Origin: an uncultured Mageeibacillus sp. | GTDB taxonomy: Bacteria > Bacillota > Clostridia > Saccharofermentanales > DTU023 | Assembly (NCBI GenBank): GCA_964493375.1 | Contig: CAZBOM010000001.1 | Span: 1-41,257, forward strand | Length of the DNA stretch: 41,257 nucleotides | Direction: 5' to 3' | In this document: positions 1 through 41,257 of the stretch, one piece after another | Numbering within the stretch: position 1 is the first letter of the stretch | Layout: every line of letters starts with the position of its first letter | Program-made: the position numbers and the translations under genes | Notes under the pieces: model-generated | The model's input: the letters and a program-made list of their open reading frames with translations, nothing else | Databases searched by the model: none | Told to the model about the DNA's origin: nothing

Positions 1-1018
1 CGACACCGAGAATGGGGGCCAGTACGTTGTCTTGCAACACCGAGACATCGAGACTGCTCACGGGATCAAGCCCTTCGTAGATCGACTCAGGCGCCGAAAG
101 CTCGTACCAATTGCCTCCGAGATACATGCAGATTTCACCTTTTCGCGTCGGATGGAATGCATCGTCAACTTTTTCGACCTTGTAGATCGAACTCAGACGG
201 CTCAGGAATTCATCCTCCGACAAGCCATTTAAGTCTTTGATCACGCGGTTGTAATCCATGATGTACAAATCTTCATCGGGGAAAATGACTGCCATGGAGT
301 AGTTCAGTTCGGCATCTTCCGGCGCGTCGGGGTTTTCTTCGCGACGTTTTAATGCGACGTTTGCCGCTGATGCCGTGCGATGGTGCCCGTCGGCGATATA
401 GAGAAGATCGATCGCTTTAAATAAGCTCTCCAGCTCCGTGATCGTCTCCGCTTCATCTATCACCCACAGTTGATGCATGATATCGTCTTCTGTTTTGAAG
501 TCGTAAACAGGATCGTTGTATTTCACAAAATCGTTAATCAGCCGCGAAATCTTATCTTGTTGGCGATACGTCAAAAAGATCGGCTCCGTGTGCGCGTCAC
601 AGACATCGAAGTGACGCGTGCGGTCAACTTCTTTGTCTTTGCGCGTAAACTCATGGCGCCTGATTTTATTCGCTAAATACTCATCAACGGAGACGGTCGC
701 GACAAGACCTGTCTGTGGGCGACCGTCCATAACCTGCCGGTAGACATAGAATAAGGGGCGCTCATCTTTGCGAAGAACGTCGTCCTCCACCATCTTTCGA
801 AGATTGGAGCAACCGTGCTCATATACGGCATCTTCATAATCTCCGATCGATTCCGGCAACTCGAGTTCAGCCCGAACAACACGAAGAAAGCTGTAAGGGT
901 TGCCCTCCGCCATCGCCTTCGCTTCTTCGCGATTCATCACATCATACGGAAGGCTGGCGATTTTTTCGGCTAGTGCCGGATTGGGACGAATGGCTCTAAA
1001 AGGTCTGACAGTTGCCAT
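1..1018 (-). CDS. DUF1015 family protein (partial; C-terminus lies beyond the window's left edge)
   Basis: It is absent from the ORF track because it runs off the edge. Reverse-strand translation from the ATG at 1018-1016 reads MATVRPFRAIRPNPALAEKIASLPYDVMNREEAKAMAEGNPYSFLRVVRAE...LYIADGHHRTASA...LDVSVLQDNVLAPILGV, with no stop down to position 1. The start directly abuts the serA stop (TAAATG). The sequence pattern and the serA/serC neighbourhood are typical of DUF1015. Confidence 0.8.
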   Translation of the reverse strand, partial: MATVRPFRAIRPNPALAEKIASLPYDVMNREEAKAMAEGNPYSFLRVVRAELELPESIGDYEDAVYEHGCSNLRKMVEDDVLRKDERPLFYVYRQVMDGRPQTGLVATVSVDEYLANKIRRHEFTRKDKEVDRTRHFDVCDAHTEPIFLTYRQQDKISRLINDFVKYNDPVYDFKTEDDIMHQLWVIDEAETITELESLFKAIDLLYIADGHHRTASAANVALKRREENPDAPEDAELNYSMAVIFPDEDLYIMDYNRVIKDLNGLSEDEFLSRLSSIYKVEKVDDAFHPTRKGEICMYLGGNWYELSAPESIYEGLDPVSSLDVSVLQDNVLAPILGV

Positions 1019-1915
1019 TTATAATCTCTCCTTTATGATATCGACGATGTTATCGCCGATCCGAGCTTGCGCTTCGACCGTGGCGGCTCCGATATGAGGT
1101 GTCAAGGAAATCTTGTCGCAATTTCTGATGCGCTCATTTTCCAACGGTTCCTTTGCGAAGACATCGAGAGCGGCTCCTCGAACCTTACCTGATTCGATCG
1201 CGTCGACGAGTGCGTCCTCGTCGACCACACCGCCTCGCGCGCAGTTAATGATAAAGACGCCGTCTTTCATCATCTCAATTTCTTCCTTGCCGATGAGCGC
1301 TTTCCCTCCGGAGAAAGGAACATGAAGCGACACGTAATCAGATTCCCTCAAGACATCTTCGAGGCTTCTTTGAACACATCCGACACACTGGATATCGAGT
1401 ATATCGGTAAAAATAACATTCATGCCGAGCGCGTTGCACTTCGCGGCCAGCGAGTTCGCGATACGCCCGAATCCGATCAGGCCGAGCGTCTTCCCCGCGA
1501 TCTCCGTTCCCTCGTATTGCTTTTTCATCCATTTGCCTTGGCGCATGGAGACATTTGCTTCGCCGATGTGGCGCGCGAGCGAAAGCATGTGACCGAGTGC
1601 GAGTTCTGCGACGGCGCTACTTGAGGCCGCCGGTGTATTTCTCACTTCGATCCCTTTTTCCATCGCGTAGTCGACATTAATATTGTCGACACCGACACCA
1701 CCGCGAATAATCAGTTTCAGGTTGCCCTGCGCGCCGGCATCAATCTCCGGATTGCGGAGCTTCGTCGCGCTTCGGACAATCACCGCGTCGACTTCGGCGA
1801 GTCTTGTCAGCAGTGCGTCACCTTCGTATTTTTTTGTGTCGACGACATGACCGAGAGCGACGAGCGCTTCTTCGGCCGATTGATCGATACCGTCATTTGC
1901 GAGAATTAAAGCCAT
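1019..1915 (-). CDS. serA: D-3-phosphoglycerate dehydrogenase (short form, D-isomer-specific 2-hydroxyacid dehydrogenase family)
   Basis: 298-aa ORF with the NAD-binding motif GLIGFGRIANSLA and a C-terminal ...LTPHIGAAT motif. A GGAGG SD lies 5 nt upstream of the ATG. It is flanked by the aminotransferase and DUF1015 genes. Confidence 0.85.
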   Translation of the reverse strand: MALILANDGIDQSAEEALVALGHVVDTKKYEGDALLTRLAEVDAVIVRSATKLRNPEIDAGAQGNLKLIIRGGVGVDNINVDYAMEKGIEVRNTPAASSSAVAELALGHMLSLARHIGEANVSMRQGKWMKKQYEGTEIAGKTLGLIGFGRIANSLAAKCNALGMNVIFTDILDIQCVGCVQRSLEDVLRESDYVSLHVPFSGGKALIGKEEIEMMKDGVFIINCARGGVVDEDALVDAIESGKVRGAALDVFAKEPLENERIRNCDKISLTPHIGAATVEAQARIGDNIVDIIKERL

Positions 1916-1917
1916 CG

Positions 1918-2991
1918 TTAAGCCTCCAATCCGAGAATTTCATTGATAGCGGCGAGCACTTCGTCAAGTGTTTCTTCCTGAAGCTCACCCATCGTGGCGA
2001 TGCGGAAAGTCGACTCTTTGAAATCGCCATAACCGCTGCCAAGTCTGTATCCGCGTTCGAGCATTGGCTTGCTCAATTCACTGAAGACGAAACCGGGGGG
2101 GCTGTTGATGCATGTCACTGTGTTTGAGCGATATCCTTCTTCAGCAAAGAGCGAGAAGTGCTTCAGAGCCCACGCGCGCACTTTGTCCGCCAACAGTTGG
2201 TGGCGAGCGAAGCGGTTATCAAGGCCTTCCTCGAAAATGCGATCGAGTTGGTAATCTAACGCGAACATGTGCGACAGTGACGGCGTTGAAGGATATTGGA
2301 AGTCCTTCTTGACGCGTTTATATAGACGGAGAATATCGAGATAATAGCCTCTGTTTTCGACTTGTTCGGCCGCCTTCAGCGCACGTTCCGAAACGGAACA
2401 AAGGCTGAGCCCGGGAGGTAGCGCAAGGCACTTCTGTGTCGATGTGATACAGCAATCGATTCCCCACGCGTCGACTTCGACTTTTGCGCCGGCGAGAGAA
2501 GAAACGGCGTCGACAAGATACAGCACATCGTCATACCGGCGAATCACATCGCCGATTTCTTTGCATGGATTCATGATGCCGGAACTTGTCTCATTGTGCG
2601 TCACCGTCACGACATCGTATTTGCCCGTCTTCAGGGCATTTTCGACCATCTCCGGTGTCGTCGGTTTGCCCGGCTCCGACTTGAAGATATCAGCCGGAAC
2701 ATTGTTCGTCGTCGCCAGCTGGTGCCAGCGATCACCAAAGGCACCGACAGAAAAGACGGCGGCTCTTTTGCGTGTAAAACTGCGAATGGAGCCTTCCATG
2801 AGCCCTGTTCCCGATGACGTCGACAGGAGAATCGGATTCTCCGTGTACATGAGTTTTTGCAACTTCTCCGAAATGTTTTTCTGAAGTTCGGTCGCTTCTT
2901 TGGTCCGATGCCCAATCATAGGCGTAGCCATTTTTTCCAGTACGCTTGGATCGACATCCGTCGGTCCGGGGATAAATAACTTCGTGTACAT
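1918..2991 (-). CDS. Class-V (AGAT-type) pyridoxal-phosphate aminotransferase, probably acting as phosphoserine aminotransferase in this operon
   Basis: 357-aa ORF starting MYTKLFIPGPTDVDPSVLEKM..., with TSTQKCL (PLP-lysine region). An AGGAGG SD precedes the ATG, and 2 nt separate it from serA. The functional assignment is inferred from operon context. Confidence 0.75.
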   Translation of the reverse strand: MYTKLFIPGPTDVDPSVLEKMATPMIGHRTKEATELQKNISEKLQKLMYTENPILLSTSSGTGLMEGSIRSFTRKRAAVFSVGAFGDRWHQLATTNNVPADIFKSEPGKPTTPEMVENALKTGKYDVVTVTHNETSSGIMNPCKEIGDVIRRYDDVLYLVDAVSSLAGAKVEVDAWGIDCCITSTQKCLALPPGLSLCSVSERALKAAEQVENRGYYLDILRLYKRVKKDFQYPSTPSLSHMFALDYQLDRIFEEGLDNRFARHQLLADKVRAWALKHFSLFAEEGYRSNTVTCINSPPGFVFSELSKPMLERGYRLGSGYGDFKESTFRIATMGELQEETLDEVLAAINEILGLEA

Positions 2992-3141
2992 GATGCCTCC
3001 TAAGGAAATTTCCGCTGATCAAATCGATCAAGATGATAGGTGTCATCTTATCATATTTCGATGCTGAAAAATGCTTAATAAAGGCACTTTCACCAATTAT
3101 TTACATTCAACAATCGGCCGACATAGCAGGCTAAGCAAACT

Positions 3142-3174
3142 GAAAAGCGAGTCGCCTAAACGACTCGCTTTTTC
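3142..3174 (-). terminator. Rho-independent terminator (bidirectional in appearance) after the lipoprotein gene
   Basis: Perfect 9-bp stem agcgagtcg (3146-3154) / cgactcgct (3161-3169) with a 6-nt loop, flanked by an A-run and a T-run. Confidence 0.6.
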
Positions 3175-3195
3175 GCATCGCACTGCATGAACTTT

Positions 3196-3780
3196 TTAAG
3201 GGAGAAATTGTTCCGACGCGACATCGTATGCATATTTTAAGTCCCCATGGTCTCTCGAAAATAAGATAACTTTCTCAGGTTTTTTATTCGTGTTGTAGTG
3301 AAAGACGAACTTGTCTCGACTCATGTCCACTTTTTCCCAACCCATCATTTTGCCATCGACGACAATATCGGCAATAAAAGGTACGACAATCTTTCCATCC
3401 CGCATAGGTAGTATGCCCCCCATTCCCGCTCCTTCAATCGTAACCATGAGTTTCCCCGCTGCATCGAAGTTGATCGCGCCAACATTCACATGAGCTGTCC
3501 GATCCTCAAACTTTAATGTCACTTGTTTCCCGGATGGTTTCGGTTCATCGACGGAGCTTTTAATCGTTTCGGTCGGTCCGCTCGTCGTGCTGCTTATTTC
3601 CGAGGGTAATGTGTTGTTTGTCTTCGAAGGGGAAGTACCCTTTGTCGTTTGGTTGCTGTTTACCGGCTTTGTTTTTTCTTTTTCGATATCAAACGTTTTC
3701 TTCGCAACACATCCGGTGGAACACACCAACACGGCGATCATGGCAAATAGGCTAACTGTTATCAAAAGCGTTCTCTTCAT
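3196..3780 (-). CDS. Hypothetical lipoprotein
   Basis: 194-aa ORF. The N-terminus MKRTLLITVSLFAMIAVLVCSTGC is a signal peptide with a lipobox Cys, followed by an S/T/P/N-rich linker and a small domain. I recognise no family. Confidence 0.6.
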   Translation of the reverse strand: MKRTLLITVSLFAMIAVLVCSTGCVAKKTFDIEKEKTKPVNSNQTTKGTSPSKTNNTLPSEISSTTSGPTETIKSSVDEPKPSGKQVTLKFEDRTAHVNVGAINFDAAGKLMVTIEGAGMGGILPMRDGKIVVPFIADIVVDGKMMGWEKVDMSRDKFVFHYNTNKKPEKVILFSRDHGDLKYAYDVASEQFLP

Positions 3781-3801
3781 AATCTTTCCTACCTTTCCGT
3801 T

Positions 3802-5241
3802 TTAAAAAGTATTTTTATTCTCTTTTTCTGTGGCGACCGGATCGCCCGAAGTATTACCTGTTCGGAGTGTCAGCGTGTAGTCGTAGTTTTTATTCAGCTT
3901 AAAAATCTCACTTGTACCGCTCGATTTAAGGCGCTGATAGACACCCTCTTCTCCGAACATTTCGTTCTCGCCAAACCAATTCCCGAATCCAAAGGCTGAC
4001 TTAAAAATGTAACTTCCAGGCGGCAATTTAACTTTTACCGAATCACCCTTATTGATGAAGATCACTGAGACGAGCGTCGTGCCATCTTGATCGTAGATCT
4101 TGAAATACGTTGAACTGCCGTCATTTGCAGGCGGTTTAATGAGAAGCGAGCAACCGGACCCTTTATACGCGCTGTTGCGGAATAACTCACCGGTACTCGG
4201 TTTCGCCACGATGCAATTACCAGCCATATCCGCGGCATCTTTGAAGTTTCCAAGCGCTGTAAACTCTTTATAGGCATCGTACTTTTTACCGCTTTCAAAC
4301 ATGGTCTTCGCGGCTAAATAGAGCGGCATGTTCCGGCACTCATGGCGTAAATCCTCCACGTCGGGGAACTTCTCTTGGTCGAGATTGTTCAACGATTTAA
4401 GCGCCTCTTCGTAGTGACCATTCTCAATCAAAGAGATCGCTTTCTGGTAATCTTTATGATCGCGACAAAGCTTTACCATCTCACGCGCGTCTTTGTAATC
4501 TCCCGCCTTCACGAAAGATTCTTCAGCCTTCGCATAAAGACCTTTATCAAAATGCGCTTTCCCCTCGTTATAAGACATGATTGATTTCGCTTCGGCGGCT
4601 AGTTTATCAGAATCCTTAAACGAACTAATTTCTGCGAACAGACTGATCGCCTTTTGGTATTCCCCACTTTTCATCAGACGCTTGGCGTCGTCATATGTCA
4701 TGGTTTTCTTCGCGAAAGCCGCCATATTCTCGGAATCATCAAAAGCTCCGAGAGCCTCAAAGACTTCCTGAGCTCCTTTATAATCACCTTTTTCGAGCAA
4801 TGTCACGCCCTCGTTATACTTGTTCTGTTTCGCATTGTGTAAAAATACGGGAACAAGAATCGCCGCGGCGATGACAATGAGCGCCACACCGGCCATCACG
4901 AGATATTTTGTTTTGCGGCGTGGTTTTTTTGTCGCGTCATCGCGAGACGGTATCGGCTCGACGATTGGCGAAACAATCTCACCATAAGACATGGGCGCCA
5001 TAGGTTGATAAGCCACACCTTCATATTCAAATGCTTCTGTTTGTTGATGATTTCCTCCGTTATCTGAAAACAGCCTTGGCTCGACGGTAGGCGAAACAAC
5101 CTCATGGACTGTCATGGGCGCTACCGGCGGGGGCATCTCGACACCGTATTCAGGTGCATCAATTTCTTCACGTTTCTCACCGCAAAAAGGGCAAAACATG
5201 GTCCCTTCGAGCATCTCTTTTCCGCAATTGGCACAATACAT
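3802..5241 (-). CDS. Zinc-ribbon / single-TM / TPR-like repeat membrane protein
   Basis: The ORF track gives 3802..5364, but the likely start is Met42 (ATG at 5241), which is preceded by a GAGGG SD. The N-terminus MYCANCGKEMLEGTMFCPFCGEK is a CxxC...CxxC zinc ribbon. It is followed by a TM helix (YLVMAGVALIVIAAAILVPVFL), repeated G.Y..A...F..LG.FKDS helical repeats and a C-terminal beta-rich domain. Confidence 0.65.
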   Translation of the reverse strand: MYCANCGKEMLEGTMFCPFCGEKREEIDAPEYGVEMPPPVAPMTVHEVVSPTVEPRLFSDNGGNHQQTEAFEYEGVAYQPMAPMSYGEIVSPIVEPIPSRDDATKKPRRKTKYLVMAGVALIVIAAAILVPVFLHNAKQNKYNEGVTLLEKGDYKGAQEVFEALGAFDDSENMAAFAKKTMTYDDAKRLMKSGEYQKAISLFAEISSFKDSDKLAAEAKSIMSYNEGKAHFDKGLYAKAEESFVKAGDYKDAREMVKLCRDHKDYQKAISLIENGHYEEALKSLNNLDQEKFPDVEDLRHECRNMPLYLAAKTMFESGKKYDAYKEFTALGNFKDAADMAGNCIVAKPSTGELFRNSAYKGSGCSLLIKPPANDGSSTYFKIYDQDGTTLVSVIFINKGDSVKVKLPPGSYIFKSAFGFGNWFGENEMFGEEGVYQRLKSSGTSEIFKLNKNYDYTLTLRTGNTSGDPVATEKENKNTF

Positions 5242-5486
5242 GGGCGACCCTCGCTTTCTATCTGAAACACATCTATTTTCTGAACTCAAAAACTGGCTCC
5301 AGAAACTCTTCTGAAGCCAGTATAGTTTCAGGTTGAGACCGAGGTGTCTGCGCGATGCATACATCGCAGGCTTTTTTATCGATTGTTTATGTCAGTGAAA
5401 AACTTGAGTGAGAAGCGATGGTAAAACGAGCGCACGATCATCTGCTTGATTCAATGCTAGAGGGCTGTCATGAAATAAAACTGACG

Positions 5487-5534
5487 CCATGGCAAACTCA
5501 TGGGCGAACACCATGGCAAGCTCATGGGCGAACA
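5487..5534. repeat. Tandem direct repeat, 2 x 24 nt (ccatggcaaRctcatgggcgaaca), one mismatch
   Basis: Read directly: 5487-5510 and 5511-5534 are identical except for an a/g difference at unit position 10. The repeat is intergenic, between the pseudokinase stop (5570) and the zinc-ribbon gene start (5241). Confidence 0.9.
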
Positions 5535-5569
5535 TGATGAATCACATTTTATAGGATTAAACAAAACGG

Positions 5570-7138
5570 TTATGGCATAACTCGCTCATTATCGGAGCCA
5601 TCGATGCGAACACGCCAGAGGTGACCACCGTCCTCTTCGTTTTGATAGAAAATCCACCGCCCCACAATGTTAAACGGGCCTGTCTTCGTTGTGAGAATGG
5701 AATAGTGAACTCTCCCGTCCAGCGAAGTCCATTCAAGCGTCTTTCGATTGCCGGCGACATAAAAGATTCCCGCCGGCGTGACATTGATGTAATACGCCGG
5801 TTTGTTGGTGTATCTTTTGATATTGCCGCCATCTAAATCCATGCTGATCAGAAAACTCGCCGAATCATTGAGCACCTTTCGATCGGCATCTCGATTACTC
5901 GCGACATATGCGTAAATCCTGTTTTCGTAGATACAGAACCATTCACAACTATCACTGTTCAAGAGTTCCATGTTACTGCCATCCAGGTTACATCGGTACA
6001 AATTGTAGTCATTTTCCGGAGATGCGAAATACAGTTGTTTTCGCACAATATCGAGACAACCGTATGCCGTCATGCTATTGAGTTGTTTGACAGTCCCCGA
6101 TGGCGCGTGTACCTGGTAAAGATATCCGTGATCACGTGTCGTGTCGAGGAAGAATTCTCCGTCGATAATATAGAGCAATCCCGAGTGCGTATCGCAGAAT
6201 ATTTCGCTTTTCATCGATGTGGGGTCAATTCGATAAATTTTCTTATTCGATGCATAGTAAAGCCAACCGTCATAGTAGTTGAGAGCTTCCGCACCGGCGT
6301 TCTCAGCAAGCAGCTGAATCTCTCTCGAAAACGGATCCATGCGGTAGATGCTCCCGCGATCGATGAAAAAGATCTCGTGCTTGCTTCGTGCCGCGAAAGC
6401 ACCGCCTGCTGCCGTCAAATTGCCGGGGAGATTGCCCCTTTCCTGAGTGAAAGGCGTCTCAACCATACCGATTCCGCGCGCATCTTGAAATCCCACGTCA
6501 TAACCGGTCGCGTAACCTGATCTATATCCCGATTCTTTTTTTTCGATTTCTCCTTTATCCCTTCCTCTATAAAAGAAATGAATCGATAAACCGGTCGCGA
6601 TACTGAGAATGACGACTCCCAACAACCCGAATACGAGTTTCTTCGTATTTCTTCTCTTTCTCTTGATCAAAAGTGACAAGTCTCTTATATTTTGAACGCG
6701 TGCGCGCGGATCAAAAGCCGTACAGCACTCAATCACCTCGCGAAGCCTTTTATCCTCTACTTGCGTGTCTAGCTTCGTCTTATTCTCATACCCCGTCGCC
6801 ATGAAGAGCATCATCATGCCCAGTGAATACACAAGAGCGTCAGCTTTCTTCGTGTTCGCTCGGTCATACTCCGGAGGTGAATACAGCTCACTCTCATACA
6901 ATGGCACGCGTGTCCTTTTTAAAGAAATGGTTCCATCTTGTTTCATCATGACAAGCTGCGGATGTAAGATCGCGTCAAACGGTTCGCGAGCATCTTTGTT
7001 CGCATCTTCCACTATTTTGCAAATTTTTTGAACCGTGGAAAAAATGTCCTTTGGACGCATCACGCCTTCTTCGGTCACGATGTCAAAGATAGAACGCTCT
7101 TTTTTCCCATCCCATGAATAAGTCGATTTAGCGCTCAT
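5570..7138 (-). CDS. Truncated pseudokinase (C-lobe only) - TM - DUF5050-like beta-propeller protein
   Basis: The track ORF is 5570..7147 (GTG), but the ATG at 7138 has a strong AAGAGGTGA SD that overlaps the upstream gene's stop. Residues about 18-160 align with the C-lobe of the upstream kinase (LFMATG, C.AFDP..R), but HRDIKPQN is replaced by LHPQLVMM and DFG by SLK, and there is no N-lobe. A TM helix (LVFGLLGVVILSIATGL) follows, then repeats of the LYRCNLDGSNMELL / WRVRIDGSDNERV type. Confidence 0.75.
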   Translation of the reverse strand: MSAKSTYSWDGKKERSIFDIVTEEGVMRPKDIFSTVQKICKIVEDANKDAREPFDAILHPQLVMMKQDGTISLKRTRVPLYESELYSPPEYDRANTKKADALVYSLGMMMLFMATGYENKTKLDTQVEDKRLREVIECCTAFDPRARVQNIRDLSLLIKRKRRNTKKLVFGLLGVVILSIATGLSIHFFYRGRDKGEIEKKESGYRSGYATGYDVGFQDARGIGMVETPFTQERGNLPGNLTAAGGAFAARSKHEIFFIDRGSIYRMDPFSREIQLLAENAGAEALNYYDGWLYYASNKKIYRIDPTSMKSEIFCDTHSGLLYIIDGEFFLDTTRDHGYLYQVHAPSGTVKQLNSMTAYGCLDIVRKQLYFASPENDYNLYRCNLDGSNMELLNSDSCEWFCIYENRIYAYVASNRDADRKVLNDSASFLISMDLDGGNIKRYTNKPAYYINVTPAGIFYVAGNRKTLEWTSLDGRVHYSILTTKTGPFNIVGRWIFYQNEEDGGHLWRVRIDGSDNERVMP

Positions 7139-7143
7139 CACGA

Positions 7144-10100
7144 TCACCTCTTCTTTTGGAGTTGGTGGTCATTGGTGCCATCTAAACGAACACACCATAG
7201 ACGTCCGCCGTCATCATCATTGTGGTAAAAAATCCATTCGCCTGCGATATTAAAATCAATCGCACGACTTGACGTGATTTTGCTCCTATATTGACCGTCT
7301 AAAGAACACAGGTGAATCGTCTCCTCAAAGCGATCGATATAATAGATACCTCGACCCGTCACATTGATCATCGAAGCGCTCAATTCGGCGATAAAAGTCG
7401 TGTTACCTGTATTCGCGTCGACGCGAATCAACTCCTCATGGCCATTTTTTACCGTGGAGCAATAGATATCCCCTTCAAACAAGCAGACATTTTTGCACTC
7501 GCCATCGAGTAACCGCCTTACTTTGAAACTATTGATATCCATACTGTAGAGAGCGCTGTCTTTTCCGTATACAAATACGATTTTATCCTTGTCAACATTA
7601 ACCCATCGACAAGGGAAAAGGTCACTCCGCTTTTTAATACTGCCGTCGGCAATATCGAGAGAATAAAATCCATCCTCTCCGGCGATATAGTATTTCGAGT
7701 TCACAAGATGAAGTTTGCCCACCATGTCTTCGCGCAGAATATCGCGATCTAATGTATAGATGTTTGTTTGCATAATCTTTGAGCCGGAAGAATAGTAAAG
7801 CCACCCATTCATGTAGCTCAGCGCTTGCGCGTTTTGGCCGCGCACGATCACATCTCCCTCCGTCCCCTTTTCAGACATTTTGATGATGTCACCGTCGAGA
7901 ACATAAAAAACTGAATCGGCACCTTGCGCCGCAAAAGCGCCACCTTCAATCGCCATGTTACCGGGTCGATTGCCGCGCGTAGCATCTTCGTCCATATCGC
8001 CGATTTTGACAATGGGAGCATCTTCATACCCATCGACATATCCGATGTCAAAGCCGCTCTTATAACCTACTTGCACTCCTTTGTCTTTTCCCAGCTTGTT
8101 TCCAATACCGTAGGATAACAACGAAGGTAGCACCATCATGGTGACAAGACAGGCGGCGATCGCGATTCTTCGACTCGTTCTTCGGTGAGATTTCTCTCTC
8201 GTAATGAAATGGTCAATCACCTCGACGCTCTGGATGCGAGACTTCGGGTCAAAGGCGATGCATCGCTCAATCAAATTGCGCAATCGGTTATTCACGACTT
8301 TCGCCTCTAAATCTGATCGCGAAACATGCCCGGTTGCCATGAAAAGTATGACGACACCTAATGAATAGATATCGGTCAACGGTGACGTTTGCTCAAAACC
8401 GAATTGCTCCGGAGGCGCGTAGTCTAGCGTGAGCACGACCGATGTATCTTGCGTGCTCTCCTCTTTATGGACACGCGATATCCCGAAATCAATCAAGTGA
8501 ATACTTCCGTCATATCCCACAATGATATTCTGCGGTTTGATGTCGCGATGAATGACGGGAGGCGTTTGCGCGTGGAGATAACGGAGAATTTCCGTTATTT
8601 TAAGTACGACTCCAAAAATATCTTTTACACTTAGCACGCCTTTGGCTCTGACAATATCGTAGAGCGATCGCCCTGCGATGTATTCGCGGACAATATATTT
8701 CTTGCCGTCTTTTTCATAAGTTTCGAACACTTTTGGAATGCCGGGGTGGTCAAATGAACTTAAGATTTTCGCTTCTTCCAGAGCGTCTTCTTCGGGGTAA
8801 TCTTTTGTGACGCGGAGAATAGCCTTGATACCATCTTGCTTTCGTCTCAAAAGATAGATTTCTTTTTTGCCATTTTCGTCTTTTCGAATACAACTTTCAA
8901 AAGCGTAACGGTGAATCAACGCCTCCGGCATCCCTTCACAAGAGATCGTTTCATTAAGCGTTGCGTTATAAGCATTCAAGAAACTGTTGACATCACTGCC
9001 GAAATACTCGGGGTTTGATGAAGGGATAATTTTTGGCGATGACACTTGCATAGGCTCTCTCCCTTTCGCTCGACTCGGAGCCAAGCTTATTATGCGTTGC
9101 GAACTATTGATTGGCGCTAACTGAACTATTGTCCTCGGACGGATGCCACTGAACAGCTGAGGCGTCAGCAACACAGGGGCAAGAACTGTTCCAAACAGAA
9201 TGTAACAGTAGATGATGATGGTGACGGGGGCAATTCCTTTCCTTGTGATTAAGAAGAGACCTCGGTCTATACAAAGAACGGCGATCAATAGGAAACCTTT
9301 GTTTTTGCGCACAAATTCCGCAATCAATCGTAAGCCTTCCGTAAATCGCCCGTCGAGCTCATCGACACTCGTCGAAGGGAACGATTTCATGTTGAGTTTT
9401 ATTTTGTTGGCTAAATAACGACATGCTCCCGCGAGCATGGAGAACGCGTGACCGACAAAGGAGATGGCGACAATAACGGTGTGTGGAAATTTTTCTATCT
9501 TATCCTCAGGGAATCGGCTGCGCATCACAAATCCGCGTATACAAGGAAGAATCACAAAAAAGACATTACAGGTAATAAACCCCGCCCACAAGAGATGTAT
9601 ATTCCCAAAATAGCATTCGAGCAATACAGTCGGGATGAGCATGATCTCATTGATGATCGAGAAAAAATACAAGAACATATAAAACGCGTCGCATTTTCGT
9701 GTTCTCCCGAGAACAATCGTGCCGTCAAAAATCATCTCAAACAACCCATACGAATATCGATGTTGTTTCCCCGTTTCCTCGGCAAATGTTCGGCTCACAT
9801 ATTCGGTAAACTCGAGACCGTTTAGCTGAGCGTATTTCCCGTGATACCCCATATTGTAAAAACCGATCGCTTTATCAAAATCCTCGGAGACTTTGTTTTC
9901 GGACCAAAGCCCGCTTTTTTCCAAAATACTCTTTCTGATAAAAGCGTTATGTCCCACCAGAGGGACAAAGAACCCTTGGAGCGCTTTACATGGCCAAATA
10001 TTGTGAAAGAGATTGTTCGTCTGGTGTCCTGTCGCATAAGAAAAATAATTGTCCGACATATTAATCGCGACGGTCGCGCATTGTATATAGGCGAGTTTGT

Positions 10101-10974
10101 CATCGGATGCGAATTCGGGGACGACCGCCTCAATTATCTTCTCTTTGACGCCGGAATCTTTGTCCAGCAAAAGAATTATTTCTCGAGTCTCAATATCGCC
10201 TTCGGCATACCCTCCTTCGAACGTGCCGCCCGCGCGCGTCAAATCACCGAGAGCATTCCCCTGGACTGTCGCATTGCCAAGTCGAATCGTGTAATTAAGA
10301 TTGGAAGCTTTCTTGAAAAGACCTGCACGCCCTTGAGCCGGTCTCACAACAAAAGCGACACCTGATCGCCTGTAAAATGCGATGCGCTCAGCCGCTTTCA
10401 TTTCTTTCTCAGAAAGTTGATTTGAATTACTCGAGAATCGATGCATCAGATCATCCGCGATATCACGTGAGCAGATACCACCCAATAACGGTGCGAGACC
10501 ATCATCGGACACGATGATGTTGGCCGATAGACCGCTGTATTGTTGATAGCGTTTCGCGGCCGCGATACTACCGCGAATCGTCTCAAAGATGACGGCATTC
10601 TCTTCAGTGTATACGGGGATACTGATGGTGACAGGAAAATACGAGGAACGCTCAACCTCACTTCTCGCGACATTCATATAATGCTTTCTATTAATTCGCG
10701 TAACCCCTGAGAGAATATCGCAGACGGAAGGTCGCAAAGACCAGAGAACATCAGCCAAATAATAAAACGGATAAATAAAAAAAATAAAAGATACTAGCAA
10801 TCGAAATAAGCTCTGGATCGACATGCCATACAGAAAAAACAATCCTACATGGATGAAGGCATTAAGTGCGAGCGAAGCAACATATGGCCATACGCCGCAA
10901 ATACCGTTCCCGAGTGTCTCCGGTATTCTCTTCGCCCGTCTCGTTCGGTTTTTCTTCACCCTGATCATCGCCAT
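7144..10974 (-). CDS. Multidomain membrane protein: cellulose-synthase-like family-2 glycosyltransferase + Hanks-type Ser/Thr protein kinase + extracytoplasmic DUF5050-like beta-propeller
   Basis: 1276-aa ORF. GT2 motifs are DDG (157-159), KKASNLN (221-227), DKD (271-273), SED (363-365) and QHRYS (404-408), followed by a multi-TM bundle (about 425-605). The kinase carries HRDIKPQN (809-816), DFG (829-831) and APPE (853-856). A TM helix spans about 936-955, and propeller-type repeats run to residue 1270. Confidence 0.8.
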   Translation of the reverse strand: MAMIRVKKNRTRRAKRIPETLGNGICGVWPYVASLALNAFIHVGLFFLYGMSIQSLFRLLVSFIFFIYPFYYLADVLWSLRPSVCDILSGVTRINRKHYMNVARSEVERSSYFPVTISIPVYTEENAVIFETIRGSIAAAKRYQQYSGLSANIIVSDDGLAPLLGGICSRDIADDLMHRFSSNSNQLSEKEMKAAERIAFYRRSGVAFVVRPAQGRAGLFKKASNLNYTIRLGNATVQGNALGDLTRAGGTFEGGYAEGDIETREIILLLDKDSGVKEKIIEAVVPEFASDDKLAYIQCATVAINMSDNYFSYATGHQTNNLFHNIWPCKALQGFFVPLVGHNAFIRKSILEKSGLWSENKVSEDFDKAIGFYNMGYHGKYAQLNGLEFTEYVSRTFAEETGKQHRYSYGLFEMIFDGTIVLGRTRKCDAFYMFLYFFSIINEIMLIPTVLLECYFGNIHLLWAGFITCNVFFVILPCIRGFVMRSRFPEDKIEKFPHTVIVAISFVGHAFSMLAGACRYLANKIKLNMKSFPSTSVDELDGRFTEGLRLIAEFVRKNKGFLLIAVLCIDRGLFLITRKGIAPVTIIIYCYILFGTVLAPVLLTPQLFSGIRPRTIVQLAPINSSQRIISLAPSRAKGREPMQVSSPKIIPSSNPEYFGSDVNSFLNAYNATLNETISCEGMPEALIHRYAFESCIRKDENGKKEIYLLRRKQDGIKAILRVTKDYPEEDALEEAKILSSFDHPGIPKVFETYEKDGKKYIVREYIAGRSLYDIVRAKGVLSVKDIFGVVLKITEILRYLHAQTPPVIHRDIKPQNIIVGYDGSIHLIDFGISRVHKEESTQDTSVVLTLDYAPPEQFGFEQTSPLTDIYSLGVVILFMATGHVSRSDLEAKVVNNRLRNLIERCIAFDPKSRIQSVEVIDHFITREKSHRRTSRRIAIAACLVTMMVLPSLLSYGIGNKLGKDKGVQVGYKSGFDIGYVDGYEDAPIVKIGDMDEDATRGNRPGNMAIEGGAFAAQGADSVFYVLDGDIIKMSEKGTEGDVIVRGQNAQALSYMNGWLYYSSGSKIMQTNIYTLDRDILREDMVGKLHLVNSKYYIAGEDGFYSLDIADGSIKKRSDLFPCRWVNVDKDKIVFVYGKDSALYSMDINSFKVRRLLDGECKNVCLFEGDIYCSTVKNGHEELIRVDANTGNTTFIAELSASMINVTGRGIYYIDRFEETIHLCSLDGQYRSKITSSRAIDFNIAGEWIFYHNDDDGGRLWCVRLDGTNDHQLQKKR

Positions 10975-10981
10975 CTATCCA

Positions 10982-12256
10982 TTATTTTCCAAATGGATTT
11001 GCCTTCATTTGCGCGAGCGCATACCAACTCGTCGCACTGATACTCTGTTGATTGTGATACTCCCAAAGGACTTTTGAACCACTCACATAAAAGCCTGTTG
11101 AGACACCGTCTCTATCGGCGGCGGGGATGCTCCCATCACGCGCTTCCTGAGTTTTCAAATAGAGGATTTTCGAATCGTATTTTTCCGATTCGCCAAGCTC
11201 ACTGTAACAAAGAGCCATTTGGGCTGTTCCTTCATTCCATATGCCATCTAAGTCTCCGGCACTAAAATCAAATCCGGCCCCTATAGACATCCTGTCTTCG
11301 ACAAACGAAATAATTTTATGCGCGTTGAAAAGTTCCTCGCGAAGCGCCAGAATAGCCAGCGAATTGGAGTCTAAGGGAATAACGCCTTTACTGATTGTCT
11401 TTCCATCTTTCTCAGTGCCGGTATAAAAGCAATGAAATTTGTCATCATACATGGAGAGGACGAAAGACTTCGCGTGGTCGGATGCCTCGAAATAGACGGC
11501 CGCTTTTGTCGGATCACTTTCTTTAATCGCGCCGGCCATCACGTTGAATGCTCGGATCAGGTCAATGTTGTGCTCTGTTGATTTGTAATCAACTTTTATC
11601 TGGTCGTTATCCCATCCTTCATAGCCGGCCGTAAAACCTCCCGTTGACGATTTTAATGTCAAAACAAAATCGGCCGCTCGGACGGCTGCATCAAGATACT
11701 CCGTTTTCTTGTCTACCGATGCATTTTCGGCAGCCTTACAAAGAGCCAATATGGACCACGCCATATTACCTGTCGACGTCGAAACGGTGTAATAATCCTC
11801 CTGCCAACGACCTGATTGCCAAAAACCGGGAAGCCTTATCGTCACTTTCCCACCTGTGATGGAGCGTCCCGAATCGCTTCGTGGATCACCGCTCGTGTAG
11901 GCATTCCGAAATCGCCCGTCTTTGAACAACCGGTCGTGATCTTGGGCAAACACGAGCACATCGGCCAATTTTTGTACGTGCCATACGGCTCCCGCTTCTG
12001 ATAACGCGATCAAGGCCATAGCATTGTCATATATATATGCATGGTCCGAAGGACCGCCCTTACTTTCATCAACGCTCGCAATAAAACCGCCGCTCTCTTC
12101 CACACAACCGGCGAGAAATCCGGCGGCAGAAGATACATTTCTTATGTCATTTGCCGCCGGTTTAATCTCTTCACTACCACGGCATCCCGTGATTGTTAAT
12201 AAAAAAATAAAGATCAAGGATAGCGCGATCCTTCTCTGTCTCGCTGTATTTTTCAT
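10982..12256 (-). CDS. Secreted lipoprotein with predicted (alpha/alpha)6-toroid fold (glycoside-hydrolase-like or terpenoid-cyclase-like)
   Basis: The track ORF starts at a TTG (12268), whereas the ATG at 12256 follows a GGAGG SD. The signal peptide plus lipobox reads MKNTARQRRIALSLIFIFLLTITGC. Hairpin-helix signatures recur: YDNAMALIAL, GNMAWSILAL, EHNIDLIRAF, DSNSLAILAL, NEGTAQMALCY, SATSWYALAQ. Only 7 nt separate it from the synthase-kinase gene. Confidence 0.6.
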   Translation of the reverse strand: MKNTARQRRIALSLIFIFLLTITGCRGSEEIKPAANDIRNVSSAAGFLAGCVEESGGFIASVDESKGGPSDHAYIYDNAMALIALSEAGAVWHVQKLADVLVFAQDHDRLFKDGRFRNAYTSGDPRSDSGRSITGGKVTIRLPGFWQSGRWQEDYYTVSTSTGNMAWSILALCKAAENASVDKKTEYLDAAVRAADFVLTLKSSTGGFTAGYEGWDNDQIKVDYKSTEHNIDLIRAFNVMAGAIKESDPTKAAVYFEASDHAKSFVLSMYDDKFHCFYTGTEKDGKTISKGVIPLDSNSLAILALREELFNAHKIISFVEDRMSIGAGFDFSAGDLDGIWNEGTAQMALCYSELGESEKYDSKILYLKTQEARDGSIPAADRDGVSTGFYVSGSKVLWEYHNQQSISATSWYALAQMKANPFGK

Positions 12257-12299
12257 ACAGACCTCCAAGTGCTCAGCAGAAATGACTCGTCGTCTTTAA

Positions 12300-12352
12300 T
12301 TAATAAAATTATAGGTGTGGGGATGATCATTCCTGTATGCGCATGGCATACA
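12300..12352 (-). promoter_or_regulatory. Candidate promoter/operator of the envelope cluster: -10 TATAAT (12308-12313, minus strand) with a perfect 7-bp inverted repeat TGTATGC-N5-GCATACA (12334-12352) over the -35 region
   Basis: Read directly from the sequence. The -35 hexamer itself is poor. The function is inferred. Confidence 0.3.
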
Positions 12353-12363
12353 AAAGGCTTCAA

Positions 12364-12822
12364 TCAGTCGTTCTCCGTCCCGTCGTCCAAGGGCGCTAAT
12401 TGCAACGTTCGCATAAACTCATAAGTATCAATGATGTCATAGCCGTGGTTAATCGCGAAAATGATCGCGGCATCTCGTTTGATGAGAGGATGTAAAGCCC
12501 CGGAATGTGTGACGGCCAACATGCGTTGCGTTGTCTTCAAATCGAGAGACATGGCGATCGCAATTAAAAGATAATAATCTCTTTTCCCCAGCCTTCGCCC
12601 CTCCATAATCTGATAACCATACGTGCGCGACAAATTAGCTTTGCGAATGACTTCGCTTTTCTTTTGTCCTGTCTGCGTGAGCAGGTCATCAAAAAAAGCC
12701 CGGATATCATCATCCAGAAAAGCGTCCCAATGTTGTGGGAAAGAGTCGCCTTTCAGTTGTTCTTGCATGAGTTTTGTGTCTAAAGGATTTTTCGGACGAC
12801 TTTGATCGTTCATCTGACTCAT
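12364..12822 (-). CDS. Small helix-turn-helix (XRE-like) protein
   Basis: 152-aa ORF. The central segment KKSEVIRKANLSRTYGYQIMEGRRLGKRDYYLLIAIAMSL looks like an HTH followed by helices. The family assignment is from memory only. Confidence 0.5.
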   Translation of the reverse strand: MSQMNDQSRPKNPLDTKLMQEQLKGDSFPQHWDAFLDDDIRAFFDDLLTQTGQKKSEVIRKANLSRTYGYQIMEGRRLGKRDYYLLIAIAMSLDLKTTQRMLAVTHSGALHPLIKRDAAIIFAINHGYDIIDTYEFMRTLQLAPLDDGTEND

Positions 12823-12920
12823 GCTCCTCTTCTACAGTATATTTTTACATTATCATATTTATCAGAATTAGTTGTTATATGTTCCCTTTAAAAAATCACC
12901 TCGAGGAATCTATGAATGGA

Positions 12921-15900
12921 TCAATTGACCCATGAAGCAACGCTGCCCTCGGAATCAATTCGCACTTGTAGTTGTTGGTTGATCGCTTGTTTCAGCATGG
13001 GGACGTGAGAGATCACGCCAATCAAACGGTTGTCAACGGAGAGGTCTTGCAAGACATGGATGGCGTCTTGAAGCGATTCCTCGTCGAGACCACCAAAGCC
13101 TTCATCGATAAAAAGCGCGTCGATCTCCACACCACCCGCATGTTCAGACACGACATCAGAGAGACCAAGCGCCATCGAAAGCGCCGCTTGGAATTTCTCA
13201 CCGCCGGATAGCGTCGAGACGGGGCGCGTCTTCGCTGTCCAGAGATCTTCTACGGAAAGATCAAGCCCCGTTCTTGATCGTCCATCTTTACCTTTCTCAG
13301 ATCGAATGAGCTCATAGCGGCCGTTTGTCATTCTCGCGAACCGTTGGTTGGCACGATTGATCACCTGTGTAAAATACCACGTCTGAATAAAGACCTCGAA
13401 ACTAATTTTATCGGCCTCTTTGTGGTTACCTGTCGCGAGATCGGCTATATCTGACAGCATTTTTTCTTCTTCTAGAGCTTCCAATGTTTTCTTATGCATC
13501 GATTTGATACTCTCGAGAATATCTTGATATTTAGCAACGCGTCCCGATTGCTCAAGATGAGCTTCTTTCAATGCAGATAGTTGCTTTTGCAACGCATCAA
13601 CGACCGCCACTTCCTCGGCTTCATCTCGCTTTGACAGTCCTTTTATCTCACGGCTCAGGCGATCGAGATCGCGGACGTTCGCATCTCGCTTGCTTTTCTC
13701 CTCGTCGACCTTCTGTTCCAAATCAATGCGCTCATCATCTTTGAGGCGCTTCTCTCGATAATCATTCTCCGAGACAAACAAACCTTTCTCCAGCGCTTCG
13801 TAAAACTCATTTTCTTTCGCGAGATAATGCTTCTTTGCCGAATCACAGGCTAATTGAATGCTCTTTAGCGTCGCTTCGGCGGCTGTTAACGTTTCACGGG
13901 CTTGTCTCTCATTTTCTGTCGCCTGCTTGTATTCTCGCTCAAGGAGATCCTGACGTTCTTTTTTCTGGTCGAGAGATGTTTTAACTGTTCCGAGCGATGC
14001 ACCCGACACGCGTTTTGTTAAAGCTGAAATCTCTCCTTCCAGCTTCGTCGCCCTCAATTTCCCTTCTTGGATCTCTCGGCTCTTTAACGCGATTTTCTCT
14101 GTGAGATTTCGCATAGCTTCGCTTGTCTCTGTTATGTCGCGCTTAAGTTCTTCTCGGCGATCAGATTGAGCCTGTAAAGCCTTTTGCTTTTGATCGGCAT
14201 CCGATTGTTCTGATGTCAAGAATTCGTTCAACTGCTGCAAGCTGTCTTGCAACTCAACTATTTTTTGGGTCATGAATTCGAGCGCGCCACCGGTTAATTC
14301 CGAGTCATGTGTCGCTTCAATTTCTTCTTGTCGATTGAGACAAGGAAGTTTATCGGTCAGAGCGTCAGCTTGAAATGAGACGCGATCAAGCGTTGATCGT
14401 GTCTTCGAGATATCTCTTTCGAGAGCCGAACTGGCCTCATCCGCGATTTGGCGTTTCGCTTGCGCTTCCTTTTCGAGACGCTCGACTGCCGCTTCATCAA
14501 GGGAATCTTCCGACAAGGTCGCTTTATGCGGGTGCTCTTTCGAGCCGCACACAGGACACGGTTCCCCCTCGACTAACTGAAGAGCCAAATAGCCGGCTCG
14601 TTCTCGAAACAGAAGATCGGAAGCTTCGTGCGCTTCTTCAGCCGTTTCTCGCCACGCCTGTCGCTTCTCTTCGCACTGCTCGCGTTGTTTTAAAAGCCCT
14701 TCTACATCTTTTTTGAGGTTGTCGGCGTCTTGGCGCAGTGAAGATACTTTCAAGTGATCAGCCCGCACATCATCGGCATGCGCTTTTGCCATCGTCAAGT
14801 CATGAGCGACGTCTGCCAAAGAATCGAGTTCATCCTGCTTTTCCTGCAGCGCATCGCTGAGCTCAGAACGCGTGGTGAGAAATTGCTCATGCGAATTCTC
14901 AGCTTCTTCAACAACCTTGTTCTGAGTCTCAGCCGCTTGTTGCAGAGGAGCTAAACTTTCCAAGATCTTGAGTTCATCCTCAAGTTTGCTTATCTCTAGA
15001 GGAAGCTCTCCCCGTTCGCGATCGTATTCTTTCGCTTTAGCCAATTGAGAGGCAGCCTTGTCCAAATCGACAGCGGCATCATGCCTGTTTTCTTCCGCTT
15101 GCTGAAGGTTTTCTTTCGTTTCTTTTAAGGTGCTTCTCGCTCCTTCTAAAGCATTCCAGGATGGATCGACGAGGCGTGTCGCGCGGTCGTCATCTTCGAG
15201 ACGTTTTTTCATCTGTTCAAACGCTCGCTCCGTTGCTTTCAACTGATCGCGTTCTTCGACCGCTTTGTCAAACTCGAGAAGTTTCTCATTGTCTTTACGC
15301 AACTGTTCGAGTGATATTTGAGCTCTCCCCAGGCGACGGTCGGCCGCTTCTTCCTCTCGACGAACAATATTGAGAGAGCTCACCATCTCGGCATCAATAC
15401 GATCGAGATCAGTGATACACTCGGCGACACTCCAGAACGAGCGCAACGAGACAATCTCTGCAAATCTCAGTCTAGCTTCTGTCTCTTCTTCGGGAAGCAC
15501 AATACTCCCAAGCTGGTGAAACAGCATACCTTCAAGCATCGAGCGGTTCGACTTCGCGTTCTTATATTTCTCGGAGATTAGAAGCTGCATTTTCTCATAG
15601 AGACTTGTATTAAAAAGCTTCCTAAAGATCGCCGATCGATCGTTGCTGGACGTTCCGATAAGCTCATAAAACTCGCCTTGCGCAATCATCGCGACTTGCC
15701 GAAACTGCGTCTTATCAAGCCCCAACAACTCCGGGATGGTATCGTCAACCGTTTTGATTTTTGTCAACACGCGACCGTCAGGAAAGGTGAGCTCAACTTC
15801 CGCCGCGCACTCTGTCAATCCTTTGCCACGCATTTTGGGTCGCTCATATGCCGGACTTCGTCTGATCGTGTAAGTTTCACCTCGGAGAACAAATTCAAAC

Positions 15901-16136
15901 TCGACAAAGGTCTCCACATCAACGGCCGCAAAATCGCTTCGAAGTTTACTGCTCCCACGCGTCATGCCGCTCGTATCGTTATAAAGGGAATACATAATCG
16001 CGTCAAAGATCATCGTTTTGCCGGATCCCGTATCTCCCGTAATCAGAAACAATCCTTCATGCAGCTCGTCGAAAGATATGGTCGTCTTTTTCGCATATGA
16101 ACCAAAAGCGCTCATGGTCAGTCTAATCGGCTTCAT
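12921..16136 (-). CDS. sbcC: Exonuclease SbcC (SMC-like ATPase)
   Basis: 1071 aa. It has Walker A GDTGSGKT, a long coiled coil, a zinc hook CPVCGS, the signature LSGGEKF and Walker B LFIDEGFGGLD. An ATGA overlap joins it to sbcD. Confidence 0.9.
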   Translation of the reverse strand: MKPIRLTMSAFGSYAKKTTISFDELHEGLFLITGDTGSGKTMIFDAIMYSLYNDTSGMTRGSSKLRSDFAAVDVETFVEFEFVLRGETYTIRRSPAYERPKMRGKGLTECAAEVELTFPDGRVLTKIKTVDDTIPELLGLDKTQFRQVAMIAQGEFYELIGTSSNDRSAIFRKLFNTSLYEKMQLLISEKYKNAKSNRSMLEGMLFHQLGSIVLPEEETEARLRFAEIVSLRSFWSVAECITDLDRIDAEMVSSLNIVRREEEAADRRLGRAQISLEQLRKDNEKLLEFDKAVEERDQLKATERAFEQMKKRLEDDDRATRLVDPSWNALEGARSTLKETKENLQQAEENRHDAAVDLDKAASQLAKAKEYDRERGELPLEISKLEDELKILESLAPLQQAAETQNKVVEEAENSHEQFLTTRSELSDALQEKQDELDSLADVAHDLTMAKAHADDVRADHLKVSSLRQDADNLKKDVEGLLKQREQCEEKRQAWRETAEEAHEASDLLFRERAGYLALQLVEGEPCPVCGSKEHPHKATLSEDSLDEAAVERLEKEAQAKRQIADEASSALERDISKTRSTLDRVSFQADALTDKLPCLNRQEEIEATHDSELTGGALEFMTQKIVELQDSLQQLNEFLTSEQSDADQKQKALQAQSDRREELKRDITETSEAMRNLTEKIALKSREIQEGKLRATKLEGEISALTKRVSGASLGTVKTSLDQKKERQDLLEREYKQATENERQARETLTAAEATLKSIQLACDSAKKHYLAKENEFYEALEKGLFVSENDYREKRLKDDERIDLEQKVDEEKSKRDANVRDLDRLSREIKGLSKRDEAEEVAVVDALQKQLSALKEAHLEQSGRVAKYQDILESIKSMHKKTLEALEEEKMLSDIADLATGNHKEADKISFEVFIQTWYFTQVINRANQRFARMTNGRYELIRSEKGKDGRSRTGLDLSVEDLWTAKTRPVSTLSGGEKFQAALSMALGLSDVVSEHAGGVEIDALFIDEGFGGLDEESLQDAIHVLQDLSVDNRLIGVISHVPMLKQAINQQLQVRIDSEGSVASWVN

Positions 16137-17314
16137 GAGATGCCTCCTGCGGCTTCTTCTTCCGCCCTTTGCGCTACTATGCGCACGACGGATAGTTGTT
16201 CATCTGACATTTTGCGCCCCAATTGACGCTCGAAAAAATCTGTGAATAAATCGACCGCGCTTTTCTTTGTCAAATCCGCCTTCGATAAAAGTACCCCCTT
16301 AGCCATCTCCTCCGAGCGCTCTCGGTCAAAAAGGAGACGCATAATATAGGGGTAGTATTCTCTTAAACGGTTCATCGGATCGGTGACGGGACCTTGGTCT
16401 GTCAGAGTCACTTCGAGATAGTCCAATCGAGACTTATCTTCGTCTCGCTTCATCACTTCACCTTGCTCTAAAAGTTCTGATAATGTTCCTCGAATACGGC
16501 GCATATCGCGCAATCGCGCCAATGGTTTTTGTCTGATGGTGACAATTTTGTCAGGCGATAAGTCAACGACGAGCGCACCCTTTACATGATTGGCCTCCGA
16601 AAAGGAATACGGTAGCGGCGAGCCTGAGTAATAGACGTGATCGGTACCAACTTGTTGTCTCCCGTGAAGATGCCCGAGCGCAACGTAATCAAATCCCGAA
16701 AAAACGTCGACATTAATTTCGTCCGCTGTGCCGACTTGCAACATCTCCGAATCGGAGCGAAGAAGGTTTGAGCCTTTCGCGATGACGAATTGATGGGCGA
16801 TTATCACATTCATCCCTTCTTTGCGTATCACCGTTGAAAGCGCGGCCTCGACAGCTTCTTCCACCGTCTTGATCTCACGGTCTGGGAAAAAGCGTCGCAC
16901 CATTCCGGCTCGAATAAAGGGCATAAGGTGGAAATTTGTCTTATATCCATCCTCGTCGCAGACCACTTCGACGCACGGAACAGATCCGTCAAAAACGCCT
17001 GCGATATGAATGTTATGTTTCTCAAGAAAAGATCGTCCAAACGACAAACGCTCACCTGAATCGTGGTTGCCGGCGACGATGAGAATCGGTATCGAGAGAT
17101 TTGACAATTGAATGAGAAAGTTCTCGAACAAATCGATCGCTTCAACCGAGGGGATCGCTTTGTCGTAAATATCGCCCGCTATGACGATCGCATTTGGCTT
17201 TTCAAGTCGGCACAATTCGACGATAGAATCGAGCATAACTTGCTGATCGTCCACCATTGAGAATTCGTGCACTCGCTTCCCAAGATGCAGATCAGAGACG
17301 TGAATAAATCGCAC
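16133..17314 (-). CDS. sbcD: Exonuclease SbcD (Mre11-type metallophosphoesterase)
   Basis: 393 aa, with MRFIHVSDLHLGK, AGDIYD, GNHD and GHLHG motifs. The GTG start is preceded by a GGAGAA SD that lies in the tail of the patatin gene. Confidence 0.9.
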   Translation of the reverse strand: MRFIHVSDLHLGKRVHEFSMVDDQQVMLDSIVELCRLEKPNAIVIAGDIYDKAIPSVEAIDLFENFLIQLSNLSIPILIVAGNHDSGERLSFGRSFLEKHNIHIAGVFDGSVPCVEVVCDEDGYKTNFHLMPFIRAGMVRRFFPDREIKTVEEAVEAALSTVIRKEGMNVIIAHQFVIAKGSNLLRSDSEMLQVGTADEINVDVFSGFDYVALGHLHGRQQVGTDHVYYSGSPLPYSFSEANHVKGALVVDLSPDKIVTIRQKPLARLRDMRRIRGTLSELLEQGEVMKRDEDKSRLDYLEVTLTDQGPVTDPMNRLREYYPYIMRLLFDRERSEEMAKGVLLSKADLTKKSAVDLFTDFFERQLGRKMSDEQLSVVRIVAQRAEEEAAGGIS

Positions 17315-17316
17315 GG

Positions 17317-18234
17317 CTATTTCTCCATTTCCAGAAATTCCAAGAGCTTTGGTAATTCCCTGTAGGCCTGCTCATGCCCCAAGAGATACTGTTTAAGAAG
17401 CTTATACTCATCTCGATTGACGAGCGTTACATCGAGATTTTCAGGATAGAAAACGTAGGCTCTCCCTTCGCGCTCCAATGCCTCAATCTGTTCTAAGGTT
17501 TTGTTGTATCTTATATACCTTGTCATAAAGGCTTCTGCTTCAATGGGTCGATTGTTGAGAACGGCGTCGACAATTTTTAATCGGATCGGAGGCGACAATC
17601 GAAAACCTCGTTCGCGCGTCAGCACGAATACAAAGCGTTTATACCCGTCGTTCATGGCCGCCTCGAGAGGGATGCCTGAACCGAGCCCGCCATCGACATA
17701 AAACTCATCTTCAATTTTCGTCACGGGCATTAAATACGGAACGGTCGATGAAGCGCGAACGCGGAGAATCAAGTCATCGATCGACTGATAGTCCTCGCGA
17801 TGCCAATATACCATTTCACCTACATCTCGCTTAAACGCGCCGATCACGCATTCCGCGTCGTTGCGACAAAAAGCGTCATAATCGTAAGGCATGGCGCCTT
17901 CAGGGCGCGCTGACTCTGAATAGATATATTCGGAATTAAAAAACCCTTCGCCTTTCAGCCATGATTTCAAGTCTCCAAAGGATGGATCTGACGCGAACTC
18001 CGTAAAACTTCTCCGCGTCCTCTCCATATCTCTCGACAAATAGTTCACGGCGAGAGATGATCCGGCAGAAATACCGGCGACATAATTAAAGTACAATTTT
18101 TGCTCGAGCAACATCGTCGCGAAGCCGGATGTATAGCTCACGCGCATGCCGCCACCTTCAAAGATTAAGGCCGTATCGTGGATGTTACTTAAAAGCGATT
18201 TAACCTGTGACATAATAATCAACGCTCTATTCAA
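17317..18234 (-). CDS. Patatin-like phospholipase family protein
   Basis: 305 aa, with an oxyanion GGGMR, the nucleophile motif GISAG (GxSxG) and the catalytic Asp motif DGGL. The start is ambiguous: TTG at 18234 or ATG at 18213. Confidence 0.8.
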   Translation of the reverse strand: MNRALIIMSQVKSLLSNIHDTALIFEGGGMRVSYTSGFATMLLEQKLYFNYVAGISAGSSLAVNYLSRDMERTRRSFTEFASDPSFGDLKSWLKGEGFFNSEYIYSESARPEGAMPYDYDAFCRNDAECVIGAFKRDVGEMVYWHREDYQSIDDLILRVRASSTVPYLMPVTKIEDEFYVDGGLGSGIPLEAAMNDGYKRFVFVLTRERGFRLSPPIRLKIVDAVLNNRPIEAEAFMTRYIRYNKTLEQIEALEREGRAYVFYPENLDVTLVNRDEYKLLKQYLLGHEQAYRELPKLLEFLEMEK

Positions 18235-18423
18235 TAAACTCTTCTATCTGAATGCGTTTTACAACACATTTTTATAAACAGAATGATCAACACGTCATTT
18301 ACGGCGTGTGATTCTATGATAACGCTAACCGTTCGATTCGTCAGTTCCCACTTCAGCTTTTCCCGGTAAGAAAACGCGCCGTTTTTCCTAACCTTTTTCT
18401 AGCGACTTATTTCATTTAGTTCA

Positions 18424-18948
18424 TCAGCATTTCCAAGCGACAAAATAGAGATACCAAAGAGCGGAAATTAGAATCGAAATGGTGATAATTAAAGTGATCC
18501 ATCTCCATCGCGACATCGCCTCTGACTGCACGACAATGCCATCCTTTCGACTCTTAAACAAACTGATCTCTCTGTCGTTTCGGTTGTGCCATACTCTGAC
18601 AAAGCAGAGGAGACGGTAGTAAGGGATCCCAAAACCGTAAGCGTGACGCCATACGTATAATGCTCTCATTGACGATTGCTTCATGTTAAGTTTTCCTTGT
18701 CTAGAATGAACGACGGATAAACCAAGAAGTTTTTTCCCAATCGTTGTCCCACACCATACGATGAAAACGACTTCACTTAGGAACATCAAAATAATGGCGA
18801 CAAATTGATCGACTAATATTCTCGCGAGATCTCTATTCGCAGTCCCTTTCAATAAATAGAGATAGAGAAAATTCCAGAAAACAAGCCACATAGAAAAATC
18901 GATCAAACGCGCGAATGCCCTTCGTAAAAGATGGTTCACCATGCTCAT
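18424..18948 (-). CDS. RDD-family membrane protein
   Basis: 174 aa. The N-terminal RRAFARLIDFSMW is RDD-type, and there are 3-4 hydrophobic helices. Confidence 0.6.
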   Translation of the reverse strand: MSMVNHLLRRAFARLIDFSMWLVFWNFLYLYLLKGTANRDLARILVDQFVAIILMFLSEVVFIVWCGTTIGKKLLGLSVVHSRQGKLNMKQSSMRALYVWRHAYGFGIPYYRLLCFVRVWHNRNDREISLFKSRKDGIVVQSEAMSRWRWITLIITISILISALWYLYFVAWKC

Positions 18949-19152
18949 ATCAACCCTTCATCTCTATTGCCAACCGATATTAAGCGTAACCACTTTTTTC
19001 TCCGCGACATACGATCTTCTGATTCCAAATCAGTCGAGGCGAGTCAATTTGAAAGTTCAGCCTTTAGGTTGGCATTTTTTATGATGAGTTCAGCTTCGAT
19101 GTGGTAAAATGCAAACACTTGCCACGGTTCACTCGGAGGCTTTTTTGTGTGC

Positions 19153-19181
19153 TTATCGATGAATGGTGAACGATGTTAAAT
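19153..19181 (+). promoter_or_regulatory. Candidate sigma-A promoter of aspS-gatAB (TTATCG-17 nt-TGtTTAAAT)
   Basis: -35 at 19153-19158, a 17-nt spacer, and an extended -10 with TG at 19174-19175 and the hexamer at 19176-19181. Both hexamers match the consensus only weakly. Confidence 0.25.
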
Positions 19182-19221
19182 AATGATGTAAAACACAAAA
19201 TTGATCATTGGACGACAACAT

Positions 19222-21312
19222 ATGAAACGAACTAATTATTGCGGACTTTTTTCAGAGCAGGACGTCGGGAAACAGACGACAGCCTGCGGTTGGGTTGAGA
19301 CGAAACGCGATATGGGCGGCGTGATCTTCATTGATCTCGTCGACCGCGAAGGCGTACTTCAGATCGTCTTCAATCCGGCGTATACAGATCCTGAAGCATT
19401 TGCTCTCGCCGAGCGCGTCAGAAATCAATCAACACTTTTGGTTGAAGGGACGATGTTCCTCCGCGATGAGGAGACGGTCAACCCGAAGATCGCGACGGGA
19501 ACGGTTGAATTGCGTGTGACGCGAGCCGATCTACTTTCCACTTGTGGCGATCTCCCCTTTAACCCCGCCGAAGCGGACGATGTGAGAGAGGACTTGCGCC
19601 TGCGTTATCGTTATCTCGATTTGAGACGCAAGCGTCTGCGCGATAATATCCGCTTTCGTCATCGCGTCACATCGGCCATTCGTCGATTCATGGATGGCGA
19701 AGGGTTTGTCGATATCGAGACACCGATTCTGACGAAGAGCACCCCGGAAGGCGCGCGCGACTATCTCGTTCCGAGCCGTGTCCACCCCGGTTCTTTCTAC
19801 GCTCTGCCGCAGTCTCCGCAAATATTCAAACAACTTCTGATGGTGTCGGGATTCGATCGCTATTACCAGATCGCGCGTTGCTTCCGCGACGAAGATCTTC
19901 GAGCCGACCGACAACCTGAATTCACACAGCTCGACTTGGAAATGTCTTTCATCGAGATGGAAGATATTCTCTCAACACTCGAGAACTTATTCCGATCTGT
20001 TATGGCGGAAGTAAAAGGCATCGAATTTGATGAACCTTTCCCGCGCTTCACTTGGGCTGAGGCGATGGATCTCTACGGCAGTGACAAACCTGATCTGCGC
20101 TTTGACCTGCCTATCGTCGATATCACCGATATTGCGGCGACATCGGGATTCTCTGTGTTTACTAAAGTAGTCGAAGCCGGCGGTGTCGTTCGCGCCATCA
20201 ACGTGCCGGGACAATCCGACTTCACACGCGCCACCATTAATGAACTGACGGATTTCGCGATTTCCGAAGGTGCCGGCGGCATGGCGTGGATCGCTTGGCG
20301 TCCATCGGGTGAAATCTACTCCATTTTGACAAAATTCGTCGATGAGAAAAACATGCTTGCACTGCTTGAGCGCGTCGGTGCCAAGCCGGGCGATTTCGTT
20401 TTATTCTCAGCCGATAAACTCGATGTCGTCCGCCGCGTCTCCGGTGCGCTTCGACTCCGACTCGGTGAGATGCTGGGACTTCGCGATCCGAACAAATTCG
20501 CCTTCGCAATCGTCACTGAATTCCCCATGTTCGAATTCAATGAAGAAGAAGGACGATATACGGCGCAACACCACCCATTCACCATGCCGTTCGAGGAAGA
20601 TCTCGATTATCTCGTTTCCGATCCGCCGCGCGTTCGATCACAAGCTTATGATTTCGTTTTGAACGGAACAGAGCTCGGATCAGGTAGCATTCGTATACAC
20701 CGCGGCGACATCCAACGACGCGTTTTCCAAGCGTTGGGACTCGGCGAGAAAGATATTGAGGAACGCTTTGGCTTCATGATCAACGCGTTTGCTTATGGCG
20801 CGCCACCGCACGGCGGGTTTGCGTTCGGACTTGACAGACTCGTCATGATTCTCGCGGGCGAGCAATCACTCCGCGATGTCATCGCATTCCCGAAAATACG
20901 CGATGCCTCTTGCCCGATGACGGAAGCGCCGACACCTGTCGCCGATGACCAGCTTGAAGCGCTCGGCATCCGCCTCGTCGATTCCGTGCGATCGGAGATG
21001 GGACGTCCCGTCAGCCGGGAAGAAAAACGGCGGACGGAACTCGATATCAAACGATTAACCGGTGATTCCCGCCTCATTTTATCCGCGGAAGAAGAAGACG
21101 GTATGCGCGACAGCTTGCTCGAACTGATTTCTTTTGCCGATGCGCTCCACGAGATTGATACAGAGGGAGTTGACCCTACCTTCACTTCTTCTGAAGCACA
21201 TGATGTCTGGCTCACACCGCGCGATGATCGCGCGTTATCGGCAGAGGACGCGCTCGCCAACGCGCCGGACTCTCGAGAGCCGTTCTTTTTCGTGCCGCCC
21301 GTCGTTGAGTGA
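19222..21312 (+). CDS. aspS: Aspartate--tRNA ligase (bacterial type with GAD insertion) fused in frame to a C-terminal GatC domain
   Basis: The track ORF starts at a TTG (19201), but the canonical AspRS N-terminus MKRTNYCG begins at the ATG at 19222. Class II motifs are present (FRDEDLRADRQPEFTQLD, GSGSIRIH, GLDRLVM). The protein is about 110 aa longer than a typical bacterial AspRS, and the tail aligns with GatC (see next feature). Confidence 0.9.
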   Translation: MKRTNYCGLFSEQDVGKQTTACGWVETKRDMGGVIFIDLVDREGVLQIVFNPAYTDPEAFALAERVRNQSTLLVEGTMFLRDEETVNPKIATGTVELRVTRADLLSTCGDLPFNPAEADDVREDLRLRYRYLDLRRKRLRDNIRFRHRVTSAIRRFMDGEGFVDIETPILTKSTPEGARDYLVPSRVHPGSFYALPQSPQIFKQLLMVSGFDRYYQIARCFRDEDLRADRQPEFTQLDLEMSFIEMEDILSTLENLFRSVMAEVKGIEFDEPFPRFTWAEAMDLYGSDKPDLRFDLPIVDITDIAATSGFSVFTKVVEAGGVVRAINVPGQSDFTRATINELTDFAISEGAGGMAWIAWRPSGEIYSILTKFVDEKNMLALLERVGAKPGDFVLFSADKLDVVRRVSGALRLRLGEMLGLRDPNKFAFAIVTEFPMFEFNEEEGRYTAQHHPFTMPFEEDLDYLVSDPPRVRSQAYDFVLNGTELGSGSIRIHRGDIQRRVFQALGLGEKDIEERFGFMINAFAYGAPPHGGFAFGLDRLVMILAGEQSLRDVIAFPKIRDASCPMTEAPTPVADDQLEALGIRLVDSVRSEMGRPVSREEKRRTELDIKRLTGDSRLILSAEEEDGMRDSLLELISFADALHEIDTEGVDPTFTSSEAHDVWLTPRDDRALSAEDALANAPDSREPFFFVPPVVE
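21037..21309 (+). other. gatC: GatC-homologous domain forming the C-terminus of the AspRS polypeptide
   Basis: ELDIKRLTGDSRLILSAEEEDGMRDSLLELISFADALHEIDTEGVDPTF...SAEDALANAPDSREPFFFVPPVVE aligns along its full length with B. subtilis GatC (recalled sequence ...[41 protein letters not shown]...[20 protein letters not shown]). There is no stop codon between the AspRS core and this domain. Confidence 0.8.
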
Positions 21313-21326
21313 GAAGGGAAACTGAG

Positions 21327-22799
21327 ATGGACTATCAAACAATGCAATTGAAACAATTGGCGGAAGGATTACGAGCACGCGAATTTTCTTCGAGAGAACT
21401 CACGGAATCTGTCTTTGCGACCATTGAAAAAAACGACCCGACCATAGGCGCTTATATCACACTGACGCGCGATTATGCTCTAAAGCAGGCCGATCGAGTC
21501 GATGAGCTTCTGGCTGAGGGGTTGGCACTCCCCGCTCTCGCCGGTATTCCCGGAGCACTCAAAGATAACATCGCGACTTCGGGAATCCGAACAACCAACG
21601 CTTCAAAGATGCTCGCCGATTTCATTCCGCCTTATGACGCGTTCGTTTGGAGACTGCTCCGACAACAAGAAATGGTGCTCTTGGGCAAACTCAATATGGA
21701 TGAGTTCGCCATGGGACATTCGACGGAAACGTCGGCGTTTCATCTGACTCGCAACCCGTATGACACGACGCGCGTACCCGGTGGCAGCTCCGGTGGCTCG
21801 GCGGCGGCCGTCGCATCGGGCGAAGCTTTTTTTGCTCTCGGCTCCGATACGGGTGGATCGATACGACAACCGGCCTCTCTCTGTGGGATCGTTGGGATGC
21901 GCCCTACTTACGGTCTCGTCTCGAGGCGCGGCGTGACGACATTCTCTTCTTCTCTCGATCAAGTCGGTCCCATGACGAGAAGCGTTCGCGACAACGCCTT
22001 ATTGCTCGACACGATTGCCTTTTTCGACTACAAGGACGCGCAGATGGTCAAGCGACCGGACGGCTCTTATGTCGAGGCGATTGAGAAGCCTCTCGGTCAA
22101 CCTGTGATCGGCTGGCCTCAATCATATTTTGAAACAGACGATTTGCTCGATGAAGTCAAAGAACAACTTGAAAAAGCGCGCGACTTTTACGAATCGATCG
22201 GCACCCGTATTGTTCCGATTGATCTCAAAACACTTGACGCCTGCATGGCCGGCTATTACATCATCTCGAGCGCCGAAGGCTATTCAAGTATGAACCGCTA
22301 CGATGGCATCCACTTCGGCTATCGAAGTGATAAGGGCGAGACACTCGAAGAAATCTATGTTCATTCGCGCTCGGAAGGTCTCGGCGCCGAAGTCAAACGT
22401 CGTATCCTGTTAGGTTGCTTCGCGCTCTCACAGGAAAATTTCGACGACTATTTCTTAAAGGCGGCAAAAGCCCGCACCATCGTCATCCGCGAATTCGAAG
22501 AGATCTTTGAGACTTGCGACGCGATCCTCACGCCTGTCACGGCGACACCGGCATGGCCTCTCGGCACACACCCGGAAGATTTGGGGGGCAACAAATACAG
22601 CAACGATCGCTTCACCTTGCCACCATCACTCACCGGCATGCCGGCGCTGGCGATTCCCGCAGGATTGACGAAAGAAGGTCTTCCTGTCGGAATGCAACTG
22701 ATAGGACCGCGCTTTTCAGAAGGCATGCTCTATAAACTCGCAGCCGCTTTTGAAGACGCGCACGGGTTATTACCCCTGCCAACGGAGGTGAAAGCATGA
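21327..22799 (+). CDS. gatA: Asp-tRNA(Asn)/Glu-tRNA(Gln) amidotransferase subunit A
   Basis: It carries the amidase signature [12 protein letters not shown]...[12 protein letters not shown]. The ATG at 21327 lies 14 nt after the aspS stop and has an AAGGGA SD; the track ORF begins upstream at 21309. Confidence 0.9.
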
Positions 22800-24253
22800 G
22801 TATCCACGATTATGAAAGTGTGATCGGCCTCGAAGTTCACGTCGAGTTGAATACAAAACATAAAGCCTTTTGCGAATGTTCGACAACCTTTGGAGCACCT
22901 CCTAATTCACAAGTATGTCCTGTTTGTCTCGCGATGCCCGGAGCGCTCCCCGTTCTGAATCGCGAAGTCGTCGATTTTGCCATTATGGCCGGTTTGGCAA
23001 CACACTGCACGATCGAACCGACCTCGCGCTTCGATCGCAAGAATTATTTCTACCCGGACCTTCCGAAGGCATACCAGACGACACAGAATGACTATCCCAT
23101 TTGCACGAACGGTTATGTCGATGTGGCGAGCAGTGATTGCCAAGAAAATGATTCCGAGGGTTGTGTCGCCGGTATGCGACGCATCAGAATCTCGCAAATC
23201 CATATGGAAGAAGACGCCGGCAAACTGATTCACCACACCGACGGGACAGAGATCGATTGCAATCGTTGCGGTGTGCCTCTGCTCGAGATTGTCTCCGAAC
23301 CCGATGCGCGCTCAGCCGAAGAAGCCGTCGCCTATCTTCGCAAATTGAGAGCGATGGTTCGCTATACCGGTATTTCCGATGGCAAGATGAACGAAGGATC
23401 GCTTCGATGCGATGTCAACTTGTCGATTCGCAAAAAAGGTGAATCAACTTACGGGACGCGCGTCGAGATCAAAAACATCAACTCCTTTAACTTTGTCGCT
23501 CGAGCCATTGAAAGCGAATTCAAACGTCAAGTCGAGCTCCTCGAAGAAGGCGAAAGAATCGTCCAAGAGACTCGTCGATTCGATGAAAAGACAGGCCAAA
23601 CGTATTCGATGCGGTCGAAAGAAAACGCCGCCGATTACAGATACTTCCCCGACCCCGATCTCGTTCCCGTCCGCGTCACAGACGAAGAGATTGAAGCCAT
23701 TCGAAAGACGATCCCGCGCATGGCGGACGAGCGACGAGCCATCTACACCGACACTTATGAACTGACACCTTACGAAGCGGAGCGTCTGACAGAAGACAAG
23801 GAGATGAGCGATTTCTTCGAAAAAGCCGTCACGCACACGAGCTACCCGAAAACGCTCGTCAACCTCATCCTCGCCGATATCTCGCCTCTCTTCACTGAAG
23901 ATACGGTCGAGATCCCGGTCAACCCCGCAAGCTTAGGCGCGCTGGCTGACCTGCTCGGACAAGATGAGATCAACAGCAATACGGGCCGTCGCATCTTAAA
24001 ATCTCTCTTAGAGAAAGATTTCGATCCCAAGGATTACGTGCGAGAGCACAATCTCGCCCAGATCAACGATCGCGATGCTTTACAACCGGCCGTTCAAGCC
24101 GCCATCGCCGCTCATGAGCGTGCCGTCAAAGATTATCTCGGCGGCAAAGAAGCGGCTCTTCGAGCGGTCATCGGTTTTGTCATGAAAGAGACGCAAGGCC
24201 GAGCTAACCCCGTTCTCGTCGAAGCGATGATCCGCGAAGCCATCTCGAAATGA
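22796..24253 (+). CDS. gatB: Asp-tRNA(Asn)/Glu-tRNA(Gln) amidotransferase subunit B
   Basis: 485 aa, with IGLEVHVELNT, CPVCLAMPGALPVLN and HMEEDAGKL. An ATGA overlap joins it to gatA. Confidence 0.9.
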   Translation: MSIHDYESVIGLEVHVELNTKHKAFCECSTTFGAPPNSQVCPVCLAMPGALPVLNREVVDFAIMAGLATHCTIEPTSRFDRKNYFYPDLPKAYQTTQNDYPICTNGYVDVASSDCQENDSEGCVAGMRRIRISQIHMEEDAGKLIHHTDGTEIDCNRCGVPLLEIVSEPDARSAEEAVAYLRKLRAMVRYTGISDGKMNEGSLRCDVNLSIRKKGESTYGTRVEIKNINSFNFVARAIESEFKRQVELLEEGERIVQETRRFDEKTGQTYSMRSKENAADYRYFPDPDLVPVRVTDEEIEAIRKTIPRMADERRAIYTDTYELTPYEAERLTEDKEMSDFFEKAVTHTSYPKTLVNLILADISPLFTEDTVEIPVNPASLGALADLLGQDEINSNTGRRILKSLLEKDFDPKDYVREHNLAQINDRDALQPAVQAAIAAHERAVKDYLGGKEAALRAVIGFVMKETQGRANPVLVEAMIREAISK

Positions 24254-24290
24254 TGATCTCTGTTTAATTTAACGGTGCGAATAAACAATA

Positions 24291-24322
24291 GAGGGCATCT
24301 CAGAAGAGATGTCCTCTTTTTG
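24291..24322 (+). terminator. Rho-independent terminator after gatB
   Basis: 11-bp stem gagggcatctc / gagatgtcctc (one G-U pair), loop agaa, then TTTTT. Confidence 0.7.
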
Positions 24323-24437
24323 ATGGTCGCATATGTGGCTGATACGGAGACAGTCAATGGTTCTCAAAGAGACGCATTCATGACAAGCGGCTGAAAACTG
24401 AGAAAGCCTGCCAAAGAATTGCGACGGCAAAAAATGC

Positions 24438-25175
24438 TTATCTTTGTAGCACTTTCGCGAGAAATTCACGGCAACGAGGTGTCTTCGGATTTCCGAATAC
24501 TTCATCCGGTGTGCCCTCTTCGGCGATGACACCTTGGTCGATAAAGAGCACTCTTGTCGCGACTTCTTGGGCGAACCCCATCTCGTGAGTCGCGACGATC
24601 ATTGTCAAGCCACTTGCGGCCAGCTTCTTCATGACATCGAGCACTTCGCCGATCATCTCGGGATCCAAAGAAGACGTCGGCTCGTCGAAGAGCATGATCG
24701 ACGGGTTCATCGCCAAAGCTCGCGCGATGGCAACGCGCTGCTTTTGACCGCCGGAAAGACGCGACGGATACTCATCGATTTTATCGGCAAGCCCGACGCG
24801 TCGCAGAAGTTCCAGTGCGCGATGATCCAACTCTGTGGAGGCAGTCCGATGAACGGCCCGCGGCGCGAGGGTGATATTTTGTCTAACGGTGAGATGAGGA
24901 AACAGATTGAATTGTTGGAAGACCATTCCCATTTCTTGTCTGATTCGATCGACGGGCGCACCGCGCTCTGTGATCTCTTGTCCGTGGATCGAGATGGTTC
25001 CCGATGTCGGATTCTCTAACAAGTTGATACACCGCAGGAACGTACTTTTGCCTGATCCCGAAGGCCCGATCACCGCCAACACTTCACCTTGCCGGATACT
25101 GGTCGATATGCCTCTTAAAACTTTAAGATCCCCAAATGAGTGTTCTAAATTTTCAACTCGAATCACTTCTTTCAT
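24438..25175 (-). CDS. Polar amino-acid ABC transporter ATP-binding protein (GlnQ/ArtP-like)
   Basis: 245 aa, with Walker [10 protein letters not shown], the signature LSGGQKQR and Walker [12 protein letters not shown]. Confidence 0.9.
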
Positions 25176-25999
25176 CTCGATTTTGCCGCCTTTCGATCAC
25201 CTCTCGCTAAAAAACGCTCCAGTTTGTGCATCAGCCATGTCAAAATCATGACGATCAGCAGGTAGATGAAAGCGACAGCCAAGAGGGGCGTCGCCGCATC
25301 ATACGTCGCATCTTTGATGTTTAACCCTGCGCGTGTCAAATCATTGAGAGCGATATAGCCTGCGACTGAGGTTTCTTTTAACAAGGTGATCAGTTCGTTA
25401 AAAAGGGCGGGGAGGATGTTCTTGATAGCTTGAGGAAGAATGATCATTCGCATCGTTTTTGCATAAGAAAGGCCGAGCGCGCGCCCTGCTTCCATTTGCC
25501 CGATATCGATTGACTCAATTCCGGCTCGGAAGATTTCGGCCACATAGGCGCCTGAGTTGATCCCGAAAGCGATGCCTGCCGCCAAAAGCTTGCTGACGCC
25601 GGGATAGTTTTGGAAGACGACAAAGTAAAGGATAAAGATCTGGATCATCACGGGTGTTCCGCGGATGACCGTGATATACACGTTGGCGATGACACGCAAG
25701 GCGCGAATCCGAGCCCCCGCTCTGTATAAAACATTGATTAGACTCAAAACTAAACCGATGACGATGCCGAGAGCGGAGGCCATCAAGGTCATTAAAACAG
25801 TATTGCGCAACCCTTCAATCAACCACAAATACCGATTTTGACGAACAAAGTTGTCATAACATTTGTCGAGGAAGGTTTGCCACTGATCGGGAGCAAACAC
25901 TCCTGACCGCCATAGGAGGATGACGATCAGAATCATCAGCACCCAGAGTGAGTAATCGGCACGGCTTTTTCTTTGATTTCTGTCGATCCGTATTTTCAT
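25172..25999 (-). CDS. Polar amino-acid ABC transporter permease (His/Glu/Gln/Arg/opine family)
   Basis: 275 aa, multi-TM, with an EAA-like loop [22 protein letters not shown]. An ATGA overlap joins it to the ATPase gene. Confidence 0.85.
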
Positions 26000-26057
26000 A
26001 TGCCTAGTTTTGACTTTCTCTTTCCATCATCAACGAAGACAGTTCTTTCATTGCCGA

Positions 26058-26882
26058 TTACTCTTCAAATGAACTGACTCGAATGACAAAGATCTGTCGC
26101 GCGTTATCAAAATAAGGTATCGAGAAGTCGATATTTTCTTTGCGTTCTTCCTTGACCGTTAATCCGGCGGCGATGACATCAATCCTGCCCGAATCGACCG
26201 CTCCGATGAGTGAGTCAAAGTTCATCTCTTCGATGACGAGTTCCATCTCCAAGTGTTTGGCCAAGTACGCGCAAATTTCTACATCGACACCCACAATGCC
26301 GTCGCTCACCTTCATCTCATAAGGCGGAAAACCGGCTTCCGTTCCCATCACGAGCTTGCCGTTTTTAGCCCCCTTGTTCATGTCGATATCAGCGGCTTTG
26401 AAGTCATCGCCTTCAGAGTATTTCGCGACAATATCATCTAACACCCCGTCCTTTTTCATCGCTTCAATCAAGGGGTTGATTTTCTCTAAAAGAGCGGCAT
26501 TGCCCTTTTTGATTCCGAGTGCATAAGCCTCCGTTTCATAATCTCCGGGCAAAATCATCAGCTCGCTGTTCTTCTCGATGAATCGCTTCGCAGGTCCTTC
26601 ATCCATTAGCGTCGCATCCACTTTCTTTTGTTTCAACGCCAGGATTGCATCGGCGTATTTTTCATAACTGTGAACTTGTTTCTCGTTCCCTTCACCGACA
26701 AGATCGAGTGCGAGATATTCGCCCTCCGTTCCTTTTTGGACTGAAATATTCAGTGTCTTGATATCATCAGCCGTTTTAATCTTGACCTTCTCATGATCAT
26801 CTTTCTTTGAACAGGCAACCGCGCCTAGGCAAAGAACCAGAATAATCAAGAGAGCGAGACTAATTGATAATGTGCGTTTCAT
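26058..26882 (-). CDS. Amino-acid ABC transporter substrate-binding lipoprotein
   Basis: The likely start is the ATG at 26882 (GGGGGGA SD); the track ORF extends to 26924. The lipobox is LCLGAVAC, and the sequence looks like a family-3 SBP (GFPPYE..., DVIAAGLT). Confidence 0.8.
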   Translation of the reverse strand: MKRTLSISLALLIILVLCLGAVACSKKDDHEKVKIKTADDIKTLNISVQKGTEGEYLALDLVGEGNEKQVHSYEKYADAILALKQKKVDATLMDEGPAKRFIEKNSELMILPGDYETEAYALGIKKGNAALLEKINPLIEAMKKDGVLDDIVAKYSEGDDFKAADIDMNKGAKNGKLVMGTEAGFPPYEMKVSDGIVGVDVEICAYLAKHLEMELVIEEMNFDSLIGAVDSGRIDVIAAGLTVKEERKENIDFSIPYFDNARQIFVIRVSSFEE

Positions 26883-27256
26883 CGCTCGTCCCCCCGTACT
26901 TTTTATTGCATGACAGTCTATCACATAATTATTCTAAATATTAAATAAAGATAGAATTAGATTTTCATGTTAAGTTGTGCAAATGACCTACACAAAGGGA
27001 TTTTAGATAACCATGAACAAGAGCATAGATATGCAATAATATACAAATGGGTGGTCTTGTCCGATCCGTTGATCGTTTGCCATTGTTTTTAACACTAATT
27101 ACGACCCATGCCATGTTTTAATAAACGACATTCACTGAATAATAAGAGCTATGTTTCAAACGTGAGACTTTGTTTCATTTTTGAAGAAAAATAAAAAACA
27201 AAAAAACAGGCATCTCAAAAGAGAGGCCCTCTTTTTTCGTATAAAGAAGTCGTTAA

Positions 27257-27284
27257 ACGGAAAAGCGAGTACCGAGGTACCCGC
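27257..27284 (-). terminator. Candidate terminator after the M42 peptidase gene
   Basis: The minus-strand RNA reads gcgggtac-cucg-guacucgc (one mismatch) followed by UUUUCCGUUU. Confidence 0.45.
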
Positions 27285-27362
27285 TCATCCAGCAAACTGT
27301 TTTTTGAAAAAGTTCTCTCTGTTCTACGACGTTCTTATAAAACGATCGCAACGAAAGTTTTA

Positions 27363-28463
27363 TTAATACGTCAAATTGTTCAGCGTCGTCTCGTCAAAAG
27401 CGCGGAGCAGTTCTGTCGCGAGTGCGGCCGCGGCTTCAACATCACAGAGTTTCGCCCAACCGTAGTGCGTGTGAATATATCGGACGGGAACGCCTATCAC
27501 GATCGTCGGAATGCCGGCGCCTTCCGTATGGATCAAGCCGCCATTCGTTCCTCCGCCACTTCGAACACCTTCTTGTACGGGAATGTCGTGTTTACGCGCT
27601 GTCTCGAGCGCGAGCTTTTGGAAGCCCGGATGGGTGACCATCGATCGGTCGATATGGCGTAGCATGGGACCTTTTCCGAGAGATGTCTGTCTCTGATCGG
27701 CCGGTGCGAAATAATCATCAGCCGGAGTCCCCTCGAAGACAATCGCGAGGTCGGCTTCCACTTGGCGAGCCGTCACGACGGCTCCTCGGCCACCGATCTC
27801 TTCTTGCGTCGAATAAGCGGCCACGACATCACATGACAATTCATCGCCTGCAAGTTTTTTCAGCGTCTCTGTCATCGCAGCACACCCGATTCGGCAATCA
27901 AACGCTTTGCCGAGCAGCAGATCGTGTTTCTCATCATAGGAGAAATCGACATCAGGCACGACAGGCGCTGCCACGTAAATACCAAAATCCTCTTCCGCTT
28001 CACGACCGTTACTCGCGCCGATATCCAATTCGATTTGCTCGATTGTCACGCCTTGTTGTCTCTCGGCATCGGAGAGATAATGCGGAGGTTTGCTCGCGGC
28101 GATCGCCTTAACCCATTGCCCGTCGCGCGTTCTGACACGGAACATATGAGCAGGAACATTGGCGGCAACCCAACTTCCAAGCGCTTGAATCCGCAACATT
28201 CCGTTATCGCGAATAGAATGAACGATCAATCCCACTTCATCGAGGTGCGCGTCGAGTTGCACGCGCAGGCGATCACCTGTATTCCCTTCTCTGTGCACAT
28301 ACACATTCTGCATACAGTCAACAGCTACTTCACCGTAAGAGCCGGCAAGTTCAACAGTTAAATCCGCCACCTCATGCTCAAAACCGGAAGGCCCATTGGC
28401 CTCCGAAAACTGTCGAATTAACCCGACCAATTCAGCTTTTTTAACCTCGTTGTATGAATCCAC
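27363..28463 (-). CDS. M42 family metallopeptidase (glutamyl aminopeptidase / CelM-like)
   Basis: 366 aa, with SGFEHEV, LDAHLDEVG, STQEEIGGRGA and HT..G motifs typical of M42. The GTG start has an AAGAGG SD. Confidence 0.85.
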   Translation of the reverse strand: MDSYNEVKKAELVGLIRQFSEANGPSGFEHEVADLTVELAGSYGEVAVDCMQNVYVHREGNTGDRLRVQLDAHLDEVGLIVHSIRDNGMLRIQALGSWVAANVPAHMFRVRTRDGQWVKAIAASKPPHYLSDAERQQGVTIEQIELDIGASNGREAEEDFGIYVAAPVVPDVDFSYDEKHDLLLGKAFDCRIGCAAMTETLKKLAGDELSCDVVAAYSTQEEIGGRGAVVTARQVEADLAIVFEGTPADDYFAPADQRQTSLGKGPMLRHIDRSMVTHPGFQKLALETARKHDIPVQEGVRSGGGTNGGLIHTEGAGIPTIVIGVPVRYIHTHYGWAKLCDVEAAAALATELLRAFDETTLNNLTY

Positions 28464-28815
28464 TTTCTGCCTCTTTCTTATTCCAACTCTTTTTGCCAGC
28501 CATAAAATTGATCATTCATTCCATCACTGGCGTCATTTCTTTTTTAACACCATCTATTATAGCCTTCAACTCGAATAAAGAAAGACGGAGCCATAGCGGT
28601 CAAAAAACGACGCTTCAAGCCGAGAAGCCGGCGGTATAGATAAGATGTTCATTCGCAGACATCAAAGACGGCAAAAAACCATTGAACGCCACCGTTACCA
28701 TTCATTTACTAAATTGACCATAATGATTAATGTTGTATTATAACCAAAGACTCAAACCATATAATGAGCGGTGAACATACTTAATTTTGCCGAATAAAGA
28801 GGAGTATTTTCGACG

Positions 28816-30840
28816 ATGATTCAGTATCCCAAAGTAAGGAAAAGCGCGGTTCAAGATCTAATATTTGGAAAAATGATTGATGACCCATATCGCTGGTTGG
28901 AAGATGACAGAAGCCTTGAAACAGCGCAATTTGTCAATGAGCAGAATGCCGTGACGCAAGCGTACTTGGAACAAATTCCTGATCGAGATAAGATCAGAAA
29001 ACGGCTGGCCGACCTCTATAATTATGAGAAATACGCTCTCTTTCATGTTCACCGCGAACGCATCTTTTATAACTACAATACGGGCCTTCAAAATCAACCT
29101 GCTTGGTTCACACAAAAAGGGCTTGATTCTAAAGCGGAGCTTCTCTTAGACCCCAACACATTGTCAAGGGAGGGAACGACTGCAGTCACCTTCCTGACAG
29201 CTTCGAAAGACGGGAGATTCTTGCCGTACCTTCTGTCTGAAGCAGGTTCCGACTGGCAAACCTTGAAAATTATCGACCTAGAAAATAATAAGACACTTGA
29301 AGACGAGCTTCATCATGTTAAATTCACTGAGACAGCTTGGGAAGGAAATGGTTTCTATTATTCACGTTATGACGCTCCTCAGGCCGGAAGCGAACTTTCG
29401 GGTAAAAACGAAAACATGAAAATTTGTTTTCATGTTGTGGGTACTTTGCAAGAAGAGGACGCATTGGTTTATGAAGATCCCGCGAATCCTACGAGATATT
29501 TCCGCCTAAGCACGACAAAGGATGAGAAGCACCGACTGATTCATGTTTCTGAAGGAACTGATGGAACTGAAATACTAATCTTTGATCACGAAGCGGATGG
29601 CTTTGTTAAACTTTTTTCAGGACTTGATGCGAACCGTCAATTTGTCGGCCAATTCAATCATCAACTGTTGTTTTTGACTGATGAGAATACACCCAACCAA
29701 AAAATTGTGACATGGAATCCCGATACGAAAGAGCTGAAAGATCTCATCCCAGAAGAATCTATCGCGTTGAAGAATGCCGTTCTAGTCGGTGAAAATTTAA
29801 TTTTAGAGTATCTGGAAGATGTCGCGTCCAAAGTCATCGTCTTTAATATCAGTACGGGGGAGAAAAAGGAAATAGCATTGCCGGGGCTTGGCAGTGTTTT
29901 ACAGATAAGTGGTTCAGAGGAGCTGGGTGGATTTCTCTATAGCTTTGGTTCCTTGTTGGCTCCCATCAGTCTCTATTTCTATGATTTTGCGAATGGCGTT
30001 TCAAATGTTTTTAAGCAATCAAAACTGGCCTTTGACGCATCGGATTTCATCACGGAACGGCACTTCGTGGAGGCTTCCGACGGATCGATGATTCCCCTTT
30101 TTCTAACTTATAAAAAAGGACTCCGCAAGGATGCTTTGAACCCGACGTTACTCTTCGCATATGGTGGATTTAGTATTTCTTTGCCACTAAGCTTCAATCC
30201 ATCGCATGCCTACTTGATAGAACAGGGCGGTATCTATGCCCAAGCGAATATCCGAGGGGGCGCAGAGTATGGTGATGCGTGGCATAAAGCAGGTATGCTA
30301 CTCAACAAACAAAGAGTTTTTGATGATTTCCGTGAATGCGCAGAATACTTAATTGAACATCAATTCTGTTCTCGCGAGACGTTGGCCATCGAGGGGCGCT
30401 CAAACGGAGGCTTGCTCATGGGTGCTGTCATGAACCAACATCCCGAGCTTTACCGTGTCGTTTTTCCCACTGTCGGCGTCATGGACATGTTGCGGTACCA
30501 TCTTTTCACGATCGGATGGGGTTGGATTCCGGAGTACGGAAACCCCGATGAAGAGATACATTTCAACAATATTTTGCGTTACTCCCCACTTCACAATATT
30601 GAGGAAAAAAAATATCCCAGCGTCATGATTATGACGGCCGATCACGACGATCGTGTGGTACCGGCTCATTCTTTTAAATACGGAGCGACCCTTCAGGAAA
30701 AGAATCAATCGAAGCACCCCATTTTGTTGCGTATCGACAAGCAGGCAGGACACGGTTTGGGGAAATCTTTGGAAAAAGTGATTGCAGAGCAAGCAGACAA
30801 GCTGGCCTTTATGTTTCATGAGATGGAGATGGCGACTTGA
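28816..30840 (+). CDS. Prolyl oligopeptidase (S9A family serine endopeptidase)
   Basis: 674 aa, with N-terminal DDPYRWLED, a propeller region, the nucleophile motif GRSNGGLL, and D/H in ADHDDRV...GHG. Confidence 0.9.
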   Translation: MIQYPKVRKSAVQDLIFGKMIDDPYRWLEDDRSLETAQFVNEQNAVTQAYLEQIPDRDKIRKRLADLYNYEKYALFHVHRERIFYNYNTGLQNQPAWFTQKGLDSKAELLLDPNTLSREGTTAVTFLTASKDGRFLPYLLSEAGSDWQTLKIIDLENNKTLEDELHHVKFTETAWEGNGFYYSRYDAPQAGSELSGKNENMKICFHVVGTLQEEDALVYEDPANPTRYFRLSTTKDEKHRLIHVSEGTDGTEILIFDHEADGFVKLFSGLDANRQFVGQFNHQLLFLTDENTPNQKIVTWNPDTKELKDLIPEESIALKNAVLVGENLILEYLEDVASKVIVFNISTGEKKEIALPGLGSVLQISGSEELGGFLYSFGSLLAPISLYFYDFANGVSNVFKQSKLAFDASDFITERHFVEASDGSMIPLFLTYKKGLRKDALNPTLLFAYGGFSISLPLSFNPSHAYLIEQGGIYAQANIRGGAEYGDAWHKAGMLLNKQRVFDDFRECAEYLIEHQFCSRETLAIEGRSNGGLLMGAVMNQHPELYRVVFPTVGVMDMLRYHLFTIGWGWIPEYGNPDEEIHFNNILRYSPLHNIEEKKYPSVMIMTADHDDRVVPAHSFKYGATLQEKNQSKHPILLRIDKQAGHGLGKSLEKVIAEQADKLAFMFHEMEMAT

Positions 30841-30978
30841 CTTTTACAGTCTTGTCGCCATCTCTCCACCGCTTAATCTTTAGCTTCGTCCTTTTATTAC
30901 ATTCCGTTTAAATACGGCAAAATAAGCGATACACCAGAGCAACCGTCACTTATGGCATATGCTCTAGTGACCTCTAAG

Positions 30979-31006
30979 CCTTGTATATCAGTAGTTACAA
31001 GGTTTT
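30979..31006 (+). terminator. Candidate terminator after the prolyl oligopeptidase gene
   Basis: 7-bp stem ccttgta / tacaagg, 10-nt loop, then TTTT. Confidence 0.45.
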
Positions 31007-31415
31007 CAACAGCCAAATATCCTAAGTTCTGTCAAGTTTTGAGTTTGTGCATTATCGCAATACTCTAGAAGATTTAATATTATTTTATGTATAGTTGCAC
31101 GTAATCGTCTCGTTATAACTGTCTATGACGTTGAAGATCTGCCAAGAAATTATGGGACATTTTGACGTTTGAAGCCTTCATTGCGTTGCTTCATACTATG
31201 ATTTGTTCAGTAATTTCCCCGACTTGTGCCAATCAAATGATTCTTTTTTGTCTCTTTTGTTTGCGCTTGAAGGGAAATAAACCGCCGATGCTAGTGTGAC
31301 ATGCGTTAGTAAAATGCAACACGAAGCACGGACAAGAAAAATGGTTCAACAACAAAATAGCATAGATGTTGCCATGTTTGTTGAGTAAGAACCAACACGA
31401 AAAAAGGAAGAACAA

Positions 31416-32663
31416 ATGAAACATACAATGCAAAGAATCGCCTGCATGACCGCGAGTGCCTTGATGGCAGTCGTCATGCTGGCTGTGCCCATTTCAACAG
31501 CTGTGATAAGCGGGCATGAGATTGTTTCGACGCAAAAAACACCGTCGTCGGAGCCGAGTGATGAGGAGCCTCCCATACGATACAACGAGGATGAAAAAGT
31601 TTTTATTCTCGACGAAACCGGTATTAACCGCCATCTGCTCTCGATTGATCACTCAAATGAGAACGTAAATGAAAATCAAGAAAAACCGTTAAAAACTGGA
31701 TTGTCGGGACATTCAATCTCCCCACAATCGAATCCATCAAACTCTCGCGACACCATCATTGTCAATCTGGATAACGCTGACTCAAATGCCCCGGATACAG
31801 ACCTCGAAACTTTTTCTGCCGATCGCAAACTTAATGCCAATCTCGAAAAAAAGAATGAAGAAATCATTGATGAATTCGAGCGTATTGCAGCTGAGCAAAA
31901 AGAAGCTGAAAGAGAAGAACAACTGAAGAAGGAAGCGGCTCGCAAAGCGGCACTAAAAAAAGAAGCCGAAGCAAAAGAGGCAAAGCGTCAAGCGGCGTTA
32001 AAGAAAGAAGCTGAAGCGAAGGAAGCGAAGCGTCAAGCAGCGTTAAAGAAAGAAGCTGAGCGTCAAGCGGCGTTAAAGAAAGAAGCTGAAGCAAAAGAAG
32101 CTGAGCGTCAAGCGGCATTAAATAATGAAGCGTCACGCGTAGAGGCATCGAATAACGCTGATCGCGTCGCTGATCATGCTACAAATGAGCAACCGCCTGC
32201 CACAGAGCAACCTACGCCTATCGTAGCGCCAACCGAACCGGCAGCGCCACCAAAATCGAATGGCAAGTTTCTCATAAAGATAAAGTATCCTGATAAGAAC
32301 TATGTCGGTAAACCGCTCAAAGTTAAGGATCGAAAATATCTGGAGGGATTAGTCATGGGAGAGTATGGCAACGATTATCTCGGAGCCGTTCTCGTCGCGC
32401 AATGTATCCGCGACTCCATGGTTAAGTCCGGAACGAATAGCGCCGCTGTTATTAAGCGCAAGTATGGCTATACAGCGCGCGTCCACTCAAAAGTGACCGA
32501 CCATGTCAAACGCGCCGTTGCTTTTGTATTTGACGAAGGCGGTAGTGCCGTGCAACATCCCATCTATTATTTCTACGCAAGTAACTACGTCAGAGGGCGT
32601 TGGCACGAAACACAGAAATTTATCGTACAAAGAAAAGCAGTCCGTTTCTTCAGCACACGATAG
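31416..32663 (+). CDS. Secreted protein with a charged K/E/A tandem-repeat region and a C-terminal SleB/CwlJ-like (cell-wall hydrolase) domain
   Basis: 415 aa. It has a signal peptide (MKHTMQRIACMTASALMAVVMLAVPISTAV), KKEAEAKEAKRQAAL repeats and a P-rich linker. The C-terminal LEGLVMGEYGNDYLGAVLVAQCIRD...YYFYAS resembles the Hydrolase_2 family; this assignment is from memory and is moderate. Confidence 0.55.
   Translation: MKHTMQRIACMTASALMAVVMLAVPISTAVISGHEIVSTQKTPSSEPSDEEPPIRYNEDEKVFILDETGINRHLLSIDHSNENVNENQEKPLKTGLSGHSISPQSNPSNSRDTIIVNLDNADSNAPDTDLETFSADRKLNANLEKKNEEIIDEFERIAAEQKEAEREEQLKKEAARKAALKKEAEAKEAKRQAALKKEAEAKEAKRQAALKKEAERQAALKKEAEAKEAERQAALNNEASRVEASNNADRVADHATNEQPPATEQPTPIVAPTEPAAPPKSNGKFLIKIKYPDKNYVGKPLKVKDRKYLEGLVMGEYGNDYLGAVLVAQCIRDSMVKSGTNSAAVIKRKYGYTARVHSKVTDHVKRAVAFVFDEGGSAVQHPIYYFYASNYVRGRWHETQKFIVQRKAVRFFSTR
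31947..32132 (+). repeat. In-frame imperfect tandem repeat, 45-nt unit (units at 31947, 31992 and 32067; a 30-nt short unit at 32037; a partial unit at 32112)
   Basis: Read directly: gcggcRttaaaRaaagaagcYgaagcRaaRgaRgcRaagcgtcaa repeated, encoding AALKKEAEAKEAKRQ. Confidence 0.85.
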
Positions 32664-32720
32664 ATAAAAAGTGCTAGATTGATGACTGTTTAATCTAGGC
32701 TCGTTAAAAAAAAGCATAAA

Positions 32721-32760
32721 AAGCCCCTGAGTGCTTCGATGGCTCTCAGGGGCTTTTTTT
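32721..32760. terminator. Strong bidirectional terminator between convergent genes
   Basis: Stem agcccctgag (32722-32731) / ctcaggggct (32745-32754), with an A-run upstream and T7 downstream. It sits between the stops at 32663 (+) and 32836 (-). Confidence 0.8.
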
Positions 32761-32835
32761 ATTTTTATGTAAGGCTTATTCGCCTACGGCGAACTTATGC
32801 TCTGTATTTGCTCATATCGCCTTGCTTAGAAGACT

Positions 32836-34371
32836 TTATGATGCCGGTTGTTCCTCATCGCCATTCTCGATACCTGCCATCAAGAGGCCGAGTCCGCTTC
32901 TTGTACAATCGCACTGATCGAGGCAAGCGAGGATTCTACCACTGTAGATGACGAGCATGCGGTCAGGGATCTCAAGAATTTCGTCGAGCTCTGTTGACAC
33001 CATGAGGACGGCGACACCTTTATCACGCGCTTCAACAATCTGCGACTGGATGTACTTTGTCGCGCCGATATCAAGACCGCGAGAGGGGTGAACGGCGATC
33101 AGCAATTTCACATCGCGAGAGAGCTCACGCCCAACGACAAGTTTTTGTTGGTTACCGCCGGAGAGGTTGATCGCCTTCTCCATAATGCTCGGAGTTTTAA
33201 CTGAGAATTTCTCGACGAGCTCACGACTGTGTTTATCGATCCATTTCCAGTGCATGAAGCCTCTTGTCGAATAAGGTTCTTGGTGACTATCGACCATCGC
33301 AATATTCTCGCGAAGGTTCATCTGCCCCACCATTCCCATCTTCTGGCGATCTTCAGGGATATGGCCGATACCCTCTCGGAGTACCTCCTTGGGCGAGAAT
33401 CCTGTGATATCCTTGCCGTTCAGCTCAATCTTGCCGGATGTTGTCGGAAGCAAACCTGCGATACACTTAACAAGCTCCGACTGTCCGTTGCCATCAACAC
33501 CGCAAATGCCGACAATCTCACCGGCTCTGACTTCGAAGTTAACATCCTTCAGAATATGAATCCCTTTATCATTTGTATAATTGAGATTCTCCAGGTTAAG
33601 AATCACTTCACCCGGCTCCGACATTTCTTTTGCCGTCACGAGTTCAACGTCACGTCCCACCATCAGGTGAGCCAGTTCATTGAGGTCTTTGATCTTCGAA
33701 ATCTCAAGACCTGACGCCGCCACTTTGCCGCGACGGAGAATCGTGCATCGATCGCAGATCGCTCTGATTTCCGGAAGCTTATGGCTGATAAAGATAACTG
33801 TCTTACCTTCCGCGATGAGCTGACGAATGACATCGAAGAGCCCTTCAACCTCTTGAGGCGTCAAGACAGCCGTCGGTTCGTCAAGAATCAGTGTGTCGAC
33901 GTTTCGATAGAGCGCTTTTAGAATTTCCAAACGCTGTTGTTGTCCGACAGACATATTACTGACGAGCTCCCACGGGTCAATGTTCATGTGGTAGCGCTCA
34001 GCCATTTCAGTAAATTCTTTCGCCGCCTTTTTCAGGTCAAGCACCGACTTGTTGCCCTCGTATCCAAGCACAACATTCTCAATAGCGCTGTGCGCCGGAA
34101 TAAGCATGAAGTGTTGGTGCACCATGCCGATACCGAGGTTAATCGCGTCGCGAGGTGAGCGAATATTGACCGTCTCGCCGCGATACAAAATCTCGCCTGA
34201 TGTCTGCTCGTAAAGACCGAACATGATATTCATCAACGTGGATTTGCCGGCGCCGTTCTCTCCCAAAAGAGCGTGAACTTCACCTTGCTCCACGGAGAAT
34301 GAGACATCATCATTCGCGACGACAGGTCCAAAACGTTTCGAAATATTTCTCATTTCAAGAATGGTTGCCAT
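32836..34371 (-). CDS. BMP-type (nucleoside/sugar) ABC transporter ATP-binding protein with duplicated ATPase domains
   Basis: The likely start is MATILEMRNISKRFG (ATG at 34371, AGGAGG SD); the track ORF extends to 34440. It has two ATPase halves (first Walker A GENGAGKST; in the second half GVDGNGQS occupies the Walker A position), LSVGQQQR/LSGGNQQK signatures and Walker B LILDEPT. Confidence 0.9.
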   Translation of the reverse strand: MATILEMRNISKRFGPVVANDDVSFSVEQGEVHALLGENGAGKSTLMNIMFGLYEQTSGEILYRGETVNIRSPRDAINLGIGMVHQHFMLIPAHSAIENVVLGYEGNKSVLDLKKAAKEFTEMAERYHMNIDPWELVSNMSVGQQQRLEILKALYRNVDTLILDEPTAVLTPQEVEGLFDVIRQLIAEGKTVIFISHKLPEIRAICDRCTILRRGKVAASGLEISKIKDLNELAHLMVGRDVELVTAKEMSEPGEVILNLENLNYTNDKGIHILKDVNFEVRAGEIVGICGVDGNGQSELVKCIAGLLPTTSGKIELNGKDITGFSPKEVLREGIGHIPEDRQKMGMVGQMNLRENIAMVDSHQEPYSTRGFMHWKWIDKHSRELVEKFSVKTPSIMEKAINLSGGNQQKLVVGRELSRDVKLLIAVHPSRGLDIGATKYIQSQIVEARDKGVAVLMVSTELDEILEIPDRMLVIYSGRILACLDQCDCTRSGLGLLMAGIENGDEEQPAS

Positions 34372-34381
34372 CTGTCGCCTC

Positions 34382-35299
34382 CTATTCTTTGATATACGGT
34401 TTGCCGCTACCGACAGGTTTATTCGATTTCCGGCTGACAATACAGAGTGAAATAATGGTGATCACATACGGAATCATCAACGGGAACTGCGAAGGAACAC
34501 TCGTCGCGAGCGCTTGCAAACGATACATCAGCGAGTTACTGGCACCAAACACGAGTGATGAAAGCATCACGCCACGCGGTGTGTAGTTACCGAAAACGAC
34601 GGCTGCCAAGGCGATGAATCCGCCTCCGGCAATCATGCCCTCTGTAAAGAAGCTGAGCATCGCCATCGAGACAAATGAACCGGCGATTCCGGCGAGCACA
34701 CCGCTGTAAAGAATCGACATAAAGCGAGTCAACGTCACGCGGATACCGACTGTATCACAAGCTTTTGGATTCTCGCCGACGGAACGAACCTTGAGGCCGA
34801 TGTTTGTCCGGAACATGATGAAATGGGCAATCGGCACAAAGAGAAAGGCCACGTAGACGAGTATCTGATGGTTGAAGAAAATCGGTCCTATCACCGGAAT
34901 TTGCGACAATCCTGGAATCGCAACAATATTGAATTTATCAATCTCCGGCGGGCTTGTGCTAGCGCCGAAAAGTGCTCTGTTAACGGTGATCGTTAAACCC
35001 GATGCCAACAAGTTCATACCGGTACCGATAACCGTTTGGTCGGCTTTGACAATGACGGTGAAGAAACCGAATATCGCCGCAAATAAAACCGTGACGAGAA
35101 CGGCGATCAGCATGCCGAGCCAGACACTGCCGGTGATATATGATCCGATAACTCCGGATAGCGCACCGATCAACATCATACCTTCTGTTCCGATATTGAC
35201 AATACCGGCGCGTTCACTGAAGACAATACCGAGCGCCGCAAGCAAGGTCGGCGTTGCCAAGCGAATGGTTGTCGCAAAGAAACTTACCACTTCATTCAT
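34382..35299 (-). CDS. BMP-type ABC transporter permease
   Basis: 305 aa, multi-TM, with a sequence style typical of the branched-chain/ribose-type permease family. Confidence 0.85.
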   Translation of the reverse strand: MNEVVSFFATTIRLATPTLLAALGIVFSERAGIVNIGTEGMMLIGALSGVIGSYITGSVWLGMLIAVLVTVLFAAIFGFFTVIVKADQTVIGTGMNLLASGLTITVNRALFGASTSPPEIDKFNIVAIPGLSQIPVIGPIFFNHQILVYVAFLFVPIAHFIMFRTNIGLKVRSVGENPKACDTVGIRVTLTRFMSILYSGVLAGIAGSFVSMAMLSFFTEGMIAGGGFIALAAVVFGNYTPRGVMLSSLVFGASNSLMYRLQALATSVPSQFPLMIPYVITIISLCIVSRKSNKPVGSGKPYIKE

Positions 35300-35303
35300 G
35301 GGA

Positions 35304-36464
35304 TCACACTCCTTCCTTAGCTATCGGGTTCGCAGTTGAAGAATCAACTGTTTCCACTTTGATTGTTTCGACGGCATCGGGACGCTTGCGAGAAGGAGAC
35401 CTGTGACGGTAGCGCTTCTTGAACGCAAACATCTGTCTTCCGGCGATGAAAAGAATGATCAGCGCTTGGATAACAACGGAAACGGATGAGCTAACGTCTC
35501 GTGTCAAAACCTCCATCCGAAGCGCGCCGGTAGACAAACCACCGAACAAGACACCGGAGAACAATATACCGATAGGATTGAGGTTACCCAGTAGTGCGAC
35601 GGCAATACCGGTGAAACCGTAAGGGACTGCGAATGAAGTCATCATCAGGCGTCCTTGAACGGCAATAATCTCTATACAACCGCCTAGCCCCGCAAGTCCT
35701 CCGGCGAGGAAGAGAGCCAGAACCGTTGATCGCCCGATGTTCATGCCGGCATACGCACCGGCAGACGGATTAAATCCGACAACGCGCATATCGAAACCGG
35801 CTGTCGTCTTCCAGAGAAAGAAGAAATAAAGGAAAACAAATAGCAAGGCGATGATAAGGCCTGTGTGAACGTTTAACCCGGGGATAAATTTACCGAGTCG
35901 AGCCGATGGCTCCATTGGCGCAGATTGCGGATAGGAGCTCGAAGCGCTATCCATCAGCGGTCCATTCACAAAATAAGAAATAAGTTCTTTCGCGATATAG
36001 TTCAGCATGATTGTAACAATCAGCTCTGACGCACCAAATTTAACTTTTAACACGCCTGTGATCAAACCGTAGATCGCACCGCCGATAAAACCTGCCAACA
36101 ATGTGAGAGGCAGGTGAACGGCCATGGGCAAGTTAGGTGTCGCCACTCCGACAGCGGTCGCCGCAAGCGCGCCCATCATAAATTGACCTTCAGCTCCGAG
36201 GTTGATAATGCCACTCCGTCTCGCAATTGAGAAAGACAAAGCTGTAAAAATCAACGGAATAGCTTTAATGAGCGTCGCATCAAAAGCCGCTAAGCTTCCG
36301 AATGCGCCTTTTAGCATATGCCCATAAGCTGTCAGAGGGCTAGTCGAGCTTGTCGCAAAAACTACGACGCTACCGATGATGAGGGAGACAATGATTGCTA
36401 CGAAAGGGAAATAAACCGACTTCGCGATTTCTTGAAATCTCTGCTTAATGGTTAATCCTTCCAT
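35304..36464 (-). CDS. BMP-type ABC transporter permease
   Basis: 386 aa, multi-TM, with a basic C-terminal tail. Only 4 nt separate it from the next permease gene. Confidence 0.85.
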   Translation of the reverse strand: MEGLTIKQRFQEIAKSVYFPFVAIIVSLIIGSVVVFATSSTSPLTAYGHMLKGAFGSLAAFDATLIKAIPLIFTALSFSIARRSGIINLGAEGQFMMGALAATAVGVATPNLPMAVHLPLTLLAGFIGGAIYGLITGVLKVKFGASELIVTIMLNYIAKELISYFVNGPLMDSASSSYPQSAPMEPSARLGKFIPGLNVHTGLIIALLFVFLYFFFLWKTTAGFDMRVVGFNPSAGAYAGMNIGRSTVLALFLAGGLAGLGGCIEIIAVQGRLMMTSFAVPYGFTGIAVALLGNLNPIGILFSGVLFGGLSTGALRMEVLTRDVSSSVSVVIQALIILFIAGRQMFAFKKRYRHRSPSRKRPDAVETIKVETVDSSTANPIAKEGV

Positions 36465-36554
36465 ACGTTTCCTTTCTCAAACCACCTATGAGGCCGACTA
36501 TCTCATCATATGAGCACCTCTTTCGGCAACACGGCGGGGTTGTTTGTGATAACA

Positions 36555-36581
36555 GGCACGCGCGATCAAATCGCGCGTGCC
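36555..36581 (-). promoter_or_regulatory. Perfect 12-bp intercistronic stem-loop between the SBP and permease genes
   Basis: ggcacgcgcgat-caa-atcgcgcgtgcc, with no clear U-run on the minus strand. It is a likely mRNA-stabilising or attenuating hairpin of the kind common after ABC binding-protein genes (inference). Confidence 0.5.
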
Positions 36582-36619
36582 ATCATCACTGTTTCAAATG
36601 TCTTTGCAAGACACGATCA

Positions 36620-37633
36620 TTAGTCGAGAATGATTTTAATCTCGCCTGAAGCCAGTTTCTTCAGAATGTCATCGAGTTTATCTTTGACGTCTTGAGGAAT
36701 GTCATCTTTGTAGTATTCACCAATCGAGATAACACCTTGCGCGGCGCCCATCGGGAGAATCTCTTCAGGCATATTGCCTTCGAGATAGGACTTGTAAGCC
36801 GCTTCGTACGCAACGGATGTGTCTTTCACAATCGCGACGACTGCCGCGTTGGGAGCAACTTTCTCTTGGTTCAAGCCTGAGCCAATTCCAAGCACTCCTG
36901 TTTCTTCAGCTGCTTCCATAACGCCGAGAGACGCCTGGTTCGCCATGGGGCATAGAACGTCCACGCCACTGCTTACAAACTGTTTTGCCAGCTCTTTCGC
37001 AGCGACGACATCGTCAAAGTTACCCGTGTTTTGTGACATGACTTCAATGTCAGGATTGACGTACTTCGCGCCTTGTTCAAAACCTTTACCGCCGTTGATG
37101 ATCGGATTGATCGGAAGACCGCCGATAAAACCAACTTTGTTGTTTTTCGAAAGCAGAGCGGCCAATGCACCCATCAAGTAGCCTTGCTCAGCATCTTTAA
37201 TCGCAAAGGAACGGATATTTTTTTCCGTTACAGTGGAGTTGATCAGGAAGAACTGAACATCAGGGAACTCTTTTGCCGTTTCAGTGGCGACGTCTTGGTA
37301 GCTGTTCGATGACATGAAAATGACGTTGTATCCGTCACCTGCGAATGTACGAATCGCATCAGCCGCCGAGGCAGCCGGTGTATTCTCCGTATGTCCGACG
37401 GTCGCTCCGAGAGCTTCGATCTTTTTCAGGCCGTCATAGGCTGTCGCGTTCCAGCTCATATCGGAAATCGCTCCCTCAAGGATCAGCGCAACCTTCACTT
37501 CTTTTGTGCCGCCGGGCTCAGTGCCACTGGGATCCGTTTTTGCCGGCTCTTTCTTGTCGCAAGCGACGAGCAGACCAAATGACATGACAAGCACCAGTGC
37601 GAGCGCAAGCATTTTAATCCAATTTTTTTTCAT
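36620..37633 (-). CDS. BMP family (PnrA/Med/TmpC-like) substrate-binding lipoprotein
   Basis: The likely start is the ATG at 37633, after a TAAGGAGG SD; the track ORF extends to 37675. The lipobox is LLVAC, followed by VALILEGAISDMSWN..., typical of the basic membrane protein family. Confidence 0.85.
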   Translation of the reverse strand: MKKNWIKMLALALVLVMSFGLLVACDKKEPAKTDPSGTEPGGTKEVKVALILEGAISDMSWNATAYDGLKKIEALGATVGHTENTPAASAADAIRTFAGDGYNVIFMSSNSYQDVATETAKEFPDVQFFLINSTVTEKNIRSFAIKDAEQGYLMGALAALLSKNNKVGFIGGLPINPIINGGKGFEQGAKYVNPDIEVMSQNTGNFDDVVAAKELAKQFVSSGVDVLCPMANQASLGVMEAAEETGVLGIGSGLNQEKVAPNAAVVAIVKDTSVAYEAAYKSYLEGNMPEEILPMGAAQGVISIGEYYKDDIPQDVKDKLDDILKKLASGEIKIILD

Positions 37634-38543
37634 TTTTTTCCTCCTTAGGCTAATTTGTCCATTTGATGGCCTCACTCAATCAAGTATCCGTTCTCCATTC
37701 ATGGTTCGACAAATAAACGCCGAAATCACCCTGATTGATTGGGATACTGAAGGTAACAGACCATTCTCAGACAATTAGTCAGATCTACAGAACCTATTCC
37801 ATCAAACTTTTGCTTGTTTTGTAACTATTCTGGAGTTCGCAAGATAAAATTGAGGAAATGACAAATCATTCACTAAATTGGTGTTTTTAAAAGTCCTCAA
37901 ACATAGCGCGAGTCATTATCCGGCCAAGTTTATACACAACAGAGATCGATTGGTTTTTGCATCGATTCCATGAACGAGAAAATCAAGCAGGTGTTATAAC
38001 GTGGTTGTATTCTTTTAATAGGATTATCAGGATTTATTTTCAAATACCATTCCATTCTTCACACAGACACCTCTTATGCACGCATTAAGCCTTTCTGTAT
38101 TTTCTAATTCGAGATGATGAGATATTCTCACTCCCCTATCTTTTTTTTATTTATTTGCGAGAACAAAAACGGCCACACCTACGGGTGTATCAAGTTAAAG
38201 CGTTCTTCGCCCTTCGATCAATAAGACGCCCCAAAACTGTAACCTTGCTTCCGGTTTTCGGCTTTTCTCGAGCGAAGACGTTCAAACGCGTATAATAAAG
38301 TACGGGAGGGAGATTCTTGCACTCATAACGTTTGTTTGAGCGTCAATCTTCATGAGCATGGCAAAATGCAAAAAAGATGTAATGAGCGCAAATTTCCTGT
38401 ACTATACTATTAGGAGAAGCACATTTTGACGTCTACCAAGAATTAACTTGAGACTGAAATAGATATAAGGACTACAATTCAAGCATTTGAGCTCAATTGT
38501 CCAACACTTTGTTTTAATATGCTTTAACTGAGGGAGAATTTCA

Positions 38544-40859
38544 ATGGAAGTCGGAAAAAGTTCCAAGCGCGTCGACGCTTTTGACAAAGTCACAGGTCGC
38601 GCAAAATATGCAGATGATATCTGCCCCAAAAATGCTTATGTGTCACGCATTTTACATTCAACGATCGCTCATGGTCGTGTGCTTAGTATTGATAAAACTG
38701 AAGCGGAGAAGATTGAAGGTGTCGTCAAGATTCTCACTTGCTTTGATGCTCCTGATATTCCTTTTCCGACGGCAGGACACCCTTGGAACACAGACCCGAG
38801 CCATCAAGATGTCGCGGATAGAAAACTTCTGAATGAACATGTTCGTTACTACGGCGACGACATCGCGGCTGTCATTGCCGAAGACTATGTGGCGGCTGAC
38901 CGCGCGATTCGCGCCTTAAAAGTTGAATACGAGGAATACCCCTTTGTCATCGATCCGATCGAAGCGGCAAAAGAGGGGGCTCCTGTTATCCACAATGAAC
39001 GTCAGGATAACAATATTCTGGCGCATTCAAGTATACGTATCGGGAATTACGAAGAAGCGATTCAAGAGCCGGGGCTCATTAAAGTAGAAGGCTGGTACTA
39101 CACGCCGACTGTTCAACATTCGCACATTGAGAATCATATTTGCTTCGCCTACCAAGAGCAAGGCGGGCGCGTCACCGTCGTTTCGTCAACGCAAATCCCG
39201 CACATCGTGCGCCGTGTTGTCGCGCAAGCGCTCGGATGGCCTTGGGGAAAAGTACGCATCATAAAACCGTATATTGGCGGCGGATTCGGCAACAAACAAG
39301 ATGCCTTGTATGAGCCGCTCTGCGCTTGGATGTCGACGCAAGTCGGCGGGCATCCCGTTAAGTTTGATGTAAGTCGCGAAGAGACATTCGTCAATAATCG
39401 TGTCCGTCACGCTATGCACGCCCATATCATTTCGTGGCTTAGACCTGACGGAACATTCGCCGCGAGAAAGCTTGAAGTCTGGTCCGATCAAGGCGCTTAC
39501 GCGTCTCACGGGCACTCTGTTGTCGCTAAAGGGATGGGCGCCTTCCCGCAGCTCTATCCGTGCGATAACGTCGAGACTGACTCTTGGACTGTCTACACGA
39601 ACAAACCGACAGCCGGGGCGATGCGCGGTTATGGTATCCCGCAAGCGATGTTCCACAATGAAAGCCACATTGAGGACATTGTCACTGCGATGAATCTCGA
39701 CCCGATCGAATTCCGCAGAAAAAACAGCATGCCTGTCGGTTATTATGACAGCTTCTCCAAGAACGAACTCTACGACGATAGCTTCAATCAGAGCTTAGAT
39801 AAGGCGATGAAGCTGATCGATTATGATCGCAAACGTGAATTGTATAAGAATCAGACGGGACCGATCCGCCGAGGCATCGGGACCGCGTTGTTCTGGTATA
39901 ACACAGCCGTTTGGCCTATCAGTATCGAAACGTCTTCCTGCCGTATGATTTTGAATCAAGACGGCTCCATGCAACTGGTGACGGGTGAGACAGAGATCGG
40001 ACAAGGATGCGATACGGTATTCGCGCAGATGGCCGCCGACACCGTCGGACTTCGACTTGAAGATGTTCACGTCTTCACCAACCAAGACACCGATGTCACG
40101 CCCTATGGCTCAGGCGCGTATGCGTCACGACAAACATATATTGGCGGATTCGCGATCAAGCAGACAGGGCAATTGCTAAAAGAAAAAATCTTGGGACACG
40201 CCCATACATTGACGCGTATGCCTGTCGGCATTCTGGATATCGTGAAAGGAAACATCGTTCGGACAACGGACGGTCGCGTCCTCATGTCAGTCGGCGAATT
40301 GGCGACAAAAATCCTTTACAGCATTGAGCTGAGTGAGCATATTGCGGCAGAGAGCACTTACTCCGTCAAAAGCAACGCATACTCCTTTGGCGTGACGATC
40401 GCGGAAGTTGAAGTCGACATCCCCTTATGTCAAGCCAAGGTAGTCAACATGGTTAACGTGCATGACTGTGGATTGCTGATCAACCCACAACTCGCGGAAG
40501 CTCAAGTTCACGGCGGCATGAGCATGGCCATCGGTTTTGGCCTTTATGAGGAACTCTTAGTCGACGAAAAAACAGGTAAAATCCTAAACGATAACTTGCT
40601 CGACTACAAGCTTCCGACGACCATGGACCACCCCGATCTGATGGTCGATTTCGTGGAGAACGCCGAACCGACAAGCCCATTCGGGACGAAGGCGCTCGGG
40701 GAACCGCCCACGTGCTCACCGGCTCCGGCGATCAGAAACGCGATCCTTCAAGCGACAGGTGTGGCGATCAACTCGTCACCTTTAAATCCGCATAAACTGT
40801 TTGTAGCGTTTACGGAAGCGGGACTTCTCCATACCGACAAAGACGAAGAAGCCTCGTAA
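38544..40859 (+). CDS. Xanthine dehydrogenase / aldehyde oxidase family molybdopterin-binding subunit
   Basis: 771 aa, with the N-terminal a/b-hammerhead KRVDAFDKVTGRAKYADD, GGGFGNK, GAMRGYG and GE.EIGQG motifs. A GAGGGAG SD precedes the start. Confidence 0.9.
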   Translation: MEVGKSSKRVDAFDKVTGRAKYADDICPKNAYVSRILHSTIAHGRVLSIDKTEAEKIEGVVKILTCFDAPDIPFPTAGHPWNTDPSHQDVADRKLLNEHVRYYGDDIAAVIAEDYVAADRAIRALKVEYEEYPFVIDPIEAAKEGAPVIHNERQDNNILAHSSIRIGNYEEAIQEPGLIKVEGWYYTPTVQHSHIENHICFAYQEQGGRVTVVSSTQIPHIVRRVVAQALGWPWGKVRIIKPYIGGGFGNKQDALYEPLCAWMSTQVGGHPVKFDVSREETFVNNRVRHAMHAHIISWLRPDGTFAARKLEVWSDQGAYASHGHSVVAKGMGAFPQLYPCDNVETDSWTVYTNKPTAGAMRGYGIPQAMFHNESHIEDIVTAMNLDPIEFRRKNSMPVGYYDSFSKNELYDDSFNQSLDKAMKLIDYDRKRELYKNQTGPIRRGIGTALFWYNTAVWPISIETSSCRMILNQDGSMQLVTGETEIGQGCDTVFAQMAADTVGLRLEDVHVFTNQDTDVTPYGSGAYASRQTYIGGFAIKQTGQLLKEKILGHAHTLTRMPVGILDIVKGNIVRTTDGRVLMSVGELATKILYSIELSEHIAAESTYSVKSNAYSFGVTIAEVEVDIPLCQAKVVNMVNVHDCGLLINPQLAEAQVHGGMSMAIGFGLYEELLVDEKTGKILNDNLLDYKLPTTMDHPDLMVDFVENAEPTSPFGTKALGEPPTCSPAPAIRNAILQATGVAINSSPLNPHKLFVAFTEAGLLHTDKDEEAS

Positions 40860-40990
40860 GCGGTCGCAAATCGAGCGGAATCGTTTTTGTCAACAGACTT
40901 TGGCGATAACGAGAATGACTTACAGAAGCGTTAGTTGATAGAATAAATGCCCTGATTGGCCATCTCAATTCAGGGAAGAGTGAGGGACCT

Positions 40991-41257
40991 ATGTACGACA
41001 TCAATCATATTTTTGAAGCAAGCTCCGTTGAGGATGCCATCAAGTTGCGAATAGAGCAACCGCAAGCTCGCATCATCGGCGGAGGGTCAGATCTTTTGAT
41101 CGGTATTCGAGCCGGAGTCAACGCCGGTTGCGATCTTATCAGCATTTTCATGCTCGATGAGTTGCGTGGCATTTCACTGGACGAAGACGGAACCATTCGC
41201 ATCGGATCACTGACGAGTTTTGCTTCGATTACAAAAAACGCCATTATTCAAGAACAT
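40991..41257 (+). CDS. Xanthine dehydrogenase family FAD-binding subunit (partial; continues beyond the window's right edge)
   Basis: It is absent from the ORF track because there is no stop in the window. Translation from the ATG at 40991 (GAGGGA SD) reads MYDINHIFEASSVEDAIKLRIEQPQARIIGGGSDLLIGIRAG...IRIGSLTSFASI, typical of the CoxM/XdhB FAD-binding domain. Confidence 0.75.
   Translation, partial: MYDINHIFEASSVEDAIKLRIEQPQARIIGGGSDLLIGIRAGVNAGCDLISIFMLDELRGISLDEDGTIRIGSLTSFASITKNAIIQEH

Follow-up and report, generated by a model that had tools for sequence, protein, structure and literature searches.

A conserved bacterial gene module centred on a distant BcsA-like GT2 synthase with a fused signalling domain and a glycosidase-like lipoprotein partner

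The window analysed here, the whole 41,257-nt stretch of DNA from an uncultured Mageeibacillus sp., carries on its minus strand the five open reading frames that a preliminary description had grouped as one signal-gated exopolysaccharide unit, all of which we recovered in place. In the direction of transcription these encode a toroid lipoprotein (open reading frame 10982-12268, with a likely ATG at 12256 that gives a gene at 10982..12256; 424 aa, lipobox ITGC), a fusion of a GT2 synthase, a kinase and a DUF5050 propeller (7144-10974; 1276 aa; Pfam Glyco_trans_2_3, Pkinase and DUF5050), a pseudokinase-DUF5050 protein whose start overlaps the fusion stop by 4 nt (5570-7147; 525 aa; Pfam DUF5050), a zinc-ribbon/TPR protein (3802-5241; 479 aa; Pfam Zn_Ribbon_1 and TPR, and hydropathy) and a small lipoprotein (3196-3780, 21 nt past the TPR gene; lipobox STGC; no Pfam or NCBIfam match). 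The 7-nt and 21-nt spacers, the 328-nt gap and the tandem repeat within it (24 nt x 2, 5487..5534, not assigned to a strand; TRF score 89) were likewise found as described, and the repeat has no unusual fold (z -1.6) and lies outside the conserved motif set. The reported lack of Wzx/Wzy, a priming transferase and c-di-GMP domains holds for the entire 41-kb window in searches that included Pfam.

The GT2 synthase domain occupies residues 1-610 of the fusion (9145..10974, minus strand), with hydrophobic helices that by hydropathy number two at the N-terminus and about four or five at the C-terminus, an arrangement like that of BcsA. It carries the invariant GT2 motifs DDG, LLLDKDS, VSED and Q..RY (D, DxD, ED, Q..RY type) and matches profiles of BcsA (E 3e-6 to 1e-4), over the catalytic and following transmembrane region, and of CslF6 (0.014), suggesting a distant BcsA-like synthase (E about 1e-6). 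Residues about 686-935 (8170..8919, minus strand) form a Hanks-type kinase domain (Pkinase E 1e-36) with an atypical N-lobe, whose closest solved relatives are StkP and PknB. Across 19 diverse members HRD, K813, N816, DFG and APE are invariant; the N-lobe lacks a Gly-rich loop, and at beta3 position 721 an Arg stands in 14 members, the window protein among them, and a Lys in the other five. In canonical kinases, replacing the beta3 lysine with Arg usually abolishes activity. The fused kinase domain may therefore signal as a scaffold. The remainder of the chain (residues 937-1276; 7147..8166, minus strand) comprises a transmembrane helix, a GY-rich juxtamembrane stretch and an extracytoplasmic DUF5050 beta-propeller (by hydropathy and a DUF5050 match at E 4e-22), which among solved chains is closest to 3s25, a propeller-like protein with seven blades.

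The 525-aa protein is a paralog of this C-terminal half, with one transmembrane helix and a DUF5050 propeller, and its label as a pseudokinase is borne out: just a remnant of the kinase C-lobe persists, in which IHP replaces HRD, DFG is missing and PPE is retained. The toroid label also proved apt. The predicted model of the lipoprotein (pLDDT 83) matched many (α/α)6 glycosidases and epimerases in Foldseek (E 2e-7 to 3e-5, TM 0.5-0.6, 10-16% identity), consistent with a glycosidase-like (α/α)6 barrel, and its lipobox contains an invariant Cys25. It fits no glycoside hydrolase family, and the protein could instead be a binding protein, a lyase or an epimerase. The toroid family, for which there is no Pfam or NCBIfam model, has 1505 representatives and occurs mainly as one domain of secreted multidomain proteins that also carry Ig, Fn3 and CBM-like domains.

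Comparison of gene neighbourhoods, a check that the preliminary description itself had proposed, across about 36 genome loci with a full-length fusion showed that the conserved unit is real, with limits that differ from those first proposed. In 35 of the 36 loci the core order is a 152-aa protein, here called U, then the toroid lipoprotein, the fusion and the pseudokinase paralog. U and the toroid gene lie upstream of the fusion in these 35 loci, and the pseudokinase gene directly follows it in 34, the remaining two loci ending too soon past the fusion. The true core is therefore four genes, shifted one gene upstream: the original limit excluded U (12364..12822, minus strand), the most conserved gene of the cassette at 70-80% identity in 35/36 fusion loci. 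The last two genes, whose membership had been left uncertain, fared unequally, with homologs of the zinc-ribbon/TPR protein in about 20 of 36 loci, +5.5 to +14 kb away, and a single weak homolog (L015, 26%) of the small lipoprotein, which is not conserved with the module.

The toroid gene lies immediately upstream of GT2 in 46 loci, and the pair is also found without any kinase; U is absent from every such kinase-less locus in the neighbourhood comparison. In Butyrivibrio (P0097-P0103) the same GT2 core, with 42-43% identity over the synthase part, carries a fused GGDEF/EAL c-di-GMP turnover module as its C-terminal regulator in place of the kinase module, and the next gene downstream encodes a toroid homolog (31% identity, E 3e-40). 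These Butyrivibrio loci differ from the window in having no U, U-box (described below) or pseudokinase, in the Sulfatase-family protein upstream and in the GDPD match of their toroid protein. At another locus (L037), the toroid and GT2 core is followed by an adjacent histidine kinase and response regulator. The toroid and GT2 genes constitute an older two-gene core with varying regulatory add-ons, and because this core occurs both kinase-less and with GGDEF/EAL instead, the C-terminal module is an exchangeable regulator. These relatives lend support to the signal gating originally proposed, with an exopolysaccharide as the putative product.

Closer inspection of U suggests that it is probably an XRE-like helix-turn-helix regulator, although this character is weakly recognisable. 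Its family comprises 312 clusters, every one unnamed and Pfam-less, and 3-5 of 26 members gave weak HTH_31/HTH_73 matches; the window protein has no Pfam match and falls below the HTH thresholds. The predicted model is all-helical and of low confidence (pLDDT 54), its top fold matches are XRE regulators at non-significant values (E>1), and hydropathy revealed no transmembrane segment, indicating a cytoplasmic protein. Among these non-significant matches are the Controller (C) proteins of restriction-modification systems (e.g. C.Esp1396I) and small XRE regulators, which are likewise small and helical. Such proteins recognise palindromic operators that overlap the -35 region, and they can act as transcriptional activators. 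U differs from C proteins in its roughly doubled length, in its conserved extensions at both termini, in scoring below Pfam HTH thresholds, and in its different operator sequence and unrelated context.

The loci that contain U carry a 19-bp palindrome, TGTATGC-N5-GCAKACA, which we term the U-box; a -10 hexamer follows it at a fixed distance of 20 nt. We counted 73 sites in 38 loci with U (833 kb) and none in 22 loci without U (380 kb). Seventy-one of the 73 are on the gene strand, 63 have a TAnnnT hexamer starting exactly 20 nt past the palindrome, and a downstream purine also holds a fixed place. A DNA motif search of the window found two sites, against 0.01 expected. The first, a perfect palindrome (TGTATGCcatgcGCATACA; 12334..12352, minus strand), lies 11 nt past the U stop, within the non-coding interval 12257-12352; 20 nt further on, TATAAT (12308..12313, minus strand) places the palindrome centre near -42 and is the putative promoter of the toroid, fusion and pseudokinase genes. 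A U-box occupies this same position between the U and toroid genes in 22 loci. The second (TGTATGCatcgcGCAGACA; 5345..5363, minus strand) lies 104 nt upstream of the zinc-ribbon/TPR start codon and is followed after 20 nt by TATACT (5319..5324, minus strand), which by sequence and spacing rule is the likely promoter of the last two genes. In 28 loci a U-box lies <=400 nt past the pseudokinase stop, before whichever gene is next. The U gene itself has a tentative sigma-70-type promoter without a U-box (two overlapping consensus matches, 12836..12878, minus strand), and a U-box precedes U in just 3 loci.

A metagenome scan for the U-box plus -10 hexamer recovered 14 further module loci and about 23 loci with an independent triad, apparently from only about two lineages sampled many times: a distant homolog of U (29% identity; hhalign 97.6%, E 3e-12) is divergent from a stand-alone membrane Hanks kinase, and a U-box lies about 60 nt upstream of a lipoprotein gene. 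About 83 of 120 metagenome motif matches had no module gene; these may be chance occurrences, contigs that are too short or remote members of the U-box gene set. Inheritance of the cassette as a single block could also account in part for the link between U and the U-box.

The gap had been thought to hold no clear terminator or promoter, which proved wrong: a hairpin with a U-run occupies 5292-5321, and the second U-box and its -10 hexamer occupy 5319-5363. The hairpin (5292..5321, minus strand; 13-bp stem, 4-nt loop, UUUUU) is a candidate intrinsic terminator of the upstream operon, with dG -20.4 kcal/mol and z -4.6, and none of 200 shuffles was as stable. Its left arm overlaps the next -10 hexamer, so that a transcript from that promoter would lack the terminator. 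Given this strong terminator and the U-box promoter, the zinc-ribbon/TPR and lipoprotein genes are predicted to form a separate transcript, closed by the previously noted terminator, which we confirmed at 3143-3172 (minus strand; dG -21.1, z -5.5). Full-length homologs of the TPR protein, which combines a cytoplasmic zinc ribbon, a transmembrane helix, TPR repeats and a C-terminal beta-rich domain, show 28-41% identity; their distance from the core varies, and they lie in runs of same-strand genes headed by a U-box. On sequence grounds, the TPR gene is tied to the core through a common promoter motif rather than by co-transcription, and its membership of the U-box gene set is a loose one.

Collectively, we judge it probable that the locus is a self-contained, self-regulating module of two transcripts for signal sensing and glycan synthesis. 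The GT2 domain would be a processive synthase of the BcsA type, polymerising a glycan, probably with beta linkages, and carrying it across the membrane. The toroid lipoprotein would act outside the cytoplasm as a glycosidase-like enzyme, trimming or releasing the polymer in the manner of BcsZ, PslG and AlgL in other synthase-dependent systems. Together, the DUF5050 propellers that the fusion and the pseudokinase paralog each expose outside the cell would form the sensor. The cytoplasmic kinase domain would relay the signal to U, with phosphorylation of U as the simplest route, and it may also act on the attached synthase. A U dimer would bind the U-box, centred near -42 at promoters without a -35 element, an arrangement in which U would be an activator. 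It would switch on the synthase operon, giving a feedback loop, together with variable envelope proteins, here the lipoprotein and the TPR protein, which may serve as the scaffold usual in synthase-dependent systems. The polymer, the kinase activity and the binding of U to the U-box are all three inferred.

Instead of a free exopolysaccharide, GT2 and the toroid protein may make a cell-associated glycan, such as a membrane-anchored or wall-linked beta-glucan akin to osmoregulated glucans or lipoteichoic-acid-type polymers, with the propeller kinase as an envelope-stress sensor resembling PASTA kinases. We regard this as possible, if distinctly less probable than our preferred reading. The Sulfatase family, a membrane protein of which flanks the Butyrivibrio core opposite the GDPD-matching toroid protein, includes LtaS, OpgB and BcsG, and at two loci (L044 and L047) the GT2 core follows a 2547-aa GH94/glucoamylase-type protein, of the kind that occurs in cyclic beta-1,2-glucan synthases. 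Hanks kinases with extracellular sensors are commonly cell-wall monitors, as established for PknB, PrkC and StkP. However, no anchoring enzyme is encoded in the window, and present evidence does not separate a released from an anchored polymer.

It is doubtful that the fused kinase is catalytically dead, with U under other control and the kinase and pseudokinase halves serving as structural parts of a synthase complex. The beta3 Arg of most members, the missing Gly-rich loop and the obvious pseudokinase partner would fit such a role, but the invariance of HRD, K813, N816, DFG and APE in 19 diverse members would be unusual in a dead enzyme, U is found only with kinase-bearing versions, and its distant homolog pairs with a stand-alone kinase. 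Less probable again is the original proposal of one self-complete operon from toroid to lipoprotein with the fused kinase as its sole regulator. The five genes share a strand and, apart from the 328-nt gap, have short spacers, and TPR-protein homologs often lie near fusion loci; against this, the gap holds a strong terminator and its own promoter, the lipoprotein is unconserved, the TPR gene's distance varies and U, the best-conserved partner, falls outside the five.

It is very improbable that the palindrome acts as an RNA hairpin, serving in termination, processing or stabilisation of the transcript where the U and pseudokinase genes end. The palindrome does lie just past two stop codons, and the predicted fold of the perfect copy reaches -10.5 kcal/mol. 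However, in 32 of the 73 sites the central position of the arms fails to pair and no compensating change restores it, evidence in favour of a DNA site over an RNA stem; in addition, no U-run follows the palindrome, its spacing to the -10 hexamer (20 nt) and the downstream purine is fixed, the window's second copy does not fold as the palindrome and many of the copies stand before genes well past the pseudokinase gene. A kinase-based anti-phage defence system is scarcely credible, since the PADLOC kinase-model matches (mad6, PD-T4-6) are limited to the generic kinase domain, the other module proteins match no defence model and the module is built like an envelope glycan system.

Among the known systems closest to the module are bacterial cellulose synthesis (BcsA/BcsB/BcsZ/BcsC) and, by analogy, the Pel, alginate and PNAG systems. 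The shared features are a multi-transmembrane GT2 with D, DxD, ED and QxxRW-type motifs, a cytoplasmic C-terminus extended by a fused regulatory domain (PilZ in BcsA, the kinase module here), a co-encoded extracytoplasmic (α/α)6-type glycan-cleaving enzyme (BcsZ belongs to GH8, the toroid to no recognised GH family) and a TPR protein among the co-regulated genes, TPR domains being carried by BcsC, PelB, AlgK and PgaA. Unlike the cellulose system, the module has a Hanks kinase, transmembrane helix and propeller instead of PilZ or another c-di-GMP receptor and lacks a BcsB-like partner and an outer-membrane porin, and its relation to BcsA is distant (E about 1e-6). The receptor Hanks kinases of Gram-positives and mycobacteria, PknB, PrkC and StkP (PASTA) and PknD (beta-propeller), likewise join a cytoplasmic kinase to an extracellular sensor through one transmembrane helix, with a propeller as the sensor in PknD. 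Here, by contrast, kinase and glycan synthase share one chain, the sensor is DUF5050 rather than PASTA or NHL, the Gly-rich loop is absent, the beta3 lysine position is mostly Arg and the partner is a truncated pseudokinase paralog.

The proposed logic, from membrane kinase to dedicated transcription factor to envelope glycan genes, is that of PknH-EmbR-embCAB in Mycobacterium tuberculosis, where a Hanks kinase phosphorylates a transcription factor controlling envelope glycosyltransferases; EmbR, however, is a SARP/FHA protein, whereas U is a small XRE-like candidate, and PknH is not fused to a transferase. The cluster is a conserved module that joins a BcsA-like GT2 with a fused signalling domain to an extracytoplasmic glycosidase-like partner, and it apparently has not been described before.

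Six consecutive minus-strand genes of the window are relevant to the module. They encode U, a 152-aa putative XRE-like regulator with no TM helix (12364-12822); the toroid lipoprotein, 424 aa counted from its ATG and with an invariant lipobox cysteine (10982-12256); the 1276-aa fusion protein, which combines Glyco_trans_2_3, Pkinase and DUF5050 domains (7144-10974); its 525-aa pseudokinase paralog, which also carries DUF5050 (5570-7147); a 479-aa zinc-ribbon/TM/TPR protein (3802-5241); and a 194-aa small lipoprotein (3196-3780). On recheck, the spacers reported in the preliminary description (7 nt, a 4-nt overlap, 328 nt and 21 nt) were right, and both its tandem repeat (24x2 at 5487-5534) and its closing terminator (a hairpin at 3143-3172) were found. 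The 24-nt repeat has an ordinary fold and lies outside the conserved motif set, and Rfam returned nothing relevant for the whole window at gathering scores or for the gap at E<=1, leaving the gap without a known riboswitch or leader as explanation. Elsewhere the 41-kb window carries housekeeping genes (SbcCD, patatin, AspRS-GatCAB, peptidases and ABC transporters) and no polysaccharide genes, in keeping with the reported absence of the usual EPS accessory genes. G+C content is 0.435-0.483 across the module region (3001-13000) and reaches 0.50-0.55 in some housekeeping flanks (1-3 kb, 19-25 kb); the lower module value fits a patchy cross-phylum spread and possible horizontal transfer. Among the flanking plus-strand genes, one 703-aa ORF (19201-21312) encodes a class II aspartyl-tRNA synthetase (tRNA-synt_2, GAD, anticodon OB) extended at its C-terminus by a GatC domain (residues 627-698) and is directly followed by GatA and GatB; it looks like a natural AspRS-GatC fusion. 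Another, a 415-aa ORF (31416-32663), has no Pfam match at E<=1e-5.

An alignment of fusion homologs, scanned against a single genome from each species, yielded 59 loci, and a cross-check of their neighbourhoods by tblastn with the window proteins and by independent ORF clustering left the picture unchanged. U (70-80% identity) and the toroid protein (57-68%) lie directly upstream in 35 of the 36 loci with a kinase-bearing GT2, and the pseudokinase-propeller paralog lies directly downstream in 34 of the 36, the other two loci ending too early. The genes beyond are far more loosely associated: full-length homologs of the TPR protein occur in ~20 loci, 5.5 to 14 kb downstream and in one case upstream on the opposite strand, separated from the core by genes for small, unrelated membrane or zinc-ribbon proteins, and the small lipoprotein gave a single weak match. 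A conserved neighbourhood around the fusion gene, as first proposed, was thus borne out for the toroid and pseudokinase genes and not for the last two, and this comparison replaces the proposed five-gene unit (3196-12352) with a conserved unit of four genes whose boundary lies one gene further upstream.

Alignment of the U-toroid intergenic regions revealed a 19-bp palindrome, TGTATGC-N5-GCAKACA, which we term the U-box. We observed 73 copies in the 38 loci with U and none in the 22 loci without it, and 71 of the 73 are on the gene strand. In 63 copies a TAnnnT hexamer starts exactly 20 nt past the palindrome, with a conserved purine ~7 nt further on; this fixed spacing places the centre of the palindrome near -42 of a predicted promoter lacking a -35 element, and class II activator sites have this geometry. 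The copies fall in the U-toroid gap (22), just past the pseudokinase stop codon (28), further downstream before other genes (17) and elsewhere (4). The pair at the centre of the arms is disrupted in 32 of the 73 copies and no compensating change restores it, which argues that selection maintains a DNA sequence rather than a stem in the RNA. The U-box would serve as the palindromic operator that an XRE regulator has at its regulated promoters, and we treat it as the candidate operator of U. The candidate regulator itself is one of a tight family that comprises 312 clusters, none of them named. The window protein has no match to an HTH domain, and its relatives match HTH_31 (3/26) or HTH_73 (5/26) with a best E of 0.003. 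Its predicted model is of low confidence (pLDDT 54) and too uncertain for a fold assignment; the fold matches that this model returned were nearly all to XRE proteins, yet at E>1. Weak as they are, these hints agree in pointing to a helix-turn-helix of XRE type. A profile search of U against the PDB matched a serpin alone, which we judged spurious.

The window contains two U-boxes against 0.01 expected, both on the minus strand. The first (12334-12352) is accompanied by TATAAT at 12308-12313, and the second (5345-5363), with TATACT at 5319-5324, lies inside the 328-nt gap between the pseudokinase and TPR genes, as does a strong minus-strand terminator (5292-5321). The preliminary description had seen no clear terminator or promoter in this gap, and both are present. 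Because the gap holds this terminator and the second U-box promoter, the TPR and lipoprotein genes are predicted to form a second transcript under the same motif; TPR-protein homologs of other loci also sit in gene strings led by a U-box. The left arm of the 5292-5321 hairpin overlaps the -10 hexamer, so the hairpin would be expected solely in read-through from the pseudokinase gene.

The GT2 domain of the fusion matches Pfam Glyco_trans_2_3 (E 4e-23) and carries the family-2 GT-A motifs of BcsA-like synthases, with invariant D158 (SDDG), D271-K-D273, E364-D365 and Q404..R406-Y407; the Q(R/Q)xRW motif of processive synthases of this kind ends in W, whereas the window domain ends in Y. A profile search reached BcsA (E 3e-6 to 1e-4) and plant CslF6 (0.014), the BcsA alignment covering the catalytic region and the first C-terminal helices; a PDB sequence search with the single GT2 part as query gave no match, BcsA being reached by profile only. 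In BcsA-like synthases, TM helices flanking the GT domain on both sides form a polymer channel; hydropathy of the fusion indicates two N-terminal and five C-terminal hydrophobic segments, and the kinase domain would be cytoplasmic if, as in BcsA, an interface helix is among the five. In c-di-GMP-gated synthase-dependent EPS systems the synthase complex includes a c-di-GMP receptor, whereas no such receptor (PilZ, GGDEF I-site or other) was found in any cluster or window protein; Butyrivibrio relatives do carry GGDEF/EAL. The Hanks kinase motifs HRDxKxxN, DFG and APE are present and invariant across 19 sequences (H809-R810-D811, K813, N816, D829-F-G and A853..P855-E856). The N-lobe stretch is atypical (residues 686-721 of the fusion, window 8812-8919): the Gly-rich loop GxGxxG is absent, position 721 of beta3 (VAIK) is Arg in the window protein and 14 of the 19 members and Lys in five, and K698 and K704 of the beta1-beta2 region are invariant. 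The missing loop and the Arg at beta3 leave catalytic activity of the kinase uncertain; a WNK-like shift of the catalytic lysine into beta1-beta2 (K698, K704) is conceivable. Unlike the PASTA kinases (PknB/PrkC/StkP) with their extracellular PASTA repeats, the fusion has DUF5050, whose nearest solved chain is the propeller 3s25. The pseudokinase paralog retains only the kinase C-lobe, with its catalytic residues lost, followed by a TM helix, a GY-rich juxtamembrane stretch and a propeller. This Gly-Tyr-rich stretch, (G/S)Y..GY..GY..G(F/Y).DAP, is common to both proteins, lying just outside the TM helix and before the propeller (window 7990-8050 in the fusion, 6490-6550 in the pseudokinase). 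An anti-phage defence role was rejected, since PADLOC matches were restricted to the generic kinase.

No Pfam, NCBIfam or PDB sequence match was obtained for the toroid protein, which does not belong by sequence to GH8 (BcsZ-type) or to any named GH family. Its predicted model (pLDDT 83, pTM 0.85) has the twelve-helix toroid of an (α/α)6 barrel, and all 191 PDB matches to this model at E<=0.001 belong to that fold class, with likeness spread about evenly over GH15-like, GH8, GH76, GH78, GH94 and AGE epimerase folds at 10-16% identity. The wider family comprises 1505 representatives (50% identity clustering), which are mostly domains of large secreted proteins with Ig, Fn3, CBM-like and sorting domains, a secreted multidomain context typical of carbohydrate-active enzymes. 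This large set of toroid proteins may constitute a new glycoside hydrolase family.

The toroid and GT2 genes also occur together outside the four-gene unit. In eleven loci the GT2 (615-657 aa) lacks a kinase, the toroid gene remains immediately upstream and U is absent; in one (L037) a histidine kinase and a response regulator follow the kinase-less GT2. In Butyrivibrio the GT2 core is fused to GGDEF/EAL, and a toroid homolog (31% identity, E 3e-40) is the product of the gene that overlaps the fusion gene at its 3' end. These arrangements point to the toroid and GT2 as a functional pair, with the GT2 C-terminal extension as a predicted regulatory slot for a Hanks kinase or c-di-GMP enzymes. 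The original proposal that the module is signal-gated draws its strongest support from the occurrence of either one on the same GT2 core. Neighbouring genes offer leads to the product, which from gene content could be of beta-glucan type or phospho-modified. The loci L044 (2197-9840) and L047, from Bacilli- and Muribaculaceae-labelled MAGs, encode an 879-aa GT2 core with neither kinase nor toroid after a ~2545-aa protein of GH94/glucoamylase type. In L044 this neighbour combines a GH94 catalytic domain, a GH94 supersandwich and a glucoamylase domain (PF10091), much as cyclic beta-1,2-glucan synthases do, and may hint at the polymer class. In Butyrivibrio sp. LB2008 (L180, 4121-11414), the GT2-GGDEF/EAL gene is overlapped upstream by a gene for a 627-aa Sulfatase-family membrane protein, of a family that includes LtaS, OpgB and BcsG, and followed by one for a 698-aa toroid homolog with a GDPD match, neighbours that suggest phospho-modification of the polymer.

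A metagenome scan for the palindrome and -10 hexamer returned 120 loci. Fourteen are further module copies. In ~23 others, apparently from about two lineages that were sampled repeatedly, the gene for a remote homolog of U (27-29% identity; hhalign probability 97.6%, E 3e-12) is oriented divergently from that of a free-standing membrane Hanks kinase of 362-381 aa, and a U-box precedes a DUF6591 lipoprotein gene by ~60 nt. The other hits have no visible module gene and are possibly chance matches or short contigs. Two human gut loci (L063, 10599-12810; L075, 10513-12707) pair a 140-aa distant U homolog with a divergently oriented membrane Hanks kinase (362-381 aa) that has no extracellular domain, and a perfect U-box and -10 hexamer lie ~60 nt ahead of the gene for the small, acidic DUF6591 lipoprotein; by gene content, this arrangement is a putative minimal relative of the signalling part. 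We tentatively propose, at a little under an even chance, that a membrane Hanks kinase, a small DNA-binding protein of the U family and a U-box promoter (TGTATGC-N5-GCAKACA, 20 nt, TAnnnT) constitute a dedicated signalling pair, so far unrecognised, in anaerobic Bacillota and Coriobacteriia, two-component-like and based on Ser/Thr phosphorylation, here fused onto a polysaccharide synthase such that sensing, transcriptional feedback and polymer synthesis share a single mobile cassette.

Carriers of the cassette are chiefly Clostridia, together with Erysipelotrichaceae, Atopobiaceae/Coriobacteriales and one Fusobacterium-labelled MAG, and are anaerobes of gut, rumen, oral and digester habitats. 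Three loci come from records titled as named strains and not as MAGs (L002, COT073; L003, Peptostreptococcaceae oral taxon 113 str. W5053; L043, OH1046), and if culturable stocks exist the hypothesis would be open to direct test. Several digester MAGs (L004, 15459-24127; similarly L005, L007, L008 and L013) have two more U-box promoters after the pseudokinase gene. The first would drive a multi-TM zinc-ribbon protein and an additional Hanks kinase whose extracellular part has LRR repeats; the second would drive a WG-repeat protein and a TPR-protein homolog. Loci labelled Actinomycetes, Atopobiaceae and Coriobacteriales (L009, L041, L043) hold four to six near-perfect U-boxes per 25 kb, mostly ahead of small downstream genes, some with DUF805, zinc-ribbon or lipoprotein products; so many copies suggest that the locally regulated gene set is larger in Actinomycetota.

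Beyond the gene and motif architecture, the best-supported mechanism that we infer would begin with a ligand sensed by the extracellular propellers. The kinase domain would then modulate U, and perhaps the attached synthase too; U would in turn activate the U-box promoters, raising synthase, toroid and sensor together with accessory envelope proteins, the TPR protein among them. As a general type, synthase-dependent glycan systems that include a glycosidase and a TPR protein are already known. What is new, all of it predicted, is control by a fused Hanks kinase, a pseudokinase co-receptor, and a regulator dedicated to the module along with its operator. Of the four core proteins, the toroid and U belong to families that lack any Pfam, NCBIfam or literature description. 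Our literature searches returned no relevant paper on DUF5050 kinases, nothing relevant on kinase-glycosyltransferase fusions in EPS systems, and only coincidental matches for the operator half-sites. To our knowledge, nearly all known synthase-dependent polysaccharide systems are under c-di-GMP control; here a receptor kinase occupies the synthase position that such control otherwise holds, and the fused kinase would be a second post-translational gate on polymer synthesis. The kinase-U-operator set is most likely the part of widest interest. Dedicated kinase-transcription factor-operator sets for bacterial Hanks kinases are, as far as we know, still ill-defined; the cassette provides a candidate, and the U-box sequence is clear enough for its regulated genes to be predictable from sequence alone. 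A signal-induced surface glycan in these anaerobes would bear on aggregation and host interaction.

Follow-up and report, generated by a model that had tools for sequence, protein, structure and literature searches.

A C-lobe-only kinase paralog with a transmembrane helix and a DUF5050 propeller, encoded directly downstream of a glycosyltransferase-kinase fusion

Gene organization and the K-P junction

The window analysed here is a 41,257-nucleotide stretch of DNA from an uncultured Mageeibacillus sp. (assembly GCA_964493375.1, contig CAZBOM010000001.1, positions 1 to 41,257), and a four-gene block lies on its minus strand. The last gene, P (5570..7138, minus strand), encodes a 522-amino-acid protein made up of a kinase paralog reduced to the C-lobe, a transmembrane (TM) helix and a DUF5050 propeller, as judged from its open reading frame, ATG start, orthologs and a BLASTP comparison with the product of the adjacent gene, K. 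An earlier reading of the DNA without database searches (the sequence-only reading) had placed P correctly; both P and K are on the minus strand. K (7144..10974, minus strand), the paralogous partner of P, encodes a 1276-amino-acid fusion of a GT2 synthase, TM helices, a Hanks-type kinase, a further TM helix and a DUF5050 propeller. Pfam assigned Glyco_trans_2_3 to residues 266-475, Pkinase to 718-922 and DUF5050 to 1100-1274, and this architecture is common to about 88 homolog clusters. A PDB sequence search with the GT region of K gave no match. Relatives of the GT domain carry other signalling modules or none, and in sister GT2 synthases EAL/GGDEF (c-di-GMP) modules hold the regulatory place.

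The kinase domain of K (residues ~686-925; 8200..8919, minus strand; Pfam and sequence reading) contains the beta3 stretch AILRVT with R721 (8806-8823), HRDIKPQN (8527-8550), DFG (8482-8490), YAPPE (8407-8421) and a PknB-like TQ(D)T activation loop. The sequence-only reading had called K an active kinase, and HRD and DFG are indeed retained. However, the Gly-rich loop is absent and the beta3 (VAIK) lysine position is occupied by arginine in 76 of the 88 K homologs, so K as an active kinase is unproven. K itself may be no conventional protein kinase, which leaves it uncertain what output P would modulate.

The block begins with a conserved 152-amino-acid protein (12364..12822, minus strand; 70-80% identity across loci), which gave no match in Pfam, NCBIfam or the PDB with single-sequence and profile searches; by eye only, it is HTH-like. 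It is followed by a lipoprotein-like protein of 428 amino acids (10982..12268, minus strand; 59-68% identity), found upstream of K in every locus with enough upstream DNA. The same searches returned nothing significant for this family, the sub-threshold matches being to Pec_lyase (6 of 13 members), GlcNAc_2-epim, GH9 and GH88; it is possibly an alpha/alpha-toroid glycan enzyme.

P starts at the ATG at 7138-7136 and stops at the TAA at 5572-5570. On the minus strand, 5' to 3', K ends in CAA AAG AAG AGG TGA, which is separated by five nucleotides (TCGTG) from the ATG of P (AGAGGTGATCGTGATG; 7136..7152). The TGA of K is contained in GAGGTGATC, which matches the extended Shine-Dalgarno sequence over 9 nt, in agreement with the earlier claim that P starts in or next to the K stop and that its Shine-Dalgarno sequence holds that stop. 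An alternative GTG start at 7147 overlaps the K stop, but we take ATG-7138 as the start because the N-termini of orthologs read M-x-x-K-P. A start within a few nucleotides of the upstream stop, with a Shine-Dalgarno sequence inside the upstream coding end, defines a translationally coupled pair, and K-P has both. This tight geometry is conserved: in 16 of the 17 genome loci with a readable junction the stop lies in or beside GGAGG and the start follows 0-14 nt after it, and the gaps were 1-18 nt in the loci sampled from the K side (L032-L035, L038 and L039). One isolate, COT073 (L001/L006), departs from tight coupling with a gap of ~90 nt. The junction shows P to be made from the K transcript region, with its start placed for putative re-initiation by the ribosome at the K stop.

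The half-kinase, membrane helix and propeller of P

Residues ~13-160 of P (6659..7102, minus strand) form a kinase C-lobe-like domain, as supported by hhalign, a PDB profile search, AF2, Foldseek and a motif census. Colinearity with the C-lobe of K, proposed by the sequence-only reading, was borne out in both pairwise and profile-profile alignments. BLASTP aligned P 9-523 with K 752-1272 (30% identity, E = 7e-78; P residues counted from the GTG-7147 start, less 3 for the ATG-7138 protein), and tblastn with the C-lobe alone gave 33.5% identity over 158 amino acids (E = 9e-24). With hhalign, P 13-164 matched columns 110-273 of the K kinase-domain alignment (probability 100%, E = 4e-41), and a P profile matched PknB in the PDB at 3.6e-9, beginning at PknB residue 104. 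The motifs quoted earlier as shared (SIFDIV/SLYDIV, KDIF, LFMATG, AFDP..R and the GY segments discussed below) are all present in P and K.

The N-lobe columns of K were left unmatched by P, which starts at K column 110, after the hinge. The P open frame reaches only ~25 nt upstream of the K stop, and in no locus did tblastn find an N-lobe-like reading frame besides those of K or of separate complete kinases. A split kinase, with its N-lobe elsewhere in the operon, was considered and rejected, as tblastn with the K N-lobe found in each locus only K or separate complete kinases, and P lacks the catalytic residues. The N-domain was modelled separately because Foldseek with the full-length P model returned propellers only. 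The AF2 model (pLDDT 86.7, pTM 0.85) folds as half a kinase, and 50 of the 50 PDB matches listed by Foldseek were kinases (TMq 0.61-0.75, TMt 0.41-0.53). Only a short helix (120-126) lies between alpha-F and alpha-H, and neither the vestigial alpha-G helix nor the shortened activation segment reveals a docking mode.

Landmarks of this domain on the minus strand are the catalytic-loop relic DAILHPQL (6953-6976), YSPPE (6869-6883), alpha-F VYSLGMMMLFMATG (6791-6832) and AFDPRAR (6698-6718). A census of 18 P orthologs extended the loss of catalytic residues to the whole family: the HRD aspartate is retained in one, the catalytic-loop lysine is changed to histidine in 17 and DFG is deleted in all 18. 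At the catalytic motifs, two details of the sequence-only reading needed correction. HRDIKPQN is replaced, but in the true register by DAILHPQL and not LHPQLVMM, and DFG was not exchanged for SLK but lost within a 12-residue deletion of the activation segment. The domain has nine invariant positions, with no invariant aspartate anywhere in it across the family; the proline of KPxN, the Pro-Glu of APE, the alpha-F glycine and the subdomain-XI arginine are kept in 18 of 18. P therefore carries the Hanks C-lobe features (APE Glu, alpha-F helix, subdomain-XI Arg) and fails as a Hanks-type kinase, with no N-lobe (Gly-rich loop, beta3 Lys, alpha-C Glu) and no HRD Asp, Lys-Asn or DFG Asp. As a kinase homolog without all three of VAIK-Lys, HRD-Asp and DFG-Asp it falls within the definition of a pseudokinase, but because P has only half the fold it is described more precisely as a 'C-lobe-only kinase-like domain'.

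Pfam finds only DUF5050 in P, so the kinase remnant is invisible to standard annotation, and public records name P a DUF5050 protein. P fell below the PF00069 gathering threshold; 8 of the 19 family N-domains match weakly (best E = 4.8e-5). A C-lobe-only search of a library of 1.84 billion representatives yielded ~18 P-like proteins (~500 amino acids) matched from residues 1-12, the remaining matches being ordinary kinases matched from about residue 105 on. Some short-start proteins (P0157, P0172 and P0190) have strong Pkinase plus DUF5050 matches; they are most likely pieces of K cut off at a contig edge and were not counted as new architectures. The P family was not described in the literature that we searched (on DUF5050, GT2-kinase fusions and N-lobe-less bacterial kinases).

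The TM helix of P spans residues 168-190 (6569..6637, minus strand) by sequence reading, within a long helix (151-218) of the AF2 model, and the basic cluster KRKRRNTKK just before it indicates an N-in orientation. The GY-rich juxtamembrane segment is retained in P, as previously suggested, but it must lie on the extracytoplasmic side of the helix because the basic cluster precedes the helix. In the family consensus this segment (6488..6553, minus strand) has a period of four, G...G...GY..GY..GY..GF, with G208, Y209, G212, Y213 and G216 invariant among P orthologs, and K has a matching GY..GY..GY.DGY just outside its own TM helix (GYRSGYATGYDVGF versus GYKSGFDIGYVDGY). We read the period-4 Gly/aromatic segment of P as a glycine-zipper-like motif and a candidate interface shared by the K and P families. 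The DUF5050 propeller (residues ~232-520; 5579..6445, minus strand) scored 107 bits against PF16472 (E = 1.3e-30; threshold 27 bits), which makes it a member of the DUF5050/LRP1-like beta-propellers. Its pLDDT is mostly 85-94, and its top Foldseek match was 3s25, a 7-bladed propeller from Eubacterium rectale (TMt 0.73). The helix, the GY segment and the propeller were all retained, as the sequence-only reading had proposed.

Pairing and evolution of K and P

P has 20 orthologs at 38-52% identity, and intact reading frames of 490-522 amino acids were present in the loci examined, cultured oral isolates included (COT073, Peptostreptococcaceae oral taxon 113 W5053 and Coriobacteriales OH1046). 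Whether K and P always occur together had been named as a test that could refute the pairing, and it was passed in both directions: in all 22 genome loci K immediately precedes P, and P is downstream of K in all six loci sampled from the K side, which include the most divergent K subgroup (1170-1200 amino acids) and a locus with K split into two genes. Co-occurrence and coupling would be compatible with any shared function. Reciprocal monophyly of K and P and the broad agreement between their trees argue for one old duplication, and K-P identity is 0.32 within as well as between genomes. The paralogy of P with the rear half of K, together with the family-wide loss of catalytic residues, supports the earlier view of P as a duplicated receptor that has lost catalysis; the roles offered with that view (heterodimer partner, decoy or second sensor) are candidates.

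In the four closest pairs (more distant pairs were saturated and left out) dN/dS was 0.10-0.18 for the P C-lobe versus 0.03-0.05 for that of K. Judged by these sequence comparisons, P is under purifying selection and functional, and not a relic. Within P the propeller shows the strongest conservation, with a mean identity of 0.55 among P proteins versus 0.48 among K proteins. Domain distances of P and K are correlated over and above the GT-domain baseline (partial Mantel r 0.42-0.70, p <= 0.0012), a signal that is weak and inflated by phylogenetic non-independence; the GY-motif distances showed no significant co-variation (partial r 0.14, p 0.19).

Related systems and a possible role for P

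In animals, the KIND domain is a lone kinase C-lobe that serves as a protein-docking module (PMC3415841). Like P, it stands alone as a C-lobe, lacking the N-lobe and the catalytic residues, and its alpha-G is reduced or absent (PMC3415841). A KIND domain binds its partner peptide at the alpha-G site, a region in which the P model has only the short helix 120-126. P scored 16.6 bits (E = 0.0071) against the KIND profile PF16474, below the threshold of 26.7 bits, and one of 19 family members scores. P differs from KIND in that K, encoded in the same operon, is its nearest relative (33% identity), with PknB-type bacterial kinases next, and in being bacterial and membrane-anchored with an extracellular propeller. 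On these comparisons P is an analogue of KIND in architecture, of independent origin, and not a member.

The closest solved relatives of both K and the P domain are the PknB/StkP-type receptor Ser/Thr kinases, which like K combine a kinase, a TM helix and an extracellular sensor. The sensor in K and P is a DUF5050 propeller and not PASTA repeats; unlike PknB/StkP, K is fused C-terminally to a GT2 synthase, has no Gly-rich loop and mostly carries arginine at beta3, and P is without half the domain. MviN of Mycobacterium tuberculosis has the domain order flippase, TM helix, extracellular carbohydrate-binding domain, and like the K/P system it combines glycan machinery, a Hanks-type module and an outside sensor. 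MviN (Rv3910; ActPs3) is a membrane protein of cell-wall metabolism with a dead kinase-like cytoplasmic domain and a carbohydrate-binding domain, which scaffolds by recruiting an inhibitory protein (PMC12599244). Its pseudokinase is bilobal and forms a back-to-back dimer through the N-lobe that P lacks. In K/P, unlike MviN, the dead module forms a polypeptide of its own that arose by duplication, and its partner kinase keeps HRD and DFG. EssB/YukC of type VIIb secretion resembles P in membrane topology: a dead domain derived from a kinase lies N-terminally in the cytoplasm and is followed by a single TM helix and a domain outside the cell. EssB reportedly acts as a scaffold (PMC3526858, PMC9600267). 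The EssB domain is a complete two-lobed fold and is not known to be paired with a paralogous kinase, and P matches no Pfam family besides DUF5050. An atlas of bacterial STKs derives seven pseudokinase families (ActPs1-3, CP1, DYD, DLHK and GLW) from Hanks-type kinases (10.1101/2025.01.12.632604). These are conserved non-catalytic Hanks-type descendants like P, but they are defined by catalytic-triad substitutions in a PF00069-homologous domain, whereas P is a half-domain. A word search of the atlas and a review found no C-lobe-only form, glycosyltransferase, propeller or DUF5050, and P would escape the atlas because it is below PF00069 detection.

We propose, with slightly better than even confidence, that P, a paralog of the K rear half, is catalytically dead but functional and acts as a non-catalytic co-receptor that assembles with K and tunes the kinase and the GT2 synthase; of the roles considered, co-receptor bound to K appears the most likely. 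One ancient partial duplication would have copied K from the C-lobe to the gene end, taking the C-lobe, TM helix, Gly/Tyr zipper-like segment and propeller. The copy would have lost the N-lobe, and hence any ATP site, plus the HRD aspartate, catalytic-loop lysine and DFG, and retained the elements that build the C-lobe core (the APE Glu-subdomain-XI Arg pair and the alpha-F helix). K and P may then form a heteromeric membrane receptor through matching propeller, zipper, TM helix and C-lobe, in which P could offer a KIND-like docking surface inside the cell and a second ligand-binding propeller outside, and so tune the kinase output of K and, through K, the fused GT2 polysaccharide synthase.

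P could instead be mainly a substrate or pseudosubstrate decoy, its C-lobe docking face-to-face on the K active site as in PknB-like trans-autophosphorylation, so that P is phosphorylated on its tail or loops, or blocks K-K trans-activation until ligand separates them. Retention of the P+1/APE region (Y86, P89 and E90 nearly invariant) and of the alpha-F core, the lack of the TQDT-type activation-loop threonines of K, and the ~1:1 production expected from predicted coupling, which would suit a stoichiometric inhibitor, are in line with this. However, no Ser/Thr is invariant in the P cytoplasmic domain across the family, and the strongly conserved propeller and zipper exceed the needs of a cytoplasmic decoy. 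The computational results do not separate a decoy from a co-receptor; we regard a decoy as rather unlikely. A little less probable still is that P is mainly an extracellular structural partner of the synthase, similar to a co-polymerase or export scaffold, with paired propellers that hold, guide or measure nascent polysaccharide and the C-lobe as an anchoring remnant. The propeller is more conserved in P than in K, the block always has a GT2 synthase domain and a lipoprotein that is faintly alpha/alpha-toroid glycan-enzyme-like, and the varied or absent signalling modules of GT-domain relatives also fit. Against this, purifying selection on the C-lobe and its nine invariant positions go beyond a passive anchor, and we know of no carbohydrate-binding function for DUF5050.

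That P has no function, either as the decaying leftover of a tandem duplication or as an artefact of assembly or gene calling, has a very small probability and is refuted by conservation. The partial-duplication origin, a P C-lobe evolving ~3-5 times faster than that of K and public annotation showing DUF5050 only could all be expected of a remnant. Yet the reading frames are intact, also in cultured isolates, the dN/dS values lie far below 1, the loci preserve the start geometry and reciprocal monophyly speaks for long co-inheritance.

More speculatively, and less likely than not, the four-gene block could represent an unrecognised class of synthase-dependent polysaccharide system, in which a heteromeric Hanks-type receptor of K and P replaces EAL/GGDEF, the paired propellers detect either the product or a cue at the surface, and the KIND-like P C-lobe is the first prokaryotic lone-C-lobe docking module. 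By the analogy drawn above, P corresponds in bacteria to the KIND domain of animals and has been missed by public annotation; the KIND solution, a C-lobe as an autonomous module, evolved at least twice. Non-catalytic kinase relatives are central regulators in eukaryotes and have barely been explored in bacteria. The P family differs from the atlas families in being a half-domain that standard searches do not detect, in always lying right after its parental paralog and in the fusion of that kinase to a membrane glycosyltransferase, and it therefore provides a compact and genetically tractable system. With it one can ask by what means a solitary C-lobe controls a kinase, and how polysaccharide synthesis in Gram-positive anaerobes is connected to Ser/Thr signalling.

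The half-kinase gene and its product

Gene K (7144-10974, minus strand) encodes a 1276 aa synthase-kinase in which a GT2 synthase domain (Glyco_trans_2_3, residues 266-475) is followed by a block of TM helices, the Hanks-type kinase domain (Pkinase, residues 718-922), a single further TM helix and a DUF5050 beta-propeller. Its half-kinase paralogue P (5570-7138, minus strand, 522 aa) lies immediately downstream. The junction reads CAA AAG AAG AGG TGA TCGTG ATG on the minus strand; the K stop codon TGA is contained in GAGGTGATC and the P ATG lies 5 nt past it, so the sequence-only reading had both the coordinates and the junction right. An alternative GTG at 7147 overlaps the K stop, but the MxxKPxFxW N-termini of the orthologues align with the ATG. 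The K stop is in or beside a GGAGG-type SD, with P starting 0-14 nt past the stop, in 16 of the 17 genome loci with a readable junction; the lone exception is the COT073 isolate, where the K-P gap is ~90 nt.

A single colinear alignment joins P 9-523 (GTG-7147 numbering) to K 752-1272 (30% identity, BLASTP E = 7e-78), and the cytoplasmic part by itself, K 771-930, matches P over 158 aa at 33.5% identity (E = 9e-24). Profile-profile comparison of 19 P N-domains with 14 K kinase domains (hhalign) gave a probability of 100% and E = 4e-41; P 13-164 paired only with columns 110-273 of the K kinase alignment, leaving the N-lobe columns 1-109 unpaired, and a 12-residue deletion in P fell where DFG and the start of the activation segment would be expected. 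Without K, the P profile matched Mycobacterium tuberculosis PknB (E = 3.6e-9; P 16-112 vs PknB 104-213) over a region that begins right after the hinge. The AlphaFold2 model of the P N-domain was confident (pLDDT 86.7, pTM 0.85), and all 50 of the 50 Foldseek PDB matches listed for it were protein kinases, PknB being first; query-normalised TM-scores (0.61-0.75) exceeded target-normalised ones (~0.41-0.53), which is what half a kinase domain should give. The model of full-length P (pLDDT 81) comprises the C-lobe, a long membrane-crossing helix and a propeller that best matches 3s25, a DUF5050-type 7-bladed propeller from Eubacterium rectale. The earlier proposals that P is colinear with the kinase C-lobe of K, lacks the N-lobe and retains the propeller are thus borne out.

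Catalytic residues were counted in 20 K and 18 P sequences from the same loci. HRDxKPQN, DFG, APE, the alpha-F Asp and the subdomain-XI Arg were present in every K. Among the P sequences the HRD Asp is present in one, the catalytic-loop Lys is replaced by His in 17, the catalytic-loop Asn is present in 11 and DFG is deleted in all 18, in agreement with the loss of HRD and DFG first seen in the single sequence. The residues that all 18 retain are the KPxN Pro, the APE Pro-Glu, the Gly of alpha-F and the Arg of subdomain XI. Across the P alignment the kinase-like domain has no invariant Asp, the invariant residues being G25, I32, Y104, G107, M110, M113, G116, K120 and R147. Without the N-lobe, P is without the Gly-rich loop, beta3 Lys, alpha-C helix and hinge, and ATP binding and phosphotransfer are therefore excluded on structural grounds. 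The P reading frame is not extendable upstream, as it closes ~25 nt before the K stop, and tblastn found no N-lobe-like ORF in any locus beyond those of K itself or of separate complete kinases.

K had been taken for the active kinase of the pair, a label that calls for caution. Its kinase domain (8200-8919, minus strand) retains HRD, Asn and DFG as well as the alpha-C Glu and an activation loop of the PknB-like TQ(D)T type; however, it lacks the Gly-rich loop and has R721 (8812-8814) at the VAIK-Lys position. HRD and DFG are kept in all 88 K homologues, the GxGxxG loop is absent from 87, and the VAIK-Lys (beta3) position holds Arg in 76 and Lys in 12; by the usual sequence definition K would itself count as atypical. 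Several loci from other genomes have a separate complete kinase downstream of P that is 36-47% identical to the K kinase domain, ~2 kb past P in L009, L010 and L024-L026 (at about 11.5-12.4 kb) and ~4.7 kb past it in L020 (14.2-15.0 kb). There is none of this sort in the window.

Conservation and origin of the pair

The first protein search returned 20 P orthologues (490-522 aa, 38-52% identity), and scanning one genome for each species gave 22 P loci in Oscillospiraceae, Christensenellaceae, Clostridiaceae, Lachnospiraceae, Tissierellia, Erysipelotrichaceae, Peptostreptococcaceae oral taxon 113, a Coriobacteriales isolate and a Fusobacterium MAG. K is directly upstream of P in 22/22. From the K side, whose architecture is common to ~88 clusters, the six sampled loci, with the most divergent subgroup (1170-1200 aa) and one locus with K split in two among them, all had a 504-522-aa DUF5050 protein 1-18 nt downstream; in the four of these partners whose N-domain was checked, it matched the P profile (1e-30 to 1e-52) and had a degenerate catalytic loop. 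The expected co-occurrence of kinase and pseudokinase was thus found from both sides. Among the 1.84 billion representatives of a library, just 12 proteins reached E <= 1e-30; in ~18 proteins of ~500 aa the match begins at the first residues and the remaining matches are ordinary kinases aligned from ~residue 105 on, which indicates that the P family is small and bound to this operon.

The K and P clades are reciprocally monophyletic with largely congruent branching, and K-P identity is 0.32-0.33 within and between genomes alike. This pattern implies a single old duplication with no exchange afterwards. In the four closest pairs, dN/dS was 0.10-0.18 for the P C-lobe, 0.03-0.05 for the K C-lobe and 0.13-0.24 for the propellers. 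Mean identity is much lower for the C-lobe of P than for that of K (0.45 vs 0.77) and slightly higher for the propeller (0.55 vs 0.48). That P is a relic was rejected, given its set of orthologues, its constant pairing with K and the dN/dS of 0.10-0.18 in its C-lobe. P is a dead, C-lobe-only, membrane-anchored paralogue of the rear half of K, under purifying selection and always right after K; we hold these structural and evolutionary claims, taken jointly, to be nearly certain.

The surrounding operon and window

All loci with enough contig have the same block order: a 152-aa protein, a ~425-aa lipoprotein, K and P. The lipoprotein-like protein (428 aa; 10982-12268, minus strand), always upstream of K, is 59-68% identical across phyla and matches no family or PDB entry significantly. 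The faint matches of its orthologues (Pec_lyase in 6/13 members, best E = 5e-4, GlcNAc_2-epim, GH9 and GH88) are only to alpha/alpha-toroid glycan enzymes, which would fit a synthase-dependent polysaccharide operon. In L003 (3393-6125), from a Fastidiosipilaceae/Oscillospiraceae assembly, an IS element (rve transposase, 4020-5408) breaks the orthologue of this gene, which is intact in the sister assembly (L004, 4863-6125). The 152-aa protein (12364-12822, minus strand), the first gene of the block, is 70-80% identical among loci, has no family match and appears HTH-like by eye only. In L027 (6075-6992, Ruminococcaceae) two of its paralogues (33% identity) immediately precede a stand-alone kinase gene, a hint that the 152-aa protein and the kinase are linked.

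Sister GT2 proteins (P0119-P0125) carry EAL/GGDEF domains in place of the kinase-propeller module, which fits a putative role for the latter as regulatory module of the synthase. Those in Butyrivibrio have sulfatase-type and GDPD neighbour genes; other GT2 relatives of K have no signalling domain and adjoin a 2544-aa GH94/Glycoamylase protein. This variety, seen in P0119-P0125 and the loci L036 (2360-5944) and L037 (6001-8640), suggests a family of glucan-type synthases with exchangeable regulatory modules. In L038 (4365-9786), two genes take the place of K, one for the GT (378 aa) and one for the TM-kinase-propeller part (897 aa), P still following 5 nt later, and RepA_N, IstB and N6_Mtase genes flank the locus; these flanks and the spread over Bacillota, Coriobacteriales and a Fusobacterium MAG point to horizontal transfer of the block.

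Homologues of a 520-aa zinc-ribbon, TM, TPR protein (3802-5364, minus strand) lie downstream of P, from adjacent to ~9 kb off, in most related loci (e.g. L003/L004, L007, L010-L012, L015, L018, L022, L024), and this protein may belong to the K/P system. Past the P stop, the intergenic region at ~5487-5535 holds a 24-nt unit in two tandem copies, TTCGCCCATGAG(C/T)TTGCCATGG(T/C)G, each with a CCATG/CATGG palindrome, followed by a T-run; its match to a terminator is only weak. Elsewhere in the window (19201-24253, plus strand), an aspartyl-tRNA synthetase with a C-terminal GatC domain (residues 627-698, E = 3.8e-12) precedes GatA and GatB with overlapping starts, which amounts to a predicted fused AspRS-GatC transamidosome gene.

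Relation to known pseudokinases and possible role

EssB/YukC is a bitopic pseudokinase of type VIIb secretion in the bacterial membrane, and EssB is bilobal. MviN, a cell-wall membrane protein of M. tuberculosis, combines a pseudokinase with a carbohydrate-binding domain and dimerises via its N-lobe (PMC12599244). It is therefore a bilobal membrane pseudokinase, whereas P has no N-lobe. Conceptually P comes closest to the animal KIND domain, a lone kinase C-lobe with a role in protein docking (PMC3415841). P scored 16.6 bits against the KIND threshold of 26.7 and is most closely related to K and PknB-type kinases; it is a convergent analogue of KIND, not a member. Searched by word, the 2025 bacterial STK atlas and a pseudokinase review returned no mention of a C-lobe-only form, glycosyltransferase, propeller or DUF5050, and no description of the P family was found in the literature searched. 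Public records list P as 'DUF5050 domain-containing protein' and both upstream neighbours as 'hypothetical protein'. The feature is real and conserved, a non-catalytic kinase-derived module.

Both families have a period-4 Gly/aromatic motif just outside the TM helix, GY..GY..GY.DGY in K and G...G...GY..GY..GY..GF.DAPGIG in P, the spacing of which we read as glycine-zipper-like and potentially suited to helix-helix packing. In partial Mantel tests, a weak form of test, P and K domain distances co-vary past the GT-domain baseline (r 0.42-0.70, p <= 0.0012), to the degree seen between domains of one protein; the GY segments gave no such signal. That P acts as a pseudosubstrate or decoy seems unlikely to us, and an extracellular scaffold for the polymer slightly less likely again. 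We lean, if only slightly, towards a heteromeric co-receptor as a plausible mechanism. As a non-catalytic co-receptor, P would pair with K via the duplicated modules, offering a KIND-like docking surface on the cytoplasmic side and adding a second propeller outside the cell, and may in this way modulate K and, via K, the fused GT2 synthase.

Follow-up and report, generated by a model that had tools for sequence, protein, structure and literature searches.

The gene at 7144..10974 (−) of the 41,257-nt stretch of DNA analysed here (the window) raises the question if a cellulose-synthase-like GT2, a eukaryote-like kinase and an extracytoplasmic propeller are indeed parts of one protein and, if so, how the kinase might be connected to the synthase.

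Domain architecture and membrane topology

The open reading frame contains no internal stop over its 1276 aa and comprises the following parts:

7144..10974 (−): complete gene for the 1276-aa fusion of GT2 synthase, Hanks-type kinase, TM helix and DUF5050 propeller
10738..10890 (−): TM hairpin near the N-terminus (aa 29-79; AF2 helices 29-48 and 53-79), following a Lys/Arg-rich tail predicted to be cytoplasmic
9727..10677 (−): GT-A catalytic domain with interface helix (aa 100-416), predicted cytoplasmic (PF13632, invariant motifs, profile alignment, Foldseek)
9151..9696 (−): TM and interface-helix bundle (aa 427-608; AF2 secondary structure, hydrophobic moments, K+R counts)
9361..9384 (−): candidate gating loop F532-P-S534-T535-x-V537-D (aa 531-538; column counts)
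8995..9150 (−): variable disordered linker (aa 609-660; pLDDT <50, gap-rich and poorly conserved columns)
8200..8994 (−): Hanks-type kinase domain with conserved N-terminal helix (aa 661-925), predicted cytoplasmic (Pkinase 1e-36)
8110..8166 (−): single TM helix (aa 937-955) linking kinase and ectodomain (hydropathy, AF2 helix 917-976, K+R)
7147..7977 (−): DUF5050 (LRP1/YWTD-like) beta-propeller sensor (aa ~1000-1276), predicted extracytoplasmic (PF16472)

All three domains were detected by Pfam, each match exceeding its curated cut-off (Glyco_trans_2_3, PF13632, aa 266-475, 4e-23; Pkinase, aa 718-922, 1e-36; DUF5050, PF16472, aa 1100-1274, 4e-22). An AlphaFold2 (AF2) model covering aa 1-1010 of the 1276 residues had a pLDDT of 86.5 and a pTM of 0.74, and Foldseek placed its synthase half closest to BcsA and CesA and its kinase half closest to PknB/Stk1. 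As a pTM of ~0.6 would be expected if just the 600-residue synthase body were confidently placed, the model hints at a defined arrangement of kinase and synthase. The fusion is a genuine single-chain 'sensor-synthase' within one conserved polypeptide.

Hydropathy and the AF2 model place the membrane segments in two N-terminal helices, a bundle spanning aa 427-602 and a single helix at aa 937-955. Within the bundle (aa 427-608, pLDDT mostly >90) TM helices 427-456 and 463-484 and the TM hairpin 560-577/583-602 are accompanied by two non-TM helices identified from the model and hydrophobic moments, the amphipathic helix 544-557 and the interface-like helix 496-525, whose hydrophobicity is lower and whose amphipathicity is higher than that of the TM helices. 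Lys and Arg number eight in the N-terminal tail (aa 1-28), zero in the loop 49-52 and six before helix 937-955. From the positive-inside rule and the interface-like helix 496-525 we infer that GT2 and kinase are cytoplasmic and that the propeller, kept in all fused relatives and proposed to be of the six-bladed type, is extracellular. The original prediction had described this same succession, a GT2 followed by a multi-helix TM bundle, a eukaryote-like kinase, one TM helix and a C-terminal propeller, with GT2 and kinase inside and the propeller outside; domain matches, helices and predicted topology agree with it, and every motif that it quoted was found in its position.

A conserved cassette with an exchangeable regulatory slot

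In nearly all complete fused loci the fusion is the third gene of a cassette with the order 152-aa protein, lipoprotein, fusion, paralog. The neighbouring features in the window are:

12364..12822 (−): first cassette gene, 152-aa protein of unknown family (homologs, synteny)
10982..12268 (−): upstream (alpha/alpha)6-barrel lipoprotein with glycoside-hydrolase-like fold (lipobox, AF2, Foldseek)
5570..7147 (−): downstream paralog with truncated dead kinase, TM helix and DUF5050 propeller (likely start ATG 7138)
5292..5321 (−): terminator-like hairpin, 13-bp stem followed by a T-run (consensus scan)
3802..5364 (−): Zn-ribbon/TM/TPR membrane protein (Pfam Zn_Ribbon_1 and TPR; start probably ATG 5241)

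The 152-aa protein has no Pfam match, and neither a signal peptide nor a TM segment was noted in it. Its 312 homologs all carry the label 'hypothetical'; with 68-84% identity among the 120 homologs listed it is better conserved than any other cassette protein, and its gene is found at nearly every fused locus as well as next to unfused Bifidobacteriaceae GT2 genes. The lipoprotein has a lipobox with an invariant C29, and its AF2 model (pLDDT 86, pTM 0.87) resembles dextran dextrinase, MmpH, GH76, GH94 and the CPF_2247 alpha-amylase (Foldseek E 4e-9 to 1e-6). Its gene adjoins the GT2 module with or without a fused kinase, and the protein is probably a polymer-processing or polymer-binding partner. 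The paralog aligns with aa 752-1272 of the fusion (30% identity, E 7e-78); Pfam detects DUF5050 (1e-30) and no Pkinase in it, its kinase consisting of a C-lobe that lacks HRD and DFG. It lies directly 3' of the fusion in nearly every complete fused locus, with an RBS-like AGAGG within the end of the fusion gene, and is a probable partner of the receptor half. The hairpin likely marks the end of the cassette transcript. Several loci, among them the split one of Bifidobacteriaceae, have a relative of the Zn-ribbon/TM/TPR protein 3' of the cassette, and we regard this protein as a loosely associated neighbour. Genes for a PP2C phosphatase, an FHA protein or nucleotide-sugar synthesis were not found in the window, which counts against the mechanism proposed below.

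In BcsA the segment after the TM bundle is the c-di-GMP-binding PilZ domain, the position to which the kinase had originally been assigned. The fusion kinase directly follows the last helix hairpin of the synthase, and independent evidence that this position is a regulatory slot comes from Butyrivibrio relatives (P0097-P0103), in which the GT2-TM module (41-44% identity) carries GGDEF-EAL, domains of c-di-GMP turnover, fused to its C-terminus at the kinase position. In Ohessyouella a histidine kinase and a response regulator come after the same GT2 module, with a 4-nt overlap. In a Bifidobacteriaceae and a Lachnospiraceae MAG synthase and kinase-propeller are encoded by adjacent separate genes (732 + 629 aa and 658 + 629 aa, respectively), which argues for a functional linkage of the two halves; the linker is the fission point, as the split genes in L073 and L055 break there. 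Since the GT2 module thus occurs alone, fused to GGDEF-EAL, next to a histidine kinase or with the kinase-propeller in a gene of its own alongside, the synthase C-terminus is an exchangeable regulatory slot. BcsA-PilZ, Alg44 and PgaCD follow the same logic in that a regulatory domain is attached to a synthase-dependent polymer system, but their input, like that of the Butyrivibrio proteins, is a second messenger or its turnover, whereas the fusion carries a transmembrane receptor kinase. Protein phosphorylation controls polysaccharide output also in the case of BY-kinases (Wzc) and plant CesA; BY-kinases, however, are Walker-type tyrosine kinases of Wzx/Wzy pathways and form no covalent synthase-receptor-kinase fusion, and plant CesA kinases are separate proteins.

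The architecture suggests that an external signal may set polymer output via phosphorylation and without c-di-GMP. In the mechanism that we propose, for which we infer kinase activity, phosphorylation target, polymer and ligand, the N-terminal 610 residues, a membrane-embedded GT2 of the BcsA/CesA fold, most likely polymerise a sugar from a nucleotide-sugar donor, the chain leaving through their own membrane channel, and the lipoprotein might trim or bind the polymer outside the membrane in a BcsZ-like role. The paralog, a probable hetero-oligomer partner of the receptor half, and the fusion would bind an outside ligand with their propellers; this ligand may be the polymer itself or a glycan of the wall or the host. 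Ligand binding would alter the pairing of kinase and dead-kinase paralog, the kinase would autophosphorylate its activation loop at T844 and T849 and then phosphorylate the synthase in cis, S534 at the gating-loop position being the best candidate, and the catalytic site would open or close. We give this chain of propeller input, autophosphorylation and cis phospho-gating an even chance of being correct.

Information might also flow in the reverse direction, with the synthase half being a sensor or anchor and the kinase reporting to other targets without gating the synthase. The 152-aa protein and cell-envelope enzymes suggest themselves as such targets, and synthase state or polymer presence as the signal. 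The cis target is itself a proposal, the related loci in which a histidine kinase and a DNA-binding response regulator are paired with the GT2 suggest a transcriptional output, and the 152-aa protein is, as described, nearly always present and highly conserved. However, it also accompanies kinase-less unfused GT2 genes (L006, L072) and hence belongs with the synthase and not with the kinase, and the fusion of GGDEF-EAL in this same position is in line with local control of the enzyme. We regard reversed flow as rather unlikely.

An atypical receptor kinase

Fold and motifs identify the kinase domain clearly. Solved relatives in the PDB search are StkP, Stk1, PknB and WNK1, and Foldseek matched 4eqm and 9ymt, with S. 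aureus PknB/Stk1 and M. tuberculosis PknB among the matched proteins; the score against the Stk1 equivalog model was 129 at a cut-off of 450. The motifs are HRDIKPQN (809-816), DFG (829-831) and APPE (853-856), and the 83 fused relatives show no variation at H809, R810, D811, K813, N816, D829, F830, G831 and E856, nor at alphaC E734 and K704. Like PknD and PknB/Stk1/StkP, the fusion has a Hanks kinase in the cytoplasm that one TM helix connects to a sensor outside the cell, and in PknD this sensor is a beta-propeller, too. It differs from these receptor kinases in its DUF5050 sensor (NHL or PASTA in the PknD- and PknB-type proteins), in being joined to a polytopic enzyme, and in its N-lobe.

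The N-lobe is atypical. A canonical glycine-rich loop (GxGxxG) is absent, none of its three glycine positions being occupied by Gly, and the beta3 Lys position is R721 (Arg in 71 and Lys in 12 of the 83 relatives, and nothing else). K717, originally suggested as a kinase-dead target, is thus not the beta3 Lys and is not conserved (Lys, Arg and Pro in 37, 21 and 15 of 83). Arg at the beta3 Lys position normally cripples kinases, so that the fusion kinase may be weakly active or purely allosteric and its activity should not be assumed. A pseudokinase or very weak enzyme could act by nucleotide binding or by dimerisation with the paralog in the manner of KSR, in which Arg likewise occupies this position; the clearly dead partner paralog and the replacement of K704 by His in a distant split form would be in line with this. 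On the other hand, none of the 83 relatives departs from the HRD Asp, from Lys and Asn of the catalytic loop, from DFG or from the APE-like motif, and even the distant Bifidobacteriaceae form has kept them; the paralog has lost exactly the residues that the fusion retains, and as position 721 is restricted to Arg or Lys and E734 does not vary, the ATP site seems to be kept functional. We therefore consider purely allosteric action of such a pseudokinase or very weak enzyme rather unlikely. In WNK the catalytic Lys occupies the third Gly position of the G-loop, where K704 falls in the putative register; WNK1 and WNK3 rank high in sequence and fold searches with the kinase, no orthology being implied.

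The synthase half and its candidate gating loop

The GT-A domain contains the set DDG (157-159), FKKASNLN (KKASNLN 221-227), DKD (271-273), SED (363-365) and KQHRY, in which D158, G159, K221, K222, N225, D271, K272, D273, E364, D365, R406 and Y407 are invariant in an alignment of 112 relatives, and purifying selection appears to act on both catalytic centres, that of the GT2 and that of the kinase. BcsA was the sole family matched by the GT2 profile in the PDB. In the profile alignment VSED lies opposite VTED and K403-Q404-H405-R406-Y407 opposite Q-R-I-R-W, so that the QxxRW equivalent reads KQxRY (aa 403-407), with Q replaced by K and W by Y; QHRYS at 404-408, proposed earlier for this motif, is present in the sequence, but its register is one residue out. 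The AF2 model superposed best on E. coli BcsA (9b8v_E and 9fmz_A, E 1.3e-15 and 5e-13), followed by soybean CesA6 (8vi0_B), as the proposed likeness to BcsA had implied; the low TM-scores to BcsA (0.32-0.42) are explained partly by the multi-domain query and for the remainder by true divergence.

The fusion shares with BcsA/CesA a GT-A domain between TM segments, the D, DxD, (T/S)ED and R-aromatic motifs, FKKASNLN resembling HAKAGNLN and HKKAGAMN, an interface helix with a motif of the QxxRW type, a conserved loop in the place of the gating loop and a cytoplasmic C-terminal regulatory domain after the last TM hairpin. It differs in lacking PilZ and BcsB, in KQxRY and in an identity of 12-14% only. 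Of the original designation as a processive beta-glycan-synthase-like GT2 the predicted BcsA/CesA fold stands, whereas membership of the BcsA family does not (CelA model, 17 bits at a cut-off of 699). The GT2 rather belongs to a small unnamed clade outside BcsA proper, with 243 representatives at E<=1e-30 among 1.84 billion. Processivity and export are assumptions based on the fold, as KQxRY departs from QxxRW and the clade lacks a characterised member.

For these reasons the GT2 might instead be a kinase-controlled glycosyltransferase acting on lipids or wall polymers, for example in glycolipid or teichoic-acid-type glycosylation, rather than a polymer synthase and exporter. The degenerate motif, the weak matches to CelA and MdoH only and the LtaS-like sulfatase-family and GDPD-like genes at the Butyrivibrio locus point in this direction. 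Against it, the closest structures are the processive BcsA and CesA over 580-790 columns including the TM region, the loop F-P-S/A-T-x-V-D is conserved at the gating-loop position, and the partner lipoprotein has a glycoside-hydrolase fold; moreover, a sulfatase-family enzyme, BcsG, is part of the pEtN-cellulose system, too. A lipid- or wall-modifying role is thus quite unlikely, and polymer synthesis is the reading that we retain.

The loop at aa 531-538 comes after the interface helix and before the last TM hairpin and is hence probably equivalent to the BcsA gating loop, whose FxVTxK it matches in the register of F (F532) and T (T535). In the S534 column 92% of the fused forms have Ser or Thr, whereas Ala is found in 22 of the 29 unfused ones; the column is among only 3 of 611 positions with Ser/Thr in at least 90% of fused and at most 30% of unfused forms. 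Judged from these columns S534 is the best candidate for a cis phosphosite; since the signal derives from a single, probably monophyletic clade, phylogenetic hitch-hiking could account for it.

Finally, an origin of the long frame from an assembly or frameshift error merging two genes, to which the split forms in two MAGs might point, is effectively refuted, as the intact frame was recovered with 100% identity from an independent Logan assembly of the same organism and is continuous in about 85 protein clusters, in ~40-45 of 185,579 GTDB reference species genomes, three of them from isolates (Peptostreptococcaceae oral taxon 113 W5053, Clostridiales COT073 and Coriobacteriales OH1046). The architecture is not rare within its own niche. 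Literature searches found no published description of this synthase/receptor-kinase architecture, in keeping with the original prediction, which had recognised none, and in public databases the fusion proteins are labelled 'protein kinase' or 'DUF5050 domain-containing protein'.

The fusion protein, its carriers and its relatives

The minus-strand ORF 7144..10974 is open over 1276 codons, in agreement with the single 1276-aa polypeptide of the original prediction, and Pfam places the three domains claimed for it, each far above its gathering score: Glyco_trans_2_3 at aa 266-475 (E 4e-23), Pkinase at aa 718-922 (E 1e-36, 126.7 bits against a gathering score of 31.7) and DUF5050 (PF16472, an LRP1-like β-propeller) at aa 1100-1274 (E 4e-22, 79.1 bits against 27). 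Every motif quoted in that prediction was found at its residues. Conservation was assessed in an alignment of 113 sequences, among them 83 fused relatives (84 including the window protein), and for the GT and kinase motif residues it is well above chance. The fusion belongs to a cassette whose order, 152-aa protein, lipoprotein, fusion and paralog, recurs in nearly all complete fused loci (tblastn, 85 loci).

Features of the cassette and its 3' side
12364..12822 (-), 152-aa protein
10982..12268 (-), lipoprotein
7144..10974 (-), synthase-kinase-propeller fusion, 1276 aa
5570..7147 (-), fourth cassette gene, paralog (522-525 aa) corresponding to aa 752-1272 of the fusion, 30% identical, E 7e-78
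5292..5321 (-), terminator-like hairpin 3' of the cassette, inside the longest Zn-ribbon ORF
3802..5364 (-), Zn-ribbon/TM/TPR membrane protein

An assembly artefact was ruled out, as the original prediction had required. The same protein lies on an independently assembled Logan contig, about 85 clusters (90% identity) have the full architecture while being 47-61% identical to the window protein, and a scan of one genome per species (185,579 species) returned 82 relatives, about 40-45 of them fused in a single frame. Isolates are among the carriers, namely Peptostreptococcaceae oral taxon 113 W5053, Clostridiales COT073 and Coriobacteriales OH1046. Most carriers are Clostridia, with rumen, gut, termite, oral and digester material as sources, and a small number of records bear the label Actinomycetota or Fusobacterium. 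At five loci (L015, L016, L019, L047 and L049) fused orthologs come from records that carry the labels Actinomycetes, Atopobiaceae, Coriobacteriales or Fusobacterium, with 54-57% identity over the full length and 58-60% across the best tblastn segment. Such labels point to horizontal gene transfer between phyla or else to MAGs that were wrongly binned or labelled; that OH1046 is an isolate favours transfer.

The GT2 module is known in five arrangements: alone, fused to GGDEF-EAL, adjacent to a histidine kinase, with a split kinase, and fused to the kinase. It stands alone with the lipoprotein at locus L037, for example, and in Butyrivibrio GT2-GGDEF-EAL has as neighbours a sulfatase-family gene and one that encodes a domain akin to the cassette lipoprotein. 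Nothing supports joint action of the two halves of the fusion, and a role of the synthase C-terminus as a regulatory input site, more strongly than this five-way exchange of modules.

We favour a mechanism in which the propellers would sense a ligand, the kinase would then pair with the dead-kinase paralog, and phosphorylation in cis would gate the synthase, with S534 in the loop aa 531-538 as a concrete candidate site. In a rival reading the signal would flow in reverse and the kinase would act on other targets.

Single loci illustrate the arrangements. In Butyrivibrio sp. LB2008 (L005, 6121..13414) GT2-GGDEF-EAL lies beside a 627-aa sulfatase-family (LtaS/BcsG-like) protein, and a 698-aa neighbour combines the domain related to the cassette lipoprotein with a faint GDPD match; these flanking genes hint at a phospho-substituted polymer. 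Ohessyouella blattaphilus PAL227 (L042, 5986..10552) has an unfused GT2 ortholog of 629 aa, 54% identical, whose gene overlaps that of a membrane histidine kinase by 4 nt, followed by an OmpR-type response regulator. In a Bifidobacteriaceae MAG (L073, 5545..9688) and a Lachnospiraceae MAG (L055, 3248..7110) GT2 and Pkinase-TM-DUF5050 are encoded by separate adjacent genes.

The kinase half and the partner genes

StkP, Stk1, PknB and WNK1 are the closest solved relatives of the kinase half in sequence and fold searches, and kinases dominate the PDB matches of a profile of the whole protein. The fusion differs from the Stk1/PknB PASTA kinases (NF033483, cut-off 450 against 129.5 bits here) in that PASTA repeats are absent and DUF5050 forms the ectodomain. 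The Hanks-type elements are present as HRDIKPQN 809-816, DFG 829-831, PPE 854-856 and αC E734, with H809, R810, D811, K813, N816, D829, F830, G831 and E856 invariant in the 83 fused relatives. The C-lobe is canonical and E734 is invariant as well, and the N-lobe is non-canonical. The three Gly positions of the glycine-rich loop GxGxxG hold D699, N701 and K704 instead, in a register taken from the HMMER alignment of Y707 with CDK2 Y19; alignments of the N-lobe profile with PDB entries span αC onward, and the register was therefore derived from CDK2 coordinate ranges and canonical spacing. The β3 (VAIK) lysine position, assigned by the canonical Y+14 spacing and hence a sequence register only, is R721 in the window protein, and among the relatives it is R in 71 of 83 and K in 12 of 83. 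K717, originally named as the catalytic lysine, does not hold up in that role, its position being variable among the 83 relatives. K704 is invariant in the 83 fused proteins and occupies the third G-loop glycine, which we take to be the WNK-type lysine site; a WNK-like displaced lysine is attractive on these grounds, but is weakened by the distant split Bifidobacteriaceae kinase, which has His there and keeps Arg at β3, and we do not claim it.

The paralog lacks the N-lobe, HRD and DFG. That the phosphotransfer residues are strictly kept in the fusion and gone from its neighbour argues, at the level of sequence, for a phosphotransfer-active kinase. A pseudokinase acting allosterically would accommodate the substituted glycine-rich loop and the Arg at β3, and the selective retention of the phosphotransfer residues makes it the less attractive reading.

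The 152-aa protein is better conserved than the synthase-kinase. It has 312 homologs, every one labelled 'hypothetical', the 120 of them that were listed being 68-84% identical, and it gave no Pfam match. In Bifidobacteriaceae its gene is divergently transcribed beside unfused GT2 genes. The lipoprotein has an invariant lipobox C29 and gave no sequence match in Pfam, NCBIfam or the PDB; nitric-oxide-synthase PDB matches of its sequence were dismissed as spurious, and its fold was taken from AlphaFold2 and Foldseek. The model (pTM 0.87) contains the six hairpins of an (α/α)6-barrel and resembles dextran dextrinase, MmpH and GH76 (Foldseek TMq 0.50-0.63), with GH94 and CPF_2247 lower in the ranking.

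At the gene junctions in the window, neighbours are 7 nt apart in one case and overlap by 4 nt in the other. A promoter scan returned 14 matches against 14.5 in shuffled sequence, i.e. no excess. As the terminator-like hairpin, a strong one, lies inside the longest Zn-ribbon ORF, the true start of that gene would be a downstream ATG at ~5241 (gene callers: 479 aa). Relatives of the Zn-ribbon/TM/TPR protein are encoded shortly downstream of the cassette at L010, L017, L028, L038, L051 and the split locus L073 (9803..11362), which makes it a possible additional partner, more loosely associated. At five loci from digester Clostridia MAGs (L009, L011, L012, L014 and L023) a second kinase paralog, which shares 38-40% identity with the fusion over aa 660-990, follows the cassette at a distance of ~3.4 kb.

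The synthase half and a candidate gating loop

The GT motif residues D158, G159, K221, K222, N225, D271, K272, D273, E364, D365, R406 and Y407 are invariant in the 113-sequence alignment. The GT-A motifs D, DxD and TED of BcsA, the bacterial cellulose synthase catalytic subunit, are found as D157/D158, D271-x-D273 and S363-E364-D365, and profile alignment pairs VSED of the synthase half with VTED of BcsA. Profile alignment also pairs K-Q-x-R-Y with Q-R-I-R-W of BcsA, so that the QxxRW equivalent is KQHRY 403-407 and the register first proposed (QHRYS 404-408) was one residue off. The strict QxxRW motif is not retained, Q being replaced by K and W by Tyr, with the R and an aromatic side chain retained; throughout the GT2 clade R406 and Y407 never vary, and K403/Q404 hardly do.

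A single-sequence PDB search with aa 1-680 gave no match; a match for the synthase half needed a profile built from unfused relatives, and its sole PDB match was BcsA (7lby, 4hg6; E ~4e-4). With an AlphaFold2 model of aa 1-1010 (pLDDT 86.5, pTM 0.74) the best Foldseek matches were E. coli BcsA (9b8v_E, E 1.3e-15, 789 columns; 9fmz_A, 5e-13, 580 columns), and soybean CesA6, the plant counterpart (8vi0_B), was also among them, supporting a GT domain and TM channel of BcsA type, though the TM-scores are low (0.29-0.42). Whereas BcsA-type synthases have a C-terminal PilZ domain, the kinase is located at that position here; Pfam and NCBIfam gave no PilZ match in the fusion, and no BcsB partner gene was matched among the neighbouring ORFs scanned. 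The score for NCBIfam CelA TIGR03030 is 17.1 bits, well below the cut-off of 699.1, and an NCBIfam scan of distant GT2 relatives yielded no named family, only weak similarity to CelA and MdoH. Because of the low CelA score, the absence of PilZ and BcsB and the unnamed relatives we place the clade, which counts 243 proteins at E<=1e-30 among 1.84 billion representatives (full HMMER scan), outside BcsA proper. The GT2 half thus has a BcsA-like fold and motifs, yet is a member of a small uncharacterised clade. That it is a non-processive glycosyltransferase would suit the altered QxxRW motif and the lack of a named family, and is the least likely of the three rivals (reverse signal flow, pseudokinase, non-processive enzyme), the best structural matches being the processive synthases BcsA and CesA.

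In the AlphaFold2 model TM helices at aa 29-48 and 53-79 precede the GT domain, an interface helix (aa 397-416) bears KQHRY, and TM helices at aa 427-456 and 463-484 follow. Helix 496-525 differs from the TM helices in its lower hydrophobicity and stronger amphipathic character, and is succeeded by a loop (aa 526-543), a strongly amphipathic helix (544-557) and a TM hairpin (560-577/583-602). The N-tail contains 8 K+R, both short outer loops 0, the segment after TM4 4 and that before TM helix 937-955 6. With helix 496-525 taken for an interface helix comparable to IF3 of BcsA, GT2 and kinase are predicted to be cytoplasmic; the propeller would be outside the cell, judging from the TM helix before it and from the positive-inside rule.

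Residues 531-538 read F-P-S/A-T/S-x-V-D; 110 of the 112 relatives have F532, and V537 does not vary. They lie at the same place as the BcsA gating loop FxVTxK and have the F and T register in common with it. Of 611 positions, S534 and just two others have Ser/Thr in at least 90% of the fused and at most 30% of the unfused forms, and at 534 the unfused forms mostly have Ala. This pattern makes S534 a candidate phosphorylation site, and shared ancestry could be the source of the contrast.

Extended to a one-polypeptide outside-in circuit, the favoured mechanism would have the propeller sense a ligand, perhaps the nascent polymer, and the kinase phosphorylate S534 in the gating loop, replacing the c-di-GMP/PilZ switch, with the paralog as obligate co-receptor; we consider this full version possible but rather unlikely. 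If true, this would be the first processive glycan synthase gated by a Hanks kinase. The component classes are all known, as are regulatory domains fused to synthases. Full-text literature searches found no description of the GT2-kinase-DUF5050 architecture and no relevant literature on DUF5050 kinases, DUF5050 being mentioned in just 4 papers and never for this protein. Synthase-dependent exopolysaccharide systems, for instance those for cellulose, PNAG, alginate and Pel, serve as the textbook example of c-di-GMP control. A clade with a receptor kinase in the c-di-GMP slot would show that the synthase scaffold takes quite different inputs, a flexibility supported by the sister lineages with GGDEF-EAL or an adjacent two-component pair. 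The fusion is compact and self-contained and therefore practical for studying how a processive glycosyltransferase might be phospho-gated, and the cultured carriers oral taxon 113 W5053, COT073 and OH1046 allow direct testing. Three unannotated families are defined here, the GT2 clade, the (α/α)6 lipoprotein and the 152-aa protein, which co-occur in gut, rumen, oral and digester anaerobes whose matrix and capsule biology is largely unexplored.

Other genes of the window

SbcC (1071 aa) and SbcD (393 aa) are encoded directly upstream of the cassette (12921..17314, minus strand). No phosphatase, FHA or nucleotide-sugar genes are present in the window; other genes are of housekeeping type (patatin, RDD, ABC transporters, peptidases, a xanthine-dehydrogenase-type enzyme). 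The plus-strand gene 19201..21312 encodes a 703-aa aspartyl-tRNA synthetase (tRNA-synt_2 and GAD) with a C-terminal GatC domain (aa 627-698), directly followed by GatA (21309..22799) and GatB (22796..24253), and this AspRS-GatC fusion suggests a covalently linked transamidosome.

Follow-up and report, generated by a model that had tools for sequence, protein, structure and literature searches.

Organization of the aspS::gatC-gatA-gatB Locus

The window, the whole stretch of 41,257 nucleotides that was analyzed, holds a single open frame on the forward strand in which an aspartyl-tRNA synthetase (AspRS), a linker and GatC follow each other in one polypeptide, directly upstream of gatA and gatB (Table 1). 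The frame is open from 19201 or 19222 onward, with the ATG at 19222 fitting the starts of the homologues as well as that of the aspS profile, and it ends with a TGA codon at 21310-21312. From there to the gatA ATG at 21327 the gap amounts to exactly 14 nt, as given in an earlier note on this DNA, while gatA and gatB overlap by 4 nt (ATGA). A hairpin downstream of gatB, terminator-like by consensus scan, would close the aspS::gatC-gatA-gatB operon. Upstream of aspS no credible T-box or other leader was detected with Rfam, neither in the whole window at the gathering threshold nor at positions 18900-19300 with E≤10. Genes for tRNAs, asnS, asnA/B and glnS were all absent from the 41-kb window.

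Table 1. Features of the fusion operon, with positions in the window.
Feature	Position	Strand	Description and evidence
aspS::gatC fusion ORF	19222..21312	+	696 aa plus TGA stop; single open frame
Bacterial-type AspRS core, residues 1-586	19222..20979	+	NF001750, Pfam and PDB matches
Met31 codon	19312..19314	+	Alignment to His31 of P. aeruginosa/M. tuberculosis and Leu of E. coli/T. thermophilus
Linker, residues 587-605	20980..21036	+	Charged, sequence unconserved, length nearly constant
GatC domain, residues 606-696	21037..21309	+	PF02686, TIGR00135; free C-terminus …FFFVPPVVE
14-nt spacer with gatA Shine-Dalgarno GAAGGGA	21313..21326	+	Sequence
gatA, 490 aa, amidase family	21327..22799	+	PF01425, E 1.4e-133
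gatB, 485 aa, GatB_N + GatB_Yqey	22796..24253	+	PF02934, E 2.2e-122; PF02637, E 1.1e-33
Terminator-like hairpin, 12-bp stem + TTTTT	24290..24317	+	Consensus scan only

Domain Architecture of the Fusion Protein

The N-terminal part of the protein is a complete AspRS of the bacterial type. Both aspS profiles covered residues 1-586 and scored above their equivalog cutoffs (NF001750, 814.7 bits, cutoff 443; TIGR00459, 739 bits, cutoff 373.85). Using Pfam, the anticodon-binding OB fold (tRNA_anti-codon, PF01336) was located at residues 20-101, the class II catalytic core (tRNA-synt_2, PF00152) at residues 123-559 and the GAD insertion (PF02938) at residues 313-404. The AspRS structures of E. coli, T. 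thermophilus and P. aeruginosa in the PDB were matched over residues 1-586/590 with E values of about 1e-176 to 1e-179.

The C-terminal tail is a full-length GatC. PF02686 was found at residues 620-691 of the full protein (E 3.7e-12) and reached 50.5 bits on the isolated tail (gathering threshold 23). The tail aligned to residues 5-95 of 100 of S. aureus GatC (2DF4_C), to residues 13-93 of 94 of A. aeolicus GatC (3H0L_C) and to residues 12-92 of 92 of T. thermophilus GatC (3KFU_G). TIGR00135 (gatC) gave 47.7 bits on the tail alone at a cutoff of 47.1 and 43.0 bits within the full-length protein, a match that is borderline for the NCBI naming rule. A dN/dS of 0.05-0.27 shows purifying selection on GatC in the fused frame. 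When the 41-kb window was searched in all six frames with a GatC HMM, only the tail was matched, and a second GatC was likewise missing from 27 other fusion loci. The earlier note had placed GatC at 21037-21309, in agreement with residues 606-696 found here, and had seen no free-standing gatC; both observations were correct.

The linker of about 20 aa is relaxed (dN/dS 0.07-0.68) compared to the AspRS core (0.02-0.07). In the AlphaFold model it is disordered, with a pLDDT below 50 over residues 559-605, and the tail is not docked onto the AspRS core. The GatC tail of the monomer was partly disordered, as expected without its partners.

Conservation and Taxonomic Distribution

The AspRS-GatC fusion is natural, ancient and conserved. 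An uninterrupted fusion frame of 690-698 aa, followed by gatA-gatB, was found in 26 other GTDB species. More than 100 protein clusters from NCBI/JGI/ENA/Logan carry the fusion at 55-88% identity, and in at least 119 of the 120 best clusters it is in frame. The carriers comprise biogas MAGs of the Saccharofermentanales/'Clostridiaceae', Mageeibacillus, Oscillospiraceae and gut Eubacteriales. A deeper lineage (L081) with GatAB of only 43% identity is also fused, human-gut contigs of up to 411 kb carry the fusion as well, and the cultured gut isolate Ligaoa zhengdingensis NSJ-31 encodes it with 60% identity. In all loci with enough DNA gatA-gatB follow directly downstream, and a gatA Shine-Dalgarno sequence (GAGG/AAGGAG) is present in the spacer of all fusion loci, 8-20 nt past the fusion stop. 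The unfused aspS of related taxa was adjacent to gatAB in none of 53 loci, and the aspS-gatAB adjacency is therefore specific to the fusion clade. The in-frame arrangement of AspRS, linker and GatC directly before gatA-gatB, the central claim of the earlier note, was thus confirmed as real, conserved and under selection by profiles, by the 26 species and by dN/dS.

Searches with the GatC tail mostly returned free GatC, with full-length fusions masked by 50% clustering, and gave P0123, P0214 and P0260 as leads. P0260 as a 'split' gene was rejected, since L081 is an intact fusion broken by 344 N. P0214, an anticodon-binding domain plus GatC, was unsupported as a recurrent mini-protein; its metagenome relatives were full-length fusions or fragments. 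When the fragments P0260 and P0126 were used as queries, mainly further fragments were obtained, with Natronincolaceae and Clostridiales as new taxon names.

A Lineage With asnS and an Unfused gatC

In one lineage (L082-L084, 12 contigs) asnS is found where aspS sits otherwise, followed by a free gatC and then by gatA-gatB. The asnS gene scored 565 bits with NF003037 (cutoff 414). In the neighbour-joining tree of GatA+GatB (midpoint root) the lineage was nested inside the fusion clade in 496 of 500 bootstraps, and it comprises the only clade members with an unfused gatC. This free gatC has its own Shine-Dalgarno sequence and a TTG start, and the spacer before it is in frame, resembles the old linker and looks like a remnant of it. 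Loss of the tether thus coincides exactly with the presence of a direct AsnRS route at the locus, a pattern that gives indirect support to a link between the fusion and Asn-tRNA(Asn) synthesis. Neither asnS nor asnA or asnB was found in the ±6 kb around the fusion loci. As the lineage keeps gatCAB despite its AsnRS, the GatCAB of the clade also has some role beyond replacing AsnRS, possibly in Gln-tRNA(Gln) or Asn biosynthesis.

Residues 31 and 83 of the AspRS Part

His31 together with Gly83 (P. aeruginosa numbering) is said to be the signature that marks an AspRS as non-discriminating (ND-AspRS), reportedly going back to work of Bernard et al. in 2006. The non-discriminating enzymes of P. aeruginosa and M. 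tuberculosis have His and Gly at these positions, while the discriminating enzymes of E. coli and T. thermophilus have Leu at position 31 and Lys/Pro at the position of Gly83. By alignment, the window AspRS carries Met31 and a Glu at the equivalent of Gly83. With the His31/Gly83 signature missing, charging of tRNA(Asn) therefore has no backing from sequence. The earlier prediction of a non-discriminating AspRS fails at this point, the sole published signature applied. The signature is not absolute, and Met31/Glu83 lowers the confidence in non-discriminating activity without excluding it. Met31 was invariant in the fused sequences (27/27), and of 120 homologue clusters 116 have it; in unfused relatives the residue is Leu or His.

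A Proposed Covalent Asn-Transamidosome

GatC is the subunit required for the folding of GatA, and it holds GatA to GatB. We propose, with a probability of roughly 0.6, that AspRS, GatC and GatAB form a covalently tethered particle serving as a built-in Asn-transamidosome, a reading that is plausible but unproven. The ground on which it builds is established: the fusion and its conservation, selection on both parts, a flexible unconserved linker, the operon, and no other gatC nearby. From aspS::gatC one polypeptide would arise, a complete AspRS with GatC tethered by its N-terminus over ~20-45 flexible residues, and GatA and GatB would be translated from the same mRNA directly after it. Since the tail is the only GatC nearby and GatA and GatB need GatC, the two subunits of an AspRS dimer should nucleate one GatAB each, giving (AspRS-GatC)2·GatA2·GatB2. 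Asp-tRNA(Asn) leaving the synthetase would be amidated by an amidotransferase unable to diffuse away. With the tRNA site of GatB left free, the particle could also accept Glu-tRNA(Gln) if the organism is without GlnRS. In this scheme we infer the assembly with GatAB, the charging of tRNA(Asn) by the fused AspRS, the channelling and the reach of the linker between AspRS and GatC.

Non-covalent Asn-transamidosomes, built from ND-AspRS, tRNA(Asn) together with GatCAB, are known from H. pylori, P. aeruginosa (PDB 4WJ3) and T. thermophilus (3KFU). They share the same three protein activities, and their proposed purpose is to keep Asp-tRNA(Asn) from being released. The AspRS of H. pylori and P. aeruginosa is, like the fused one, bacterial-type and GAD-containing. 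However, in these systems the complex relies on tRNA to associate; with a GAD-containing bacterial-type ND-AspRS the transamidosome is dynamic and tRNA-dependent, and no protein-protein association occurs without tRNA (PMC3367201), whereas AspRS and GatC are joined here by a peptide bond. The covalent tether would compensate for the weak tRNA-dependent association. A further difference lies in residues 31 and 83, which are His and Gly in the AspRS of P. aeruginosa and M. tuberculosis but Met and Glu in the fused one.

Two other cases bear on the geometry. Chain C of PDB 3AL0, through which the crystal structure of the Gln-transamidosome of T. maritima was obtained, is an engineered GatC-linker-GluRS, in which GatC is likewise covalently tethered to a mischarging synthetase, and it shows that a tethered aminoacyl-tRNA synthetase-GatC is structurally compatible with a transamidosome. 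That construct is artificial, contains a class I GluRS and is tethered through the C-terminus of GatC, whereas in the natural fusion the linker attaches to the N-terminus of GatC and leaves its C-terminus free. In the GatC-GatA fusion mutants of M. smegmatis, loss of a stop codon also fuses GatC to the product of a gat-operon neighbour (PMC7541841). There the C-terminus of GatC is tied up and mistranslation is raised, whereas purifying selection acts on aspS::gatC, a natural and ancient fusion. The same study found fusion of the GatC C-terminus to GatA to be harmful, the C-terminal hairpin contacting GatB, and GatC-GatA fusions were absent from about 500 natural gatCAB operons surveyed. The free C-terminus of GatC in aspS::gatC was counted in favor of the covalent particle. 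Counted against it were Met31/Glu83, the lack of a T-box or Asn-sensing leader and the retention of gatCAB in the AsnRS lineage.

A more far-reaching version, to which we give somewhat less than even odds, holds that the covalent Asn-transamidosome, built on a bacterial-type AspRS, is obligate, that the AspRS reads both GUC and GUU anticodons by means of Met31, that the tether is selected only under the indirect route, and that gain of AsnRS leads to fission. The invariant Met31 would then be the clade's own solution, replacing the His31 of other ND-AspRSs. Acquisition of AsnRS at the locus would have displaced aspS and broken the fusion, with gatC regaining its own start.

Alternative Explanations

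The fusion might serve stoichiometry or assembly without any Asn channelling, with a discriminating AspRS and a GatCAB mainly serving Glu-tRNA(Gln). Neighbouring aspS and gatC would have lost the stop between them, and the product would have been kept because it guarantees co-expression at a 1:1 ratio and lets nascent GatA be captured co-translationally. We regard this as rather unlikely. It agrees with Met/Glu instead of His/Gly at residues 31/83, and a gatA start 14 nt past the fusion stop is ideal for co-translational assembly; the AsnRS-bearing fission lineage, which retains gatCAB, also points to a role independent of AsnRS absence. However, it leaves unexplained why, at this very locus, AsnRS replaces AspRS in the clade's one unfused member, and the clade-specific adjacency to gatAB, found for none of the 53 unfused aspS loci, speaks against it. 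Moreover, Met31, invariant and clade-specific, sits at a position implicated in reading the anticodon, which suggests adapted tRNA recognition and not a passive fusion.

That GatC is released by linker proteolysis or internal initiation, leaving an ordinary free AspRS and GatCAB in the cell, is improbable. The disordered, poorly conserved linker is a possible protease target, and in the window it contains an ATG at 20998-21000 (SEMGRP). This Met, however, is conserved in no relative, and neither a conserved internal Met nor a conserved Shine-Dalgarno sequence was found in the linker before GatC among 27 aligned fused sequences. Linker length is constant within ±3 residues across lineages sharing only 55-60% identity, which argues for a spacer function, and the fission lineage had to evolve a new Shine-Dalgarno sequence and a TTG start.

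A sequencing or assembly artefact, i.e., a stop or frameshift lost between aspS and gatC, is effectively refuted. The window is one contig of MAG type, and no point in favor of an artefact was found; the junction is in frame in 26 independent species genomes, in more than 100 clusters, in the cultured isolate and in long gut contigs, with a tail dN/dS well below 1.

Database Annotation and Significance

The same architecture, AspRS then GatC in one polypeptide, is curated as NCBIfam NF009460/PRK12820, 'bifunctional aspartyl-tRNA synthetase/aspartyl/glutamyl-tRNA amidotransferase subunit C', with a similar profile length of 723. The window protein aligned to positions 24-683 and an Oscillospiraceae-type relative (L019) to 24-722 of 723. 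Their scores of 644.7 and 654.4 bits, however, lie under the curated cutoff of 1379, both proteins therefore falling outside that equivalog, and both score higher on plain aspS (815-825 bits). UniProt names the Ligaoa protein "Multifunctional fusion protein". In our literature search no description or characterization of a natural AspRS-GatC fusion was found, the sole 'aspS-gatC' match being an artificial operon (PMC4206432). The idea that the fusion had gone unrecognized was thus overstated, as NF009460/PRK12820 and the UniProt label show that the architecture is already catalogued; it appears, in agreement with the earlier note, to be without experimental study and biochemically uncharacterized.

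NCBI names the fused proteins only 'aspartate--tRNA ligase', and automated pathway reconstruction will therefore score GatC, hence GatCAB, as missing, so that the Asn- and Gln-tRNA routes of genomes with the fusion may be mis-predicted. The carriers are common Clostridia of anaerobic digesters and the human gut, with at least one cultured isolate among them. The debate on true channelling of mischarged Asp-tRNA(Asn) versus kinetic handling still rests on in-vitro complexes, which with bacterial-type AspRS are weak and tRNA-dependent. In a natural and conserved AspRS-GatC of this kind, joined covalently, one can cut or lengthen the tether and then measure how fidelity responds. If the obligate version with fission upon AsnRS gain were true, gain and loss in the clade would amount to a natural experiment that ties the stability of the transamidosome to dependence on the pathway.

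Architecture of the fusion and its operon

AspRS and GatC are encoded in one uninterrupted frame, preceded by an in-frame TTG at 19201. The protein scored 814.7 bits against the NCBIfam aspS equivalog (cutoff 443), and its GatC tail alone, besides matching PF02686, reached 47.7 bits against the gatC equivalog TIGR00135 (cutoff 47.1). The tail aligned over nearly the whole length of the crystallised GatC chains from S. aureus, A. aeolicus and T. thermophilus. When all six frames of the 41-kb window were searched with a GatC HMM, the fused tail was the sole hit and no second GatC was found. The earlier note had claimed an in-frame AspRS-GatC fusion, a gatA start 14 nt downstream and the absence of a free-standing gatC. 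As profiles, comparison with structure sequences, operon layout and six-frame search all agreed with it, every factual element of that finding was confirmed, and its coordinates for the GatC part were accurate.

Features of the window and of the related asnS loci
Feature	Position	Strand	Basis or remark
Trio of unusual genes	3802-10974	-	domain composition
aspS::gatC ORF	19222 (ATG)-21312, TGA at 21310-21312	+	696 aa, single open frame
OB anticodon-binding domain	residues 20-101 of fusion	+	Pfam
Class II catalytic core	residues 123-559 of fusion	+	Pfam
GAD insertion, bacterial	residues 313-404 of fusion	+	Pfam
GatC PF02686	residues 620-691 of fusion	+	Pfam
Met31 codon	19312-19314	+	alignment with PDB AspRS sequences
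gatA, amidase family	start 21327, 14 nt past fusion stop	+	Shine-Dalgarno GAAGGGA in front
gatB	4-nt overlap with gatA	+	Pfam / ORF map
Strong hairpin and T-run	24290-24317	+	3' of gatB
asnS-spacer-gatC region	L083:1401-3164; also L082, L084; GCA_050945495.1 contig JBMNTA010000030.1		asnS 461 aa

No signs of mobile elements were seen around the operon. Upstream of aspS lies an sbcC-sbcD nuclease pair of the Rad50/Mre11 type (12921-17314, minus strand), with genes for a patatin-like phospholipase and an RDD-family membrane protein in between, which looks like an ordinary housekeeping context. Neither a T-box or other leader nor tRNA genes were found in the 41-kb window. The trio of unusual genes encodes a 1276-aa protein with GT2 glycosyltransferase and Ser/Thr protein kinase domains and a C-terminal DUF5050, then a 525-aa DUF5050 protein and a 520-aa zinc-ribbon/TPR protein. 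Three ORFs (428, 152 and 415 aa; 10982-12822 and 31416-32663) gave no Pfam match at E≤1e-4.

Distribution and conservation

When 5.8 billion clustered proteins were searched, the identical Pfam combination was seen in at least 119 of the top 120 clusters (58-100% identity, lengths mostly 683-750 aa), which came from NCBI, JGI, ENA and Logan assemblies. Scanning one genome per GTDB species, we found 26 species that matched across all 696 residues ('Clostridiaceae'/Saccharofermentanales biogas MAGs, Mageeibacillus, Oscillospiraceae and gut Eubacteriales), and another 53 in which AspRS is of the ordinary kind (about 590 aa, 49-53% identity). At all 26 fused loci the frame ran without interruption from the start of AspRS to a C-terminus of GatC type (690-698 aa), and gatA and gatB followed wherever the contig ran on; neither gene lay within 6 kb of aspS at any of the 53 unfused loci. 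The fusion was also present on human-gut contigs of up to 411 kb and in a deeper lineage (L081, 236-kb contig) whose GatAB is just 43% identical to that of the window. Close pairs had Nei-Gojobori dN/dS values of 0.02-0.07 (AspRS core), 0.05-0.27 (GatC) and 0.07-0.68 (linker). A sequencing artefact was excluded by this recurrence across species and clusters and by the low dN/dS in GatC.

Two shorter predicted proteins deserve mention. The otherwise intact aspS::gatC of L081 (3375-5453 of ENA ERZ2647959 NODE_47) contains a 344-N run, a scaffold gap or masked stretch, because of which a gene caller produced a spurious 150-aa 'GatC' (P0260); this became a 50%-cluster representative, an example of fragments replacing fusions in clustered databases. 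A 216-aa ORF (P0214; L085:712-1362, ENA ERZ17292904 k87_781815) joins the AspRS anticodon-binding OB domain, linker and GatC without a catalytic core, carries the Met31-type motif NMGGV and is followed by gatA after 16 nt. This arrangement occurs on one 2.9-kb contig only, its gut-metagenome relatives being full-length fusions, and could stem from a deletion or from faulty assembly; a genuine protein of this kind would attach an anticodon-reading module to GatCAB.

Among the fused loci the linker (about 19-22 residues) was nearly constant in length and unconserved in sequence, with no conserved internal Met or Shine-Dalgarno. An AlphaFold2 model (46-sequence alignment, mean pLDDT 73.9) gave pLDDT <50 over residues 559-605 and a GatC part that was only partly ordered and undocked from the AspRS core, as a tethered subunit awaiting GatA/GatB would look.

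AspRS specificity and the proposed transamidosome

Bernard et al. reportedly defined, in 2006, His31/Gly83 (P. aeruginosa numbering) as the signature of bacterial non-discriminating AspRS. In our alignment with PDB sequences, the non-discriminating enzymes of P. aeruginosa and M. tuberculosis have His/Gly, and the discriminating ones of E. coli and T. thermophilus Leu with Lys or Pro. The window AspRS has Met/Glu and so lacks this signature, which speaks against the non-discriminating enzyme predicted by the earlier note. Met31 was invariant in 27/27 fused sequences and present in 116/120 clusters, while unfused relatives in the species scan had Leu or His. Residue 31 is implicated in anticodon reading; Met there is a state specific to this clade and may reflect its own adaptation in recognising anticodon position 36. 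Met31/Glu83 also points toward a passive fusion serving stoichiometry or assembly with a discriminating AspRS, a reading we regard as unlikely. Post-translational release of GatC from the fusion is unsupported and quite improbable.

GatA requires GatC for folding and GatB binding (PMC2330236). With bacterial-type, GAD-containing AspRS the transamidosome is a dynamic complex that strictly depends on tRNA: the proteins were not seen to associate without it (PMC3367201). The fused GatC is likely the sole GatC of the cell, and if so each GatAB has to be put together on a subunit of AspRS. The product would be a permanently assembled transamidosome, (AspRS-GatC)2·GatA2·GatB2, in which a peptide tether takes the place of weak tRNA-mediated association and the tRNA-binding surface of GatB would still be available to Glu-tRNA(Gln). 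Genes for asnS, asnA/B and glnS were absent from the 41-kb window and all fusion loci, a result limited to these stretches.

An asnS lineage with free-standing gatC

Exhaustive GatC searching yielded a 90-aa free-standing GatC (P0123) that shares 51% identity with the fused tails. The 12 contigs seen with it, NCBI GCA_050945495.1 among them, carry asnS, a 105-nt spacer, gatC, gatA, gatB and an M42 peptidase gene; by NF003037 (565 bits, cutoff 414) the synthetase is a genuine AsnRS. In a neighbour-joining tree of GatA+GatB (927 columns, 500 bootstraps) this lineage was nested in the fusion clade, grouping with the closest fused relatives of the window to the exclusion of three other fused loci (L012, L014, L015) in 496/500 bootstraps; in 4/500 its position was outside the subclade's fused members. 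The spacer shares the frame of both genes, has the asnS TGA as its sole stop and reads …SRRTQQRKEVT-LDINAL…, resembling fused linker/GatC junctions such as that of locus L007 (…SRRKRVAELDLNEL…).

Most parsimoniously, these sequences would reflect a secondary fission, with AsnRS taking the place of AspRS at this locus and gatC gaining its own Shine-Dalgarno and TTG start. An AsnRS-GatC product by read-through of the single in-frame TGA is a formal possibility. Such a fission with AsnRS at the locus would mean that the tether goes with reliance on the indirect route to Asn; as the lineage keeps gatCAB, the amidotransferase must have another role there, Gln-tRNA(Gln) or Asn biosynthesis. The covalent transamidosome is plausible, with partial support from this apparent natural fission.

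Annotation, precedents and significance

The earlier note treated the fusion as not known to be characterised. Full-text literature searches found no paper describing or characterising a natural one; the architecture itself, however, is already in NCBIfam NF009460 (PRK12820, 'bifunctional aspartyl-tRNA synthetase/aspartyl/glutamyl-tRNA amidotransferase subunit C') and in UniProt, which names the protein of Ligaoa zhengdingensis NSJ-31, a cultured gut isolate of the Oscillospiraceae with a fusion 60% identical to that of the window, 'Multifunctional fusion protein'. The architecture is catalogued and apparently uncharacterised, and the window protein adds to the catalogued kind. Against NF009460 (723 positions), the window protein aligned to positions 24-683 and an Oscillospiraceae-type relative to 24-722, both at only about 645-654 bits (cutoff 1379); window-type fusions have this architecture yet lie outside the equivalog. 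NCBI names the Ligaoa protein (WP_249281795.1) and all relatives just 'aspartate--tRNA ligase'. TIGR00135 on the full-length fusion falls to 43.0 bits, below its cutoff, which leaves GatC without annotation. As these product names hide GatC, an annotation gap is exposed, and GatCAB will seem incomplete in automated pathway calls for fusion-bearing genomes.

The experimental precedents that come closest were obtained by engineering or mutation. The crystal structure of the T. maritima Gln-transamidosome relied on a chain engineered as GatC, linker and GluRS (PDB 3AL0 chain C). Stop-loss GatC-GatA fusions of M. smegmatis raise mistranslation because the C-terminal hairpin of GatC must contact GatB (PMC7541841); in contrast, the window fusion tethers GatC via its N-terminus and keeps the C-terminus (…VPPVVE) free.

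Fusing interacting partners is a familiar theme, and we consider the finding, real and correctly described in the earlier note, of moderate interest. With a cultured isolate among its carriers, the AspRS-GatC fusion is a tractable natural system in which to test substrate channelling in the transamidosome.
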